Part shown: positions 1 through 64,000 of the stretch, one piece after another
How positions within the stretch are numbered: position 1 is the stretch's first letter
How the letters are laid out: every line of letters starts with the position of its first letter
Assembly (NCBI GenBank): GCA_030431255.1
Contig: JAUIJL010000030.1
Coordinates: 23,572 to 87,571 of the forward strand
Direction of reading: 5' to 3'
Length of the DNA: 64,000 nt
DNA from: Thermoanaerobaculia bacterium
Lineage (GTDB): Bacteria > Acidobacteriota > Thermoanaerobaculia > Multivoradales > J023
Notes under the pieces: generated by a model
The model's database searches: none
Seen by the model: the letters and a program-made list of their open reading frames with translations, nothing else
Told to the model about the DNA's origin: nothing
Program-made: the position numbers and the translations under genes

Positions 1-53
1 CTATGTCTTTGAATGTTGCCGTCATTTGAATCGTTGTGTTGAAGGAGCACTTT

Positions 54-3000
54 ATGTTTGTCCCAACCTCTCGTCAGAGGACCGGCCTCGGCATCTCGGC
101 AGCCTTAACCCTAGGTCTTATTCTTTTACCCTCAACGGGGGCCTCGGCCCAGTATTACAGCTCGGTGGATACCACCAACGCCACCACCCTACGCGCCACC
201 TTGCACGAGGTGATCGACGACCACCAACGTTTTCCGTACACGGCCTCGACCACCGACACGTGGGACATCCTCAACCTGGCCGACGAGGATCCCAACGACA
301 TCAACCGCATTGTCGACATCTATAAAAACGCTTCTTACGCCAAGATTTCGGGTGGTGTGGGCGCCTACAATCGAGAGCACTCGTGGCCGAAATCCTACGG
401 TTTCCCCAACGACGGCGACGACAACTCGGCCTACACGGATTGCCATCACCTTTTCGCTTCGGACGCCAGTTATAACTCCGCACGATCCAATAGGCCTTTC
501 CGACAATGCAACTCCGGCTGCACCGAGCACCCCACCGACTTCACGGACGGCCGGGGTGGCGGCTCCGGGGTGTATGCCGGCAACTCCAATTGGGGCACCG
601 GCAATTTCACCCAAGGTACCTGGGAAACCTGGTCGGGACGCAAGGGCGATGTGGCCCGGGCGATGTTCTATATGGACATCCGCTACGAAGGCGGCGTGCA
701 CGGTGGCACGGGCTTTTCCGAGCCGGATCTTCGCTTGACGGACAACGAATCGTTGATCGATCAAAGCAATACGGGCTCGAACGAAAATATCGCCTACATG
801 GGCATGTTGTCCGTGCTGCTGCAATGGCATCTCGAAGATCCCGTGGACGCCCGGGAGCTCTATCGCAACGAGATCGTCTACAGCTTCCAAGGCAATCGAA
901 ATCCCTTCATCGACAATCCCGATTGGGCCCTGTGCATCTACCAAGGCACGAATTGCTCCGGCGGCGGCAGCGACACCACCCCGCCGGCGGCTCCCACGGG
1001 TCTGGCCGCCACCGCCGGCACGAACCAGGTCTCCTTGGTCTGGAACGCCAACGGTGAGCCCGATCTGGCGGGTTATAACGTCTATCGCTCCACCACCTCC
1101 GGCGGCTCTTACACCAAGCTCAACGGTGCCTACGTCACCCAAACGTCCTACACCGACTCCACCGCCGTGGCCGGCACCACCTACTACTACGTGATCGCCG
1201 CCGTCGACACCTCCGGCAACATCTCCAACGACTCCAACGAGAGCTCCGCGACCCCGACCGGTGGCGGCGGAGGGGGTGGTGGCGGAGGAGGGGGCAATCC
1301 CACGGGAGACTTGATCCTCACCGAGGTGCTTTATGACGTCTCGTCCACCGATGACGGCTGGGAGTGGGTGGAGATCTACAACCGCGGAACCAGCACCGTG
1401 GATCTCTCCGCTTGGTCCCTCGGCAACGGCGGCACCACCTACACCACCTCCACGGTGCAGCTCTCCGGCAGCCTCGCCCCCGGCCAGACCTTTGTGGTCG
1501 GCGGTGCCTCATCCGGAGCCACCAACGCCAATCCCACCTACGATCAGGTCTTCAACTTCAGCCCGGATTTCCAGAATAGCGGCACCACCGCCGACGGTGT
1601 GGCCCTCTTCAACGTCACCGCGAGCGCTATTACCTCGTCCACCATTCCAGTGGACGCGGTGGTCTACGGCCCGGCGAACAGCAGCGGCTTGATCGACGAA
1701 ACCGGCTCCGCCAACGCTCCCGAGGTGGGTGACGCCGGACCGGGGTCGTCGATCGAACGCGTCGATCTCGCCGGCAATTGGCAGATTCAAAGCTCGCCGA
1801 CCCCGGGCTCGATCCCCTTCTCCGGTCCGTCGAATACGGCGCCGACCGTGGCCATCTCCAGCCCGAGCCAAGGGTCGACCTTCACCACCGGCTCGACGGT
1901 CGGTTTTACGGGATCCGCCACGGACACCGAGGACGGCGACCTGAGCGCCGGCCTGGTTTGGAGCTCGAACCTCGACGGCCAGATCGGCTCCGGCGGCTCC
2001 TTCTCCACCTCGAGCCTGTCCATCGGCACCCACACGATCACCGCCTCGGTGACCGATTCCGGCGGCCTCTCCGGCCAGGACACCGTCACCGTGACCATTG
2101 AGGATGTGGTCCCGTCCACCGGCGACCTGATCTTGTCGGAGGTCTTCTACGATCCCTCCGGTACCGACGATGGCCTGGAGTGGGTCGAGATCTACAACCG
2201 TGGCACCGGCTCCGTCGATCTTTCCGGTTGGTCCCTGGGCAACGGTGGCACCACCTACACCACCTCGTTGGTACAGCTCAGCGGCACCCTTGCGGCGGGT
2301 GAAACCTTCGTGGTCGGTGGCCCGACCTCCAGCTCCCTGAACGGTTTCCCGGTCTTCGACCAAGCCGTCGACTTCAACCCCGACTTCCAGAACAGCGGCA
2401 CCACCGGCGACGGTGTGGCCCTCTTCAATGTCACCGCCGCGACGGTGACCTCGTCGACGGTGCCCGTGGACGCGGTGGTTTACGGTCCCAACAACGGTAG
2501 CGGCCTGATCGACGAGAGCGGCTCCGCCGGTGCTCCCGAGGTCGGCGACGCGCCGTCCGGCTCCTCGATCGAACGCATCGACCAAGCCGGCAATTGGCAG
2601 ATCCAAGGCGTGCCGACCCCCAACAGCACGCCGCTCAACGGACCGCCCGCCAACACCGCGCCGAGCGCGTCGATCAGCACGCCGACGTCGGGCTCGGTGT
2701 TCGTTGAAGGTGATCCGGTGAGCTTCGCCGGCTCCGCCTCGGACGCCGAGGACGGCGACCTCTCCGCGAGCTTGGTGTGGACCTCGGACCTGGACGGTCA
2801 GATCGGCGTCGGTGCCTCGTTCTCGTCGTCGGGTCTGTCGGTCGGAAATCACACTCTCTCCGTATCGGTCACCGACTCCGGCGGCCTGAGCGCCGGCGAC
2901 AGCGTTTCGATCGAGGTGCAGCCGGCCGGCGGGCCCACCACGGTCACCTTCACTTCCATCGGCGGTGAGGACGGCTGGGTCCGAGAGTCGAGCGAGAATT

Positions 3001-3512
3001 CGAGCGTCGGTGGGCGGACCAATTCCGGCTCGTCCAACACCAGCGCCTTGCGCCTCGGCGACAACAATCGAGATCGACAATACGTGGGTATCGTTTCCTT
3101 CGACACCTCGTCCCTGCCGGCCGGCGCGACCATCACCTCGGTGACCCTGCGGGTCAAGCGGGGCACTTTGGTCGGCTCCAATCCGTTCAGCGGCGGCTTC
3201 GGTCAGGCGGAGGTGGACGTCCAAAGCGGCGGCTTCTCGGGCTCGACCAGCTTGCAGAACAGCGATTTCGAGGCCTCGGCGACCGCTCCCGGAGCGGGCA
3301 CCCTGTCGAACCCGGCCGCCGATGGGGATTGGTCGGAAGCGGTGCTCGGCGCTTCCGGGCTGGCGGCGATCAACACCTCGGGAACCACCCAGCTACGATT
3401 CGGTTTCCAATTGGGTGACAACGACGACGGCGGCAACGACTACGTCGGTTTCTATTCCGGCGACCACAGCGACAGCGCCAACCACCCGCAGCTGGTGGTG
3501 ACCTACCAATAG
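54..3512 (+). CDS. Secreted endonuclease I (EndA/Bsn-like) with Fn3, two lamin-tail (LTD)+Ig-like modules and a C-terminal beta-sandwich domain
   Basis: Signal peptide; motifs YNREHSWPKS, TDCHHLF, KGDVARAMFYMDIRY and QGNRNPFIDNP; Fn3 'DTTPPAAPTGLAA...DLAGYNVYRS'; two LTDs 'LIL(T/S)EV.YD...EWVEIYN'. Start moved from 36 to ATG at 54 because AAGGAG lies at 42-47. Confidence 0.9.
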   Translation: MFVPTSRQRTGLGISAALTLGLILLPSTGASAQYYSSVDTTNATTLRATLHEVIDDHQRFPYTASTTDTWDILNLADEDPNDINRIVDIYKNASYAKISGGVGAYNREHSWPKSYGFPNDGDDNSAYTDCHHLFASDASYNSARSNRPFRQCNSGCTEHPTDFTDGRGGGSGVYAGNSNWGTGNFTQGTWETWSGRKGDVARAMFYMDIRYEGGVHGGTGFSEPDLRLTDNESLIDQSNTGSNENIAYMGMLSVLLQWHLEDPVDARELYRNEIVYSFQGNRNPFIDNPDWALCIYQGTNCSGGGSDTTPPAAPTGLAATAGTNQVSLVWNANGEPDLAGYNVYRSTTSGGSYTKLNGAYVTQTSYTDSTAVAGTTYYYVIAAVDTSGNISNDSNESSATPTGGGGGGGGGGGGNPTGDLILTEVLYDVSSTDDGWEWVEIYNRGTSTVDLSAWSLGNGGTTYTTSTVQLSGSLAPGQTFVVGGASSGATNANPTYDQVFNFSPDFQNSGTTADGVALFNVTASAITSSTIPVDAVVYGPANSSGLIDETGSANAPEVGDAGPGSSIERVDLAGNWQIQSSPTPGSIPFSGPSNTAPTVAISSPSQGSTFTTGSTVGFTGSATDTEDGDLSAGLVWSSNLDGQIGSGGSFSTSSLSIGTHTITASVTDSGGLSGQDTVTVTIEDVVPSTGDLILSEVFYDPSGTDDGLEWVEIYNRGTGSVDLSGWSLGNGGTTYTTSLVQLSGTLAAGETFVVGGPTSSSLNGFPVFDQAVDFNPDFQNSGTTGDGVALFNVTAATVTSSTVPVDAVVYGPNNGSGLIDESGSAGAPEVGDAPSGSSIERIDQAGNWQIQGVPTPNSTPLNGPPANTAPSASISTPTSGSVFVEGDPVSFAGSASDAEDGDLSASLVWTSDLDGQIGVGASFSSSGLSVGNHTLSVSVTDSGGLSAGDSVSIEVQPAGGPTTVTFTSIGGEDGWVRESSENSSVGGRTNSGSSNTSALRLGDNNRDRQYVGIVSFDTSSLPAGATITSVTLRVKRGTLVGSNPFSGGFGQAEVDVQSGGFSGSTSLQNSDFEASATAPGAGTLSNPAADGDWSEAVLGASGLAAINTSGTTQLRFGFQLGDNDDGGNDYVGFYSGDHSDSANHPQLVVTYQ
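1299..2920 (+). repeat. Intragenic tandem duplication of an LTD+Ig-like module (about 270 aa, two copies)
   Basis: Near-identical blocks such as WVEIYNRGT, WSLGNGGTTYTTS, PDFQNSGTT and EDGDLSA.LVW.S.LDGQIG occur at about 1299-2100 and 2115-2920. Boundaries approximate. Confidence 0.85.
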
Positions 3513-3520
3513 GGCCGATT

Positions 3521-3547
3521 CGCCGGCCGGAGCAGCTCCGGCCGGCG
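3521..3547 (+). terminator. GC-rich hairpin just after the nuclease gene
   Basis: CGCCGGCCGGAG-CAG-CTCCGGCCGGCG is a perfect 12-bp stem, but the U-tract is weak. Confidence 0.5.
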
Positions 3548-3940
3548 CTTCCCCACCATTCTCTCATCCAGGCTTTCTCATGCTGATGGGGTTGTCAGAA
3601 GCGATCACTTATATTGGTCAATTTAACTGGCACCCCAGAGCGTAATTCAAGTCTTAACCGCATTGATTCACAATCCAACTATTGAGTCGCCCGACCTTTC
3701 GCCTGATCAGAAAAGTCGGTCGACGCGAAATTTCATATTGCCCTTCGGGGCTTCCATCTCGGTTACCACCTCACTGGGGCCCGCTCTCCGCCCAACTCCC
3801 CGGACCGCCGAACGGTCCCTGGCCGCCGGTTTTGCCGCGGACGTTTTCACGTCGGCTCCGCGGAGCATCCAACCCATCTATTCGCCCATCTCTCTGATCT
3901 CCAGCTTGCTAGCTGTCGATACGGCGTCTAAACTGAAACC

Positions 3941-5926
3941 GTGAGCAAGTCGAGCTCGGAGCACTACCCCATTCCCAAGCAGGTCGGGCCCTACCGGATC
4001 AAGAGTCGGCTCGGCGTGGGTGGGATGGGTGCGGTCTATAAGGCCTACGACGATCGCCTGAAGCGCACAGTCGCGATCAAACACATCTTGCCCCACATCG
4101 CCGGCGATGAGTCCTCCCGCCACCGCCTGCGCCGGGAGGCCCAGGCCGCCGCCAGCCTCAGCCATCCATCCATCGTCCAAATCTTCGACATCTTCGAAGC
4201 CCACGGCTTCGATTGGATCGTGATGGAATTCGTCGATGGCGACCGATTGCAGGTGTTGATCGAAGACAACCGCGTCGGCTTGGCGGAGGCTGTGGGTTTG
4301 TCTCGGGAAATCGCCGAGGGGCTGGCGGAAGCCCACAGCAAAGGCATTGTGCACCGGGATCTGAAGACCGAGAACGTCATGGTCACCCGGGCCTTCCACG
4401 CCAAAATCCTCGATTTCGGCCTGGCGAAAAATATGTTCGGCAACAGCGGCAAGCTCAGCTCCGACTCCGAGGAGATCACGGATCTGGGAGCCATCCTGGG
4501 CACCGGCCGAGCCATGTCGCCGGAACAAGCCATGGGCGAGGAGGTGGATCACCGCTCCGATCTCTTTTCCCTCGGCACTTTGATGTTCGAGACCGTCACC
4601 GGCCGTTCGCCGTTTGCCGGCAACAGCGTTTACAACACCTTGGCCAAGGTCTGTAGCGCCCGCCAGACTCCGGCCCGGGAGGTCAATCGCCACGTTCCGG
4701 TGGAGCTGTCCAATCTGATCGACCGATTGCTGGAGAAGAATCCCGAGCATCGACCCCAATCCGCCCGCGAGGTGATCGTCGAGCTGAGGGTGATCGAAAA
4801 GCTACCGCTGCCGGAATGGGGTGGTGTCTACGGCCCTCATGGAGACGAGACCGCCGAGCCGAGCGTCGACTTTCTGGATCTCGATCCCGCCCAGCTACCA
4901 CCCCCGGATCGTCCGCCCATGGCCTCAAGGCTGAGCGAGCTCGCGGCCTTTGGCAAGACGTCCTTCGGCAGGACGTCCTTCAGTAAGGCAACCTTCGGCA
5001 AGACGACGGCTTCCAGATCCCTTGCCGGCTCCGATGACGCTCCTTCGTCGGACCCGAATCTAGCGCCGACCTTACCCCCGGGCGGTGCGCTGCGATTACC
5101 CGCGCGGTCGCAGCGTCGTGGCGACGACACACCGCCCCTCACGGAGCTACCACCGTTGTCCACCAGCCAAGAGCTGACGGAAATCATCGGCCGCAGCCCC
5201 CGCAGCAAGATTTCCGCCAATAGCGCTACCGCCGAAATGCCTGTGTACGCGCCGGTCAAGCTGTCGATGGACACGGATTCCGCCACTTCCGTCACCACCC
5301 GACCCCAATCCGGCATCTATTTGCGCGCGGTGCTGGCCATCCAGCTCGAAAAAGCCGACGGCCAACCGCCGAATAAGCGGATCCAAACCCTCTTCCATCG
5401 CAAGCTGCGGTATTTCTCCCTGGAATACGAAGGCCAACAGGCGGAGGCCGACCAGCTCAGCCTCCTGCTTTTCGAACGCCCCAGTCTGGCCCATCAATGC
5501 GCCTTGGCCTGCCTCCACTGGGCCGAGGAGCTGCCCGACGAGCCCGCCGTTCATATCCGGGCGGGTCTGCACATGGGGGAGCTGGTGCTCGCCCACCAGG
5601 GTCTACAGCTGCAAGTGGCCGGAAGAACCCTGGAGGTCGCCTGTGATCTCTTGGACATTGCCCAACAAGGCCAGGTCCTCGTGACGCCGGCGATCTACCA
5701 CCTGACCCAACGGGCCTTGGGTGAGAGCTCCAGCTCCGATTCGGACGGCAGCTGGGTCGAGCACGGCCCCTATTACGTGCACCGCTTGCGGGAGACCCTC
5801 GAGGTGCGGACGTTGGCGATCCGGGAAGATCTGGGGCGCCGTGAGCCCGCCGAGAGCACCGGCATCCGTCGATTGGCCGCGGGAGCCGTCGAGACCGACA
5901 GCGAGTCCGTCGATACCCGTCAATAG
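3941..5926 (+). CDS. Hanks-type Ser/Thr protein kinase with a C-terminal degenerate class III nucleotidyl cyclase-like domain
   Basis: LGVGGMGAVY, VAIK, HRDLKTEN, DFGLAK, MSPEQ and DLFSLG; C-terminal 'HIRAGLHMGELV...GQVLVT' is cyclase-like. Confidence 0.9.
   Translation: MSKSSSEHYPIPKQVGPYRIKSRLGVGGMGAVYKAYDDRLKRTVAIKHILPHIAGDESSRHRLRREAQAAASLSHPSIVQIFDIFEAHGFDWIVMEFVDGDRLQVLIEDNRVGLAEAVGLSREIAEGLAEAHSKGIVHRDLKTENVMVTRAFHAKILDFGLAKNMFGNSGKLSSDSEEITDLGAILGTGRAMSPEQAMGEEVDHRSDLFSLGTLMFETVTGRSPFAGNSVYNTLAKVCSARQTPAREVNRHVPVELSNLIDRLLEKNPEHRPQSAREVIVELRVIEKLPLPEWGGVYGPHGDETAEPSVDFLDLDPAQLPPPDRPPMASRLSELAAFGKTSFGRTSFSKATFGKTTASRSLAGSDDAPSSDPNLAPTLPPGGALRLPARSQRRGDDTPPLTELPPLSTSQELTEIIGRSPRSKISANSATAEMPVYAPVKLSMDTDSATSVTTRPQSGIYLRAVLAIQLEKADGQPPNKRIQTLFHRKLRYFSLEYEGQQAEADQLSLLLFERPSLAHQCALACLHWAEELPDEPAVHIRAGLHMGELVLAHQGLQLQVAGRTLEVACDLLDIAQQGQVLVTPAIYHLTQRALGESSSSDSDGSWVEHGPYYVHRLRETLEVRTLAIREDLGRREPAESTGIRRLAAGAVETDSESVDTRQ
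4947..5006 (+). repeat. Four 15-bp in-frame tandem repeats (FGKTS-like) in the kinase linker
   Basis: cctttggcaagacgt / ccttcggcaggacgt / ccttcagtaaggcaa / ccttcggcaagacga. Confidence 0.8.
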
Positions 5927-8898
5927 GCTCCTGGAATCAGCTGGAACACGCCCAGGTCCACGGACCGATCGGCTGAAATACTGACGAATTGATACGCCCG
6001 CTCCCCGATGACCAGGGAGTAGACCCCCGGAGCCATATCCTCGATACGGAAGGTGCCGTCATCGTGGCTGCGCAGCTCGGCGAGAAAACGGTTGTCGGCC
6101 ACATCGCGCAGCCGAATGCGCACCCCGGAGACTTGCTGCCCGGAGAGGGTTTCCAATCGCCCGGTCACCACGCTGGACGACAGCCGCATGGTCACACTTT
6201 CCAGCTCCGCCTCGTCGGGATCCGCGGTCGATTCAAATCCGACGCCCAAGGACGTTCCGCTACCGATAGCGGGCCCGTCGACGGCGCCGAGGGTTCCCAA
6301 ATAGATCTGCTCGTCAAATTGGGTCCGCTCGTTCCAGCGATGGAGGAAGACGTCCGGCGGCAAGTCGCCCATTTGGCGCAGCTGGAAGAGGCCGTTCCCG
6401 AGGGTCACCGCTCGTTGCCGGCTGCCCGCCCCTCGCAGAATGACCTGGCTGCGGGCCGTGCGCTCCGCGGGCAAGAGCTGGAGCTGTAGGACGGGACGGC
6501 CGGTATCGAAACGCACCGTGGTGATGTCGCCCGCCTGGACCCGCACGAAGCGCTGCTCCGCGTCTCGGGTTTCGACCACCGTGGTGCCGGTGACGTCGAA
6601 TCGGGGCCTCTCGACGAAATATCCTCCGGGCGCCAAGGCGGTCGACAGGGCCTCGCCCCGGGAATCGGTTTCCATGGAAGGGATCGGCACCGGCGAATCG
6701 GAGGATCGAGCGGACGGCACGGTGCTCAGAACAATGCCCAGAGTGCATCCGGAGCACGGATGGCCGTCGTCCGACGAGGCATCGCCGACGATAGCCCGAA
6801 TCCAGCCCCCTCGGGACAGCTCGATGGTCCGGGCGGGCTCCGAATCGGCAGCCTTCTGAGCCGCCACATTCCACACGACGCTCACCGCCGGTCGATCCGG
6901 CGACGCCACCCTCAACACCAAATCCAGATCTCCCCCGGCGCTGACCTCAAACTCACCCTCCGCGTTGGAAAGGCTTTCCGCCAGGCCTTCGGGCTCGATC
7001 ACTCGGATCGATGCGCCGGCGATCGGTGAGCCGTCTTCCGCGGCGACGACTCGTCCGATGAGGGTCGTCGCGGCCGGCAAGAAAATCAAACCGATATCCA
7101 AGGTCTGCCCAGCCGTCAGGGAGACCTCCCCCGTCCACGGCTCGAAGCCCGGGGCTGCCAGGGTCAAACGCCAATTTCCGGGTGAGAGACCGTGGAGCTC
7201 AAAGTTGCCTTCCGCGTCGGCGACGCTGCTCGCCACCTTGCTGAGGGCCACAGAGCTAAAGGACACAGAACCGGGCGCGGCAGCGCCCGCAGCGGATCGG
7301 GAAGGATCGGCGGCAGGCTCCGCCGAAGCGGTGACCGTCGGTCTGGATGGGACGTCCACGGCATCGGTATCCCCGAAGACGGATGGCTCGGGCACCGGCT
7401 CCAGCCCGAAATCCGCGGCGGAGACCACACCGACCACCGACGCGAGCTCGGACAGCTCGCAATCCAGGCTGACCGGCAAAAGCTCGAATTCCTGCTGCCA
7501 CGAGACGAATCCCTGGGCATCGCAGCTGATCGTCACCGGCATCTCTGCCGACAAACCGCTCATCCTCACCAAGCCGTCCCCATCGCTGCGGGCCCTGAGC
7601 TCGGTCCAGCTCACGGGGTCGAAACCTTGGCGGGCCAGCACCCGAGCGCCTTCGACGGCCTCGCCGTTTTGATCGACCGCGCGCACCTCCAGGGATAAAC
7701 CGGCCGGCACATCGATGTCGCCGAGCTGGAATGGAAGTTGGCTCCCCTGAGCAGAATTCTCCGGCGCTTCGGGATCTTCCAAAGGATCCGGCTCGGGCAA
7801 CGAAAAGGCCACGCGGTGTAGCTGGGCCGTGGGCAGATGGGCTTCGAGCACGTAGTCACCGGCCGCCGTCGGCGGAATCTCGAATTGACCCGAATCGTCG
7901 GTGCTCACGAACCGACGCAAGCCCGCAAGGGTCTCGGCGCCTTCCACATCAGACGCATCCATGGAATTCGGCCGCGGCACGCGGAACGGCACGGTGAACG
8001 GGCGCTCAGCCGTCAAGCCCGCGGGGATCAAATAGATCCGAGCCTCGGCGACCGGCAACCCTTCTTGGACCACCCTGCCGACCGTGGACCGCCCGCGGAC
8101 AGGCTCCAGCAGAACCGTCAGGTCCGACGCCTCGATATCGCGACGCAGGGAGGCTGCCGGGGCGGAGTCGTCCAAGACATCCTGCTGGGCCTCCACATCC
8201 CGCTCCGCGGGCCCCGGGAAGGGCACCGATCGATACAGGAAGTGGCGCTCGCAAGCGACCCCGAAACCCAACGCGCCAAAACACACCATGGCCGGACCCG
8301 TGGGCACCTGGGGCTCAAACCCAAAGGATTCGATGTCCTGCCCCTGGTCTGTATCTGTTTCCAGGTCCGTGTCTGAATCTGCGCCCGTGTCTGTGACTGC
8401 GTCCGTGTCTGTGACTGCGTCCGCGTCTGAATCCGGATCTCCATCGCCGGCACCCTCCGCCGATGCGCCGCGATCATTCAATCGATGGAAGCTGGGGGCC
8501 GCGTCACCGATCAACGGAGTGACCTCCACCCACCAAGTCGACGCTGCGGCTCCCTCATCTTCGGCGGAGATTTCTATCCGAGACCGGGAAATCTCGACGG
8601 GTGGATCCTCCGGCTCGGCGGACTCGGACGTCTGGATCTCCGGCTGCGGCTGGATCTCCGGCTGTGGCGACGAGGCTTGCGGCGCCGCGGTTTCCGGGAT
8701 GTCTTGGGCACCGACCATGAAGGCGGTCGAGGTCAGGAGTAGGATGGCGACAGCCCCAAAGCGGAGTGAAAATCCGTGAATCCTGCGACCCGGGCGGAAT
8801 CGGAGGGGTAAATTCCGACGGATACGTTGACGGATACGTTTGGGATCGGACAGTCTGTGGCGGGACGGTGCCTCAGATGGCAGCGTTTCGAATCTCAC
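5920..8898 (-). CDS. Secreted or membrane-anchored protein with several carboxypeptidase-regulatory-like (transthyretin-fold) domains
   Basis: 992-aa ORF with an N-terminal hydrophobic segment and repeated 'G.VV...G.P...A.V...D..G.F....L.PG.Y.L' units; acidic 18-bp repeats (DAVTDT) at about 8340-8430. Start uncertain. Confidence 0.75.
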   Translation of the reverse strand: MRFETLPSEAPSRHRLSDPKRIRQRIRRNLPLRFRPGRRIHGFSLRFGAVAILLLTSTAFMVGAQDIPETAAPQASSPQPEIQPQPEIQTSESAEPEDPPVEISRSRIEISAEDEGAAASTWWVEVTPLIGDAAPSFHRLNDRGASAEGAGDGDPDSDADAVTDTDAVTDTGADSDTDLETDTDQGQDIESFGFEPQVPTGPAMVCFGALGFGVACERHFLYRSVPFPGPAERDVEAQQDVLDDSAPAASLRRDIEASDLTVLLEPVRGRSTVGRVVQEGLPVAEARIYLIPAGLTAERPFTVPFRVPRPNSMDASDVEGAETLAGLRRFVSTDDSGQFEIPPTAAGDYVLEAHLPTAQLHRVAFSLPEPDPLEDPEAPENSAQGSQLPFQLGDIDVPAGLSLEVRAVDQNGEAVEGARVLARQGFDPVSWTELRARSDGDGLVRMSGLSAEMPVTISCDAQGFVSWQQEFELLPVSLDCELSELASVVGVVSAADFGLEPVPEPSVFGDTDAVDVPSRPTVTASAEPAADPSRSAAGAAAPGSVSFSSVALSKVASSVADAEGNFELHGLSPGNWRLTLAAPGFEPWTGEVSLTAGQTLDIGLIFLPAATTLIGRVVAAEDGSPIAGASIRVIEPEGLAESLSNAEGEFEVSAGGDLDLVLRVASPDRPAVSVVWNVAAQKAADSEPARTIELSRGGWIRAIVGDASSDDGHPCSGCTLGIVLSTVPSARSSDSPVPIPSMETDSRGEALSTALAPGGYFVERPRFDVTGTTVVETRDAEQRFVRVQAGDITTVRFDTGRPVLQLQLLPAERTARSQVILRGAGSRQRAVTLGNGLFQLRQMGDLPPDVFLHRWNERTQFDEQIYLGTLGAVDGPAIGSGTSLGVGFESTADPDEAELESVTMRLSSSVVTGRLETLSGQQVSGVRIRLRDVADNRFLAELRSHDDGTFRIEDMAPGVYSLVIGERAYQFVSISADRSVDLGVFQLIPGAY

Positions 8899-9004
8899 GT
8901 GGGCGGGCTCCGTGGTCGGCTCTGCGAAGTGTCTACATCAGTTCTACGTCAACCCGGCCCGATTGTCACGGTCCGCAACCTATTCTCGCCCTCTCTAGCT
9001 GTCG

Positions 9005-10093
9005 ATGCCCGCTCCCTATACATTGATCGACCTCTTCGCCGGCGCCGGCGGCATGACCCTCGGATTCACGCTCTTGAAAAACGGGCGCCGCCGAGCATTT
9101 CAGCCGATCTGGGCCAGCGACTTCAATCGCCACGCGGTCGCCACCTACAACGCTAATTTCGGCGACCACTGCCGACACGGCGACATCGTGGACCTGCTCG
9201 ACGACCCGGCCACCCAAATTCCGTCCGCGGACGTGGTGATCGGTGGACCTCCTTGCCAGGGATTCAGCTTGCTCAACCGCAATCGCCGCGTCGACCCACG
9301 AAAACAGCTGTGGCGTCCGTTCATGGACATCGTGCGCCGATCCGGCGCGCGGGTCTTCGCCATGGAAAACGTGCGTCAGCTGCTGGGCTCGGAGGAGCTG
9401 GAGGAGATTCGCGAAGTCGCCGAGGACCAGGGTTTCCAGGTCACCGACGCCCTGCTGTGCGCGGCGGACTACGGCGTGCCCCAGGAACGCTACCGCGCCT
9501 TCGTCGTCGGCTCGCGTCTCGGTCCACCGAGCCCTGCTTTTCCGCCCATGCCCAGTCATGGCAAATCCGCCGACACCGGGCCATTGCCCCCTTGGCGCAC
9601 CGTGCACGACGCCATCGCCGATCTACCGACCCCGGTGGGAACGACCCTGCATGACTTGCCCGCACCGTTGGATCTTCACTTCGGCAGATCGCCGACGGAA
9701 AAAAGCCGCCTGCGTTACCGCGCCGTGCCCCCCGGCGGCAACCGCTTCGATCTCCAACGCAACGCCCCGGACCTGACCCCGGACTGTTGGATTCGCAAAA
9801 AAACCGGCGGCACCGACCTCTTCGGTCGACTGTGGTGGGATCGCCCTTCGGTGACCATCCGAACGGAATTCTTCAAGCCGGAAAAAGGCCGTTACCTGCA
9901 CCCCGACCAACATCGACCCATCACCCACCGGGAAGCCGCGCGGCTGCAATCGTTTCCCGACGACTTCATCTTCAAGGGCAACAAAAGCGAGATCGCCCGA
10001 CAAATCGGCAACGCGGTTCCACCCCTGCTCGGCCGCGCCGTCGCCCAATCCGTGTTGGACATCCTGCAGGCGGCGGATTCCAGTCGCCGATAG
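9005..10093 (+). CDS. dcm: DNA (cytosine-5)-methyltransferase, apparently orphan
   Basis: C5-MTase motifs in order: DLFAGAGG, GGPPCQGFS, MENV, YGVPQERYR, THREAARLQSFPDDF, QIGNAVPP. Confidence 0.93.
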   Translation: MPAPYTLIDLFAGAGGMTLGFTLLKNGRRRAFQPIWASDFNRHAVATYNANFGDHCRHGDIVDLLDDPATQIPSADVVIGGPPCQGFSLLNRNRRVDPRKQLWRPFMDIVRRSGARVFAMENVRQLLGSEELEEIREVAEDQGFQVTDALLCAADYGVPQERYRAFVVGSRLGPPSPAFPPMPSHGKSADTGPLPPWRTVHDAIADLPTPVGTTLHDLPAPLDLHFGRSPTEKSRLRYRAVPPGGNRFDLQRNAPDLTPDCWIRKKTGGTDLFGRLWWDRPSVTIRTEFFKPEKGRYLHPDQHRPITHREAARLQSFPDDFIFKGNKSEIARQIGNAVPPLLGRAVAQSVLDILQAADSSRR

Positions 10094-10099
10094 CGCCAG

Positions 10100-11359
10100 T
10101 CAGTCCCCCGGAAAGGTAAGGGAAGGTCGCAACGGCGATTCGGAAAGCAAGGGTTCGAGCAGAACGGACTCCGCCATCTTGCCCAATATCTGGTCAGGTG
10201 ATGTCTGCTCTGCTGTCCCGGATAGCTCTTCGCCGGCTGATGTCTTGGCCGCCGATAGGATCTGATCGCGGTCGTGACTGGCGATCAATCCGCGAAAGAT
10301 GGACGACTCGACGCCGGTGAGCTCGAATTCCCAGAGACCCTTGCCGCCGGCTTGCTTCAAATACCGCTCGATATGCTCCAAGGTATCGCCTTCCGGCTCC
10401 CGCAGGCGCATGGCCCGCAGGAGGGAGCCGTGATCGGGCATCAGCATCAGCAGGGCGAGCAGGAATCGCGCATTGGGTTGGCGGACTCGTTTGCGGGCTT
10501 GCTCCACTTTGCGCACCCGAAGCTGCTCCACACAGACTTCCCAGAGCAGCTCGACCACCGGGCCATGGGATCTCCGAGCGAGCTGGAAGCATTGGTTGAA
10601 GAAAGCTCGCTCCACCCGATTCCGGTTCAAATTGAGCATGTCCAACGCCCAAAACACGGACTCCAGATCGCCGTCGCTCAAGAGGTTGGGCAAGTAGGTC
10701 GTGAGCCCTTCCAGCTCCCCCTTCAACATGCCGTCGAGCAAGATCAGCCGACGCTGACGCAGGGTGTCCGGCACGGTCGAGCCGATGCCGAGACCGGGAT
10801 ACAAATATCGCAGCTGAGGCAAACGATCCGTGTCTTGGCGAGTGCGGACCACCACGGTGACCGACGGAGCGTCGAGGTGAAAGAGCTGATGGATCAAGCG
10901 ATCTCCGGAACGAATCGGCTTGAAATCCCCCACGGCCAGCAGCTCCGTGGACTCCAAAGCCAGCCGACCCGTGCGCAGGCTCGAGCTGAGCCGATGCTCG
11001 GTTTCGAAAGACCAATGGCTGTGCACGCTCGAGCCGGCCAAGACGTAGAACGCCCCGGAGAATCCATGGTCGTGGATGTGGGTCGTGCCCGTGCGCCAGA
11101 AGAGCACCTCGATGTAGAAACGGGAGCTGTCGAAGAGCAAGATCGGCGGCTCACCGAAGAGGCGGGCGAGCTGGGGTTGTTGCAGACCGTGGTGGGAGCC
11201 GAAGATCCAATCGTAGATATCGGTGAGCGCAATTCGATCGGCAGGCGGGTCCTTGCGCAGGTGCTCGCAGACCAAGTCCGGGAACCGCTCCTCGTCGTAA
11301 TGGCAGGATCGCCACGCATCCTCGATCTGATGTCCCAGCCGGCGAAAATACTCGATCAT
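10100..11359 (-). CDS. Hypothetical protein with a cupin (cysteine-dioxygenase-like, HxH...H) domain and helical C-terminus
   Basis: 'TTHIHDHGFSGAFYVLAGSSVH...LIHQLFHLDAPSVTVVVRT'; start overlaps the lpxL stop (ATGA at 11356-11359). Confidence 0.65.
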   Translation of the reverse strand: MIEYFRRLGHQIEDAWRSCHYDEERFPDLVCEHLRKDPPADRIALTDIYDWIFGSHHGLQQPQLARLFGEPPILLFDSSRFYIEVLFWRTGTTHIHDHGFSGAFYVLAGSSVHSHWSFETEHRLSSSLRTGRLALESTELLAVGDFKPIRSGDRLIHQLFHLDAPSVTVVVRTRQDTDRLPQLRYLYPGLGIGSTVPDTLRQRRLILLDGMLKGELEGLTTYLPNLLSDGDLESVFWALDMLNLNRNRVERAFFNQCFQLARRSHGPVVELLWEVCVEQLRVRKVEQARKRVRQPNARFLLALLMLMPDHGSLLRAMRLREPEGDTLEHIERYLKQAGGKGLWEFELTGVESSIFRGLIASHDRDQILSAAKTSAGEELSGTAEQTSPDQILGKMAESVLLEPLLSESPLRPSLTFPGD

Positions 11360-12336
11360 GGATCTTGCTCGCGGGATTCGTTTTGGATTTCAAGCGCAGG
11401 GCTAGCCAACCCATCGGTTTCGCCGGGAGGTCGGCGACGCCAACGACGGTGCATCCAAACCCATTGCTCAGGGCGACGTCGGATCTGTGCTTCGATGGCG
11501 GCGGTCATGAGCGCCGTGGCCTCGGTGGCGTCGGCCGGCAGCTGCAGAGCGGCATGAAAGGTCACCCGGTGTCGTCCATTTTCCAGCCGCTCGGCAAAGG
11601 TGGGCACCACGTCCGCGCCCAATCGCAGGGCCAAATCCGCGGCGGCCGTGGGCGTGTGGGCGAGCTTACCGAAGAACGGCACCCACACCCCGTCGGTGCG
11701 GATGTCTTGATCGATCAACATGGCCAGGCAGCCGCCGGACTTGACGGTTTTGAGCATTTGACGGCTCGACTTCCGACTACCCCGCGCGATCGCCTCGGAG
11801 CCGAGGTGGGCCCGCAGATCCACCGTCAGCCGTTGCAAGCCTTCATCGTCGAAACCGCGGGTCATGGCCGCCAGACCCAATCCGTGGCTGTGGTTGGCGC
11901 AGGAGATCAGCTCCCAATTGCCGCAGTGGGCGGTCAGCACCACGATCGGTCGACCGGTCTGTCGAATCCGCTCGATTTCCTCGAATCCCACCACCTCTAC
12001 GTATCGGCTCGCCCGGGCGGGAGATCGGCCCCAGACGTGCAACAGCTCGAAGAGGCACATGCCCAAATGACGGAAGGTGCGCTGGGTCAGCTGCCGGCGC
12101 TCCTGGTCCGAGAGCTCGGGAAAGGCCAGCTCCAGGTGGGTCCACGAGCGTCGGCGGTCACGACCGGCGAGGCCGACGGCCAAGCGTCCGAATCCGGCCC
12201 CAAACGCCTGGCACCACGACCAGGGAAGCAGGCCGAAGAAACCACGCAGCAGCCGCAGCAAGGGCGCCAGGGCCACGGCGCGGAACCCACGGCGCAGTCG
12301 TTGGATGGCGGTGGATCGCCGCCGGACCTCGGCCAT
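11356..12336 (-). CDS. lpxL: Lipid A late acyltransferase (LpxL/HtrB family)
   Basis: HCGNWE (HxxxxE), LIDQD, VPFFG and PEQWVWMHRRW; sits in the Kdo operon. Confidence 0.88.
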   Translation of the reverse strand: MAEVRRRSTAIQRLRRGFRAVALAPLLRLLRGFFGLLPWSWCQAFGAGFGRLAVGLAGRDRRRSWTHLELAFPELSDQERRQLTQRTFRHLGMCLFELLHVWGRSPARASRYVEVVGFEEIERIRQTGRPIVVLTAHCGNWELISCANHSHGLGLAAMTRGFDDEGLQRLTVDLRAHLGSEAIARGSRKSSRQMLKTVKSGGCLAMLIDQDIRTDGVWVPFFGKLAHTPTAAADLALRLGADVVPTFAERLENGRHRVTFHAALQLPADATEATALMTAAIEAQIRRRPEQWVWMHRRWRRRPPGETDGLASPALEIQNESREQDP

Positions 12337-12342
12337 GGGCGC

Positions 12343-12906
12343 TCAGGACTCCAGGGAATACGCGGCCACCAAGCGCCGCCAATCACCGCGGGCTTGTAGG
12401 ATCAGCTCGATCATCTCGCGCGCAACCCCGTGACCGCCGGAGGTCGTCAGCACCCGATCCACGACCGCTTGCACCTCATCGACCGCGTCGCTCGGACAAA
12501 AGGCCAAGCCGCAACGACCCAGAACCGCCAAGTCGATCAAGTCGTCCCCGACAAAAGCCACCCGACCCGCGGCCACCTGCCGTCGTTCGAGGAAGGCATC
12601 GAAGTCGGCGGCTTTATTTTTCGAGCCGAGGATCATCTCGTCGACCCCGAGATCTTTGGCGCGCCGCTCAAGGGGACGGCTGCGTCGACCGGTGAAAATT
12701 CCGATGTGAAGCCCGGCCTTTTGGGCCAGCTTGAAGGCCAAGCCGTCCCGCACGTGGAAGGCTTTGATCTCCTCGCCCTTCGCGGTGTACCAGAGACGAC
12801 CATCGGTGAGCACGCCATCGACGTCGAAGAGCAGCCATTCGAGCCGAGTCGCCCGCTGGACGAAAGACTCATCGAAGGATTCACCGAGGGGCTCACCGTG
12901 CTTCAA
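12343..12906 (-). CDS. kdsC: KDO-8-phosphate phosphatase (HAD family)
   Basis: FDVDGVLTDG, FHVRDG, FVGDDLID and GGHGVARE. Confidence 0.93.
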   Translation of the reverse strand: MKHGEPLGESFDESFVQRATRLEWLLFDVDGVLTDGRLWYTAKGEEIKAFHVRDGLAFKLAQKAGLHIGIFTGRRSRPLERRAKDLGVDEMILGSKNKAADFDAFLERRQVAAGRVAFVGDDLIDLAVLGRCGLAFCPSDAVDEVQAVVDRVLTTSGGHGVAREMIELILQARGDWRRLVAAYSLES

Positions 12907-13906
12907 AACAGCTCCAAACGCCAGAGATCATGGATGTGCAAGGCACCCTGCAGCCGGCCTTCGTCGTCGGTGACGAAGAGGCTGGTGATGCGAAACGCTT
13001 CCATCTGCCCCAAAGCCGCCGACGCCAGCTGATCGCCGGAGATGGTGCGCGGTCCCGTGGTCATGCCTTTTTCCGCGGGTTGATCCCAGGCCACGTCCCC
13101 TTCCTGCAGCATCCGACGCAAATCGCCGTCGGAAATACAGCCCAGCAGCCGATGGTCGGCGTCGACCACGGCGGTGATGCCGAGCCCCTTGCCCGACATC
13201 TGCAGGATGGCGTCGCGCATGGACGCGTCGGCGCTCACCATCGGTAGCTGATCGCCGGTGTGCATCAGCTCCGAGACCTTGAGCAGCCGTTTGCCCAGGC
13301 GTCCACCGGGATGGAGCTGGGCGAAGTCCTCGGGGGTGAAGCCGCGGACCTCCAGCAGCGCCATGGCCAAGGCGTCGCCCAAGGCCAGGGTCGCGGTGGT
13401 CGAGGCCGTGGGAGCCAGGTCGAGGGGACACGCTTCCTTGTCGATCTCGGTCCGGAGATGCACGTCCGCGTGACGGGCCAGCGGGCTTTGGCTATTGCCG
13501 GTCATCACCAGCAGGGGCACGCCGAGCCGTTTGACGATCTCCACCAGACGCAACAGCTCCTCGGTGGTGCCCGAGTAGGAGGCGGCGAGCACCACGTCGT
13601 CGCGGGTGATCATGCCCAAATCGCCGTGGATCGCCTCGGCGGGATGCAAAAACAAGGACGGCGTGCCGGTGGACGCCAGGGTGGCGGTGATCTTCTTGAG
13701 CACCAAGCCGCTCTTGCCCATGCCCGTGCACACAAGGCGGCCCTTGCACGATCGGATGATCTCCACCGCACGGTCGAAGCTCTCGTCCAGCTGATCGATC
13801 AGCCCACGCACCGCCATGGCTTCGAGCTCGATCACCCAGCGTGCGACTTCCCGAGGCGGCCGTCCGGCGGTGGCGCCGGAAGACGCAGTGGGCGCGGCCG
13901 ACGGGC

Positions 13907-13910
<4 letters not shown>
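12903..13910 (-). CDS. kdsD: Arabinose-5-phosphate isomerase (KpsF/GutQ; SIS plus two CBS domains)
   Basis: GMGKSG, HPAEAIHGDLG, EACPLDLAPTASTT and HPGGRLG. Start set at ATG 13910, which overlaps the kdsA stop (ATGA). Confidence 0.93.
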
Positions 13911-17345
<3,435 letters not shown>

Positions 17346-17478
17346 CACAATGCTCTTGGGCGAGTGGGTCGATGTATGGGGTCGTCCCGGTGGAAGGGGA
17401 TCCGGCGCGAGCCGGTGCGTTCACCGGGATTCGACACTACCGCTGACGGCGCTATTCGTCAAACGGTGAACGGAGCTC

Positions 17479-17554
17479 CGTAGTGGCGGGGCTTGCCCCC
17501 GCCAGCTTCACTCCAACCCAAGACAAACGGGAGGGGACAAGCCCCTCCCCTACG
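17479..17554. repeat. Inverted pair of GTAG-type REP palindromes (REPIN-like)
   Basis: CGTAGTGGCGGGGCTTGCCCCCGCCA (17479-17504) and, on the minus strand, CGTAGGGGAGGGGCTTGTCCCCTCCC (17529-17554); related to the copy at 51563. Confidence 0.8.
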
Positions 17555-17706
17555 TAAGTAGTCTTTTTCAACGAATTCCGATCTGGCCCGGATCCCAAGC
17601 AGGAGGACGGCCGAAGCCATCCCAAGGAATCCAGGCGATCCCAAAGCAAAATGGGGATGGGCCGGAACCCATCCCCGAAAGCGATACATCTGCTCCGTGG
17701 CCTAGC

Positions 17707-18705
17707 CTACGGACAGGTGGCGAAGGCCAAGGTGTCCTGGATCGGCTGGAAGGGATCCGAGAGGTTGTTGTTGTAGATGCTGACTTGACCGGTCTCCGTG
17801 TCTTCGACGGTCAGCTCCACTTCCACGCTGGTCAGCCCACCGGCGAAGACCCAGAAATGGCCGTTGATGCCGCAACCGTCCAACACCTTGACCACCGCTT
17901 CCACGTTGGCTTGATCGAAGAACCAGAAATAACCCGTGTCGTCGGAGAGCACGATGGGTTGACCGTTACCGCGGGTGAGCTCGAAATTCTTCCACGAGGC
18001 GGTGACTTTGAAACGATCGCCGCGCAGCATCAGAGCCATGGGATCGAAATCGTCCTGGCGGGTGAAGGTGAAGGTGCCCAGGGGCGTTCCGTTGTTCATC
18101 GGCCCATAATTGCTGAGGGTGATCGGTGCCCGGGGCGAGGTATTGCTGTCGTTGGCGGTGTAGGAGCCGCCGTTGTCGGTGCCGGCGTCCCAGCCGTAGA
18201 GGGTGACCACTTTCTCGGTGACCCAGTCGCCGTTTTCGACCAGTGACAAACCCGAAACTCCGACGAACCAATCGGGGCTCGGCGCCACCATGGACACCAG
18301 GGTCAGCAGCGGATAGTTGCGGGTCACGGTGAACGTGGTGCTGATGCTGCCCGGAGACACCGCGATGCCTCCGGCGGAGATCACCGCCCTCGCGGTGCCG
18401 GCGTCGACCGCCGCCTGAACCTCGGCGTCCAGCGGGCTCTGCTGACCGCGCTCCGCCATCTCCTCCATGCCGTCACTGGCAATGCCACCCTCTTCCCAAA
18501 AGCTCACCTGATCGTTGTGCACGCCACCGATCAGACCCGAAAAGTGGGGGTTGGAGGGGAAGTTATTGGGGTGGGTTTGGGCGCTCCAATCGGCTTTGAA
18601 GCGCACACGGTAGATCGCTGATTCCGTGCCTTGGGCTTCCAGGACGGCGCCAGTCGTCAGCGTGACCAGGGTGAATAGGCAGGTGGCAAGGGTGAAACGT
18701 CTCAA
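17707..18705 (-). CDS. Secreted Spondin_N-domain protein with a C-terminal 'FWFF...VKVLDGC' domain
   Basis: WSAQTHP..FP.NPHFS.LIG, MVAPSPDWFVG and WDAGTD (spondin); C-terminal GYFWFFDQANVEAVVKVLDGCGINGHFWVF. Start moved to TTG 18705, which follows AAGGAG and opens a signal peptide. Confidence 0.85.
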   Translation of the reverse strand: MRRFTLATCLFTLVTLTTGAVLEAQGTESAIYRVRFKADWSAQTHPNNFPSNPHFSGLIGGVHNDQVSFWEEGGIASDGMEEMAERGQQSPLDAEVQAAVDAGTARAVISAGGIAVSPGSISTTFTVTRNYPLLTLVSMVAPSPDWFVGVSGLSLVENGDWVTEKVVTLYGWDAGTDNGGSYTANDSNTSPRAPITLSNYGPMNNGTPLGTFTFTRQDDFDPMALMLRGDRFKVTASWKNFELTRGNGQPIVLSDDTGYFWFFDQANVEAVVKVLDGCGINGHFWVFAGGLTSVEVELTVEDTETGQVSIYNNNLSDPFQPIQDTLAFATCP

Positions 18706-18870
18706 GGGTATTCTCCTTAAATCTCTACCATAGTATCTATACAAACGATCGAAGCGAGAATCGATGGTGGGGGGGGCACGATAGCGATGCGTTTCCAGCA
18801 CATACGGGCGAGCCCGATCCTTGGACGTGCCGTGACCGAGATCGACCCCAACTTTCGCGAAAAATTGTGC

Positions 18871-18901
18871 TTGCACCTCACGCAACGTGAGGTCTTAGGC
18901 T
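18871..18901 (+). promoter_or_regulatory. MerR/TipA-type promoter-operator (19-bp spacer containing a dyad)
   Basis: TTGCAC (18871-76), a 19-bp spacer, then TAGGCT (18896-901); the dyad ACCTCACG-CAA-CGTGAGGT (18875-18893) lies directly upstream of a MerR gene. Confidence 0.85.
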
Positions 18902-18985
18902 GGTTTCAGGTCACGAGCTTCGGCTCGAGCCTATTTCACTGAGCCCTCGACGAGAACAAGCCTTTCGAAGCGAGAAGATCACATC

Positions 18986-19786
18986 ATGAATGACCAGAAG
19001 CCTTCCATCAACAGCGCCGAGATCGACCGCAGCCCCGATGACCGTGACCTCGAAGAGCGTGAGATCAAGGTCGGTGAGCTGGCCGAGCGCACGGGCATTT
19101 CAGTCCGAGCTTTGCATCATTACGACGAGATCGGATTGCTGTCGCCGTCGAGCCGCACCGCCGCCGGGCACCGGCTCTACGATCGGGACGCCCTGTTGCG
19201 CTTGCAACAGATCTTGTCCCTACGCCGACTCGGGCTTTCCCTGGAAGAAACCCGGGAGATGCTGGTCAACCCCAGCACCTCGCCGCTGTCGGTGATCGAA
19301 GCCCATCTCGCCAAGCTCAGGAGAAATATTCGGCTCGAGCTGGAGCTCTGTGACCGTCTCGAGGTGCTCGCCGAGCGCCTCAAGCGGTCGGACACCGTGT
19401 CCACCCGCCTTCTTCTCACCAGCTTGGAGACCACCGTCATGATCGAAAAATACTATAGCCCCGACCAGCTCAAAGAGCTCGAAGCCCGTGGCCGGGCCCT
19501 CGGCAGCGAGGCGATCGAAGCCGCCCAGCGGGAATGGCTGGAGCTGATCGAACGGGCGCGCACGGAAATGGAGAATGGATCCCCGCCGGACGCCGAGCCC
19601 GTGGCGATCATCGCCCGCCGATGGCGCGAGCTGATCCAAGCCTTCACCGGCGGCAACCCGGGCATCGAATTCTCGTTGTCGAAGATGTGGCAAGAGCAAC
19701 CCCAAATGGGTCAACAGCACGGCATGAACCTAGATCCCGAGCTGATGGCCTACATGGGCAAAGCCATGGCCGCCCTCGGTGACTAG
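18986..19786 (+). CDS. MerR-family regulator with a TipAS-like C-terminal ligand-binding domain
   Basis: KVGELAERTGISVRALHHYDEIGLLSP...GHRLY (MerR HTH); C-terminal 'W..LI......G.PP....V..IARRW..LI..FTGG' is TipAS-like. Confidence 0.9.
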   Translation: MNDQKPSINSAEIDRSPDDRDLEEREIKVGELAERTGISVRALHHYDEIGLLSPSSRTAAGHRLYDRDALLRLQQILSLRRLGLSLEETREMLVNPSTSPLSVIEAHLAKLRRNIRLELELCDRLEVLAERLKRSDTVSTRLLLTSLETTVMIEKYYSPDQLKELEARGRALGSEAIEAAQREWLELIERARTEMENGSPPDAEPVAIIARRWRELIQAFTGGNPGIEFSLSKMWQEQPQMGQQHGMNLDPELMAYMGKAMAALGD

Positions 19787-19849
19787 GGATCCCTGAACCT
19801 TCGGCTCTCCTTTGCGTAGTGAACACAGCACGACCAAAGGAGAGCCCTC

Positions 19850-22267
19850 TTGTTGCTCCGAGACCTTCGATTTGCCCTGCGCAGCATCCGCAAAAACCCC
19901 GGATTCTCTCTCGCCGCCATTCTGACCCTGGCCCTGGGGATCGGCGCCAATACCGCGATTTTCAGCCTCATCCACGGGGTTTTGCTGGAGCCTCTCCCCT
20001 ATCGAGACGGCGACGATTTGGTGGTGCTTCGCCAAAGCACCGCGGACATTGAAAACGTCCCGTTTTCGATCGCGGAATTCTTCGACTACCGCGACCAAAG
20101 CCGCCAGATGCAGCTGGTGGAATATCACTCCATGAGCTTCACTCTGCTCGGCCAAGGGGAGCCTCAACGGGTCTCTACGGGCGTGGTCTCCCACGATTTC
20201 TTCGACGTGCTCGGCGTGACCCCGTCCCACGGCCGTTTCTTTACCGAAGCGGACGAAGCCCATGGTGCCGAAGCCGTTTTGATCCTCAGCCACGGCTATT
20301 GGCAGAGGCAATTCGGCGGCGATCCGCAGGTCGTCGGCCGCGTTTTCGAAATGAACAACCGTCCCCACACGGTGGTGGGCGTATTGCCCCCGATCCCCCA
20401 ATTTCCCAACGAGCATGAAATCTACATGCCCACCTCCGCATGTCCGTTCCGGGCCGCCGGACAACAGGCCATGCACGAAAACCGCGGCGCCTTCAGGGGC
20501 CTGACGGTCTTCGGCCGCCTGCACGACGGCTCGTCGGTGGACCAAGCCCAAAGCGAGGTGGCCGGCCTAGCCCAGCGTTTTTCCAAGGAATACCCGGAAA
20601 TCTACGACCTGGCTCCAGGATTCGGCGCCGCAGCCTCTCCCCTACAAGAGGAGCTGACCAAGGACGCCCGGCCCATGCTCTGGATCTTGCTCGCCACCAC
20701 TGCCCTGGTGCTGCTTTTGGCCTGCATGAACGTCGCCAATCTGACCCTCGCTCGCCTGCTCCGACGTCAGCGGGAAATGGCCATTCGCACCTCCCTCGGC
20801 GCCGGCCGGAGCACCCTGGTGCGCCAAATCACGGTGGAGTCGGCCCTGCTCGCCCTGGCGGGAGCGGTGGTGGGCTTGGGGGTCGCGTACGCCGGTCTCG
20901 AGCTTTTGGTGCATTTCACCGCCCGATTTACACCCAGGGCGATCGGCATCGAGATCAACGGCACCGTGCTCATCTTCACCCTGCTCCTGGCGGTGGGCGC
21001 CAGCCTGTTGTTCGGCGCGGTGCCGGCGGCGGGGCAGCGCATTTCCCTCGCCGGGGTCGTCCGGGAAAGCGGACGTTCCTCAGACGGCAAGGGCAAGCTG
21101 CAAACCCGCGGCGCCCTGGTGGTGTTGCAGGTCGCCGCCTCGGTGGTTCTCTTGGTGGGAGCCGGGCTTCTGCTGCGCAGCTTCAGCGCCCTACAACAAG
21201 TCGACCCGGGATTCGACCCGGAAAACGTGATCAGCGCACGGGTTTCTTTGAATTGGTCGAAATACGCGGATCGGGAGTCCCGGGTCGCATTCTTCGATCG
21301 GCTCCTGGACGAGCTCCAAGGACACCCGGGCGTGGTGTCGGCGGCGATCGGCTCGGTCACCCCCTTGAGCCAGAACGGCGGCAATACCCAAACCTTCCGA
21401 ATCGAAGGTCGACCGCCGGAAGAAGGGGTCACCCAAACCCTCGACGTGCAATTCGTGACCGACGACCTCTTTGCAACCCTCGGCATTCCCCTCGAACGAG
21501 GGCGTCTCTTCGACAACCGGGATCACGCCGATTCCCTCGCCACCGCGGTGATCAGCCATTCCCTGGCGGGGCGGTATTGGCCCAAAGACGACCCCATCGG
21601 CCGGCGTCTATCCATGGACGGCGGCCAATCCTGGTTCGAAATCGTCGGCGTCGTGGGGGATGTCCGCCAATACGGCTTGGATCAAGCCGCCGCCGAGGAG
21701 CTGTACCGACCCTTGGCCCAAACCGGTATGTCCAATCGTGTCTTCGTCCGCACCCGGTCCGAGCCGGGCGCCATGGCCAACGATCTCAAGCAGGCCGTGC
21801 TGGCGGTCGATCCCGAGCAACCCATCGACCGCATCGAAACCCTCCAGGCCACCCGCGACGCCTCCCTCGCGACACCCAAAACGTCGGCCATGTTGCTGGC
21901 CCTTTTCGCCGGCCTCGCCCTGGCGATCACCGCCACGGGCGTCGGCAGCGTCATGGCTTGGTCGGTCGGTCAACGGACCCGAGAAATCGGTGTGCGGATG
22001 GCCCTCGGCGCCCGAGCGTCCGAGGTGTGGACCATGATCCTCAAACAAGGCTTGCGCCTCGTGCTCATCGGACTGGCCCTCGGCCTGGTGGGCGCCCTCG
22101 CCTTCGGTCACTTGCTCTCGGGTTATCTCTTCCAAACCCAAGCCTACGATCCCCTCACCCTCGGCCTCGTCGCCATCGTGCTGATCGCCGCCGCCGGCCT
22201 TGCCTGCGGGCTGCCGGCCCTGCGCGCCGTGAAGATCGATCCGTCGGTGGCATTGAGGGGGGATTAA
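19850..22267 (+). CDS. Duplicated MacB/FtsX-type ABC permease (ADOP-like, no adjacent ATPase)
   Basis: DLRFALRSIRKNPGFS..AILTLALGIGANTAIFS, ACMNVANL.LAR...R.REMAIR.SLGA and QRTREIGVRMALGA; AAGGAG precedes the TTG start. Confidence 0.92.
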   Translation: MLLRDLRFALRSIRKNPGFSLAAILTLALGIGANTAIFSLIHGVLLEPLPYRDGDDLVVLRQSTADIENVPFSIAEFFDYRDQSRQMQLVEYHSMSFTLLGQGEPQRVSTGVVSHDFFDVLGVTPSHGRFFTEADEAHGAEAVLILSHGYWQRQFGGDPQVVGRVFEMNNRPHTVVGVLPPIPQFPNEHEIYMPTSACPFRAAGQQAMHENRGAFRGLTVFGRLHDGSSVDQAQSEVAGLAQRFSKEYPEIYDLAPGFGAAASPLQEELTKDARPMLWILLATTALVLLLACMNVANLTLARLLRRQREMAIRTSLGAGRSTLVRQITVESALLALAGAVVGLGVAYAGLELLVHFTARFTPRAIGIEINGTVLIFTLLLAVGASLLFGAVPAAGQRISLAGVVRESGRSSDGKGKLQTRGALVVLQVAASVVLLVGAGLLLRSFSALQQVDPGFDPENVISARVSLNWSKYADRESRVAFFDRLLDELQGHPGVVSAAIGSVTPLSQNGGNTQTFRIEGRPPEEGVTQTLDVQFVTDDLFATLGIPLERGRLFDNRDHADSLATAVISHSLAGRYWPKDDPIGRRLSMDGGQSWFEIVGVVGDVRQYGLDQAAAEELYRPLAQTGMSNRVFVRTRSEPGAMANDLKQAVLAVDPEQPIDRIETLQATRDASLATPKTSAMLLALFAGLALAITATGVGSVMAWSVGQRTREIGVRMALGARASEVWTMILKQGLRLVLIGLALGLVGALAFGHLLSGYLFQTQAYDPLTLGLVAIVLIAAAGLACGLPALRAVKIDPSVALRGD

Positions 22268-22369
22268 GGCGCGGGGAGATGGAAGCGGGCGAAATCTAGT
22301 CGAAGCTAAGAGCGAGTCGAGAGTAAATGGACTCTCGTTCGTCGTCCATGGCTGAGATAGGCTTCAGCC

Positions 22370-23284
22370 ATGGACACACAGCAGGCCCCAGCCCTCCCCG
22401 CTTCGGTTCCCGGCGTCTTCGACGTGGAAGTCTACGGCCCCGAGGGGTCCCAGGCTCCCCAAGTGCTTTTCGAGGTCCCCCACGGGGCGACGGCCGCGGA
22501 GCATTACGAAACCTTGCGCGAACGGCTGAGGAGCGACTTACCCGACGGTCTGGATGGGTTCTTCTACATCAATACCGACATCGGGGCTCCGGAAGTGGCC
22601 GTGGCCACGGCCAATCGTTTGGCGGAGGCCGGGATCCGATCGGTGGTGCTCAGATGTTTGGTGCCGAGAACCTTCATCGATTGCAACCGCTCCCTCGACC
22701 ACCCCGGTGCCGGCGCGGTGACTCCGGGTTTGCCCGCCTACATCGATGACGATGACGATCGTCAGCTGCTGTTGGATCTCCACCATCGCTATACCGCCGC
22801 CGCCAACGCCGCCTACGAAGTGGTTTGCCCGCAAGCGGCGAGCTATGCCGTCAACTTCCACACCTTTGCTCCCCGTTCCATCGCTTTGACCAAGATTGAG
22901 CGATCGATCGTCAAAGATCTGCGAGCCGCCTACCAACCCGGCGTGATCAATACCTGGCCGATGCGGCCCGAGGTGGACCTCATCACCCGCGCGGCGGACG
23001 ACGAGATGATGGCCCCTGAGCACCTACGGGACGACCTCCGGCAGCGATTGGAAGAAGCGGGCTTCGAGGTCAAAGAGAATCACACCTATCGGTTGTTCCA
23101 CGCCACCATGGGCTATTGGCACAGCAAACGTTGGCCGAACAAATGTCTCTGTGTGGAAGTCCGTCGCGACTTATTGGCCAAGGAATTCCTGCCGTTTGAG
23201 CCCATGGCTATCTGTCCGGAGAAAGCAGGCGCTATTGCCGGTCCCCTGGCGGAAACGCTTCGCCAAAGCCTCCAAGGGTCTTGA
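22370..23284 (+). CDS. N-formylglutamate amidohydrolase-like protein
   Basis: EVPHG, TDIG, RTFIDCNR, FHTF and CVEVRRDL resemble the FGase (Zn-exopeptidase fold) family. Confidence 0.6.
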   Translation: MDTQQAPALPASVPGVFDVEVYGPEGSQAPQVLFEVPHGATAAEHYETLRERLRSDLPDGLDGFFYINTDIGAPEVAVATANRLAEAGIRSVVLRCLVPRTFIDCNRSLDHPGAGAVTPGLPAYIDDDDDRQLLLDLHHRYTAAANAAYEVVCPQAASYAVNFHTFAPRSIALTKIERSIVKDLRAAYQPGVINTWPMRPEVDLITRAADDEMMAPEHLRDDLRQRLEEAGFEVKENHTYRLFHATMGYWHSKRWPNKCLCVEVRRDLLAKEFLPFEPMAICPEKAGAIAGPLAETLRQSLQGS

Positions 23285-23375
23285 GCAATTCGCCCTAGCT
23301 CAGTATCTGGCATAATCTCTCCCGTTACAGATTCACTTCCGGCCGCTCCGGAAGCCGTCTCGACAGGAGATTTCT

Positions 23376-25553
23376 ATGTTTCGGATTGCACGTGTCGGCC
23401 TCGTCTCACTGCTTTCGATTGGGGTCACAGTCTGGCCCTGCCTCGGTCAAGAGGCCTCCGAGGACCGCTCCCAGCACGCCCACGGCGAGCACGGCCATCA
23501 AGGGCACGGCCATCAAGAGCACGGTCACCAAGGGCACGGCCACGACCAAGAGCCGACCATGCCGAGGCCGTCGGTGGAAGGGCAAGAGCTCGCGCGGCTC
23601 AAAAAAGAGATCCCTCCCCCCTCCGAGCAGAACCTGAATTTTGAAGACGGCCCGAACGCCGCACCTTGGATCCTCGGGGGCCGGGGTTACAGCCTAGAGC
23701 TCGACACCGAGGTGGCCCAGTCGGGACAACGCTCCTTGCGGATCCGCTACGAGGAAGCCGGCCGTTTCGCCGTCGCCACCCTTCCCTTCGACGCCAAATC
23801 CGCCCTCGGCAAGCGCCTGCGCTTAACGGGCTATCTCAAGACCGAGGACGTCGCCCAGGGTCACGCCGGATTGTGGATGCGTGTCGACCAAGGCAGTCGA
23901 ATGGTGGCGTTCGACAACATGGACCGTCGCGGGGTCAGCGGTACCAGCCCCTGGACCCGATACACCGTGGAGCTGGACGTCCCCGATGGTGCGACCCGAA
24001 TTTTCTACGGCGCGCTGCTCACTGGAATCGGCACCGTGTGGGTCGACAACTTGGCCATTGCATCCGAAACGGTGCCGCCGGTGAAATCCGTGGAGGTGAG
24101 CGGCAAGGTGATGGGATCCGACGGCCAGAGCCTCGGCGGCATCCACCTGGCCCTCTCTCCGACGCACCCCTCGGGCCGACACATTGCTTCGCCATCCCGA
24201 GCCGAGTCTTTTTGGTCCACCACCGACGACAGCGGCAGCTTTATTTTTGATCAGGTGCCCGAGGGCCGCTATCAGCTGACCGCTACCAGCCCGGACGGCT
24301 ACGCAATTCTCGAAGACGTCGAGGTGAAGGAAGGTGCTCCGCTTGCGATCCCAAAGCTCGCTAGCGACAGCGTCGACCTGTCCGGTCGGCTTGTGGATTC
24401 CGACGGACAGCCCGTGGCCGGAATGGCCCTTGAGGTCTCAGTCGGCACGGACGCCGGTGTTCACGTCTTTGCCGCGCTCACGGATAAAGACGGGCAATAC
24501 CGAGCCCAGGTGCCCAGTCACGATTGGGCACACGCTCGATGGGAGGAGCCTTCCAGTATGGCCATTGGGCGAGCTCCGAGCTCAGCGGACGGCTCGAGCT
24601 CGAAGATGTCCTTGCAGGCGATCCGCAAGGGCATGCCCATGCGTGGCACGATCGCCGACTTCACCGCGGGATCCCTGGTGCTCGCAAGCACCAACCCCAA
24701 TCAACCCATCGGCGATCTGGAAGACGTGGTCGAGATCGTCGGTGACGCCCGAGTGGTGGCCCTCGGCGAGTCGTCCCCCGGAACCCACGAGCTTTTCGAG
24801 CTCAAACACCGTCTGGTGCATCTGCTCGTGGGAGAGCTGCAATTCACGGCTCTGGCGTTGCCCCTGGGCGCTGAGCTGGGCGGCAAGATCCAGGATTATG
24901 TGCAGGAAGGCACCGGTGAGACGCGAGAGGTGCTCGCATCGAGCCCGTGGTGGTGGCAGAGCCGGGAGGCGGTCGAATTCCTCGAAAGCCTGCGGGAGCT
25001 GAGCAGACCGGAACGCCCACTGCGGATCATCGGCTACAGCCCGGAGAAGCCGCCCGCGGAACAAGCCGCCGTCCTGCTTCGGGAGCTGGAAGCCTCGCCC
25101 CAAAGCAAGCTGGTCATTTGGGCCGACAATCGGTCGACGGCCCGGACTCCGATCTGGACGGAATCGATCGGCGCGCAGCTCGCCGAGAAGCTCGGGGACC
25201 AATATCTCGCCATGGGCGGGTTCTTCAGCCAAGGAGCATTTCTTGCCGAAACCCGGCCGGCGGGCTCCGCGGACACCTCGAAGCCCCCGGAGCGCGTTTG
25301 GCTGGTTCCTCCGGACAAAGAATTCTTGGACTACCTATTCGGCCAGATGGGCGGAAAGCTGGGTATCCACGACCTGCGCAACTTCGAGCCCGACGGGGAG
25401 GTCGAGCGATGGCTGTCGGCCCCGAGACCGATCCGAGATCTCGGACCGGTTTATCAGGGAGAGAAGTCCGGAGAGACGTCGATCCGGCTGACCCGAGCCT
25501 TTGACGCCCTATTTTTCGTGGAATCGACCACCTGCCTCGAGCCGCTGGGCTGA
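23376..25553 (+). CDS. Secreted multidomain protein: His-rich tract, carbohydrate-binding-like domain, carboxypeptidase-regulatory domains, degenerate erythromycin-esterase domain
   Basis: Signal peptide; HGHQ(G/E) repeats; AGLWMRVD...FDNM; ARVVALGE..GTHE.F..K.RL and FDALFFV (Ere family). Confidence 0.75.
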   Translation: MFRIARVGLVSLLSIGVTVWPCLGQEASEDRSQHAHGEHGHQGHGHQEHGHQGHGHDQEPTMPRPSVEGQELARLKKEIPPPSEQNLNFEDGPNAAPWILGGRGYSLELDTEVAQSGQRSLRIRYEEAGRFAVATLPFDAKSALGKRLRLTGYLKTEDVAQGHAGLWMRVDQGSRMVAFDNMDRRGVSGTSPWTRYTVELDVPDGATRIFYGALLTGIGTVWVDNLAIASETVPPVKSVEVSGKVMGSDGQSLGGIHLALSPTHPSGRHIASPSRAESFWSTTDDSGSFIFDQVPEGRYQLTATSPDGYAILEDVEVKEGAPLAIPKLASDSVDLSGRLVDSDGQPVAGMALEVSVGTDAGVHVFAALTDKDGQYRAQVPSHDWAHARWEEPSSMAIGRAPSSADGSSSKMSLQAIRKGMPMRGTIADFTAGSLVLASTNPNQPIGDLEDVVEIVGDARVVALGESSPGTHELFELKHRLVHLLVGELQFTALALPLGAELGGKIQDYVQEGTGETREVLASSPWWWQSREAVEFLESLRELSRPERPLRIIGYSPEKPPAEQAAVLLRELEASPQSKLVIWADNRSTARTPIWTESIGAQLAEKLGDQYLAMGGFFSQGAFLAETRPAGSADTSKPPERVWLVPPDKEFLDYLFGQMGGKLGIHDLRNFEPDGEVERWLSAPRPIRDLGPVYQGEKSGETSIRLTRAFDALFFVESTTCLEPLG
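23490..23549 (+). repeat. Four 15-bp tandem repeats encoding HGHQG/HGHQE
   Basis: cacggccatcaaggg cacggccatcaagag cacggtcaccaaggg cacggccacgaccaa. Confidence 0.85.
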
Positions 25554-25563
25554 AGGACCGGAA

Positions 25564-25606
25564 AGGCCGACTGATCGGGCGGGGATTCCGCCCGACCCGT
25601 CGGCCT
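25564..25606. terminator. Long hairpin between convergent genes
   Basis: AGGCCGAC..TCGGGCGG-GGATT-CCGCCCGA..GTCGGCCT. Confidence 0.5.
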
Positions 25607-25629
25607 CGTGGCAGCTCAGCGTCCCCGCC

Positions 25630-26478
25630 CTACATCCCCGGAGCTTGCTCGGCGTCGGCATCTAGGGCAGGAGCCGCCTTGCTCGCCACGCCCGCGCTCA
25701 CCGCACCGTCGTCGGCGTCATGTTGGTAGGTGGGAGAGCCGGGGCCCGGGCACAGCTGGTCGTAGAGGAAGACATGCTCTGCGAAGAACTTGAATTTGCG
25801 CCGATCCCCTTTGTATTGATTCAGAAGCTCCGGGCAATCCGCATAGAGCTCGGGAAATAGGTCTTTCCGGTAATGCCGCTGGGTGACCCGAATCGGCTCC
25901 TGGCCGTCTTTCACCACTAGGAATGCGTAGGGCATATCACCGAAGAGTCCCCAGCCGTCGAGCTTCGAAATGCCTTCCTTCGAGCTGGGCAGATAGTAGA
26001 CCTGAAACCGGCTGTCGAAACCGGGGTTGATCAGCTGACGCAAGGCCACCCGCTCGGATCTGGGATGGCGCACCGCGTGGAATTCAAGCTCGTCCACCTC
26101 ATAGATGCGTTCGAAGTCCGTTTTCCAGATCTCTTCCAGAGTGTCCGTGGACTCGGCCACCATGATCGTCCGCCAGAGATCGTTGATCGGCATCACCACC
26201 CGTTCAATCTCCTCCGCCCGAAGCTTCAGCTTCCTACCGTCGAAGGTTTTGAAGGTCAGCTTGGTCATGCTGCCGTATTTTGAGCTGGACCGGGAGATCG
26301 CCCCCCAATGCTCCTGCCCGTCGCGGGTGACCAGCAAGAGCTCCACACCTTTGGGTTTGTCCACAGAAGCGAGAAAACCCACTTTGGGTCGCTCAGCGGC
26401 CGCGGGCATGGCGGCCGCCGCTAGAAGGCTGAAAAGAATCAGAAGGGCTGCAAGCTTATGATTGATGCGTTTCCACAT
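25630..26478 (-). CDS. Hypothetical secreted protein
   Basis: 282-aa ORF, GAGGAG ribosome-binding site, signal peptide ending 'MPAAA'; no family recognised. Confidence 0.7.
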   Translation of the reverse strand: MWKRINHKLAALLILFSLLAAAAMPAAAERPKVGFLASVDKPKGVELLLVTRDGQEHWGAISRSSSKYGSMTKLTFKTFDGRKLKLRAEEIERVVMPINDLWRTIMVAESTDTLEEIWKTDFERIYEVDELEFHAVRHPRSERVALRQLINPGFDSRFQVYYLPSSKEGISKLDGWGLFGDMPYAFLVVKDGQEPIRVTQRHYRKDLFPELYADCPELLNQYKGDRRKFKFFAEHVFLYDQLCPGPGSPTYQHDADDGAVSAGVASKAAPALDADAEQAPGM

Positions 26479-26537
26479 GGTGCTCTCCTCAATTTGAACG
26501 GTCTACGCGGGATCGTCCGCGCCACGGCCAACCTAGT

Positions 26538-26553
26538 AGCAACCCACATGCCA
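26538..26553 (-). promoter_or_regulatory. Sigma54 (-24/-12) promoter
   Basis: The minus strand reads TGGCATGTGGGTTGCT, matching the TGGCA(C/T)G-N4-TTGC(A/T) spacing, about 60 bp upstream of the ATG at 26478. Confidence 0.7.
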
Positions 26554-26740
26554 TGTCAGGCAATCCTCCCGCTTTTCCCTCAAATTCCCGAAATGGCGTA
26601 CTAAGAAGCGGGATCACGCGAGAATTACAACCACAAATCGAGTGACTCCCCTGACACTTTCGACGAAAACGTGTCATCTCTAGTGGACACCTGCCAGGAT
26701 TTGAACACCCTCGTCAGATCTCGACTATGATCGGAGTCCG

Positions 26741-27805
26741 ATGACGACCGAAACATCCACGCTTTCCGGCGCTAAGCCGCGGGTGACGGTGATCATGCCC
26801 GTGCGCAACGAAGCGGGCTTCATTGAGCTGAGCCTCGGCTCTGTGCTCGCGCAGTCCTATGGGCTGGACGCCATGGAGATCCTGATCGTCGACGGCATGT
26901 CGGACGACGACACCCGGCAGCGCATCGCCGACATCCAAGGCCGGGTGCCCGAGGCGGATATCCGCATTCTGGACAATCCTGGCCGAACCGCTCCCTATGC
27001 CCTCAACATCGGGATCCGCGAAGCCGGCGGAGACGTCGTCGTGCGAGTCGACGGTCATTGTGAGATCGGCCCGCACTACGTCGCTCACGCGGTAGAGCAT
27101 TTGAAACACGGGGCAGATGGTGTCGGTGGCCCCTTGGAGACCGTCGGTGAAGGCGCCACGGCGAGGGCTATTGCCGCGGCCATGAGCAGCCGTTTCGGGG
27201 TCGGCGGTGTCGCTTTTCGAACCACCGAAGCCGCCGGCGGCATGGCGCCACCCCTGGATCTGGAAGCGGTGCGCGAGGTGGATACGGTGGCGTTTCCGGC
27301 CTACACCCGGGCGGTGATGGACCGGGGCGGCCCGTACAACGAGGAATTCGTTCGCAATCAAGACGACGAATACAACTATCGCCTGAGGAAGGCCGGGGCC
27401 AGACTGGTGTTGGCCATGGACATGCCGGCCCGTTATTTCAGTCGCGCTTCTTTTCGCAAGCTGTGGCGCCAATACTTCCAATACGGCTATTGGAAGGTCA
27501 GGGTGTTGCAAGAGCACCCCCGACAAATGAGCGTCCGCCAATTCGTGCCGCCGCTTTTCGTGCTGGCGCTGCTCATCTCGGTGATCGTCGGTGTGTGGGC
27601 AGGCCCACCCTGGGCGTGGACGTCGGGGCTCGTGGCCGGCAGCTATGTGATCGCTAACCTGCTCGCGACCCTTGCCGTCGGGGCGTCCATGGACGAGCCA
27701 GAGCTCGCGGTGGTGTGGCGCCTACCCCTCTGCTTTGCGCTCCTGCATTTGGGCTACGGCAGCGGCTTCTTGGTGGGCCTCATCCGATTCGTCCATCGCT
27801 GGTAG
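26741..27805 (+). CDS. Glycosyltransferase family 2 (ExoA-like)
   Basis: VIMPVRNE, VDGMSDD, VRVDGH, RNQDDEYNYRL and RQYFQYGYWK, plus C-terminal TM helices. Confidence 0.88.
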   Translation: MTTETSTLSGAKPRVTVIMPVRNEAGFIELSLGSVLAQSYGLDAMEILIVDGMSDDDTRQRIADIQGRVPEADIRILDNPGRTAPYALNIGIREAGGDVVVRVDGHCEIGPHYVAHAVEHLKHGADGVGGPLETVGEGATARAIAAAMSSRFGVGGVAFRTTEAAGGMAPPLDLEAVREVDTVAFPAYTRAVMDRGGPYNEEFVRNQDDEYNYRLRKAGARLVLAMDMPARYFSRASFRKLWRQYFQYGYWKVRVLQEHPRQMSVRQFVPPLFVLALLISVIVGVWAGPPWAWTSGLVAGSYVIANLLATLAVGASMDEPELAVVWRLPLCFALLHLGYGSGFLVGLIRFVHRW

Positions 27806-27815
27806 GCAGTCGGGA

Positions 27816-28469
27816 TCAGCCCGCTCGAAACGTGCCCGGCTCGTCCAGCAGCGCCTGGAAGTGCTCGAAGAAGCGGCCGACGTGCAGACCGTCCATCAAG
27901 GCGTGGTGGACCTCCACCGAGACCGGGAGGCACCAACGGCCGTCTCGCTCGAAGTATTTGCCGAAGACCAGCTTCGGAATCGCCTCGTCGGAATTCCACC
28001 GTCGGGCGTGGGAAAAACTGGTGAATTGAACCCACGGAATCACGGAATAGTGGATCAGATCGTCGTCACCGGCATGGGGCTCCAATTCCGTGGTGTCTTT
28101 GACCCGGTCGAGCTCTTGCCGACCTCGAGCGCTGAACTCGCCGAAATCCTCCAAAAAAGGAAAGTAGCCGAAGCCGAAGCCGAAGCTTTCATCCCGTCGC
28201 ATGACGGTGGAGCCGGCATGGATGACGTCGTGGACCCACACCCGCTGATCGCGGATCCGATAGCGAAACGGCTCCACAGCGTTCGCCGCCTTCAATGAAG
28301 CGTAGAACAGAGCCATCGAGATCGAAGGCCCCGTGGCCTCGCGGCTCAGTCTCTTCAGGGCCGTGATGTCCACATCGGCACACAAATTGAAATAGGGGTT
28401 GTCGTAACCGCGGAAGAAATAGAAGTGGCGGCTACGATTCCACGACTCGAAATCTAGGAATCCACTCAT
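27816..28469 (-). CDS. cat: Type A chloramphenicol O-acetyltransferase family protein
   Basis: W.R..HF.FF, SVIPWVQFTSFSH, IPKLVFGKY and the catalytic VHHALMDGLH. Confidence 0.85.
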   Translation of the reverse strand: MSGFLDFESWNRSRHFYFFRGYDNPYFNLCADVDITALKRLSREATGPSISMALFYASLKAANAVEPFRYRIRDQRVWVHDVIHAGSTVMRRDESFGFGFGYFPFLEDFGEFSARGRQELDRVKDTTELEPHAGDDDLIHYSVIPWVQFTSFSHARRWNSDEAIPKLVFGKYFERDGRWCLPVSVEVHHALMDGLHVGRFFEHFQALLDEPGTFRAG

Positions 28470-28675
28470 ACCCAAACCCTAACCCATCTCGATCCGTCAG
28501 AACATGCCGCTTGCACATCGAATTCGGCAACCATCGCTCTGCACGGAAGCCCGGTGAATCGTGCATGCGCTAAACTACGCTTTTCCATCCAATCCGGGCC
28601 TGTCGTCGTATGTCACCTTAGGGTGTTTCTTTCCATGGATCTCGACCGCACGTGAGCTGAATCTTGTCCGAGCCC

Positions 28676-29644
28676 ATGAAAAAACTGAGCCTGCTGCTGA
28701 CCAGCATGGCCATCGCCGCCCTCCTATTCATCGGCGGCTACGAAGCGATCGAAAACGTGCGCTACTACCGGTGGCACGCGGACTTCGGTGGCACCGCTTG
28801 GCTCGGCACGGTGACCGTGCCCTCGGACAATCCCGCCTTGATGTGGGAATACAGACCCCACGCGCGACACAAACGCATTCGGACCAACAACTTCGGCTTC
28901 CGGGGTGACGATGTCGAGGTGGCCAAATCCCCGAATACCGTTCGGATCGCCTTTATCGGCGACTCCGTCACCCTCGGCTATGGTGTGGAAGAAGAGCTCA
29001 TCTTCGTCAGCGTCTTTCACGACGAGCTGCAAAAGAAATTGCCGCAAACCGTGGAGGCGTTGAATTTCGGTGTCGACGGTTACAGCACGCCGCAAATTGC
29101 GGAGCTGATGCGAGCCAAAGTCGCCGATTTTCGACCGGATCACACGGTCTATACCATCTGCCTCAACGACTTCGACTTCACCACCAGCGCCGGCGAAAAA
29201 GTTCGATACTTCCGCAAACCCACGAGCTTCTTCCTGGTGAAGCTGGAGCACCTCTACCGGAAGATGCGGGGTTTGGACTTCCACACCTATAAATTCCGCA
29301 AGAATCGCGACCAAGTCTACCGAGAGATTCTCGACATGAAGGCCGTCGCGGAGCAGAGCGGAGGCTCTTTCGAAACCGCTTTGCTGCCTATCTTTCCGCA
29401 GCAGGTCAACAGCTTTGCCTACTATCCCCACGACGAGATTCACCAAGATGTCGAGGCTTTCGCCAAGAGCCGGAATATTCCTTTTACCGACATCCTGAAG
29501 GTATTCCGTTCCAGCGGTGGCCCACCGAGGGCCTACAGCAATGACGTTTGGCATCCCAATGCCGATGGCCATCGGGTGATCGGTGAGCGCTTCGCTCAGA
29601 GCTTCCTCCGCAATCACCCGGACTTGGAACGGCCCCAGCCCTAG
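28676..29644 (+). CDS. SGNH/GDSL hydrolase with N-terminal membrane anchor
   Basis: TNNFGFR, IGDSVTLGYG, NFGVDGYS, CLND and DVWHPN. Confidence 0.85.
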   Translation: MKKLSLLLTSMAIAALLFIGGYEAIENVRYYRWHADFGGTAWLGTVTVPSDNPALMWEYRPHARHKRIRTNNFGFRGDDVEVAKSPNTVRIAFIGDSVTLGYGVEEELIFVSVFHDELQKKLPQTVEALNFGVDGYSTPQIAELMRAKVADFRPDHTVYTICLNDFDFTTSAGEKVRYFRKPTSFFLVKLEHLYRKMRGLDFHTYKFRKNRDQVYREILDMKAVAEQSGGSFETALLPIFPQQVNSFAYYPHDEIHQDVEAFAKSRNIPFTDILKVFRSSGGPPRAYSNDVWHPNADGHRVIGERFAQSFLRNHPDLERPQP

Positions 29645-29834
29645 TCACCGACTCCGTCGCGAGACGCCGGAGACGCCTGCAATGTGGCGTCTGCAATGTG
29701 GCCCTCGACGCCACTGTCCGGCATACTAGGGGCCTCTTCCCCCGTGGAAGCTTTTGCTTTCGATGTGCTTCGCCCGCGGCACCAGCCGGAGAAGCTCAGG
29801 TTTGCTGAGTCGAAATCCAGCCTAGAGAGGAAAT

Positions 29835-30959
29835 ATGTTTGATCCCCGATACGACCGCTTGGCCGATCTTTTGATCGGATATTCCTGTGATCTTCAATTC
29901 GGTGAGAAGGTCCTCATCGAGGCCTTCGACACCCCCATTCCATTTGTCCGCAGCCTGATCCGACGGGTCGCCAAATCCGGGGGCGAGCCCCTGGTGAGCC
30001 TCAAGTCCAATGTCGTCATGCGGGATCTGATGATGGTCGGAACCGAAGAGCAGATGCGCGCCATCGGCGAGGTGGAATCCAACCGGATGTCCAAAGTCGC
30101 CGCCTATGTGGGAATCCGCGGCAACCCCAACGTGTCGGAATGGTCCGACATCCCAGCCGCCAAGATAGACCTCTACCAACGGCTCTGGTGGGTGCCGACC
30201 CACCGTGATCTGCGGGTCAACAAGACCAAATGGGTGGTGCTTCGGTGGCCGGATCCGTCCATGGCCCAGCTGGCCCACCAATCCACGGAGGCCTTCGAGG
30301 ATTTCTACTTCAAGGTGTGCACCCTGGACTACGCCCGCATGGCCGACGCCATGAAACCCTTAGAGAAGCTGATGGACTCCACCGATCGCGTGCATCTGCT
30401 GGCCCCGGGCACGGATCTCCGTTTCAGCATCAGAGATATCCCGGCGGTCGGTTGCGCGGGGGCGAACAACATTCCAGACGGAGAGGTGTTCACGGCACCG
30501 GTGCGCGACAGCGTCGAGGGCACGATTCAATTCAATACCGTATCGGTCTACCACGGCGTCACCCACGAAAACGTGCGCTTCACGTTCGAGAAAGGACGGA
30601 TCGTCGACGCCCGGAGCTCGAACCAAAAAGCCCTTGATCAAGTGCTCGACACCGATGAGGGTGCCCGGTACATCGGAGAGTTCGCCATCGGCTTCAACCC
30701 CTACATCACCGAACCGATGAAAGACATTCTCTTCGACGAAAAGATCGCCGGCAGCCTGCACTTCACGCCGGGCTCCTGCTACGAGGACGCCGACAACGGC
30801 AATAAGAGCAAAATCCATTGGGATCTCGTTCTGCGCCAAAACGAAGATGTCGGCGGCGGGGAGATCTGGTTCGACGATCGTTTGATCCGAAAAGACGGCC
30901 GCTTCGTGCTGCCGGAGCTCGAGCCCCTCAATCCGGAGCATCTGGCGACCGAGGGCTGA
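29835..30959 (+). CDS. Aminopeptidase, peptidase M29 (AmpS/PepS-like)
   Basis: NIPDGEVFTAP, GARYIGEFAIG, ILFDEKIAGSLHFTPG and SKIHWD. Confidence 0.92.
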   Translation: MFDPRYDRLADLLIGYSCDLQFGEKVLIEAFDTPIPFVRSLIRRVAKSGGEPLVSLKSNVVMRDLMMVGTEEQMRAIGEVESNRMSKVAAYVGIRGNPNVSEWSDIPAAKIDLYQRLWWVPTHRDLRVNKTKWVVLRWPDPSMAQLAHQSTEAFEDFYFKVCTLDYARMADAMKPLEKLMDSTDRVHLLAPGTDLRFSIRDIPAVGCAGANNIPDGEVFTAPVRDSVEGTIQFNTVSVYHGVTHENVRFTFEKGRIVDARSSNQKALDQVLDTDEGARYIGEFAIGFNPYITEPMKDILFDEKIAGSLHFTPGSCYEDADNGNKSKIHWDLVLRQNEDVGGGEIWFDDRLIRKDGRFVLPELEPLNPEHLATEG

Positions 30960-31011
30960 GCTGCAACCCACCGGAGCAAGCCAAATACAACCTCAGCTTA
31001 GGGAGCAATGC

Positions 31012-31845
31012 ATGGGCGCCGAAGACCAGACATTCTTGGTAACCGGTGCGGCCTCGGGCATCGGCCGCTGCCTGGTGGGAGCGCTGCTCGCCCGCGGCCA
31101 CCGGGTCATGGCCGCCGACCTGAGATCCGAAACCCTGAGCAGCACCGCCGCGGCGGACGGCTGGCCGCAGGATCAAACCTTGCTCCAGGCCTTCGATATC
31201 CGCGACCCCGAGGGCTGGCAACAAGCGACGGACGCGCTCATCGAGGCCTGGGGCCGACTCCACGTCGTGATGAACGTGGCGGGATTCCTACGACCGTCGT
31301 GGATCCACGAATGCACCGATGACGACGTGCACACCCACTTCGACGTCAACGTGAAGGGTCTGATTTTCGGAACCCGCGCGGCGGCTCGGGTGATGATCCC
31401 CCAAGGATTCGGCCACATCGTCAATATCGCGTCCCTCGCGTCCATGGCTCCCGTGACCGGTCTCGGGCTTTATGTCGGCTCCAAATACGCGGTCCGTGGA
31501 TTCTCCATGGCCGCCGCCCAGGAGCTCGCCCCCAAAGGCATCTCGGTCACCACCGTCTGTCCCGACGCCGTGCAGACCCCCATGCTCGACCTCCAGCTCG
31601 ACTACCCGGAGGCGGCCATTACCTTCACCGCCCCGCGTTTCTTGACCGCCGAGGACGTCACCCGCCTGATCCTCGACAAGGTGCTCCGAAAACGGCCGAT
31701 CCTCGTATCCATACCCCGGAGCCGCGCTCTGCTCGCCAGGTTGGCGGATCTTTTCCCTTCGGTCGCCGGGTTGTTGACCCGCCGCCTGCAAGGGCAAGGG
31801 GATCAAATCCGTCGGCGGATGAAGCCCGGTCCCTCGGCGTCTTAA
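31012..31845 (+). CDS. Short-chain dehydrogenase/reductase
   Basis: TGAASGIG, NVAG, NIAS and YVGSK (YxxxK). Confidence 0.92.
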   Translation: MGAEDQTFLVTGAASGIGRCLVGALLARGHRVMAADLRSETLSSTAAADGWPQDQTLLQAFDIRDPEGWQQATDALIEAWGRLHVVMNVAGFLRPSWIHECTDDDVHTHFDVNVKGLIFGTRAAARVMIPQGFGHIVNIASLASMAPVTGLGLYVGSKYAVRGFSMAAAQELAPKGISVTTVCPDAVQTPMLDLQLDYPEAAITFTAPRFLTAEDVTRLILDKVLRKRPILVSIPRSRALLARLADLFPSVAGLLTRRLQGQGDQIRRRMKPGPSAS

Positions 31846-32020
31846 TACGCCTAGCCATCTTCGTGGTGCACACTCGTATCTCCCTCGGGCTGGGCTTAGA
31901 GACCTGAGCCGGGCTCGCGCTGGCCATTTTCGCGTTCGGACGGTATATTTCCTGGCATAAATGCTCTTGTAGCATTTCGCTATCCAACGCTTTCAGCCAT
32001 CTCTTCTCATCGGAGGCTTC

Positions 32021-34060
32021 ATGCCCCAGATCTCTTTTCGTCACGATTCGATCCTCTTGGTGATTTGCTTTCTGAGCCTCGGGCCAATCGCCCAGCAACA
32101 CCTCCTCGAAGCTCAAGGCCCATCGGACGGGCTCACCACCTTGCTCGACGCCCACAAGGCCCAAAACTCCAATCGGCCGGCTCGCGGGTATCAGCCCCGA
32201 GGCTGTGGGTTCGACATGAATCGAAACGGGATCTTCGGCGAGCCGGAGGACTGCATGGTCTGTGACGGCGCGACCACGGACCCGGATTTCGATGGGGTCA
32301 ATGAGGACCTCATCTACGTCGATTGCACCAACGGTGCGAACACTCTCGATTGCGGATCGCCCTCCAATCCATGCCGAACCATTCAATGGGCCTGGGACAG
32401 CCGGGGTGATGGACCCGATGACGGCAGCGAGGACATCATCTGCTTCCGAGGCAGTTGCACGACCGTGGAGTTTTACTCCCCCGACAACAGCGGCGTGCCC
32501 GGTTATTACACCGTGCCGGCTTCCGGCAGCCAGGTTCGAGCTTGGCGTTATCCCAAGAATCCCACGATGCTGGTGGGCTGGGATTTCGACGGCGACGGCG
32601 AGTACCCCCCTGAGGATCGGGACGATCAATCCCTGTTGGACGGCACCGGCTTGGAGCGCGCCTTCCGCCTCGACAGCGACACCGACTACCTCGAGATGGG
32701 CCATTTCTCCGTGCGCAACTACGGCCGCTTCACCCCCGGTGCCGACGACACCGGCTTCCTGAGATTCGGTCCCACTTTCGGCCCCCAGGAATATCAGTAC
32801 TTCCATGATCTCGAGCTGTTGCAAATCAACATGGATCGCGAGACCACCTCCCGGGTCACGATGATCAGCCTCTTCCCGACGGTGGCCATTCCCCAGTGGA
32901 TTCAATTCGCCAATTGGTATGCCCCCGACAACGGACAATGGTTCGCCCGCGGCTCGGGCTACGACGATCCGCCGGACTTCGGACCCTTCCGATTCACCAA
33001 CATCACCCGAACCTCCCACAGCTGCGACTTCTCCGACTGCGGCAGCAGCGCCGGCTCGACCCTCTTCAAGCTTTGGGGATATCTATCGGGAGTGGAGATT
33101 CTGGACTCGGTTTGGGACGCCAATCCCAGGGCCTGGGAGCCCAAGGTTCAGGGCGGCCCCTCCGGCTCCAGCTTCGTCACCGCCGCCCATTGCAGCCAGG
33201 ATTGGATGGTGCGCAACAACGAGGTGATCGATTTCAAGAACGCTTTGATCGTTCAGGGTTACGCCGACGGCTTTTGCAACTTCCCGGCCGCCCGCCCCAC
33301 GGACGAGGTCTATTTCGACGGCAACATCGTGCGCAACACCTTCGAGCCCTGGCTCTACGGCGACCACGGCGTCCGCATCGAAGACGGCGGCACCCGCGCG
33401 GGGGAGGTCATCGGCAACGTTTACATCACGAATAACTTCCTCAGCTCGTCGACCGGCTGGGAAATGGCGATTTGGTCCAACCCCGGCCACGATTCAATTC
33501 CGCCCACGGGCACCATCACCATCACCAACAACACCCTCTACGGCAACGTCAACCGCTACGGCACGATCGTCATCGGCAATGTCGAAGGGCCCGAGCGGGT
33601 CTTCCCGCACCAGAATTACCTCATCGAAAACAATATCTTCGGGGGTTATATCTCCACCGACAACGGCGAGAAGGATCTCAACTTTCACACCACCATCGGT
33701 CCGTCGAATTTTCACTCCGAGCGCAACGTCTTCGGTCCTGAAGGAGAGTTCGTGTGGAATGGAGGACCGCGCACGGGTTTGGGCTTGTGGCGCAGCTTGA
33801 GCGGGGGCGACGCCGGCTCGCTGCTGTGCGAACCGTCTTTCGTCGACAAGAACAGCGGCAACTTCCACCTCACCGCCGGCGATAGCTGCGCACGCAATCG
33901 CGGCTTGGACCCCCTCGCCTGGCTCGCTCTAGATCTCGACGGCGAGCCCAGACAAGCCCTCGGCCCCACCGACATCGGCGCCGACGAGCTCCAGAACGAG
34001 CTCTTTGCCAACGGATTCGAGGCCGGCAACACCTTGCTTTGGAGCTCCACGGTTCCGTGA
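32021..34060 (+). CDS. Secreted right-handed beta-helix (pectin-lyase-fold) protein with a C-terminal GFExG tail
   Basis: Signal peptide; repeated 'I.NN.(I/L)' turns; 'P.FVD...GNFHL...S.A...G...DLDG.PR...DIGADE'; ends LFANGFEAGNTLLWSSTVP. Confidence 0.75.
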   Translation: MPQISFRHDSILLVICFLSLGPIAQQHLLEAQGPSDGLTTLLDAHKAQNSNRPARGYQPRGCGFDMNRNGIFGEPEDCMVCDGATTDPDFDGVNEDLIYVDCTNGANTLDCGSPSNPCRTIQWAWDSRGDGPDDGSEDIICFRGSCTTVEFYSPDNSGVPGYYTVPASGSQVRAWRYPKNPTMLVGWDFDGDGEYPPEDRDDQSLLDGTGLERAFRLDSDTDYLEMGHFSVRNYGRFTPGADDTGFLRFGPTFGPQEYQYFHDLELLQINMDRETTSRVTMISLFPTVAIPQWIQFANWYAPDNGQWFARGSGYDDPPDFGPFRFTNITRTSHSCDFSDCGSSAGSTLFKLWGYLSGVEILDSVWDANPRAWEPKVQGGPSGSSFVTAAHCSQDWMVRNNEVIDFKNALIVQGYADGFCNFPAARPTDEVYFDGNIVRNTFEPWLYGDHGVRIEDGGTRAGEVIGNVYITNNFLSSSTGWEMAIWSNPGHDSIPPTGTITITNNTLYGNVNRYGTIVIGNVEGPERVFPHQNYLIENNIFGGYISTDNGEKDLNFHTTIGPSNFHSERNVFGPEGEFVWNGGPRTGLGLWRSLSGGDAGSLLCEPSFVDKNSGNFHLTAGDSCARNRGLDPLAWLALDLDGEPRQALGPTDIGADELQNELFANGFEAGNTLLWSSTVP

Positions 34061-34105
34061 GCTGAGGCCAGCAAGCCGGACCGAGCCCGGTCGGGGGCAA
34101 GCCCC

Positions 34106-34404
34106 ATAGGCGCTAACTTAGACTGCTGATAGCCCTATCTTGCGCCCTCACCCCCCAGCCCCCTCTCCCTACGCGGGCCGCCCGCAGACGGGAGAGGGGG
34201 AGCCGGAAAGCCGCACAACTTGCTCGGTTTAGTGGGAGATTTTTCTACGCCCAGACGGCTCAAGGCCACCTTTAAATGCGAGCGCGAAGCGCAAGCAATC
34301 ATTCCCCCCTCTCCCGTCCCGGGAGAGGGGGGTTAGGGGGGTGAGGGCTGGCTGTTCAGTTAGAGTTGTGCAGCAGGTGAAAACCTCTTAGGTTAGCGCC
34401 TAAT
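34106..34404. mobile_element. Non-autonomous MITE-like insertion (about 300 bp) inside a REP, with terminal inverted repeats and a target-site duplication
   Basis: TIRs TAGGCGCTAAC (34107-17) and GTTAGCGCCTA (34392-402); flanking direct repeat GGGGGCAAGCCCC (34093-105 and 34405-17). Removing the insert regenerates the REP found intact at 51563-51589. Confidence 0.8.
34144..34348. repeat. Inverted pair of CCCTCACCCC/CCCTCTCCC palindromic repeats inside the MITE
   Basis: GCCCTCACCCCCCAGCCCCCTCTCCC...GGGAGAGGGGG (34144-34200) and CCCCCCTCTCCC..GGGAGAGGGGGGTTAGGGGGGTGAGGGC (34304-34348). Confidence 0.8.
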
Positions 34405-34502
34405 GGGGGCAAGCCCCGACCCTACGGCCGTGGAGGGCCTTGCGCCCTCCCGTTTTCCGCGGATCGAACCTGGTCGGGGACCGACGGATTTCTTACGGCA
34501 GC

Positions 34503-34533
34503 AAAAAGCGGGCTTCCTTGCCGGAAGCCCGCT
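34503..34533 (-). terminator. Rho-independent terminator of the M36 peptidase gene
   Basis: The minus strand reads AGCGGGCTTCC-GGCAA-GGAAGCCCGCT followed by a T-run. Confidence 0.75.
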
Positions 34534-34640
34534 AGCCATTTAGGCCCTATTCGGTCTAGCTCTGAATTCATCAGGTCCAGAACCCATCGGAACCGAAAGC
34601 CTCAAGATCCCCGGATCCCGAAGGAGCCGGGGATAGGGAT

Positions 34641-37600
34641 TCACGGAACCGTGGAGAACCAGGCCGTGGTATCGCCGGACTCGAAGCCGTCCTCGAAGAG
34701 GTTGCTGGCCAAGCAGGACTGAACCGTCACGTCGTCGATCCACCAACCCGGGTGGTCGACGGACGAATCGGAGGTCATGCGGAAGCGGAATTGCACGCTC
34801 TGGCCGGCCCAGGCGTCCACATCCACCACCGTTTGGCTCCAATCCCGCGGATCGCCACACCAGGCGTTCTCGTTGGCGATCGGGCTGCTGAAGCTACCGC
34901 TGACGGGACCGTCGTACGGAATCACCACGATCTCCGATTCCAGACGGGTCCAAGTGGAACCGTCGGTAGAGATCTCGAGCACACCACCGTCATAGCAACC
35001 GCTACCGCTATCCTCGATCTCCTGATAGGTCCAGAAGCGCAGGGTGGTCGGCGATTGGCCGGCCGGCAGCGCGATGGACGGAGACACCAGGTATTGGTCG
35101 GAGATGGCGGCCGGGTCGTCGGCCCAGTAGGCAGAGGTGCCACTGTGGACCCGATCGGAGACCTCGGACCAAGTGTTGGTGCCGGTGCCGGCGGGCGTGG
35201 TCCAACCGGCGGCGCCGGACTCGAAGTCCTGGCTGAACGCGACCATCGGCGCGACACCGATCGGGCAATCACCCGGGGCCACGGCGGTGACGAAGCTGAA
35301 GGCCGCCGTGTAGGACTCGGTGCCACACGGATTGGAGGCCTGGACTCGCCAGTAGTAGGTGGTCGCCGTATTCAAACCGGTCTGCACCGTGTAGGAGGTA
35401 CCAGCCACGTCCATCGCGGAGTCCACGATGTTGGTGAAAGCGGCATCCGTGGCCACCTGCACATTGTAGGTGCCACCACCGGCGGCAGCCGTCCAGGTCA
35501 GGGTTGGGTTCACGGTTTGGTCCATCTGACCATCGGTGGGCGTGGACAAGCTCACGGCGCCCGGCGATTGGTCGAAGACCTCCATGGACACCGGCAGGTC
35601 GAATTGGGTGGAGGTGTCGTCACCGCGGACGTTGAAGTCGTAGGTGCCGGCGGTCAGCCCACCCGTGCCGCTCACGGTCAGCTCGGTGCTGCCCGGCGCG
35701 GTCATCACCGGATTCGGATCGAATCCGCTGGTGGTGCCCCCGGGCGGGGTCAAGGTGCTCATGGTGATCGGGGTCGAGAAGGCGCCGCCCACCGTGATGT
35801 CGTAGACCGCGTCGTCACCGGCACAGATCGAAACCGTGTCCGGGGTCGCGCCCAGGAAGTCACAGGCCACCGGGAAGTCGAAGTCCTCGGAGTTGTCGCC
35901 GTTGCTGCCCGAGCTGCCCTGGTCGGCGTTTTCACCCAAACCACGACGGGCGAAGGCTTTCCACAGGATGCACTCGTTGGCACCACCGGTGAGGTTGACG
36001 TCCGCTTGCAGGATCGCGTCACGACCATCGACGAAACCGGGAGAGCAAGCTTGCAGCTTCATGCCGTCCATGACCAATTGGATCGCCAGGTTGTTACCAC
36101 CGGTGGACCAATCGTCGTAGAAATTCGGGTTGAAGCCGTATTCGTCCACCAAGTCCCAATAGACCTCCCAGATGATCGTCGACCAGGTGAAGCCGATACC
36201 GTGCGGGACGGACAAACCACCGGTGGTATCACCGTAGGTGAAGCCGTTGGTGCCAAAATCTGTGGTGTACGGCGCGGGGCGGATGCCACCACCGGTGTCG
36301 GGCGGCTCGCCCAAGGCGTAGGTGCCGAGACCGCGAACGGTAGTGCGGGAGTCGCCGGCGTTGGCGGTCAGCACCAAGCCGAGCCAATCGCTCCAACCCT
36401 CACCCATCTGCTCGGAGTTGTTGAGGCAGAACACGTCGCTGGGGCCACCGGTCAGGCGGTTGGAAATACCGTGACCGTACTCGTGGATGATGATGCCGCT
36501 GGAGAAATCACCGTCGCGGTTGGGCGTGGTGGTGGTCCAGGTGTACATCTGCATGCGCGGGTTCGAGCCGTCCGCGGGAGTTCCGAAGTTGGCGTTGTTG
36601 GTGCCACTGCCGTCCTGGGCTTCGGCGAACACGTAGTCGCTGCCGGAGCCGCCGTTGCCGTAGTTGTTCTCCTGGAAGTTACCGGAGGCTTCGTCGAAGC
36701 CGTAGTGGTAGAAGACATCGTGAATGATGTTGTTCCAGTAGAAGAGATTGACCGCCGCTGCCGGCTTGTAATCCGCCGGGCTGTCGTTGATCAGGTCGAG
36801 GGCCACCAGAGCACCGGTGAAGTCCAATCCCGCACCGCCGTCGGGCTCGCCGGCGTCGGGCACGTTGTTGGCATCGGCATCGATGTAGGCGTGCACGTTG
36901 TTGCCTTGGGGGGTGGTGAACTCAGCACCCGCCGAGCCGTCGGTATCGTGCCAGCCGAAGGGAGACGCGGTGCCGTCGGCAGGATTGCTGACGATCGTCC
37001 GGCCGCCGTCGGGATCGGAGCCGGGCACATCGTCACCACCGTTGGTGGGATCGTTGTTTTCGTACGGGTACTCCGCCGGCATCTCGAAGACTTCGTACAT
37101 GGGACCGCCAAGCTTGGTCTGAGCTTCGGCTCGCGGAGCCGCTTGGTTGACCCGGGGACGCTCTGTCGACACCTTGTGGTTATGGCCTTCGAAGGTGCCG
37201 AAATTGTCGTGCACCACCAAGTCTTCCTTGCCGAGCACCTCGCCGGTGTGGGCGTCGACGAAGATCTGCCACCAATTGGAGGTCTCGGCGATGTCTAGGT
37301 GCACGTGCCAAGCCAAACGCACGTCGTTGACGGCGCGCGGATACCAGATCAGCTGCACCGGAACGTCACCGGCGGAAATGCCGCCGTCGTTCAAGATCGT
37401 GTGGCGACGGCCGTCGGGTTTGGCGGAGCGGGCGGCAAAAGCCGGCTGCACACCGAGATCGAGGTGCGCGACCGCGGCGTTCGCGGCTTGCAGAGCGGTG
37501 ATCGACGGCGTGGCTTCGTTGGCCGAGTTGCCGAGCCCCGGCATGAAACGGTTGCCCAAGCTCACCACCCGGCCATCGGCCGCGATGTTGACGTTGAGAA

Positions 37601-37931
37601 TCGCGCCGAGCACGGGAATACCGGCCAGCTGCTGCTGCAAGTAAACGTGGCTGACACCGCTGGATTTGCTGTAGGAAGTCGAGCTGATCTCGACCTCGCC
37701 GACGTCGCTTGCGACCAAGCCGAGGTCGCCGGCGCGTTCGGAAACGAAGTCTTTGGCAATGGTCCGGGGCTCACCCGGACGGGCTGAGGACAGGGCTTGG
37801 GTGGAGCCCGGAGCCCTCAGGGTCTCCCCTTGATGGACGTACCTCTCGCCGGCCATCATCGGCGAGCTCACCATCAACAGGGCAGCACTCAGAAAGGTCG
37901 AAACACTCCGTAAGGATACGGTTCTCGTCAC
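34641..37931 (-). CDS. Secreted M36 (fungalysin) metallopeptidase with propeptide, Fn3-like and jelly-roll C-terminal domains
   Basis: HVYLQQ (FTP), VDAHTGEVL (PepSY), GNNVHAY, NLFYWNN, IIHEYGHGISNRL, MGEGWSD and P.FVDGRDAIL; ends LFEDGFESGDTTAWFSTVP; AAGGAG precedes the GTG start. Confidence 0.93.
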   Translation of the reverse strand: MTRTVSLRSVSTFLSAALLMVSSPMMAGERYVHQGETLRAPGSTQALSSARPGEPRTIAKDFVSERAGDLGLVASDVGEVEISSTSYSKSSGVSHVYLQQQLAGIPVLGAILNVNIAADGRVVSLGNRFMPGLGNSANEATPSITALQAANAAVAHLDLGVQPAFAARSAKPDGRRHTILNDGGISAGDVPVQLIWYPRAVNDVRLAWHVHLDIAETSNWWQIFVDAHTGEVLGKEDLVVHDNFGTFEGHNHKVSTERPRVNQAAPRAEAQTKLGGPMYEVFEMPAEYPYENNDPTNGGDDVPGSDPDGGRTIVSNPADGTASPFGWHDTDGSAGAEFTTPQGNNVHAYIDADANNVPDAGEPDGGAGLDFTGALVALDLINDSPADYKPAAAVNLFYWNNIIHDVFYHYGFDEASGNFQENNYGNGGSGSDYVFAEAQDGSGTNNANFGTPADGSNPRMQMYTWTTTTPNRDGDFSSGIIIHEYGHGISNRLTGGPSDVFCLNNSEQMGEGWSDWLGLVLTANAGDSRTTVRGLGTYALGEPPDTGGGIRPAPYTTDFGTNGFTYGDTTGGLSVPHGIGFTWSTIIWEVYWDLVDEYGFNPNFYDDWSTGGNNLAIQLVMDGMKLQACSPGFVDGRDAILQADVNLTGGANECILWKAFARRGLGENADQGSSGSNGDNSEDFDFPVACDFLGATPDTVSICAGDDAVYDITVGGAFSTPITMSTLTPPGGTTSGFDPNPVMTAPGSTELTVSGTGGLTAGTYDFNVRGDDTSTQFDLPVSMEVFDQSPGAVSLSTPTDGQMDQTVNPTLTWTAAAGGGTYNVQVATDAAFTNIVDSAMDVAGTSYTVQTGLNTATTYYWRVQASNPCGTESYTAAFSFVTAVAPGDCPIGVAPMVAFSQDFESGAAGWTTPAGTGTNTWSEVSDRVHSGTSAYWADDPAAISDQYLVSPSIALPAGQSPTTLRFWTYQEIEDSGSGCYDGGVLEISTDGSTWTRLESEIVVIPYDGPVSGSFSSPIANENAWCGDPRDWSQTVVDVDAWAGQSVQFRFRMTSDSSVDHPGWWIDDVTVQSCLASNLFEDGFESGDTTAWFSTVP

Positions 37932-38250
37932 TGCTAGTCTCCTTGCGGAAGCACACGCCGGCCGTTTTATCTAAACGCCGCCGAGCGTTGCTCCCCATGC
38001 GTAGAAAGGATGCCTCCGCAGGCCTGAGATTCTCAACCTGGCGATCAGTAAATACCCGAAGAAAAAAGGAGGGAGAATCAGTCGTGGACAAGCTCTGTGT
38101 ACGACTAACCCGCCGGTAGAACGAAAGCTAGGATCGTGGACTTGCCTAGAGAATCGCTTTAGCGAGAAGTCACCAGTGCCGTGCTTAAGGCTGATTACGA
38201 GCTTGGAGTATAGAGGACTTCAGCCCCGCCGGCAATCTCGATTCATCGGT

Positions 38251-40098
38251 CTAACGCGATCCCATTTCCCGACCGACCGGATAGAGGAGGTAGCGAGAAT
38301 CGTGGTAGGGCGTCTGTCGATAGAACCACTCCAAACGCCCCCTGGGATTGGCCGCCAACTTGGGGTCCTCTTCCAAAGCCGCCTGGAATCGGGCCTTGAG
38401 CTCGGCGTCCGACGCCAGCATGCGATCGGCCATCGGTGCCATCACATAGCCTTCCACGTATTCGGTTCGGCTGAGGATTTCCGCAAAGAATCCCCATTGG
38501 AAAAACGAGTCGGGGGACTCCGGCTCCAACAGGAGGGCGGCCAAATCCGCCAGGGGCTGATCAGAGGGCACCCGCACCGAGCCGGGCGCGTAGGTCACGG
38601 TCTGCCGTTCGATCGCCGGCGCCTCCGGCAGCTCGATCCGAACGTGTCCCTCGAAAGGCTCGGGCGCTAGCTTCGCCCCCTTCACACGGTAGAGATCCAC
38701 CTCGACTTCCACCGGTCGAGCCGTCCGCTCGAAGCGGATGCCGTGCAGCTCCAGACGCTCGATGACCTCGGGCCAAGCCGCCGGAACCCACCACGCGGTC
38801 GGCAGACGCACCGCCTTGACCGGCAGGTCTGGGCTGACGCGCTGGAGCGTCTTGGTCACCGGTTCTCCGAGCCATTCCACCACCTCCGCTCCGGCGGCCT
38901 CCGACCGTCGCTTCCGCCAAGCAATCCCTTTGAAGGTGACTTCCTCAGGCGCCGCCTCGCGATCGACGGTCCATCCCAAGGTCACGGTCTCGGGACGACG
39001 CCGGCGATCCTCTTGAATCGCTCGGTGCAGGGAGTCGGCGTGGGCGCCGACGGTCCTCAGGATGCTCTCCATCAAGACGTAGGTCCCCAAAACCCTCTGG
39101 GCGTAGGGCTTCAAGGAGTGGTTCTCGACCAGGATCGTCGGCAGATGTCTGGCTCCGCCGTAACCATCGGAAAAGCGGGGCGTGGCCGCGGACCATTTGA
39201 AGAGCAGGCCGTCCGGATCGTTGTTGTCGGTGGCGAAGACCAGGTAGCCGGGGATGTGACCCGCCGCTTCGAGCCTCGCGATCACCGACGGATCCAGCGT
39301 GGATTCCAGCCACTTTGAGATGGAAGGGGAATAACCCTGAGGACCCATATATCCCCAGGTGATGTCGTATTGATAGTCGATGCCGTCGGTGACGTGCACA
39401 TCCACGTAGAGATCCGGGTCGTAAGCGTTGATCGCTTTAAGCACGGCGCGCGTCGCGGGGATGTCCGCCTTGGCGAAGTCGCGATTGAGGTTTTGATTGC
39501 GGGCGTTGGTGCGCCAGCCCATTTGCTCCGGCCCCCGTTGATTCACCCGGCCGAAGGGGGATCGCCGCTCGTGCCCGTCGACGTTGAGGATCGGCACGAA
39601 GAGCCAATTCACCCCTTCGAGCAACGCCTTCTTGCCCGGCTTGTGGACGAGGTCCCGCAACAACATCAAACCGGCGTCCTTGCCGTCGATTTCTCCGGAG
39701 TGGATTCCCGCTTGGATCAACACGGCCGGTTTCTTCGAGGCGCGGATCGCCTGGGCAGCCGTCGAGGCATCGAGCGAGGCGATCACCATCCACACATCTC
39801 GGTGCTCGGCGCTTTTGCCCAACGACACCTTGTGCAGGAAGGGCGCGGCGGCCACCAACCGGTCGAGCCACTCCATGGTCTCGTCGTAAGTCGGCGTGCT
39901 GGTCAAACCGCTCTTTTCGCTCGGCGTGATCCAAGGATCCTCGGAGCCGGGGGGCAGCGCGATCTCTTCGGTACCCTGCCATTCGAGGGTCGGCGGTAGC
40001 TCAGCCTCGATCTCCGGTGTTTGCGCCCGAAGCGTGAGGGCCTGGAGACCCATGAGTAGGAAGAGCGCCGGCATCAAGACTCGATTTTGCAACTGCAT
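38251..40098 (-). CDS. M14 family zinc carboxypeptidase-like protein
   Basis: GIHSGEIDGKDA (HxxE), NVDGHER, NLNRD and DVHVTDG. Start moved to ATG 40098, before the signal peptide. Confidence 0.88.
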   Translation of the reverse strand: MQLQNRVLMPALFLLMGLQALTLRAQTPEIEAELPPTLEWQGTEEIALPPGSEDPWITPSEKSGLTSTPTYDETMEWLDRLVAAAPFLHKVSLGKSAEHRDVWMVIASLDASTAAQAIRASKKPAVLIQAGIHSGEIDGKDAGLMLLRDLVHKPGKKALLEGVNWLFVPILNVDGHERRSPFGRVNQRGPEQMGWRTNARNQNLNRDFAKADIPATRAVLKAINAYDPDLYVDVHVTDGIDYQYDITWGYMGPQGYSPSISKWLESTLDPSVIARLEAAGHIPGYLVFATDNNDPDGLLFKWSAATPRFSDGYGGARHLPTILVENHSLKPYAQRVLGTYVLMESILRTVGAHADSLHRAIQEDRRRRPETVTLGWTVDREAAPEEVTFKGIAWRKRRSEAAGAEVVEWLGEPVTKTLQRVSPDLPVKAVRLPTAWWVPAAWPEVIERLELHGIRFERTARPVEVEVDLYRVKGAKLAPEPFEGHVRIELPEAPAIERQTVTYAPGSVRVPSDQPLADLAALLLEPESPDSFFQWGFFAEILSRTEYVEGYVMAPMADRMLASDAELKARFQAALEEDPKLAANPRGRLEWFYRQTPYHDSRYLLYPVGREMGSR

Positions 40099-40248
40099 GG
40101 GACGTGGCCTCGGGTCCGAAATAGGTCTGGGTGAGCACAGGTCTGGGTGAGAGCGGGGGGTGCGAGCGCGGTGAGCGAGTGATCGCAAGGAGGGCCCGAT
40201 CGTGGATCGGGCCCTACTGCTCGAGGCGGTTGGCGGGATCAGCCGAGC

Positions 40249-40728
40249 TCAGAGGGCCTCAAGGACCGCCTCGGCGCTGGACACTCCCACTTCTTTGCCC
40301 GGCTCCACGCCGAGGTACTCCACCACCCCGTCGTTGATCACCATGGCGAAACGGGCGGAACGCTTACCCAATCCGATGGCGGTGAGGTCCAACACCAGAC
40401 CGAGGGCCTCGGCGTAGTCACCGTTTCCGTCGGAAAGGACCTCCACATGCCCTTCGGCGCCCAGGCTCTTGCTCCAAGCCGCGGTCACGAAAGGATCGTT
40501 GACCGCCATGCAGTAGAGCCCGTCCACACCCTTTGCTTTGATGGCGTCGGCATTCACCATGAAGCCGGGGAAGTGGGTGTCGTTGCAAGTGGGAGTGAAG
40601 GCTCCCGGAACCGCGAAAAGAACGACCTTCTTACCGCTGAAAAGATCGTCCGTATTGAGCGCTTCAATGCCGTCGCCGAGGCGACGCAGAACGCCAGAAG
40701 GTGCTTTATCACCAACCTTAATACTCAT
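40249..40728 (-). CDS. Peroxiredoxin type II (Prx5/redoxin)
   Basis: KKVVLFAVPGAFTPTC, AVNDPFV and SDGNG; AGGAG precedes ATG 40728. Confidence 0.93.
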   Translation of the reverse strand: MSIKVGDKAPSGVLRRLGDGIEALNTDDLFSGKKVVLFAVPGAFTPTCNDTHFPGFMVNADAIKAKGVDGLYCMAVNDPFVTAAWSKSLGAEGHVEVLSDGNGDYAEALGLVLDLTAIGLGKRSARFAMVINDGVVEYLGVEPGKEVGVSSAEAVLEAL

Positions 40729-40909
40729 TTGGGTAGTCTCCTGAGTTTTCTGGAGGAGCCGATTAGAGCCGACTCCGAGCTGATTTTTTGGTGGGTCATG
40801 TCTGCTGAGCCCGAGCATCCTAACCCGATTTGCCGGTACAATACACCGCAACACGCCGCTAAACGACCTCCGACCGCCCCAGGCCAACCGACCTACCCGA
40901 GCCTTCATC

Positions 40910-41821
40910 GTGACCGGAACCTCCAGCTCAGCCCGACGATGGAACCCTTTCAGTCGTCGATCGGGGTCGAACGACGGACCGCAAGAGAGCTGGGAAAAAA
41001 CTTTTCTGGCCCATCGGGAGCGGATAGAGCTCGCCGCTGAGCGAGTGGCGAAACGCGCCGGTCTTCCTCCCCAGGAAGTCGAGGATTTCGTCGCCGGGGT
41101 CCGATTGAAGCTGATCGAAGACGACTACGCCGTGCTGAGAAAGCACCGCGGGCAAAGCTCCATGGCCACCTATTTGATCACCGTGGTGCACAATGCGTTC
41201 AAGGATCACTGCGACCAACGCTTCGGCAAATACCGCCCCTCGGCCAAGGCCAAAGAGCTCGGCCCCTGTGGTCGGGCCTTGGAACGCGCGTTGGTGGTCG
41301 ACCAGATGGAGCTCGAAGCCGCGGTTCAAGCCCTAGCTCAGCGACCCGACCTAGAGACCACCGAGTCCGAGCTGAAGCGCATCGCCGAGCAGCTTCCCCC
41401 GACCAAGGTCAAAAGGCGTTTCGTCGACGAGCAGGCGTTGGAGCAGGTCCCCGTCTCCAGCTCGGGCTCCGCGACCGAGCACCGTTTGCTCGACGGTGAG
41501 CGGGCCCGGCAAGCCGACCAGCTTTCCACCGTCTTGCGCTCGGCGCTCCAAGCCTTGCCCGCCCAGGATTTCCTGATTCTGAAATTGCATCTGCGCGACG
41601 GCCAAACCCTAGCCACCATCGCCGACCGGCTCGAGCTGCCCCAACGGCCCCTCTATCGACGAAAGCATAAATCCCTCGACACTTTGCGCAATCACCTCGA
41701 GGCCAAAGGCCTGAGCTGGCCGGAGGTGCGGGACTTGCTCGAATGGAATCGTGATTTGGGCTTGGGATTCGACCCTGAGGACTCACACCCCGGCAGCGCC
41801 GGCCTAGGAGCCGCAACATGA
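40910..41821 (+). CDS. ECF-type RNA polymerase sigma factor
   Basis: Region 2-like 'EVEDFVAGVRLKLIEDDYAVLRK..G.SS..TYL.TVV.N.F.D'; region 4 'L..LP.QD..IL.L...DG.T...IA..L'. Confidence 0.8.
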   Translation: MTGTSSSARRWNPFSRRSGSNDGPQESWEKTFLAHRERIELAAERVAKRAGLPPQEVEDFVAGVRLKLIEDDYAVLRKHRGQSSMATYLITVVHNAFKDHCDQRFGKYRPSAKAKELGPCGRALERALVVDQMELEAAVQALAQRPDLETTESELKRIAEQLPPTKVKRRFVDEQALEQVPVSSSGSATEHRLLDGERARQADQLSTVLRSALQALPAQDFLILKLHLRDGQTLATIADRLELPQRPLYRRKHKSLDTLRNHLEAKGLSWPEVRDLLEWNRDLGLGFDPEDSHPGSAGLGAAT

Positions 41822-42828
41822 ACGGCCCGCACGCTTCCCCACCTTCGGATCTAGAGACTCTGGCGGCCTTCATCGAGCATCGTCTGCCGGAGGCTGAGCG
41901 CCGCCGAGTCGAGGAGCGCTTGGCCCGAGACGAGGAGTTTTACGAGATCTACACCGAGACCCTGCAGACCCTCGAAGAGCTCGAGGCCGAGCCTGCTTCC
42001 GCCTCGCCCATCTCCATAGGCCCCCGGCTCCATCAAAGAGGCAGAGCCCGGCTCCTATCCTTGGCGGCAAGCCTCGTCGTGGTCTCGGGTTTCGTGTTGA
42101 TGTGGGCCATGCCGAGATATTTCCTCGGCTCCACCGGGCCGACGGGTGTGAGCGCTCGGCTCGGGGATCGCGCCGACTGGGACCTCAAAGCCCTCCATCC
42201 GACCACCCGAAGTGCCGGCGATCCGGCGTCCTGGACTTTCGAATGGGGTGCTTTGGGCATCCATCTCGGAACCCATCTCATCGACCTGCAGGTCGCTTTG
42301 GAGGCCGGTGATTGGCGCGCCGCCGAACGGGCCGCTGCTCAGTTGGCCGGGGAGCTGAAGGGCAGCCTATTCTTTGATGGCGGGACCTTCGAGGAAATGG
42401 CTTCGTCTCTCGAGCCGCCCGAAGCCAGGGGCGATGAGGGTGAGCATCCTGGCCTGGCGCCGGACACACGAGACCGTCACCTTCAGACCTTGGCCGAGCA
42501 GGACGAGCTCTTCGAGCAAACGTATCAGCAGCTCGGCTTACGGGCTTATCACCTGGGCAAATGGCTCGAATCCACGCGTCTCATGGCCCTGAGCCGGGAC
42601 GAGCGCCCCCTTCGCAATCGGCTGGGCCGCCTATCCGCCGCCGAGCGGATCCTCCAGAAAGACGGATTCGAGACCTACAAGCTGCAGCGGAGCGAGGAAA
42701 TCCTTGACCGCCTGAAGCTGCTTCGGGAGGCCGACGACCCTCAAGCTCTCGACTTCAAGGCGATTGCGAAACTGCTCGAAGACCTGATCGTCGAGCTGGG
42801 ACGAGAGAGCTCGTCTCTCGAACCCTGA
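41818..42828 (+). CDS. Putative membrane anti-sigma factor
   Basis: ATGA overlap with the sigma gene; N-terminal 'ETLAAFIEHRL...ERRRVEERL' (zf-HC2-like but without Cys), one TM helix, then an extracytoplasmic domain. Confidence 0.65.
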   Translation: MNGPHASPPSDLETLAAFIEHRLPEAERRRVEERLARDEEFYEIYTETLQTLEELEAEPASASPISIGPRLHQRGRARLLSLAASLVVVSGFVLMWAMPRYFLGSTGPTGVSARLGDRADWDLKALHPTTRSAGDPASWTFEWGALGIHLGTHLIDLQVALEAGDWRAAERAAAQLAGELKGSLFFDGGTFEEMASSLEPPEARGDEGEHPGLAPDTRDRHLQTLAEQDELFEQTYQQLGLRAYHLGKWLESTRLMALSRDERPLRNRLGRLSAAERILQKDGFETYKLQRSEEILDRLKLLREADDPQALDFKAIAKLLEDLIVELGRESSSLEP

Positions 42829-42878
42829 CACCTGACGCCTGCGTCGCCCCTCCCATAGCCCGGTTCAGCCGGCGCCGA

Positions 42879-42920
42879 GTTTCTTGCACGCACCGGGTTT
42901 CTTGCACCGGGTTTCTTGCA
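42879..42920 (+). repeat. Three direct GTTTCTTGCA repeats
   Basis: Copies begin at 42879, 42897 and 42911. Confidence 0.7.
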
Positions 42921-42921
42921 A

Positions 42922-42966
42922 TTATCACCTCGCGTTCACCCCTCCTTCACACTTGACGCCTAAATT
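42922..42966 (+). promoter_or_regulatory. PHO-box-like 11-bp-periodic direct repeats plus a -10 element
   Basis: TTATCAC-N4-CGTTCAC-N4-CCTTCAC (TCAC at 42925, 42936, 42947), then 10 bp to TAAATT (42961-66). Confidence 0.55.
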
Positions 42967-42998
42967 TCGAGCATCGCAGGCCGTAATCCGCGTTCGCA

Positions 42999-43583
42999 AT
43001 GCTCGACAGGCTGTGCAAAAGAGAGGTGACCGTGCGAGTAGCCCCCCATCTATCGACTTTTCAGCGGATTTCGGAGCTGGAGCTACCGGTCTGCCGTTTC
43101 TGTCATCAGCTCAGCAGTCGCCGGGTTCACCGCTTCTTTTCCATGATCAGCAAAATCGGTGACGGCCATTATTGGTATTTGGTCTTGCTATCTCTCTTTA
43201 TATTCCACGGCCTCGACGCCGTTCCCGTGTTCACCCACGTGGCGTCGGTCGGTTTGGTCTGCCACGTGCTCTACAAAAGTCTCAAGAATCGCACGGCGCG
43301 AACCCGCCCGTTCGCATTCGCCGAGGCCGGATTCGATCTCACCGTTCCGCCCTTGGATAAATATAGTTTTCCATCGGGTCACACGCTTCATGCGCTGACG
43401 TTTACCCTCGTCGTGACCTCGTACTTTCCCCAGTTGGGTTGGATCCTATTTCCCTTTACTATTTTGGTGGCTGCCTCCCGCATCGTGCTCGGATTGCACT
43501 ACCCCACAGACGTGGTGGCTGGTGCGTTGCTCGGCTGCCTACTCAGCTTCCTCTCTTTCCAAATCTCATTCCCTTTGATCTGA
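42999..43583 (+). CDS. PAP2-family phosphatase
   Basis: K....R.RP, SFPSGH and SRIVLGLHYPTDV. The start could be a later GTG. Confidence 0.9.
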   Translation: MLDRLCKREVTVRVAPHLSTFQRISELELPVCRFCHQLSSRRVHRFFSMISKIGDGHYWYLVLLSLFIFHGLDAVPVFTHVASVGLVCHVLYKSLKNRTARTRPFAFAEAGFDLTVPPLDKYSFPSGHTLHALTFTLVVTSYFPQLGWILFPFTILVAASRIVLGLHYPTDVVAGALLGCLLSFLSFQISFPLI

Positions 43584-43662
43584 CGAGACAAGCCCCGACA
43601 ACTCCCGAGCCTTCGTCGAGATCGGACCTCGCGGTCCCGTCTCGGCCATGCGTGATACCAAC

Positions 43663-44835
43663 ATGAAAATTCTCTACATCTCAGATGTTTTCTTCCCCCG
43701 CGTCAACGGGGTCTCCACCTCCATCGCCACCTTCCGCTCAGAGCTGCAAAAGCTTGGGCATCGGGTGGATCTGGCAGCTCCGAGATACGGCGGCGAGCCC
43801 GAGGAGGACGGCATCATCCGATTCGACGGACGATCCGTGCCATTTGATCCGGAAGATCGCTGGATCCATCGCAAATCCGTGCTCGAGCATCACCGTCATC
43901 TGATCGCCCAACAATACGATCTCGTGCACGTCCAGACCCCTTTTGTCGCCCATCGGGTCGGCCTGCGTCTGGCCAAGGAGCTAGGGGTGCCGGTGGTCGA
44001 GACCTACCACACCTTTTTCGAGGAATATCTCTACCACTACCTACCCTTCGCACCGCGCGGATGGATGCGCGGCTTGGCCAGGTATTTCTCGCGCCACCAA
44101 TGCAATCGGGTGGACGCGTTGGTGGTCCCTTCCCGGGCGATGGAAGACGCCTTGACCAGCTACGGTGTCCACACCCAGATGTATAGGATCCCCACCGGTC
44201 TCAAACCGGAAGAATTCGCTTGCGGAAACGGCGCCCGATTCAGAGACAAATATCGCATTCCCACGGATCGTCCGACCCTCGTACACATCGGGCGGGTCGC
44301 CTTCGAGAAGAATATTTCGTTCCTGCTGAGGATGTTGCGGCGTTTGGTGAGCAAAATCCCCAATGTCCTATTGGTCATCGCGGGGGAAGGGCCGGCGGTC
44401 CCCAGCCTCAAACAGCAGGTGCAAGAGCTCGACCTCGACGGCCATGTGCTCTTCCTCGGTTATATGGATCGAGGCACCGAGCTGATGGATTGTTATCGAG
44501 CCGCGGACGGTTTCGTCTTTGCTTCGCGCACTGAAACCCAAGGGCTGGTGTTGTTGGAAGCCATGGCGCTCTCGGTGCCGGTGGTCTCCACCGCGGTGAT
44601 GGGGACCCGCGACATCCTGGAGCCGGAAAAGGGCTGTCTGGTGGCCCAGGAAGACGAGCAAGACTTCGCCGCCAAGGTCGAGTCCCTTTTGACCAACTCC
44701 CAGCTACGAAATCGACTACGACGCGAGGCCCGCGAGTACGCCCTGGTGGAATGGAATGCGGCGACCATGGCCCAACGTCTGGCCGAGGTCTACCAAGGGC
44801 TGACCCGCGAGCACCGACTCAAAACCGCGGCTTAG
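43663..44835 (+). CDS. Glycosyltransferase family 4 (diacylglycerol glycosyltransferase-like)
   Basis: SDVFFPRVNGVSTSI, HVQTPF, TYHT, GRVAFEKN and FASRTETQGLVLLEAMA. Confidence 0.88.
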   Translation: MKILYISDVFFPRVNGVSTSIATFRSELQKLGHRVDLAAPRYGGEPEEDGIIRFDGRSVPFDPEDRWIHRKSVLEHHRHLIAQQYDLVHVQTPFVAHRVGLRLAKELGVPVVETYHTFFEEYLYHYLPFAPRGWMRGLARYFSRHQCNRVDALVVPSRAMEDALTSYGVHTQMYRIPTGLKPEEFACGNGARFRDKYRIPTDRPTLVHIGRVAFEKNISFLLRMLRRLVSKIPNVLLVIAGEGPAVPSLKQQVQELDLDGHVLFLGYMDRGTELMDCYRAADGFVFASRTETQGLVLLEAMALSVPVVSTAVMGTRDILEPEKGCLVAQEDEQDFAAKVESLLTNSQLRNRLRREAREYALVEWNAATMAQRLAEVYQGLTREHRLKTAA

Positions 44836-45080
44836 CGCCAATGCCCGTTCACAAATGCTCTCGACGGGTCGGCGCGGCGCTCTGCGCGCGTCGCTACGAG
44901 CTCGCGCCACCGGTGAGATGCCGTTGCAAGTCTCTGATGTGGCGGGCCTTACGCCGATTCATCGGCTGAATCGCTCAGACATGCTTCGCTTCCGTGCTCG
45001 ATGCGCCGCGCCTTCTTAATCCTCGAAAACGCCAAACCTGGATGGAGTCATGCCAATTGAGGCAAGATCCGCTGACCCGG

Positions 45081-46880
45081 CTACCGACCGTCAGCGCGGC
45101 GATAAACGACCTCGCCGCCCATGATGGTCAGGTCGACTCGGGCGTCGCGGATCTCTTCGGCGGGAACGGTGAGGATGTCCTTCGACAACACCACTGCATC
45201 CGCCAGCTTGCCCACCTCCAATGAGCCGACCACGTCCTCTTGGAAGGCGCCGTAGGCGCCGTCGAGGGTCATGGAGCGCAGGGCTTCCAAACGTCCCAAG
45301 GCTTGTTCGGGATAGAAGGTCTCGCCGTTTTTCATCAAGCGGGTCACCGCGGAGTGATAGTTGGCGATCGGGTCGACGTCTTCCACCGGTGCGTCGGTGC
45401 CGTTGATCAACGCCGCTCCGGACTCGCGGAGCTTTTGCCAGACGTAGGCACCGGCTTCGGATCGCTCGTCACCGATGCGCTCCGGTACCCACGGCCCATC
45501 GGAGGTGCAGTGGACGGTTTGCATGGAAGCGATCACCCCCAGCTCAGCGAAGCGGGGGATGTCCTCGGGATCCAAATGTTGGGCGTGCTCGATCCGCCAG
45601 CGGAGCTTCGAAGGCGTCCCGTCTCCGGCCTCGAAAGCCTCGGCGTAAATGCCCAACACCTCCCGATTGGCCCGATCACCGATGGCGTGGGTGGCCAGCT
45701 GATAGCCGTGCTCGCGGGCCAGCTCCGCCGTGCGACGGAGATCGTCGAGGTCCGAAAGCTGTAGACCGACGGTGTCGGGGTCGTCGTCGTAGGGGGCCAA
45801 CAGCCAGGCGCCGCGCGATCCCAAGGCGCCGTCCATGTACCGTTTGATGCCGCCCACGGCCAGCACATCATGGTCGCCGTAGTTAGCCGTTTTATAGTCC
45901 GCCAGATTGGCCGCCAGCTCCTCGTTGGAGCCCGCCACCATGACCCACAACCGGGTGCCGAGCTTTCCTTCGTCGGCGGCTTTGCGCAGGACGTCCACAT
46001 CGCTGAACGGCGAGCCGGCGTCGTGGAAGGACGTCACCCCTTTGGACCGGCATTCGTCACCGGCCATCTTCACCATCTTCAGGGCCTCGCTCTCCGACGC
46101 CGCGCCTTCGGCGCCACCGCGGGCCCGATGGATCAGACCCTGGGCGGTCTCGTTGAATAAACCGGAGGCCTTGCCCTGCTCGTCGCGCACGATGTCGCCA
46201 CCGGCGGGGTTCGGGGTGTCGGCGTCGATGCCCGCCAAACGCATGGCCTCCGCGTTGGCCAACAGCGCGTGGCCGCTGGCGTGGGTCAACAGCACGGGGT
46301 TGTCGGGGGCGGCGGCGGTGAGATCGTCGTGGGTGGGGAACTCGTTGACCACCCGAGCCGGCTCGTCGGACCACTTATCCTGGTGCCAACCGCGACCTCG
46401 AATCCACTCACCGGGCTCGGCCTCGGCGGCCGCCTCGCGCACCATGCCGACGATGCCCGCCCAGCTGTCGGCCGTGGACAAGGGCAGCTGAATGCGCGCG
46501 TCTCCGATGGAGAGAAAATGGGCGTGGGATTCCACAAAGCCGGGAATCGCCAGCCGACCCCGTAGATCCACGATTTCCGTCGCGTCCGACACCAAGGCCT
46601 CGATTTCGGAACGGGCGCCGAGCGCAACGATCTTGCCGTCTTTGGCCGCCAAGGCTTCCACCTCGGGCTGTTGGTCGTCGACCGTGGCGATTTTCCCTCC
46701 CCAGATCACCAGATCGGCCGCGGATTCCGGCGGTGCTCCCGAGCCGGTCTCAGCACCGGGATCGGCACAGCCCATCACGCCGAATACCAACCCGAGCAGG
46801 GCACAACCCGCACCGAAACCGAAAGCCGATCGGTCCGACCTCGAAGCGGCGGATCGTCGCGAAAAATCTCTGAACGCCAT
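45081..46880 (-). CDS. Amidohydrolase_3 (YtcJ-like) lipoprotein
   Basis: Lipobox-like VMGC; PGFVESHAH, DGALGSRGA, HAIGDRAN, RIEHAQ, GTDAPVE and GKLAD. Confidence 0.9.
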   Translation of the reverse strand: MAFRDFSRRSAASRSDRSAFGFGAGCALLGLVFGVMGCADPGAETGSGAPPESAADLVIWGGKIATVDDQQPEVEALAAKDGKIVALGARSEIEALVSDATEIVDLRGRLAIPGFVESHAHFLSIGDARIQLPLSTADSWAGIVGMVREAAAEAEPGEWIRGRGWHQDKWSDEPARVVNEFPTHDDLTAAAPDNPVLLTHASGHALLANAEAMRLAGIDADTPNPAGGDIVRDEQGKASGLFNETAQGLIHRARGGAEGAASESEALKMVKMAGDECRSKGVTSFHDAGSPFSDVDVLRKAADEGKLGTRLWVMVAGSNEELAANLADYKTANYGDHDVLAVGGIKRYMDGALGSRGAWLLAPYDDDPDTVGLQLSDLDDLRRTAELAREHGYQLATHAIGDRANREVLGIYAEAFEAGDGTPSKLRWRIEHAQHLDPEDIPRFAELGVIASMQTVHCTSDGPWVPERIGDERSEAGAYVWQKLRESGAALINGTDAPVEDVDPIANYHSAVTRLMKNGETFYPEQALGRLEALRSMTLDGAYGAFQEDVVGSLEVGKLADAVVLSKDILTVPAEEIRDARVDLTIMGGEVVYRRADGR

Positions 46881-47120
46881 TGGACTTGCCCTTTCTGGGA
46901 AGATGATCGTTTGCTCATGGAGGGCGCATGATAGCGCACCTGAAGCAGCAATCCTCGACGGCTGTGGGCTATGATCACCGTGTATGGAATCGCTATGAAG
47001 GATAGCCGCAGTTAAGGATAGCCACTGTGAAAGATAACCGCAGTGAGAGATGGTCGCTGTGAAAAGTAATCACAGTGCTGGTGCCGGGCACCCCGGCCCA
47101 AACCCGCAAGGAGAACGACG

Positions 47121-47879
47121 ATGACCAAAAAAGGACTGCCCGTTCTCGGCAATCCGGCTCCGGAAGAGGGATCCGCCGACCGCGACTTCTTGGAGCAGCC
47201 GCGGGAAATTTCGACCCCGGAGTTTCTCCAGGCGGTCCAAGAAGATCGACGGGAAGACGTCGCCAAGATGATCGTGCACGACGACCGCCTGGTGAAGAGC
47301 CGCGACCCTTCCGGTGCGACCGCCGTCCAGCTCGCCGTCTACCACGGTCTCGACGAGATCCTCGGCATCTTGTTGCGCGCGGAAGTGCCGTTGGACGCCT
47401 TCGAGGCCGCCGCCGTCGGCGATACCCCCCGGGTCAAGGAGTGTGTCGAAAAGGATCCGAGTCTGCTCGGCTCGTGGTCCGAGGACGGATTTCCCCTCTT
47501 GGGGCTGGCCGCCTTCTTCGGCCGTCTGGACACCTTCGACTACCTCCTCGAGCAGGGAGCGGACCCGAATATCCAGGCCACGAATCCCGCGCGGGTATGC
47601 CCACTGCACAGCGCCGCCGCCCACCGCGACCAAGAGGCCTCCCTGGTCATGGCCCGCAAGCTGATCGCCGCGGGTGCCGACATCGAGGCGGAGCAAGCCG
47701 GTGGCTTTCACCCCTTGCACCAAGCCGCCGCCGGCAATCATCTGAAGCTGGTCGACCTACTCTTGGAGGCCGGCGCTGACCCCTCGTGCGAGAACGATAC
47801 CGGCAAAACTCCCCTCGACTTGGCACGTGAGCGAGGCCACGATGCCATCATCGAGCGGCTCAGCGGGCTCGGGACCTGA
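47121..47879 (+). CDS. Ankyrin-repeat protein
   Basis: DGFPLLGLAAFFG, PLHSAAA, FHPLHQAAA, LLLEAGADP and GKTPLDLA. Confidence 0.9.
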   Translation: MTKKGLPVLGNPAPEEGSADRDFLEQPREISTPEFLQAVQEDRREDVAKMIVHDDRLVKSRDPSGATAVQLAVYHGLDEILGILLRAEVPLDAFEAAAVGDTPRVKECVEKDPSLLGSWSEDGFPLLGLAAFFGRLDTFDYLLEQGADPNIQATNPARVCPLHSAAAHRDQEASLVMARKLIAAGADIEAEQAGGFHPLHQAAAGNHLKLVDLLLEAGADPSCENDTGKTPLDLARERGHDAIIERLSGLGT

Positions 47880-48026
47880 CGGCATCCCTGGCGAGGCGAG
47901 CCACGAGGCCGGTATACTCGGAGCCGGTTATTTCGAAAACCTCCGCGGCCCTGGCGATTCCAAGACCTGCGGGGCAGCTCGAATCCATGACCTCCCCATG
48001 CTGAGCAGACGCCAAGTCATATTCTG

Positions 48027-50042
48027 ATGAATATTCCGACCCACACGGCCCCCGCTCAAGGTACCGAATATTGCCTGCGTGGCGAGATTGGTGGCCTTGA
48101 GCAGCTCTACTTGCTCAAGCCGGGTGAGAATCGGCTCGGTGCCCTCGACTCCAACGAGGTGACCCTGCCGATTCCCGGCGTCTCACGCATGCACGCCCGC
48201 CTCAGCCTGTCGGCCACGGGTGACCTCAGCATCGAGGATCTTTCGAGCAAGAACGGCACGTTTGCCGACGGCCAGCGGATCCAAACCGCCACCGTACCGG
48301 TGGGGTCGGAGCTACGATTCGGCCCGGTCAGCCTGCGCTACGAGGAATTCCATCGAGACGACGGTCGGTTGGCGATCAGCTTCGATTTCAATCCTACCGA
48401 GCAGACCATGTCGTTCCCGATCCAGGGATCGCCACGCAATACGGGCACCCAGATCAGCTCCCTCACCCGCCAATGGCTGATTCTGGCCGAAGCGTTCCAA
48501 GAGCGCTTGATGTACGGCGATGCCGGCGATTTCACCGCCGCCCTGAGCTTGTTGGTGGAGGAAATGCACCTCGACACCGCCTGCATGATGGAGCTGCCCG
48601 ACGGCCGCGAGCCGGTTTTGCTCAACACCGTCGGCCGGCTCGACGACGCGGCGGCCAAAGAGCTCAAGCGGGTCCTGAAACCGTTCCGTCAGCAACCGGC
48701 CGGCCGCAACAGCATCTACTACGACACCTTGAACGACAGTCGCGGCGGCTCCCTCACCGTCGCCGCGTTGCGCTCCCCCGGTGCCGATCCCCTTGTGCTC
48801 GCGCTCTGGGGCCGATTCCCCGGGCGCCTCGACAGCGAGCAATTCCTGCGTCTGCTGATCCGCATGCTCGATGCCCAGCGCCCCAACGTAGCTCGCGGCG
48901 GCCAGCGGGACTCCGAGGACAACTCGGGCATCTACCCCGGCTTGATCGTGCCTCCGGACTACGTCTACGCCCAATCCGAGGTCATGCGTCAAATCTACGA
49001 CCTGATGCAAACCTTGGCCCAGGGCGATTTACCCATTCTGATCATCGGCGAGACCGGCGTCGGCAAAGAATATCTGGCCCAAATCCTCCACAGCTCCTCG
49101 CCCCGACGCCGCGGTCCGTTCGTCGCCATCAATTGCGCGGCCATTCCCGCGGAGCTGCTGGAAGCGGAGCTCTTCGGCATCGGCGACGGCGTGGCCACCG
49201 GGGTGACCGCCCGCAAAGGCAGATTTCAGCTGGCGGACGGCGGCACCCTCTTCCTCGATGAGATCGGGGATATGTCGGCGGATCTCCAGGCCAAGCTGCT
49301 GCGAGCCTTGCAGGAAAAGGAGGTCCATCCCTTGGGCAAGGAGCCCGTAGGAGTGGACGTCCGGGTGCTCGGAGCCACCAACCAGGAGCTGCTGAACCGC
49401 ATCAGCGACGGCTCGTTTCGGGCCGACCTCTACTACCGCCTAGCGGGTTATGTGCTGGAAATTCCACCCCTGCGCGAGCGACGGGAGGACGTCCCGCCCC
49501 TGGTCGAGCATTTCATTCGTCAATGTGCCGGCGAGCTCAATCGCTCGATCCGGGGTCTGACGGTGCACGCCTTGCGTATGCTCACGGACTACCCGTGGCC
49601 CGGTAACGTCCGCGAGCTCGCCAACGAGGTGCGCCGGGCGGTCTATCTCTGCCCGGAGCACCGCACCATCGAATCCTCCACCCTTTCCAAGACCCTGCGC
49701 CAGCACTACGCCACCCAAGGGCTCGGCGGCCTCGGGCTCGACAGCTCCGACGGCCATTCCACGCCGGGCACTCAAAGCGGTGACCTGCCGCGCCGCGAGC
49801 GCAGCCGGGACGACAGCAAAATCGTGTCCAGGCCCGTGGGCCTGAGCCTCGACTCCCTCGATTTGGAGGAGCTCGAGCACAAGGCCATCGACGAGGCCCT
49901 GCGCCGCTGCCAGGGCAACCAAGTCCAAGCCGCCAAGCTCCTGGGCATCTCGCGCCAAAAGCTGCGCCGACGGATGGAACGTATGGGTCATCTCAAACCC
50001 CCCGCCGGCAAATCCCCAAAGAGCCCAGCCGAAGATGAATAA
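48027..50042 (+). CDS. FHA-domain sigma54-type enhancer-binding protein (AAA+, Fis HTH)
   Basis: GVSRMHA and DLSSKNGT (FHA); GETGVGKE, INCAAIP, LFLDEIG, FRADLYYRL and WPGNVREL; GAFTGA is replaced by GVATGV. Confidence 0.9.
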   Translation: MNIPTHTAPAQGTEYCLRGEIGGLEQLYLLKPGENRLGALDSNEVTLPIPGVSRMHARLSLSATGDLSIEDLSSKNGTFADGQRIQTATVPVGSELRFGPVSLRYEEFHRDDGRLAISFDFNPTEQTMSFPIQGSPRNTGTQISSLTRQWLILAEAFQERLMYGDAGDFTAALSLLVEEMHLDTACMMELPDGREPVLLNTVGRLDDAAAKELKRVLKPFRQQPAGRNSIYYDTLNDSRGGSLTVAALRSPGADPLVLALWGRFPGRLDSEQFLRLLIRMLDAQRPNVARGGQRDSEDNSGIYPGLIVPPDYVYAQSEVMRQIYDLMQTLAQGDLPILIIGETGVGKEYLAQILHSSSPRRRGPFVAINCAAIPAELLEAELFGIGDGVATGVTARKGRFQLADGGTLFLDEIGDMSADLQAKLLRALQEKEVHPLGKEPVGVDVRVLGATNQELLNRISDGSFRADLYYRLAGYVLEIPPLRERREDVPPLVEHFIRQCAGELNRSIRGLTVHALRMLTDYPWPGNVRELANEVRRAVYLCPEHRTIESSTLSKTLRQHYATQGLGGLGLDSSDGHSTPGTQSGDLPRRERSRDDSKIVSRPVGLSLDSLDLEELEHKAIDEALRRCQGNQVQAAKLLGISRQKLRRRMERMGHLKPPAGKSPKSPAEDE

Positions 50043-50083
50043 CCGATCCATGATCCCGACCGGGAAATAACCCCTTCCGAAAT

Positions 50084-51478
50084 ATGAGCCCAGCAGATCC
50101 GCAGCCTGCCGACTTGCCGGACGCCGGCCCGGCCCCAAAAGTCCTGGTGGCCGACGACCAGCGAGACGTCCTAGAGTCCCTCCGCTTCTTGCTTCGCTCC
50201 GAAGGGTGCGCCGTCGAGACCGTCACCTCCCCACGGCTGGTGCTCGATCAGCTCCAACATCAGGAATTCGATGTGGTGCTGATGGATTTGAACTACGCCC
50301 GCGACACCACCTCCGGGCGTGAGGGATTGGATCTGATCCGGGACGTTCGAAAGATCGATCCAGCGCTGCCGATCGTGGTCATGACCGCTTGGGCGAGCGT
50401 GGAGGTGGCGGTGGAAGCCATGCGCGAGGGAGCGCGGGATTTCGTCGAAAAACCGTGGGACAACAACCGCCTGCTGTCGATCCTGCGAACCCAAACCGCT
50501 CTCGGACGAGCGATCCGTCGAGGTCAACGGCTGGAGGCGGAGAATCGGATTCTGCGCGACCGTGGAAAATCCGAGCTGATCGCCGGCAGCCCGGCCATGC
50601 AACCGGTTCTCGAGCTCATCGAGCGGGTCGGTCCGTCGGACGCCAACGTGTTGATCACGGGCGAGAACGGCACCGGCAAAGGATTGGTCGCCCAAGTGCT
50701 GCACCGGGTCTCCGATCGGTCGGAAAATCCGTTGATCACGGTCAACATCGGGGGCCTGTCGGAATCGATTTTCGAGAGCGAGCTCTTCGGTCACGTCAAG
50801 GGGGCTTTCACCGACGCCAAGAGCGATCGGGTCGGTCGATTCGAGCTGGCGGACGGCGGCACCCTGCTGATGGACGAAATTGCCAACATCTCCATGGCCC
50901 AACAATCTCGGCTCCTGCGCATTCTCGAAACCGGGGAGCTCGAGCGGGTCGGCTCCTCGCGCACCCGCAAGGTAGACGTCCGCATTCTCTCGGCCACCAA
51001 CGCCGATCTCCAAGAAGCGGTCAACCGCCAAACCTTCCGCCAAGATCTGCTCTTCCGCCTCAACACGGTGGAAATCCGCATTCCACCCCTGCGCGATCGT
51101 CGGGAAGATATCCCCGAGCTGGCCTTGAGCTTTTTGCGACGACACGCTCAGCACTACCGCAAACCCGTCAGCTCGTTCGACGACGGGGCCCTCAAAGCCC
51201 TGCTGGGCCATCCTTGGCCGGGCAACGTGCGCGAGCTCTCCCATGTGGTCGAGCGATCCGTGCTGATGTCCAACGGTGACACGGTGCACGCCCGCGACCT
51301 CGGCTTGCAAAGCACCGCCGCTCCTGCTTCCCTCGACGAGATGACCCTCGAAGACGCCGAGAAGCTGCTGATCCGCAAGGCCCTCGAGCGATACGCCGGC
51401 AACGTCAGCGACGCGGCCCGCGTGCTCGGCCTTTCCCGCAGCGCCCTCTATCGGCGGTTGGAAAAGTACGGTCTTTAG
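50084..51478 (+). CDS. NtrC-family sigma54-dependent response regulator
   Basis: Receiver domain (VADD, MDLN, KPW), GENGTGKG, GAFTDA, WPGNVREL and a C-terminal HTH. Confidence 0.93.
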   Translation: MSPADPQPADLPDAGPAPKVLVADDQRDVLESLRFLLRSEGCAVETVTSPRLVLDQLQHQEFDVVLMDLNYARDTTSGREGLDLIRDVRKIDPALPIVVMTAWASVEVAVEAMREGARDFVEKPWDNNRLLSILRTQTALGRAIRRGQRLEAENRILRDRGKSELIAGSPAMQPVLELIERVGPSDANVLITGENGTGKGLVAQVLHRVSDRSENPLITVNIGGLSESIFESELFGHVKGAFTDAKSDRVGRFELADGGTLLMDEIANISMAQQSRLLRILETGELERVGSSRTRKVDVRILSATNADLQEAVNRQTFRQDLLFRLNTVEIRIPPLRDRREDIPELALSFLRRHAQHYRKPVSSFDDGALKALLGHPWPGNVRELSHVVERSVLMSNGDTVHARDLGLQSTAAPASLDEMTLEDAEKLLIRKALERYAGNVSDAARVLGLSRSALYRRLEKYGL

Positions 51479-51562
51479 CGAGCTGATGAGATCTGAAAAG
51501 CTGAGGCTTTAGAAGATGTCTAGCTAGCGAGGCGGCTCAAACCGACGCGGTTCCCTTCCGGA

Positions 51563-51589
51563 CGTAGGGTCGGGGCTTGCCCCCGACCG
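51563..51589 (+). repeat. GTAG-type REP palindrome (intact copy)
   Basis: CGTAGGGTCGGGGCTTGCCCCCGACCG lies between convergent genes. Confidence 0.8.
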
Positions 51590-51734
51590 CGCCTGCGGCG
51601 GCTCACCGGCGAGCAGAGACAGATCCACAGGCGGATCACGAAGCCCGGCATCGACATCGGCCCCTGGGCTCCTCCGGCCCTTTCACGTCCACTCTCCCCT
51701 GCCATCCGATCCAAGACCATCACCTTTCACCGGC

Positions 51735-53198
51735 TTATGCTGTTGAGCCTCGGTCCGAAGGCTCGGCGCCGGGCACGCGGATGGCCTGAACCTCAATGCC
51801 CGGCGAGCCCAAACGAATCCGATCCCCGGATTTGACGATCGTTTGCCCTTCTACGCGCCGATCCTCGATCCAGGTGCCGTAGGTGCTGCGGTCCTCGAGC
51901 ACCATCTGCCCGTCCCTGAGCTCCAGAAATAGATGACGTCTCGAGATACCCGCGGTCGAGCCGCTGAGCACCAAACCCCGGCCCCCCGGAGCAGGCTGAG
52001 TACCGAGGGCGAAAGGGCCGTCACCGATGGGATAGGCCATGCCTCGGTGCAAGATGTGGGTCGGTGGCGGATCCGCAAGACCCTCGCCGGTGCCGCCGCC
52101 CGCTTTGAATGAGCCGGTCTGGGACTCACGCACATGCACGATCGGACCCGACTTCTCCGCTTCCGTGGGTAGTCGAACCACATAGGGCAGGGTCTCGTCG
52201 TTGGCCAGCTCGCCCACGGATGTTTCCACCGCCGAGCGCCCCAATAAAGCACCTCGCACCGGTGCCGCGCTATCCAGCTCCAACACCTCGATGTTGAGCT
52301 CGCGCTTCATCCGATCCGCCAACCCGGGCAACCTGGCCACATGGCTCGACAACAACAGCGTCGGCGGCTCGCCACTTTTGAGAATCCGCCCCACCAGGGC
52401 GACCAAGGCGTCGTATTGCACCTGGGCCGCGGCGATCAAGTGATCTCGTTGGAGCTCCACGGACATTTCGCCACTGGGACCCTCGAGACGCGGGATGGTG
52501 ACCCCGGAGTGCTTCAGCTGGTCGAGCCAACGCACCATCTGATGGTAGAGGATTTGCTCGAGCTCCACATCGTAGAGAGGGTCGAAGCGGGTTGTTTTGA
52601 TGAAGACGTCGGCGATATACCGAGCCCAAAGATCCTGTAGCGGGACCCAACCCACGGCGTCTTCGACCTCGATCCGACCTCGGGCCAGCTCACGCCGACG
52701 CTCGATCTCCGTCAGCACCGCGCGGTGCTGGTGCAGGTCCAGGTGCAACAATCGGCCGCGGGGCAGCTCGAAGGCTGCGGGCAACGCAGCTGAAAGAGCC
52801 GTGTCGACCAAGCCTCGGACGGGAATCTTCAAAGACCGAGCAATGCCCAACAGCAGCCCCAGCTGTTTGCCGGAAAACGCGCCGCTGGCCACCACCAGCA
52901 CCGACTCCACCCCTTCTTGTGCTTCTTTCCAAACCGCCTCGAGGTGTGCGTGCACCAGCTCAGCGACGGTCCATGTCGAGGGGAACGGCTCACCCAGCGG
53001 CGCTAGGCTCAACTCTTGCCAGAACCGACGCTGGACTTCTTTGGGCCTCAGCCGAGAGCGTCCCTCGGCGCTGGCTCCGACCACCAGTCGCTGGCCGTCC
53101 CAAAGGGCGACCCCCGGACTCTCGATCCTCAGGTCAGGACCGTCGTCCGACAGGGCGGTCAAGCCGACATCGTGAATTTCGAGGGCCAATCTGGACAT
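51735..53198 (-). CDS. Degenerate Hsp70/actin-like fold protein with a C-terminal FHA domain
   Basis: N-terminal 'ESPGVAL...LVVG..A.....P' and 'LGLLLGIA....IPVRGLVD.A..A' resemble Hsp70 subdomain motifs; FHA 'GISRRHL...LEDRSTYGTW...GDRIRLG'. Confidence 0.6.
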   Translation of the reverse strand: MSRLALEIHDVGLTALSDDGPDLRIESPGVALWDGQRLVVGASAEGRSRLRPKEVQRRFWQELSLAPLGEPFPSTWTVAELVHAHLEAVWKEAQEGVESVLVVASGAFSGKQLGLLLGIARSLKIPVRGLVDTALSAALPAAFELPRGRLLHLDLHQHRAVLTEIERRRELARGRIEVEDAVGWVPLQDLWARYIADVFIKTTRFDPLYDVELEQILYHQMVRWLDQLKHSGVTIPRLEGPSGEMSVELQRDHLIAAAQVQYDALVALVGRILKSGEPPTLLLSSHVARLPGLADRMKRELNIEVLELDSAAPVRGALLGRSAVETSVGELANDETLPYVVRLPTEAEKSGPIVHVRESQTGSFKAGGGTGEGLADPPPTHILHRGMAYPIGDGPFALGTQPAPGGRGLVLSGSTAGISRRHLFLELRDGQMVLEDRSTYGTWIEDRRVEGQTIVKSGDRIRLGSPGIEVQAIRVPGAEPSDRGSTA

Positions 53199-53467
53199 TT
53201 CAAGACACCCACCTGTGTTGATTCCTGCGTTGATTTAGGCCTTGATAGGGATCCGTTTCACTCAACGAATAAGGATTGGTCCGGTCGTCAAGATAAAGGG
53301 GTTCAGGTAAAACATCAGCCCAATACTGATCAATTGAGCGCCGAAAGTCGAGCGCAAACCCGAATCCTTGTGGTGAGAGGCCATGGCCGCGGGACGACCG
53401 TGCCCCTGATCCCTCTTTCGAACCCCCAACGCCTCATCCCCGATCATCGTGAGACGCCGGAGCCGTC

Positions 53468-54751
53468 TCAGCCGCCGGCCTCCGCCAACTCCACCCCGAA
53501 GCTCGACCGCGCCACCTCAGGAATGGGTCGGGGTCGACCGAGGAATTGATCGTGAAATGCCTTGAGCGGGGCCTCGGGATGCTCGCCGCGCCAGATCGCC
53601 CGCAGCTGCAGAATCTGCTCCAAACCCACGAAGTAGCTCGCTTTCATGACCGGATCTTTGAGATGGCGTTGGACCTCCGAGCGAGCGGCCGTGGGCGTCA
53701 TCAACGCCTTCTCCCGATACCAACGCTCGGCCTCGCCCCGATCGATCTCACCGCTGTGCAAAAGCGGATCGATCCACGCTCGCAACGCCCGCAAATACAA
53801 CATGCGCAGGGCACCGAACCGGCGTTCCGTTGCATCACGTTGCTTCTCGGACTGCTGCCCGAGAGCCTCCCCGGACTGCTCGTTGAGATCGTAGTAGCCT
53901 TGCTCCAGCATCAGCTGCTCAGCGTACAGCCCCCAGCCTTCATGGTAGATCCCCTCCCGCCGATGGATGACCCGCCGGGCGGACGGATCGTCAAGTATTG
54001 CTGCCAAACGCTCAAAGGCGACGTGATGCCCCGGATAGATCTCATGCACCGCGAGAGGTGGAATGCAGATCCGGCAATGGTTGCGCAAATAGGATTCGTC
54101 GGCGGCGTGCTCGGTGCTGCCGGCGGGCTCCGCGGACGGATCGCCGATGGAGCTTTGATCGGATTTCGGTGAGCCCAGGGTCACTGCCAGGCGTCCATCC
54201 AAATACATCGCCAGGGAGAAATACTGCTGAAAGGCGGGGTTGTGGATCTCCACCACGGTCACGCCCCGTTCCGGAAGGGTCACCAAGTCGAGATCCAGCA
54301 CCGCCGACCGAGCCCGCTCGATTTCTCGGCGGTAGGTTTCGAGCACCTCCTCGCGGCTGGGCGGATGAACCCGGCTCAGCGATTCAAAGGCTTGCCGCCA
54401 GCTGGTTTCCCCGAGCTGCTCAGCCAGTGTCTCCAGCTCCTGATCCAGCTCGAGACATCGCGCTTCCGCACGGCGAGCCAGCTCCATGCTCGACATTACA
54501 ATCCCGGCCTTTCGGCTCAACAGCTCGTCATACCGCTCCCGGCCGATCGGGGAACCCTCACCAGCGGGCAATCCACGAGCCGCCGGCCCCTCAGGAATCG
54601 CCGGGCTTTCCGAAGCCTGCTCCGCGATCCACACTTGGAGCCCCGTCAAGACGGCAAACAGCAGCAGGCCCAACACTGCCCACTTCGCCCATCGACGCTG
54701 CGTTCCCGTGGGTCTCTTCTCGCGATCCGGGTCGGATTGGGCTTTGCTCAT
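53468..54751 (-). CDS. DUF885-family protein (metallopeptidase-like), membrane-anchored
   Basis: HEIYPGHH, EGWGLYAE, SYFVG...I..LR and LKAFHD. Confidence 0.8.
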   Translation of the reverse strand: MSKAQSDPDREKRPTGTQRRWAKWAVLGLLLFAVLTGLQVWIAEQASESPAIPEGPAARGLPAGEGSPIGRERYDELLSRKAGIVMSSMELARRAEARCLELDQELETLAEQLGETSWRQAFESLSRVHPPSREEVLETYRREIERARSAVLDLDLVTLPERGVTVVEIHNPAFQQYFSLAMYLDGRLAVTLGSPKSDQSSIGDPSAEPAGSTEHAADESYLRNHCRICIPPLAVHEIYPGHHVAFERLAAILDDPSARRVIHRREGIYHEGWGLYAEQLMLEQGYYDLNEQSGEALGQQSEKQRDATERRFGALRMLYLRALRAWIDPLLHSGEIDRGEAERWYREKALMTPTAARSEVQRHLKDPVMKASYFVGLEQILQLRAIWRGEHPEAPLKAFHDQFLGRPRPIPEVARSSFGVELAEAGG

Positions 54752-55031
54752 GCATCGAGCCTACCAACTTTTGCCAAGCTTCACCTCGCCGGTGACGGCT
54801 TCGCGGGTCGATCCCGACCACGAGATTCGACGTCTCGACCCCACAAACGGGCCGACGGCTCCACCCGGGCTGATCGCCGTGATAAGCTAATCGCTAAATT
54901 TTGCGGCGTGGCTGCTGCACGGCTTTCCAACTCTTATGCTCATTCGACTATGAGCTTCAGCCACCCGCTCTGATGCGTTTTTAGAAACGAGTTTCTACTG
55001 CCTGTTGAGCTTATTCTTTGGGTGCCAGCCG

Positions 55032-55478
55032 ATGGAAACACGATCTGTAGACCACAAGATCCCTCAAGGTCTGAAAATCGTCTTGGTGGAAGACGACGAC
55101 GGACACGCCATTCTCATCCAACGCAGCCTGAGCCCGCTGCGGCCCCAGAACCAAATCGTCAGGGTCAGTGATGGCCAACAAGCCGTGGATTACCTCTTCG
55201 AGTCCCACGAGACGGCCGAGCCCACCGTGGTGTTCTTGGACCTCAACCTTCCGGTGCTCGACGGCTATCAGGTTCTCGAGCGGCTGAAGGCGGATCACAA
55301 GACGCGCAAGATCCCAGTGGTCATCATCTCGACCACCGACGATACCCGAGAAATGGAGCGCTGCTACGACCTGGGCGCCAACGCGTACATCTCCAAACCA
55401 CTGGAGTTCAAACACTTCACCCACACCATGCGCAGCCTGGGTGAGTTCCTCTCCGTGGTCACGGTACCGGCCGCTTAG
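55032..55478 (+). CDS. Single-domain response regulator (Rcp1/CheY-like)
   Basis: VLVEDD, FLDLNLP, IPVVIIST and GANAYISKP. Confidence 0.9.
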   Translation: METRSVDHKIPQGLKIVLVEDDDGHAILIQRSLSPLRPQNQIVRVSDGQQAVDYLFESHETAEPTVVFLDLNLPVLDGYQVLERLKADHKTRKIPVVIISTTDDTREMERCYDLGANAYISKPLEFKHFTHTMRSLGEFLSVVTVPAA

Positions 55479-55516
55479 TCGGTTTCCGTCTTGAAACATC
55501 GTCCAGGGCCTCTGCG

Positions 55517-56149
55517 ATGAGCCCTACCCACTCGCCTCGATTCGACGGCCCCAGCCTTCCCCGGCTCGCCCGAGCCTTCTTGGAGCAACATCTCGGACGC
55601 TACCCGTCTTCGGCCGGCTCGCCGTCGGCTCTCGGTCCGCCGGCGCTCGAAGCACCCTGGCTCCAAGAGCCCGGTGCCACCTTCGTCACCCTGCGCAAAG
55701 GAGGTATGCTTCGGGGCTGCATCGGTAGCCTGCAAGCCCACCGTCCGCTGGTGGACGACCTCCGATCCAATACCATCGCCGCAGCCGGCCGCGACCCCCG
55801 CTTTCCACCCGTCGAGCCGTCCGAGCTCGACGAGCTGACCCTCGAAGTCTCCGTGCTCACCGCCCCGACCCCTCTGGACCTCTCCCCGAGCCCGGAATCC
55901 CCCACCGTCGACCCTGAATCCCGAGCCCACCACCTGCTGCGCCCCGGCATCGACGGCGTCGTCCTCACCTGGCACGAACACCGCGCGACCTTCCTGCCCC
56001 AGGTGTGGGATCAGCTGCCCACCGCCGAGCGATTCCTGGGGGAATTAAAGAAAAAGGCCGACCTTCTAGAAGACTTCTGGACGGATGATCTCCAGCTGGA
56101 GATCTATCAAGTCGAGAAGTGGGTCGAAGACGAGCTTCCCGAGTCCTGA
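55517..56149 (+). CDS. amrA: AMMECR1-family protein (AmmeMemoRadiSam protein A)
   Basis: ATFVTL...G.LRGCIGS, DPRFPPV, EVSVLT, LRPGIDG and ATFLPQVW. Confidence 0.9.
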   Translation: MSPTHSPRFDGPSLPRLARAFLEQHLGRYPSSAGSPSALGPPALEAPWLQEPGATFVTLRKGGMLRGCIGSLQAHRPLVDDLRSNTIAAAGRDPRFPPVEPSELDELTLEVSVLTAPTPLDLSPSPESPTVDPESRAHHLLRPGIDGVVLTWHEHRATFLPQVWDQLPTAERFLGELKKKADLLEDFWTDDLQLEIYQVEKWVEDELPES

Positions 56150-56182
56150 CCTCGCCATCCTGTGCAACCACTCGGGGCCTGC

Positions 56183-56211
56183 TTGACCGCGGGTTGACGG
56201 ATTTCTAGAAT
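56183..56211 (+). promoter_or_regulatory. Sigma70-type promoter for the giant NTPase gene
   Basis: TTGACC (56183-88), 17 bp, TAGAAT (56206-11), in an AT-rich intergenic region. Confidence 0.6.
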
Positions 56212-56238
56212 GCCGGTCAGCCTTAGTTGATCAAATTT

Positions 56239-56264
56239 TTGTCGATAATAGATTTAATCGACAA
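56239..56264. promoter_or_regulatory. Inverted repeat, candidate operator
   Basis: TTGTCGAT-N10-ATCGACAA, downstream of the predicted promoter. Confidence 0.45.
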
Positions 56265-56352
56265 TCCGCATGTTTCTCTAGCCGAATTTATATTCGGTTT
56301 GAGCCGCTATTCCGACCTATAGCGCGTTTTTCTTTGAATTTCGGAGGGAACC

Positions 56353-59300
56353 ATGGCCAGCAAAGACCCATCGTCCAATCCCAAAACGCCGACCGATCAG
56401 GGCGCGGTTCGCGACCGCTTTTCCCATCGCACCTACGTCGCGGACTTCGGGTCCTACGAAGGCAATCGGCGAACCGAAGAGCCCGACAACGAGCTACTGG
56501 TGGGTCGTGAGGCTCAACGGGCTCGCCTGCTCAACCTGCTGTTCAACACCGCTCAACGGGGCGCCTACCTCATCACGGGTCATCGAGGGTCCGGCAAGAC
56601 GACCTTTGTCAACTATTGCTTGAACGAATATCGATTCGAAATATTTTATCGATATCTCAAGAGCAACCTCGGTCGCGCCTTCTTGTGGGATCGTTTTGGT
56701 TTGGTGATTTTCGGCGTGCTGCTCTTCCTCTTCGGCATGTTGGTGCACCAATCCCTGGCCTACCTCTTCCTCCTACCGTCCCGCGGCATCCTGCATTGGC
56801 TAGCCATCACTATCCTCACCTTGATCGCTTGCTATCCCTTTGTCGCTGCCTACGAGCGGTTGAAGCTGATTAGTGAACGATTGCTGGAGCTGGCGACGCT
56901 TAGAGCGCCCAAATTGGAAGAAGACCGAAGACATGCCAGGAAGCTGAGAAAAAGGCAGCTTGAGGCAGAATCACAAACCTACTTAGAGGATCAGGCTTTC
57001 ACAGCCTTCATGGAGGTTTCGAGAAACCTGGCCGATACTCTACCTAGGTTGTCAAAAGGCCCCACGCACTACAGATCCATCTCAATCGCCAAAGAAATGC
57101 TCGATCACTTGGCAAGTTCAAGAGCAATCGACAAGGCGGATATCTTGGTGCGAACACTGACCGAAGCAGAGATGACCGTACGGGGCTGGCTGAAGGCAGA
57201 GGTCCCTGGCCAACACCTCAGAGAGTTGCTCGTCAAAGGATTCCTAAAGGACCTGAGCCAAGCGAACAAGGAAGCGAAAACCGAAAAACAGATGCTCGAT
57301 CAACTGGAAAAGCAGGTTAACTCATTCTTGGAATACCCTAATTCGAAGAACGCAGGCGAGCTCAGCTCAACGCTGGCTAGGTTGGACGAGCCAAACCAAA
57401 TGAGCACGTTAATAAAGGCCAAAAGTCTGGCGAAGAAGAAGGCGGCTAGAGAAGTTCTTTTCCAGGACCTAAAAAGCCTTTATATCCAAGCAAAGATCTA
57501 CTTCAAAAACTTCTTCCAGGCTTCAGCGGCTGTTGGCCGCCCCAGCCCGGTGCCCTTTCTAACCTTATTCGTCATTGCTGGACTCTCTTGGACTCTTGTC
57601 CGGGCCGGCCATCCCGCAGAATTTGCAGCTGAGCTTGTATATTGCGCCGGCTGGCTGTATTTCCTGGTCGCCCTGGCCCATCCAACCTTCCCCAGGGCCC
57701 AGGAGCTACACATCCTTGGGCTACTCACCATTATCGGGTTGGATCTCCTAATCACCAACAACTACCTTGAGGCTCATTTTCCCCACACTACAGAGGGCTT
57801 CTTCGTTAGTGGGATGTTTAGTGGGTCTCTCGGTCTCTTGTTGAGCGCTCATCATAAGCACGAAGCCGTTCAGAATTGGTTTCGAAGAAGAAGGAGGCCT
57901 GACTTCCACGGGCAGGTACCTGGAAACTTCATCCGGCAGAGCTACCTAAACAAGATTTGGCCTCCTTTCAGCAACAAGGGCTCCGAGCCCCCTATGAGCC
58001 GCGCATCTCTAATGGCTCTATACTTGTTGTTTCTGTCTCTGCTTTTTTGGCTGGGAGCTTTAGTAGTCGCAATTCTCAACAGGTTTCTTACAAACAAGCT
58101 TGAGCCTTGGAAGAGCCCAGCGCTGTCGTTGACCCTTCTCATGCTGGCCCTTTTGCCCGTGCTCCTTGATCTGGCCTGTCTTTGTCTTCCCACGGCCAGG
58201 TATCTATCCGAGGAAAAACGCCGAAAAACAGAGCTGACGCAGACAGCGGAAGCAGCCATTGCTGCCGGTCGCTGGTACGCCTGGTCGGGTATCTTGCTCT
58301 TGTCCGGAACCGGAATTTTCGTCTTCTTAGCCAACCTTCTCTTTGCTCGTCAGCTTGGGTTGTTGCCACTGGCTGCCATCAAGGCCCTGATCTTGATTGT
58401 CTCTTGCCACACCATCTATCTCGTCCTCCGCTGCTTTCGTGGCCTCGGGTATCTTTTTGGCATCTCTGATGAGAAGGAAGAGGCCGATGGATCAAAGTCC
58501 ACCTGGAGAACTCAGTCCCGGTTCCGGACTCGCGCCGACGCCAAGAACTCTCGTCAGGAGCTATTGCAAGCCGCGATCAGTGGCCAGCATGCCCAACCTT
58601 TGCTTCTAATTCTCGCCAAATCCGTGTTCCTCGTTCAGGTTGGACTGATCCTCGTCTACCCGGCCCTGGCATCCCTTCAGAATCCTGGGCCTGCAAAGAT
58701 CTTTGTCGTGGCATCCAAACCTTACTCGGTCGCGGGTCCTGGCCAGCGCTCTTGCGTCGGCACATCCCTCTGCAGGACCCTACAAGATCGGTTCGGCATA
58801 GACCACCGAACGACTCAAGGATTCGAAGAGACCGCAAGTCTCTATCGCAGGGCTGAAAACTCGACCATCGACCTTTTCGCAGATCTTCGAAAATCCAAGA
58901 ATCAAAATATTGGCAAACCTCAGGGTTTCTTGGGGTCCATAGAGTGGGTGTTGGCGTTACTTTTTCTGACTTTAGCGATCGCCTACTTGGAATACGAATG
59001 GATCCTTCGGGGAGGGCAGCACGTGCGTCCTGACCGCACCCTGAGGCACCAAACCAGCGAGGTTCGACGGGCAGCCGGTGTTGCCAAAGACGAGGCTGGA
59101 GACGTGTCTCGGGCCTACCAACGCAGGCTCTTGGAGCAGACCCTCTTTTGGCGGGTACATCAGTCGTGGCTGCCCATCCTCACGGTACCGGTCAATCTCG
59201 GCTTTGATTCCCTAGACCACCGGCGGGTCGTCGAAGCCATGCTGACCGGCCTACGAGACGCCTACCACAAACTATTCTTTCAATGGTCCAGCCCAACCCG

Positions 59301-62300
59301 ACTCGTGGCGACGGGCGGCGGCCTTCTCATGCTGAGTTGGATCTCTCTCTCCCTGGGGAACCACTGGTTTCATGTCGACGAGTCCCATCAGGATCGGCTC
59401 GCAGCGGGCGACTTCTGCCGATGGATCATGCCAAATGACCCGTCCTCTGCTGAAGTCTCGGCCAAAATACCCACCTCAACAGATTCCCCCCTCTACCTGG
59501 ATTTCCACACCGTCAAAGGCACCGGCAACACCCCTACAGAGCCCAGCGAGAGACAGCCTTCTGACCCGCCAGAGATTGACTTCGCCCCTGGCATGCAAAT
59601 CGCCTGCTTAGGTGGAGAGATTACAGCTCGCATGGTTCAATGGCCGCTATTTCTACAGGTCCAGCCTTCCACAGACGGCAAGATTTCAAAGGTCGACTTC
59701 GAAAAACACTATTCAGGGACTGTTTTCGGACTATTTTTCCCAGAGGTCCTCGCGGGCGGTGAGATGACTCTCCGCCTCTATCATTTCCTGATCTTTTTAG
59801 CCTTGGTGGGCGTCAGCAGCTGGATCGGAAAACGACGACCGCCTCTACCTTACCGTCGGACTCTCAATGAAATCGAGCTGCTGCTCTCCCAGATTTCCAG
59901 CCACCAGCGCGAAGAGTTGCGCTACCACCCCGCGATAATCCCGCGCTTGGTTGGGGTCTTCACGGGTGAGGACAAGGTCAAACATTGGGAGTCCGAGCCA
60001 TTCGATCCGCGGACCATCGAAATTTCCGTGCTGCGAATTCTCCGCGACATTCAAGATCCCACAGTACATTTTCCATATCTGGCGAGGCATCGCATCAATC
60101 TTCCGACGCCCGAGATCATTTTTAAATTCGATGAGCTGGATAAGCTCGGAATTGGTGTGTTGCCGCACCATGAAACCACCGGCCCAGAGGTCGGCGAAAC
60201 CGAGCAATTCGACCTGGAAAGGCAGAGAACTCGAGCTCTTCACAGTCTTTTTGCCGACATGAAGAATCTGGTGTCGTCCGGTGCTGCTCGTTTCATTTTT
60301 GTCGGTGGACGCAATCTGCACGATGAATGGCTCGCCGATCAGACAGCTCGACGCCCGCTGTTGACCAATATATTCGAGGTGGAAATATACCTACCTTCTT
60401 TGCTCCTGGCGGAAGGACCCGTAGACAGCAATGCTAAGAATCTCACCGACGGCATTACCACTTTCGTCGAGGCTCAATATCAACATGCAATCAAGCGCAA
60501 TCGACGGGCGCTCTTACACCGATATCGTCCTTGGTTGACACCGTGGCTCGAGACTCCAGCGGAGCCCATCTTTGTTCAGGTAGCACGCAAAAGACTGAGC
60601 GACGCCCGCTTGCCCACCCTCATCGTGCGGGGAGTTCCACTCCTAGAAGGCCGCCCGCCGATAGGCTCAGATGAGAAGGACCAGCCGCGGCAGTGGGGCA
60701 ACCGAGATCTGCCACGCTGGAAGAATGCGTTGATCAATGACTTCATGGAATTCCTGGCCTACCGAAGCCGCGGTAACGTCAAACGACTGAAGGCTACCCT
60801 CGAACGCTTCGTGGAGCCTTCGTTGAAAGTCCTCGGCGATGACCTTCCCGTGGACTGCCAGCACGTCTTGGTTTTCCGCGACACCGATCGATTCCGGATC
60901 CAGCTGATCGCTGAGATCTATCGTCGAATTCTTTCCGCCTTTGACCCTCGAATCCGTTTCTACGACGACAAGCTCGTGGTCGGTCTGCTGTACATCGCCG
61001 ACTTCCTACTCAAATTCCACCGTCGAGCCTTTGCCTGGAACAGCCTCCAAAAGGTGGACGAGCTGGTCCACATCCACCGTGCGCCCGAGCTACCCAACGC
61101 CATCTCGGATCTTCTCCATGCCTGGCAACAAAAGTACTTGCATCGCATCCGCAACGGCATGTACGACTATCGCTTCAACAGCGATTTCGCTATGGAGCTG
61201 CGGTACCTCTCCCGTCGCTCCGACGAGGAGTTGGCGGCCCTCAACTTTACTCTCGACGAGTCTCAGGCACTTAAGGCCCTCTACCGCAGCCGGTTCTCCC
61301 AGCTGAAGGATCCTTCATCTTATGAGTTTGTAGCTGCGCTCGGAGAGCTACACGAATTCGACGGTGAATACGACGTCGCCCGCTACTACTACAATCGCGC
61401 GCTTTCTTATCTAGACGAGCACTTTCACATGCAGGTCGCCCGCAAGAAGGACAAACCTGCCTTCTTTTCGGTCATGCTCCAAGATCAAAAAGGATTGGAA
61501 GCTGTCCGACGCCGTATTGCCTGGGGCATTGCCCGGTTGCGGCTCAAGATGCAAATCGGCATGTCCTACGAACAATCGAACGATCTTGAGCAGGCCCAGG
61601 GGCACTATCGAAATGCCCGAACTCTGGCCTCGGCAATCATGAGGGCGCTGCTGAACGCCAAGGTCGTTTGGGACCCCGCAGGGCTCAAGGAATTAGAATT
61701 TCCGCGAGCACCCGACTACGGAGCTCCGGACTATGTCTCCACCCTCAAACATCTCAATCTGCTCTTCCAACCCGCCTTCGCGGAAGCGTGGGTCTCGGAA
61801 AAACACACCGGTGGTGTGGACACCAGCACCCGCCTGATCGAGCGTTCTATCTGGGAGTTGCGCTGGAGGCTGCCCTTCGTCCGTGAGGAATTTGATCCGA
61901 AGAATGTGCTGCGGCTTTTCCACAACTGGGTACCCGCCCATGACGTGCTGCATCTCAACTTCGCGCTGATCATGGCAGAGCAGCACAATAAAGTCGGGGA
62001 CCTGCTTTTCTTCAAGGGAGGCGTTTCCTTCGACCATCTCTCCAACCTACCGCCGACCCATCGCACAGGATCCAGCCACCGAGCACCCATCCGCCACTCC
62101 GGCTATCTGATCCGATCTCGTTACCACTACGCCCTCACCTTGCACGAGCTACGGTTCTTCAATCGAGCCCGCCAGCTGCGCTGGGCCGAAAACCACGGCG
62201 GCTCAACCCCTCCGGAGAAAAATCCGGTGTCTCCCGACGAATGGGGGGACTTCGTCTTTCGAGCTACCGGTGGCTCAATAGCTGACTTTGCCGAAACCTT

Positions 62301-64000
62301 CTTGGCCGCCACCCCATCCATGGAGCTTATCTGCTGTCCACCGAGACAGGCCTATGCAGATCAGAGAATCTTGAGCCAGGCATCTCTGAGCAAGCGAGTC
62401 GCAGCCAAAAAAAATCACCTCGGTGTATTGGAATCGACCATTCGTTATTGGTTGAGCGGAATCGATCGGATGCCACCGGGGCTCATGGCGGCAGTGTCGA
62501 GCCTCTCGACTGCCATTCAGAATCGAGGAAATCGCCGTAGTCCCCTTCGACGCCATCTTTATGACCGGAGCAGTCGATCCAGTCTCCATATTCCGCCCAA
62601 GCATCCTACTCCTTCGACGCTCAGCGCCGAGGATTGGCGGAATTTGGTCCTTCGAGGAGTCTTTAACCTTGACGCAAGAGCTCCTAAGTCTCCAGAAGTA
62701 GCTGGAGAGCACAGGCCTTCAGCACGTCAGACCTGGGGCCTACCTTTTGAGCGCGCACTTAGGTCTTGGCTCGGTGTTGCGACTGGCAAGGACAATCTAT
62801 GGGACGAGCTTTGCAGTCAGGAATCCGCACCACTGGACGAGCTCGTTGAAAAGCTCGTGTCGAATCAAGCTGCCGCGGAGCTCCCAGCACATTCTACTCT
62901 GTCCGAGCTCCAAGATCTGGCCGACGGAAGGGTCCAGAATCTCATTCAACTCGGTTCGATCAGTGACCCTTTGGAGATGCTCAGCACCTATTTAGTGCTC
63001 ACCTGCGCCGCTGCCAGAATCCTCGAAAAGGGCGGATTCTACGAAGATGCAGCGCGTAAGAAGCTCCGAATCTTGGAGACCGTCGTCCAGTATTTGAGCT
63101 GGGCTCGCATAGTTTGCAGCCTCAAGACCCGGATCGAGCAAAAATCCGACCCGGATCGGCCGAGATCCGATCAGACTTCTGCTCACGAGCTGGAGAATTG
63201 GAAGAGCATTCTCAAGGGCCAGTGCCCAGAGACCAGTGAGCAGGTCATCAACGAGCTCTTCGACCTCGGATGGTTACTGCTACAAGACGCGCAGACTCTG
63301 TACCAACGTAGCCGCAGCGAATGGAATACCAAGGATAACAACGAGGTTGGCACGCGCCTTCCCACTCAGATGTTCATCTTAGGCTGTTCCCTAGGGCTCG
63401 CTTGGATCGGTCTGAAGGAAGATCCTGCGATCGAAGATGCCCAAGGCGAGCAAACTCTTCTCGGTGCCCTAGAGCAGAGGATCTACAACTGGGTTCAGAA
63501 CGAATCGACACCTTGCAAGGGGGCCGACGTTGATGAGCACCGGAGCTGGCTGAGAACCCAGATCATCGAAATTCTCGAGCGCAATGCCTATCCATTGATA
63601 GGTCGCCTAAGCGGCTTGAAGGCCCTGGTCGACGACGCGGTCCTGAATCCTCCTACCGAAAGAAACGGCCAGCCGGAAGAGCGCGTCAGAGAACAGCGCC
63701 TTGGAGAGCTATGGGAATCTTGCCAACACCTGTCCGAGCTGCTCCAACTCGAAGACCTCTACGACGGCAAATGGCATTTTACGCCCTTCCAAATCGGTTC
63801 GACCCTTGCCCTATTCACTCTGCAACCGGATGGAATCCTCAAAGAAATCGACGATTTGATAAAGCGCCAGAAAGACTTCGACTTCAACAAAGGCCGACGT
63901 CACGACCGCATGTTGCCCCGAATTCGCGACCTGCGGGAGATGGCCCGTCGACACTTGATCGAGGGTCATGAGATGTACACCATGCGCCGGGCTTATTACC
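56353..64000 (+). CDS. Giant multi-pass membrane P-loop NTPase (KAP-like) with a TPR-like helical C-terminus; 3'-partial (>2549 aa)
   Basis: Hand-translated from ATG 56353 (after GGAGGG) with no stop codon before the window edge. Walker A GHRGSGKTT (56578-56604), Walker B IIFKFDELDK (60115-60144), sensor-like RFIFVGG, about 14 hydrophobic helices, and TPR-like 'ALGELHEFDGEYDVARYYYNRAL' and 'QIGMSYEQSNDLEQAQGHY'. Confidence 0.88.
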   Translation, partial: MASKDPSSNPKTPTDQGAVRDRFSHRTYVADFGSYEGNRRTEEPDNELLVGREAQRARLLNLLFNTAQRGAYLITGHRGSGKTTFVNYCLNEYRFEIFYRYLKSNLGRAFLWDRFGLVIFGVLLFLFGMLVHQSLAYLFLLPSRGILHWLAITILTLIACYPFVAAYERLKLISERLLELATLRAPKLEEDRRHARKLRKRQLEAESQTYLEDQAFTAFMEVSRNLADTLPRLSKGPTHYRSISIAKEMLDHLASSRAIDKADILVRTLTEAEMTVRGWLKAEVPGQHLRELLVKGFLKDLSQANKEAKTEKQMLDQLEKQVNSFLEYPNSKNAGELSSTLARLDEPNQMSTLIKAKSLAKKKAAREVLFQDLKSLYIQAKIYFKNFFQASAAVGRPSPVPFLTLFVIAGLSWTLVRAGHPAEFAAELVYCAGWLYFLVALAHPTFPRAQELHILGLLTIIGLDLLITNNYLEAHFPHTTEGFFVSGMFSGSLGLLLSAHHKHEAVQNWFRRRRRPDFHGQVPGNFIRQSYLNKIWPPFSNKGSEPPMSRASLMALYLLFLSLLFWLGALVVAILNRFLTNKLEPWKSPALSLTLLMLALLPVLLDLACLCLPTARYLSEEKRRKTELTQTAEAAIAAGRWYAWSGILLLSGTGIFVFLANLLFARQLGLLPLAAIKALILIVSCHTIYLVLRCFRGLGYLFGISDEKEEADGSKSTWRTQSRFRTRADAKNSRQELLQAAISGQHAQPLLLILAKSVFLVQVGLILVYPALASLQNPGPAKIFVVASKPYSVAGPGQRSCVGTSLCRTLQDRFGIDHRTTQGFEETASLYRRAENSTIDLFADLRKSKNQNIGKPQGFLGSIEWVLALLFLTLAIAYLEYEWILRGGQHVRPDRTLRHQTSEVRRAAGVAKDEAGDVSRAYQRRLLEQTLFWRVHQSWLPILTVPVNLGFDSLDHRRVVEAMLTGLRDAYHKLFFQWSSPTRLVATGGGLLMLSWISLSLGNHWFHVDESHQDRLAAGDFCRWIMPNDPSSAEVSAKIPTSTDSPLYLDFHTVKGTGNTPTEPSERQPSDPPEIDFAPGMQIACLGGEITARMVQWPLFLQVQPSTDGKISKVDFEKHYSGTVFGLFFPEVLAGGEMTLRLYHFLIFLALVGVSSWIGKRRPPLPYRRTLNEIELLLSQISSHQREELRYHPAIIPRLVGVFTGEDKVKHWESEPFDPRTIEISVLRILRDIQDPTVHFPYLARHRINLPTPEIIFKFDELDKLGIGVLPHHETTGPEVGETEQFDLERQRTRALHSLFADMKNLVSSGAARFIFVGGRNLHDEWLADQTARRPLLTNIFEVEIYLPSLLLAEGPVDSNAKNLTDGITTFVEAQYQHAIKRNRRALLHRYRPWLTPWLETPAEPIFVQVARKRLSDARLPTLIVRGVPLLEGRPPIGSDEKDQPRQWGNRDLPRWKNALINDFMEFLAYRSRGNVKRLKATLERFVEPSLKVLGDDLPVDCQHVLVFRDTDRFRIQLIAEIYRRILSAFDPRIRFYDDKLVVGLLYIADFLLKFHRRAFAWNSLQKVDELVHIHRAPELPNAISDLLHAWQQKYLHRIRNGMYDYRFNSDFAMELRYLSRRSDEELAALNFTLDESQALKALYRSRFSQLKDPSSYEFVAALGELHEFDGEYDVARYYYNRALSYLDEHFHMQVARKKDKPAFFSVMLQDQKGLEAVRRRIAWGIARLRLKMQIGMSYEQSNDLEQAQGHYRNARTLASAIMRALLNAKVVWDPAGLKELEFPRAPDYGAPDYVSTLKHLNLLFQPAFAEAWVSEKHTGGVDTSTRLIERSIWELRWRLPFVREEFDPKNVLRLFHNWVPAHDVLHLNFALIMAEQHNKVGDLLFFKGGVSFDHLSNLPPTHRTGSSHRAPIRHSGYLIRSRYHYALTLHELRFFNRARQLRWAENHGGSTPPEKNPVSPDEWGDFVFRATGGSIADFAETFLAATPSMELICCPPRQAYADQRILSQASLSKRVAAKKNHLGVLESTIRYWLSGIDRMPPGLMAAVSSLSTAIQNRGNRRSPLRRHLYDRSSRSSLHIPPKHPTPSTLSAEDWRNLVLRGVFNLDARAPKSPEVAGEHRPSARQTWGLPFERALRSWLGVATGKDNLWDELCSQESAPLDELVEKLVSNQAAAELPAHSTLSELQDLADGRVQNLIQLGSISDPLEMLSTYLVLTCAAARILEKGGFYEDAARKKLRILETVVQYLSWARIVCSLKTRIEQKSDPDRPRSDQTSAHELENWKSILKGQCPETSEQVINELFDLGWLLLQDAQTLYQRSRSEWNTKDNNEVGTRLPTQMFILGCSLGLAWIGLKEDPAIEDAQGEQTLLGALEQRIYNWVQNESTPCKGADVDEHRSWLRTQIIEILERNAYPLIGRLSGLKALVDDAVLNPPTERNGQPEERVREQRLGELWESCQHLSELLQLEDLYDGKWHFTPFQIGSTLALFTLQPDGILKEIDDLIKRQKDFDFNKGRRHDRMLPRIRDLREMARRHLIEGHEMYTMRRAYY

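What the first reader, a model, noticed from the sequence alone, without database searches (positions are those of the whole stretch)
56353..64000. Hidden >2,549-aa membrane NTPase whose P-loop domain is split by about 1,180 residues
Seen: frame +1 is open from 56353 to the window end, which is presumably why the ORF track missed it; the small ORFs listed there are shadows. Walker A (GHRGSGKTT, aa ~76) and Walker B (IIFKFDELDK, aa ~1260) are about 1,180 aa apart. A first insert of about 850 aa, ending before a probable core strand 'WLPILTVPVNLGFD' (~59167), has about 12 hydrophobic segments and a charged helical stretch. A second insert has about 2 more helices around a soluble loop. After Walker B come 'RFIFVGG', 'FLAYRSRGNVKRL' and more than 1,000 aa of helical, TPR-like sequence. 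Established: KAP-family NTPases carry TM insertions between Walker A and B, and several (PifA, the Tmn transmembrane NTPase) act in phage exclusion, usually with far fewer inserted helices. Inference: a single-gene membrane sensor-effector in which the TPR-like region senses a trigger and NTPase oligomerisation gates a large TM module; a candidate undescribed defence system.
Basis: partly seen in the sequence, partly recalled or inferred. Interest (0 to 1): 0.88.

Follow-up and report, generated by a model that had tools for sequence, protein, structure and literature searches.

The report
Giant membrane-threaded STAND-like ATPase gene
This is a real 2,601-residue single gene for an ATP-binding switch protein whose catalytic core is interrupted twice by a large membrane domain and followed by a long helical repeat region; it belongs to a sizeable but unnamed and unstudied bacterial family of unknown role.

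Summary
Frame +1 is open from 56353 to past the window's end; the whole gene encodes 2,601 aa (stop 158 nt beyond the window). It has one Walker A (aa 76-83) and one Walker B (aa 1255-1264). About 11 hydrophobic segments lie before a core strand (aa 942-948), and 2 more flank a 136-aa loop. The split is family-wide: the Walker A-B gap is 526-1183 aa in 39 of 39 proteins. An exhaustive search found 983 clusters. In an AlphaFold model of a relative, about 170 residues spanning positions 29-886 superpose on one Cdc6/Orc1 AAA+ domain (Z 13.0); all 50 top rows are AAA+/STAND ATPases. The window's own C-terminal 1,042 aa fold as an all-helical, TPR-like solenoid.

The Pfam KAP and YobI (Tmn) models do not touch the gene, and profile comparison shows only a partial affinity to KAP. 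The gene is sporadic (2 of 301 phylum genomes) and stands alone, with no conserved neighbour. Its neighbours are mostly housekeeping genes, and its putative sensor region is well conserved. A defence role is possible but unsupported. I file it as a new variant of membrane-inserted P-loop switch NTPases.

The parts
56183..56211 (+). Best sigma-70-like site of the region (TTGACC-17-TAGAAT, 10 of 12), in the AT-rich spacer upstream of the gene
   Evidence: (L004 1331-1359, converted to window coordinates). The number of such sites in the region is not above chance (3 found, 3.4 expected), so this is only a candidate.
56343..56347 (+). Shine-Dalgarno-like GGAGG, 5 nt before the ATG
   Evidence: Read directly from the sequence.
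56353..64000 (+). Coding sequence of the 2601-aa protein. It continues 158 nt past the window (stop ends at window-equivalent 64158).
56491..56661 (+). First piece of the NTPase core: helix alpha0, strand beta1 (aa 70-75), Walker A GHRGSGKT (aa 76-83, nt 56578-56601) and helix alpha1 (aa 82-103)
   Evidence: Pfam AAA_16 on aa 49-94: E 2.8e-7 for the whole protein, 36.6 bits for the fragment alone. Invariant G, G, G, K columns. Elements mapped from the model through alignment A1.
56680..59100 (+). Insert 1 (aa ~110-916): polytopic membrane module with 11 hydrophobic segments
   Evidence: Hydropathy. Long helices in the model of the relative. Least conserved part of the protein.
56920..57507 (+). 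Charged helical insertion (aa 190-385) inside insert 1, found in this protein only
   Evidence: Alignment occupancy under 15% among 39 rows.
59101..59280 (+). Second piece of the core: cytosolic helices, strand beta2 (aa 942-948, within WLPILTVPVNLGFD) and helix alpha2 (aa 956-976)
   Evidence: N-L-G invariant. Strand 515-521 and helix 529-549 of the model, mapped. Block conservation 0.57-0.64.
59293..59835 (+). Insert 2 (aa 981-1161): a TM helix, a 136-aa loop that must lie on the far side of the membrane (two conserved cysteines, C1022 and C1085), and a second TM helix
   Evidence: Hydropathy. Model helices 554-578 and 682-701, with a confident folded loop between them (pLDDT mostly 80-94). 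Cysteine columns present in 85-88% of rows. Mapping.
59851..60390 (+). Third piece of the core: two helices, strand beta3 with Walker B IIFKFDELDK (nt 60115-60144), helix alpha3, strand beta4 with RFIFVGGRN (nt 60289-60315; arginine at the sensor-1 position), helix alpha4 and strand beta5
   Evidence: D-E-L-D-K and G-G-R invariant. Model strands 794-800, 852-856 and 882-885. The superposition on Cdc6/Orc1 and other AAA+ domains ends at model residue 886.
60448..61134 (+). Helical lid with the conserved FLAYRSRGNVKRL helix (nt 60751-60789), then a helix/strand region with the invariant D-D-K...F-H-R-R-A-F motif (nt 60964-61032); possibly a winged helix
   Evidence: Invariant R, S, G and D-D-K, H, R, F columns. 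Secondary structure. The winged-helix reading is my inference and was not tested.
61240..62319 (+). TPR-like helical repeats (aa ~1630-1989)
   Evidence: Model of the window's own aa 1560-2601. Kinesin light chain TPR Z 12.1 with 191 aligned; LGN TPR Z 11.5, rmsd 2.8. Weak Pfam TPR_2 at aa 1662-1686.
62320..64000 (+). Further alpha-solenoid to the C-terminus. The nearly invariant tail motif (YLHDDFNDR here) lies just past the window, at 64021-64047.
   Evidence: All-helical model, pTM 0.83. Foldseek: 6 hits at E <= 1e-3, all large alpha-solenoids. Tail conservation.

Best explanation
The gene encodes a self-contained, membrane-integrated switch ATPase of the AAA+/STAND kind. Its cytosolic core has the usual element order: beta1, P-loop, alpha1, beta2, alpha2, beta3 with Walker B, beta4 with a sensor arginine, beta5. 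Two loops of that core have been expanded. A polytopic membrane module sits between alpha1 and beta2. A TM hairpin carrying a folded extracytoplasmic domain of about 100-136 aa sits between alpha2 and beta3. A helical lid and roughly 1,000 aa of TPR-like solenoid follow. The fold, the motifs and the family-wide conservation of this layout are shown. The mechanism is inferred. Four chain crossings staple the core to the membrane, so nucleotide binding or hydrolysis, and probably nucleotide-dependent self-association as in other STAND/ORC-type ATPases, should move the TM helices relative to each other. This would couple what the cytosolic solenoid binds to a change in the membrane module or the outer loop, or the reverse. 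The gene is sporadic, stands alone and shows some horizontal spread. I therefore think an accessory conflict or stress role is the likeliest use: a one-protein sensor plus membrane effector, working like Tmn or membrane KAP proteins. That role is not shown.
For: One gene, real start, not a join. Split core is family-wide: the Walker A-B gap is 526-1183 aa in 39 of 39 proteins, with Walker A, N-L-G, D-E-L-D-K, G-G-R and R-S-x-G columns invariant in 40 rows. One domain in 3D: the model of the G029 relative (aa 1-1150; pLDDT 75, pTM 0.78) superposes over range 29..886 on Cdc6/Orc1 2qby_A (Z 13.0, rmsd 3.2, 169 aligned) and on RdrA, TnsC, NLRs, MalT, Avs3, BrxC, CED-4 and Apaf-1. All 50 rows are AAA+/STAND ATPases. 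The second look gives the same picture: RdrA 8hr8_C Z 13.2 with 212 aligned. N-terminal piece: Pfam AAA_16 at 36.6 bits, then iSTAND, ATPase_2, ORC-CDC6-like and nSTAND. Membrane inserts: with conserved cysteines in the outer loop. Solenoid. Family size: 983 representative clusters at E <= 1e-3, 877 at <= 1e-10. Accessory and stand-alone: found in 3 of 41 relatives and 2 of 301 phylum genomes; no conserved neighbour in 33 loci. The window's protein groups with a Competibacteraceae protein (support 96), not with its same-order relative. Working precedent: Tmn has TM helices inside the P-loop domain, a C-terminal alpha-solenoid and no conserved operon, and is a single-protein defence.
Against: The 3D evidence is a prediction, and it is for a relative. 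In the conserved blocks the relative is 45-47% identical to the window's protein and 32% over the whole alignment. The window's own Walker A-to-sensor span, about 1270 aa, exceeds the 1200-aa limit. Foldseek found nothing at E <= 1e-3 for that model. No ATPase activity, oligomer or membrane insertion has been measured. Against a defence use: no PADLOC match. Neighbours are mostly housekeeping genes; among the 25 of 43 PADLOC families listed, each hits only 1-2 of the 124 neighbours, and several are generic (kinase, GlgB, DprA-like). The solenoid is as conserved as the ATPase (blocks 0.5-0.8), whereas Tmn's C-terminus is variable. Phylum labels cluster on the tree (5 changes against 12.3 when shuffled), so transfer between phyla is limited. 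Against the membrane module as a fixed effector: its helix count varies from 4 to 11 and it is the least conserved part.
Confidence: 0.55

Rival explanations
1. It is a physiological, non-defence envelope signalling or scaffold protein. The membrane module and the outer loop sense an envelope or periplasmic state. The ATPase acts as a switch, and the conserved solenoid recruits a conserved cellular partner, in the manner of MalT-type STAND regulators or the eukaryotic KAP scaffold Kidins220.
For: The helical region is strongly conserved across phyla (block conservation 0.5-0.8), as expected for a conserved endogenous partner. Neighbours are housekeeping genes. No defence-model match. A folded outer loop carries two conserved cysteines. 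Phylum-coherent clades appear on the tree. TPR matches include the MalT domain III and Rap/NprR/PlcR regulators.
Against: Very sporadic occurrence (2 of 301; 1 of 7 other genomes of the same genus, and that one fragmentary) is unusual for a core physiological function. There is no output domain (DNA-binding, kinase, cyclase) and no conserved partner gene nearby.
Confidence: 0.3
2. It is an ATP-driven transporter or gated channel of a new type. The polytopic module is the permeation path and the ATPase is the motor or gate.
For: About 13 TM segments are wired directly into an ATPase core. The Tmn paper reports coupling of ATP turnover to Mg2+ export.
Against: The number of TM segments varies from 4 to 11 in insert 1, and that region is the least conserved. 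No transporter family matches by Pfam, by PDB sequences (all E > 0.04) or in the listed fold rows. From general knowledge, the core is of the switch/assembly type (ORC/STAND), not a known transport motor.
Confidence: 0.1
3. It is an artefact: a misassembly or frame accident joining separate genes, or a decayed gene.
For: None beyond the unusual length and the fact that the ORF runs off the window.
Against: Two studies' assemblies carry it unbroken with 0 differences. 38 full-length homologues of 1669-2332 aa were found, and 983 clusters in all. Collinear invariant motifs run from the N- to the C-terminus.
Confidence: 0.01

Closest known systems
KAP family P-loop NTPases (Pfam PF07693; PifA, Kidins220/ARMS)
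   Same: TM segments lie between Walker A and Walker B: TM pairs are seen there in several of the 17 KAP proteins I fetched. The Walker B is similar, DD[LIV]DR against DELDK. A similar conserved helix follows about 150-190 aa later, GNPRxIKRFLN against GNPKRLKELL. The N-terminal alpha0-beta1-P-loop-alpha1 profile matches KAP at 90% probability, E 1.5e-6, against E 0.005 for a generic AAA+ control. One nearby ESM Atlas cluster carries KAP_NTPase in 14% of its members.
   Different: The KAP_NTPase model does not hit the gene at E <= 10. KAP's Walker A tryptophan (GxWGxGK[ST] in 15 of 15 with a motif) is an arginine here. The Walker B/sensor half gives only E 0.017, against a null of 0.13-0.33. 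There are two insertion sites, 13 TM segments rather than a hairpin, an outer domain, and a size of 2000-2600 aa.
YobI family / Tmn defence protein (Pfam PF20693; PMC13001434)
   Same: TM helices are embedded in the P-loop domain. A long C-terminal alpha-solenoid follows. It is a single polypeptide with no conserved operon. This is the best working analogy for how such a protein could act.
   Different: The YobI-ATPase model does not hit the gene at E <= 10, and PADLOC (which the paper used to find Tmn) gives no match. Tmn has 2 TM helices and a median of about 1270 aa in the main clades, with a variable C-terminus. Here there are 13 TM segments, 2601 aa and a conserved C-terminal region.
STAND NTPases with TPR sensors (AAA_16-type; MalT, Avs, 6mfv)
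   Same: The best Pfam match is AAA_16. The fold matches MalT (Z 10.5), Avs3 (Z 10.3), the 6mfv STAND-TPR protein (Z 10.0), NLRs, Apaf-1 and CED-4. It shares the NTPase-lid-TPR order, an arginine after beta4 and a G-x-P-type lid motif. The equivalence of these two motifs to STAND motifs is recalled, not tested.
   Different: The AAA_16 match covers only profile positions 2-49 of 167. No STAND family model matches the Walker B half. The core is split by membrane inserts, and I found no description of that for STANDs in my searches. There is no N-terminal effector domain.
ORC/Cdc6-type AAA+ ATPases and RdrA of RADAR (fold level)
   Same: These give the highest structural scores: Cdc6/Orc1 2qby_A at Z 13.0 and RdrA 8hr8_C at Z 13.2. 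Insert 2 lies between alpha2 and beta3, where this clade has its own helical insert. That positional equivalence is recalled and inferred.
   Different: There is no sequence-level relation, no DNA-binding winged helix has been shown, and the protein is membrane-embedded.

Membership tests
KAP NTPase (PF07693) | Match to the family's curated model | tested here: not met
   Six-frame search of the window's own genome with PF07693 at E <= 10 gave 16 matches, none on C19:79924-87729. KAP is not among the Pfam hits of the protein at E <= 1, nor among the 25 shown of 30 for the N-terminal fragment.
KAP NTPase (PF07693) | Walker A of the form GxWGxGK[ST] | tested here: not met
   15 of 15 fetched KAP proteins with a Walker A have the tryptophan. 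This family has G-[HRQNFL]-R-G-x-G-K-[ST] in 39 of 39.
KAP NTPase (PF07693) | TM segments inserted between Walker A and Walker B | tested here: met
   for this family; for KAP (for example TM pairs between the motifs in L078, L081, L082, L083). The number (13 against 2) and the two-site arrangement differ.
KAP NTPase (PF07693) | Profile-profile similarity over the whole NTPase domain | tested here: inconclusive
   hhalign: N-terminal segment 90% probability, E 1.5e-6; Walker B/sensor half E 0.017; GNPK helix E 0.12. Controls: 0.005 and 0.33 (sigma-54 AAA+), 0.3 and 0.13 (reversed KAP).
YobI / Tmn (PF20693) | Match to the family's curated model or to PADLOC Tmn models | tested here: not met
   PF20693 at E <= 10 gave 6 matches in the genome, none on this gene. 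PADLOC at E <= 1 gave only mad8, E 0.052.
YobI / Tmn (PF20693) | Exactly two TM helices within the P-loop domain (as stated in PMC13001434) | tested here: not met
   11 + 2 hydrophobic segments here; 4-11 plus 0-3 across the family at my threshold.
STAND / AAA_16-type NTPases | Match to a STAND-type family model | tested here: inconclusive
   AAA_16 at 31.6 bits, below the 32.6 cut-off, for the whole protein. The N-terminal fragment alone scores 36.6 bits, but covers only profile positions 2-49 of 167. iSTAND, nSTAND1 and nSTAND3 are weak (E 0.004-0.03).
STAND / AAA_16-type NTPases | AAA+/STAND-type alpha/beta core fold | tested here: met
   Z 13.0 (Cdc6/Orc1) down to Z 10 (MalT, Avs3, NLRs, Apaf-1, 6mfv); all 50 rows are AAA+/STAND. 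This is a predicted model of a relative.
STAND / AAA_16-type NTPases | C-terminal repeat (TPR/WD40/LRR) region after the NTPase, lid and winged-helix domains | tested here: met
   TPR-like solenoid in the window's own model. The Z values, 10-12, are in the grey zone for helical repeats. The winged helix was not tested.
Avs and other known defence systems (PADLOC-DB 2.0) | Match to any defence-system model | tested here: not met
   no family at E <= 0.01.

The most novel reading that the evidence does not exclude
This is a new class of one-protein immune or conflict receptor that spans both compartments. A STAND-type ATPase is threaded through the inner membrane at two sites, so a periplasmic disulfide-bonded domain and a cytosolic TPR solenoid both feed one nucleotide switch. 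On assembly, the protein's own polytopic membrane module changes membrane permeability. It could, for example, detect events at the envelope such as phage adsorption or injection, or attack by competitors.
Probability: 0.15. Interest if true: 0.85.

Novelty: new variant of a known kind. Interest (0 to 1): 0.62.

Why it matters
P-loop switch ATPases with membrane helices inside the catalytic domain were known from two families, KAP and YobI/Tmn, each with a hairpin or two. One of them, Tmn, has only recently been given a mechanism.

This family takes the principle much further. Up to about 1,180 residues, 13 membrane segments and an outer folded domain are inserted at two different loops of an AAA+/STAND core. 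The pieces are still predicted to assemble into one domain.

The family is large (983 clusters at 50% identity) and spans at least Acidobacteriota, Myxococcota and Pseudomonadota. Cultivable carriers include Sorangium cellulosum So ce56 and Plesiocystis pacifica SIR-1. It has no family model beyond a partial AAA_16 match, and I found no paper on it.

If its function were found, it would show how far a nucleotide switch can be wired into a membrane, and it would add a third, structurally distinct lineage of membrane-inserted signalling NTPases. For annotation, it shows that 'ATP-binding protein' or 'hypothetical protein' labels on these genes of about 2,000 aa hide a coherent family.

Tried and rejected
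KAP and YobI membership were tried with the curated models and rejected. A deeper profile comparison left only a partial affinity to KAP.

A conserved operon partner was sought in 33 of the 42 loci. I dropped L028, L030, L040, L048, L049, L050, L052, L054 and L055 as short contigs or partial matches. None was found: the best flank cluster occurs in 5 of 33 loci, and neither the window's UvrD-like neighbour nor its GH2 neighbour has a counterpart in any flank.

A defence-island association was tested on the two nearest ORFs on each side (124 ORFs; a further 120 more distant ORFs were listed but not scanned). The tool lists only the 25 most frequent families, so I cannot give an exact count of neighbours with a hit, and I ran no background control. 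In the window itself, the downstream helicase matches GajB models and the sigma-54 activators match RtcR/PspF models. Both are generic domain similarities.

Foldseek on the N-terminal model gave nothing at E <= 1e-3. No membrane-protein chain appeared among the 50 rows listed by VIA-align in either look. The Atlas gave no usable named hit for the membrane module. The PDB sequence search gave only hydrophobic-composition matches with E > 0.04.

No RNA holder was listed for the stretch. This says nothing about expression.

I rebuilt it on 342 conserved columns with FastTree only, without a bootstrap. L051 has a very long branch.

The best KAP-model hit in the genome was another giant ORF on contig C35. 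By eye it is a kinase/AAA_16/sensor-kinase hybrid, not a paralogue.

The original KAP paper (Aravind et al. 2004) is not held. I saw only its title, as cited in PMC13001434 and PMC8195603. What I say about STAND and ORC motif equivalences is recalled. Supplements of the Tmn paper were not seen and may hold neighbourhood data relevant to the comparison.

Literature searches that found no description of this family.
Full report
**The observation.** Frame +1 is open from the ATG at 56353 to the last base of the window (2549 aa). The window is G000:C19:23572-87571, in a 10.19-Mb assembly of 54 contigs. Reading on along the contig, the ORF ends 158 nt past the window and encodes 2601 aa. A GGAGG lies 5 nt before the ATG in an AT-rich spacer, which also holds the region's best sigma-70-like site. 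The other ORFs inside the region are 103-158 aa, in other frames.

The protein has a single Walker A (GHRGSGKT, aa 76-83) and a single Walker-B-like motif (IIFKFDELDK, aa 1255-1264). The 'charged helical stretch' (aa 190-385) is an insertion peculiar to this protein.

**Not an artefact.** Four runs from two studies hold the whole stretch. Contigs from one run of each study carry it inside a 36-kb contig with 0 differences and no joints, although either study may be the source.

A word-indexed search found 38 homologues of 1669-2332 aa (E from 0 to 1e-164). An exhaustive HMMER search with aa 930-1900 found 983 representative clusters at E <= 1e-3, 877 at <= 1e-10 and 340 at <= 1e-30. Most of the 150 listed are 1800-2500 aa.

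Named genomes with the gene include Holophagales and Thermoanaerobaculia, Sorangium cellulosum So ce56, Plesiocystis pacifica SIR-1, Enhygromyxa, several Rhodobacterales, Cohaesibacter, Methylococcales, Thiotrichaceae, Candidatus Thiosymbion and Magnetococcales (42 loci).

[quoted passage not shown] Between them lie 4-11 hydrophobic segments before the conserved V-N-L-G strand and 0-3 after it, at my threshold. The window's protein has the largest gap.

In a 40-row alignment these columns are invariant: the Walker A residues, N-L-G, D-E-L-D-K, G-G-R, H-D-E-W, R-S-x-G and D-D-K...H-x-R-x-F. A C-terminal Y-L-Y-D-D-F-N-D-R tail is nearly so.

**One domain in three pieces.** The window's own Walker A-to-sensor span is about 1270 aa, above the 1200-aa folding limit. 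I therefore folded aa 1-1150 of the same-order relative from G029 (P0043, 1981 aa) with the family alignment. The model has mean pLDDT 75 and pTM 0.78. Its element order is:
- strand 54-59, P-loop, helix 66-87;
- eleven long helices (94-471);
- strand 515-521 (V-N-L-G-F) and helix 529-549;
- a long helix (554-578), a confident folded loop, and a long helix (682-701);
- two helices, then strand 794-800 (Walker B), helix, strand 852-856 (F-I-F-V, then G-G-R), helix, and strand 882-885.

Foldseek found nothing at E <= 1e-3. The insertion-tolerant aligner, run against 48,161 chains, superposed 169 residues spanning model positions 29..886 on residues 29..205 of Cdc6/Orc1 (2qby_A; Z 13.0, rmsd 3.2). 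All 50 rows listed are AAA+/STAND ATPases: ORC/Cdc6, RdrA, TnsC, MuB, NLRs, MalT, Avs3, BrxC, CED-4, Apaf-1 and a STAND-TPR protein. A second look at Foldseek's top 965 chains gave the same picture, with RdrA at Z 13.2 over 212 aligned residues.

So few residues over so wide a range can match one compact domain only if the three pieces pack together in the model. Mapped to the window's protein, the pieces are aa 47-103, 917-976 and 1167-1346. This remains a prediction for a relative.

**The inserts.** Insert 1 (aa ~110-916 here) is the least conserved part of the protein (block conservation 0.13-0.4), and its helix count varies in the family. Insert 2 is a TM hairpin around a loop of 103 aa in G029 and 136 aa here. 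Since both flanks are cytosolic core elements, the loop must lie on the far side of the membrane. It is modelled with pLDDT mostly 80-94 and has two cysteines conserved in 85-88% of rows (C1022 and C1085 here), which suits an extracytoplasmic disulfide.

No named family or solved structure could be tied to the membrane module. It was not folded alone.

**The C-terminal region.** I folded the window's own aa 1560-2601 (pLDDT 75.1, pTM 0.83). It is almost entirely helical, with 47 helices. Residues ~1630-1989 superpose on TPR domains: kinesin light chain at Z 12.1 with 191 aligned, LGN at Z 11.5 and rmsd 2.8, and the Rap/NprR/PlcR regulators and MalT domain III at about Z 10-11. These values are in the grey zone for helical repeats.

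Foldseek's six hits at E <= 1e-3 are all large alpha-solenoids (CTR9, SKI3/TTC37, PRPF6). Pfam gives weak TPR hits at aa 1662-1686. This region is as conserved as the ATPase core (0.5-0.8 per block).

**Family assignment.** For the whole protein, Pfam gives only AAA_16 on aa 49-94 (31.6 bits, cut-off 32.6). For the N-terminal fragment alone it gives AAA_16 at 36.6 bits, followed by weak iSTAND, ATPase_2, ORC-CDC6-like and nSTAND hits. It gives nothing for the beta2 piece or for the Walker B half. NCBIfam and PADLOC give nothing meaningful.

The KAP_NTPase and YobI-ATPase models, searched over the whole genome at E <= 10, do not touch the gene.

I fetched true KAP proteins from the phylum. KAP is present in 17 of 151 genomes, a count that includes the unpublished G088, whose locus I did not use. 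I compared profiles:
- With the 40-row profile, only the P-loop segment aligned (E 9e-4).
- With a 143-170-row profile, the N-terminal alpha0-to-alpha1 segment matched KAP at 90% probability (E 1.5e-6). The sigma-54 AAA+ control gave 0.005 and a reversed KAP profile gave 0.3.
- The Walker B/sensor half gave E 0.017, and the G-N-P-K helix aligned to KAP's N-P-R-x-I-K-R helix at E 0.12. These are close to the nulls of 0.13-0.33.

KAP's Walker A tryptophan is absent here. An Atlas cluster near this family carries KAP_NTPase in 14% of its members.

My reading is a separate family within the AAA+/STAND/KAP assemblage, leaning towards KAP at its N-terminus, and a member of neither KAP nor YobI.

**Context and distribution.** The gene is sporadic. 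It is in 3 of 41 relatives, including the window's genome; only 1 of 7 other genomes of the same genus has it, and that copy is fragmentary. It is in 2 of 301 sampled genomes of the phylum.

On a FastTree of 342 conserved columns, phylum labels cluster (5 changes against 12.3 when shuffled). The window's protein, however, groups with an unnamed protein and a Competibacteraceae protein (support 96) rather than with the clade holding its same-order relative. An Enterobacterales MAG sits inside a Nannocystaceae clade.

No neighbour is conserved across 33 loci. The 124 nearest neighbours are mostly housekeeping genes: phosphorylase, trimethylamine methyltransferase, amylase, topoisomerase I, ABC, MFS, AcrB and glutamine synthetase. 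One transposase family appears among the 25 Pfam families listed. Each listed PADLOC family hits only 1-2 neighbours, and several of these are generic.

In the window, the neighbours are AMMECR1, DUF885, an FHA protein and two sigma-54 activators upstream, and a UvrD-type helicase and a GH2 glycosidase downstream.

**How it probably works.** Shown or well supported:
- an AAA+/STAND-type core with intact Walker A, Walker B and a conserved arginine after beta4;
- four chain crossings that tie this core to the membrane;
- an outer folded loop;
- a long cytosolic TPR-like solenoid.

Inferred: nucleotide state, and probably nucleotide-driven self-association as in ORC/STAND-type ATPases, is coupled mechanically to the TM helices. 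This links partner binding by the solenoid to a change in the membrane module or outer loop, in one direction or the other.

The closest working precedent is Tmn. That paper reports TM helices within the P-loop domain, a decamer, an alpha-solenoid sensor, ATP-coupled Mg2+ export and no conserved operon (abstract, passages and sections 5 and 6 of PMC13001434). The sporadic, stand-alone pattern makes an accessory conflict or stress role the likeliest. The conserved solenoid and the ordinary neighbourhoods argue for caution and keep a physiological signalling role as a serious rival.

**Novelty.** I found no paper describing this family and no family model beyond the partial AAA_16 match. It is best filed as a new variant of a known kind, a membrane-inserted P-loop switch NTPase. 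What is unprecedented is the size of the insertion and its placement at two sites in the core.

Noticed in passing
L002:7894-11145 (+), just past the window's end (88 nt after the stop of the giant gene): A 1083-aa protein with a UvrD-type helicase in its C-terminal ~600 aa (Pfam UvrD-helicase E 7.7e-70). Its N-terminal ~470 aa has no Pfam hit at E <= 0.001 and starts with a histidine-rich motif that, from memory, recalls a PHP phosphoesterase. It matches PADLOC GajB models (E 1.3e-78), probably as generic UvrD similarity. No terminator-like site separates it from the giant gene. It has no counterpart next to family members in 33 other loci.
   Followed up: partly
window 56920-57507 (aa 190-385 of the giant protein): A 196-aa lysine/glutamate-rich helical insertion between the second and third hydrophobic segments. 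It is absent from all 38 aligned homologues, including the closest one (P0005). Its origin and role are unknown.
   Followed up: partly
protein P0012 (family member from a JGI metagenome, 2227 aa): One family member carries a C-terminal SAM-methyltransferase domain after the conserved tail (precomputed Pfam PF13847, PF13489, PF13649, PF08241, PF08242; named a benzoquinol methylase by its source). This is a rare fusion that might hint at an output activity.
   Followed up: no
window 48027-50042 (+), 50084-51478 (+), 51735-53198 (-): Two adjacent sigma-54 activator genes lie here, one with an N-terminal FHA domain and one with a receiver domain. A divergently oriented FHA-domain protein is next to them.
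   Followed up: no
L090:1606-7794 (-) = G000 contig C35, outside the window: Another giant ORF (2062 aa) gave the genome's best, still sub-threshold, KAP-model hit (E 0.006). By eye it is a Ser/Thr-kinase / AAA_16-like ATPase / helical / GAF / histidine-kinase / receiver hybrid without membrane inserts. It is not a paralogue of the gene studied.
   Followed up: partly
loci L027 (Plesiocystis pacifica SIR-1), L043 (Sorangium cellulosum So ce56), L032 (Tropicimonas sp.), L041 (Octadecabacter dasysiphoniae): Cultivated strains carry full-length family members, so genetics is feasible without the uncultured source organism.
   Followed up: no
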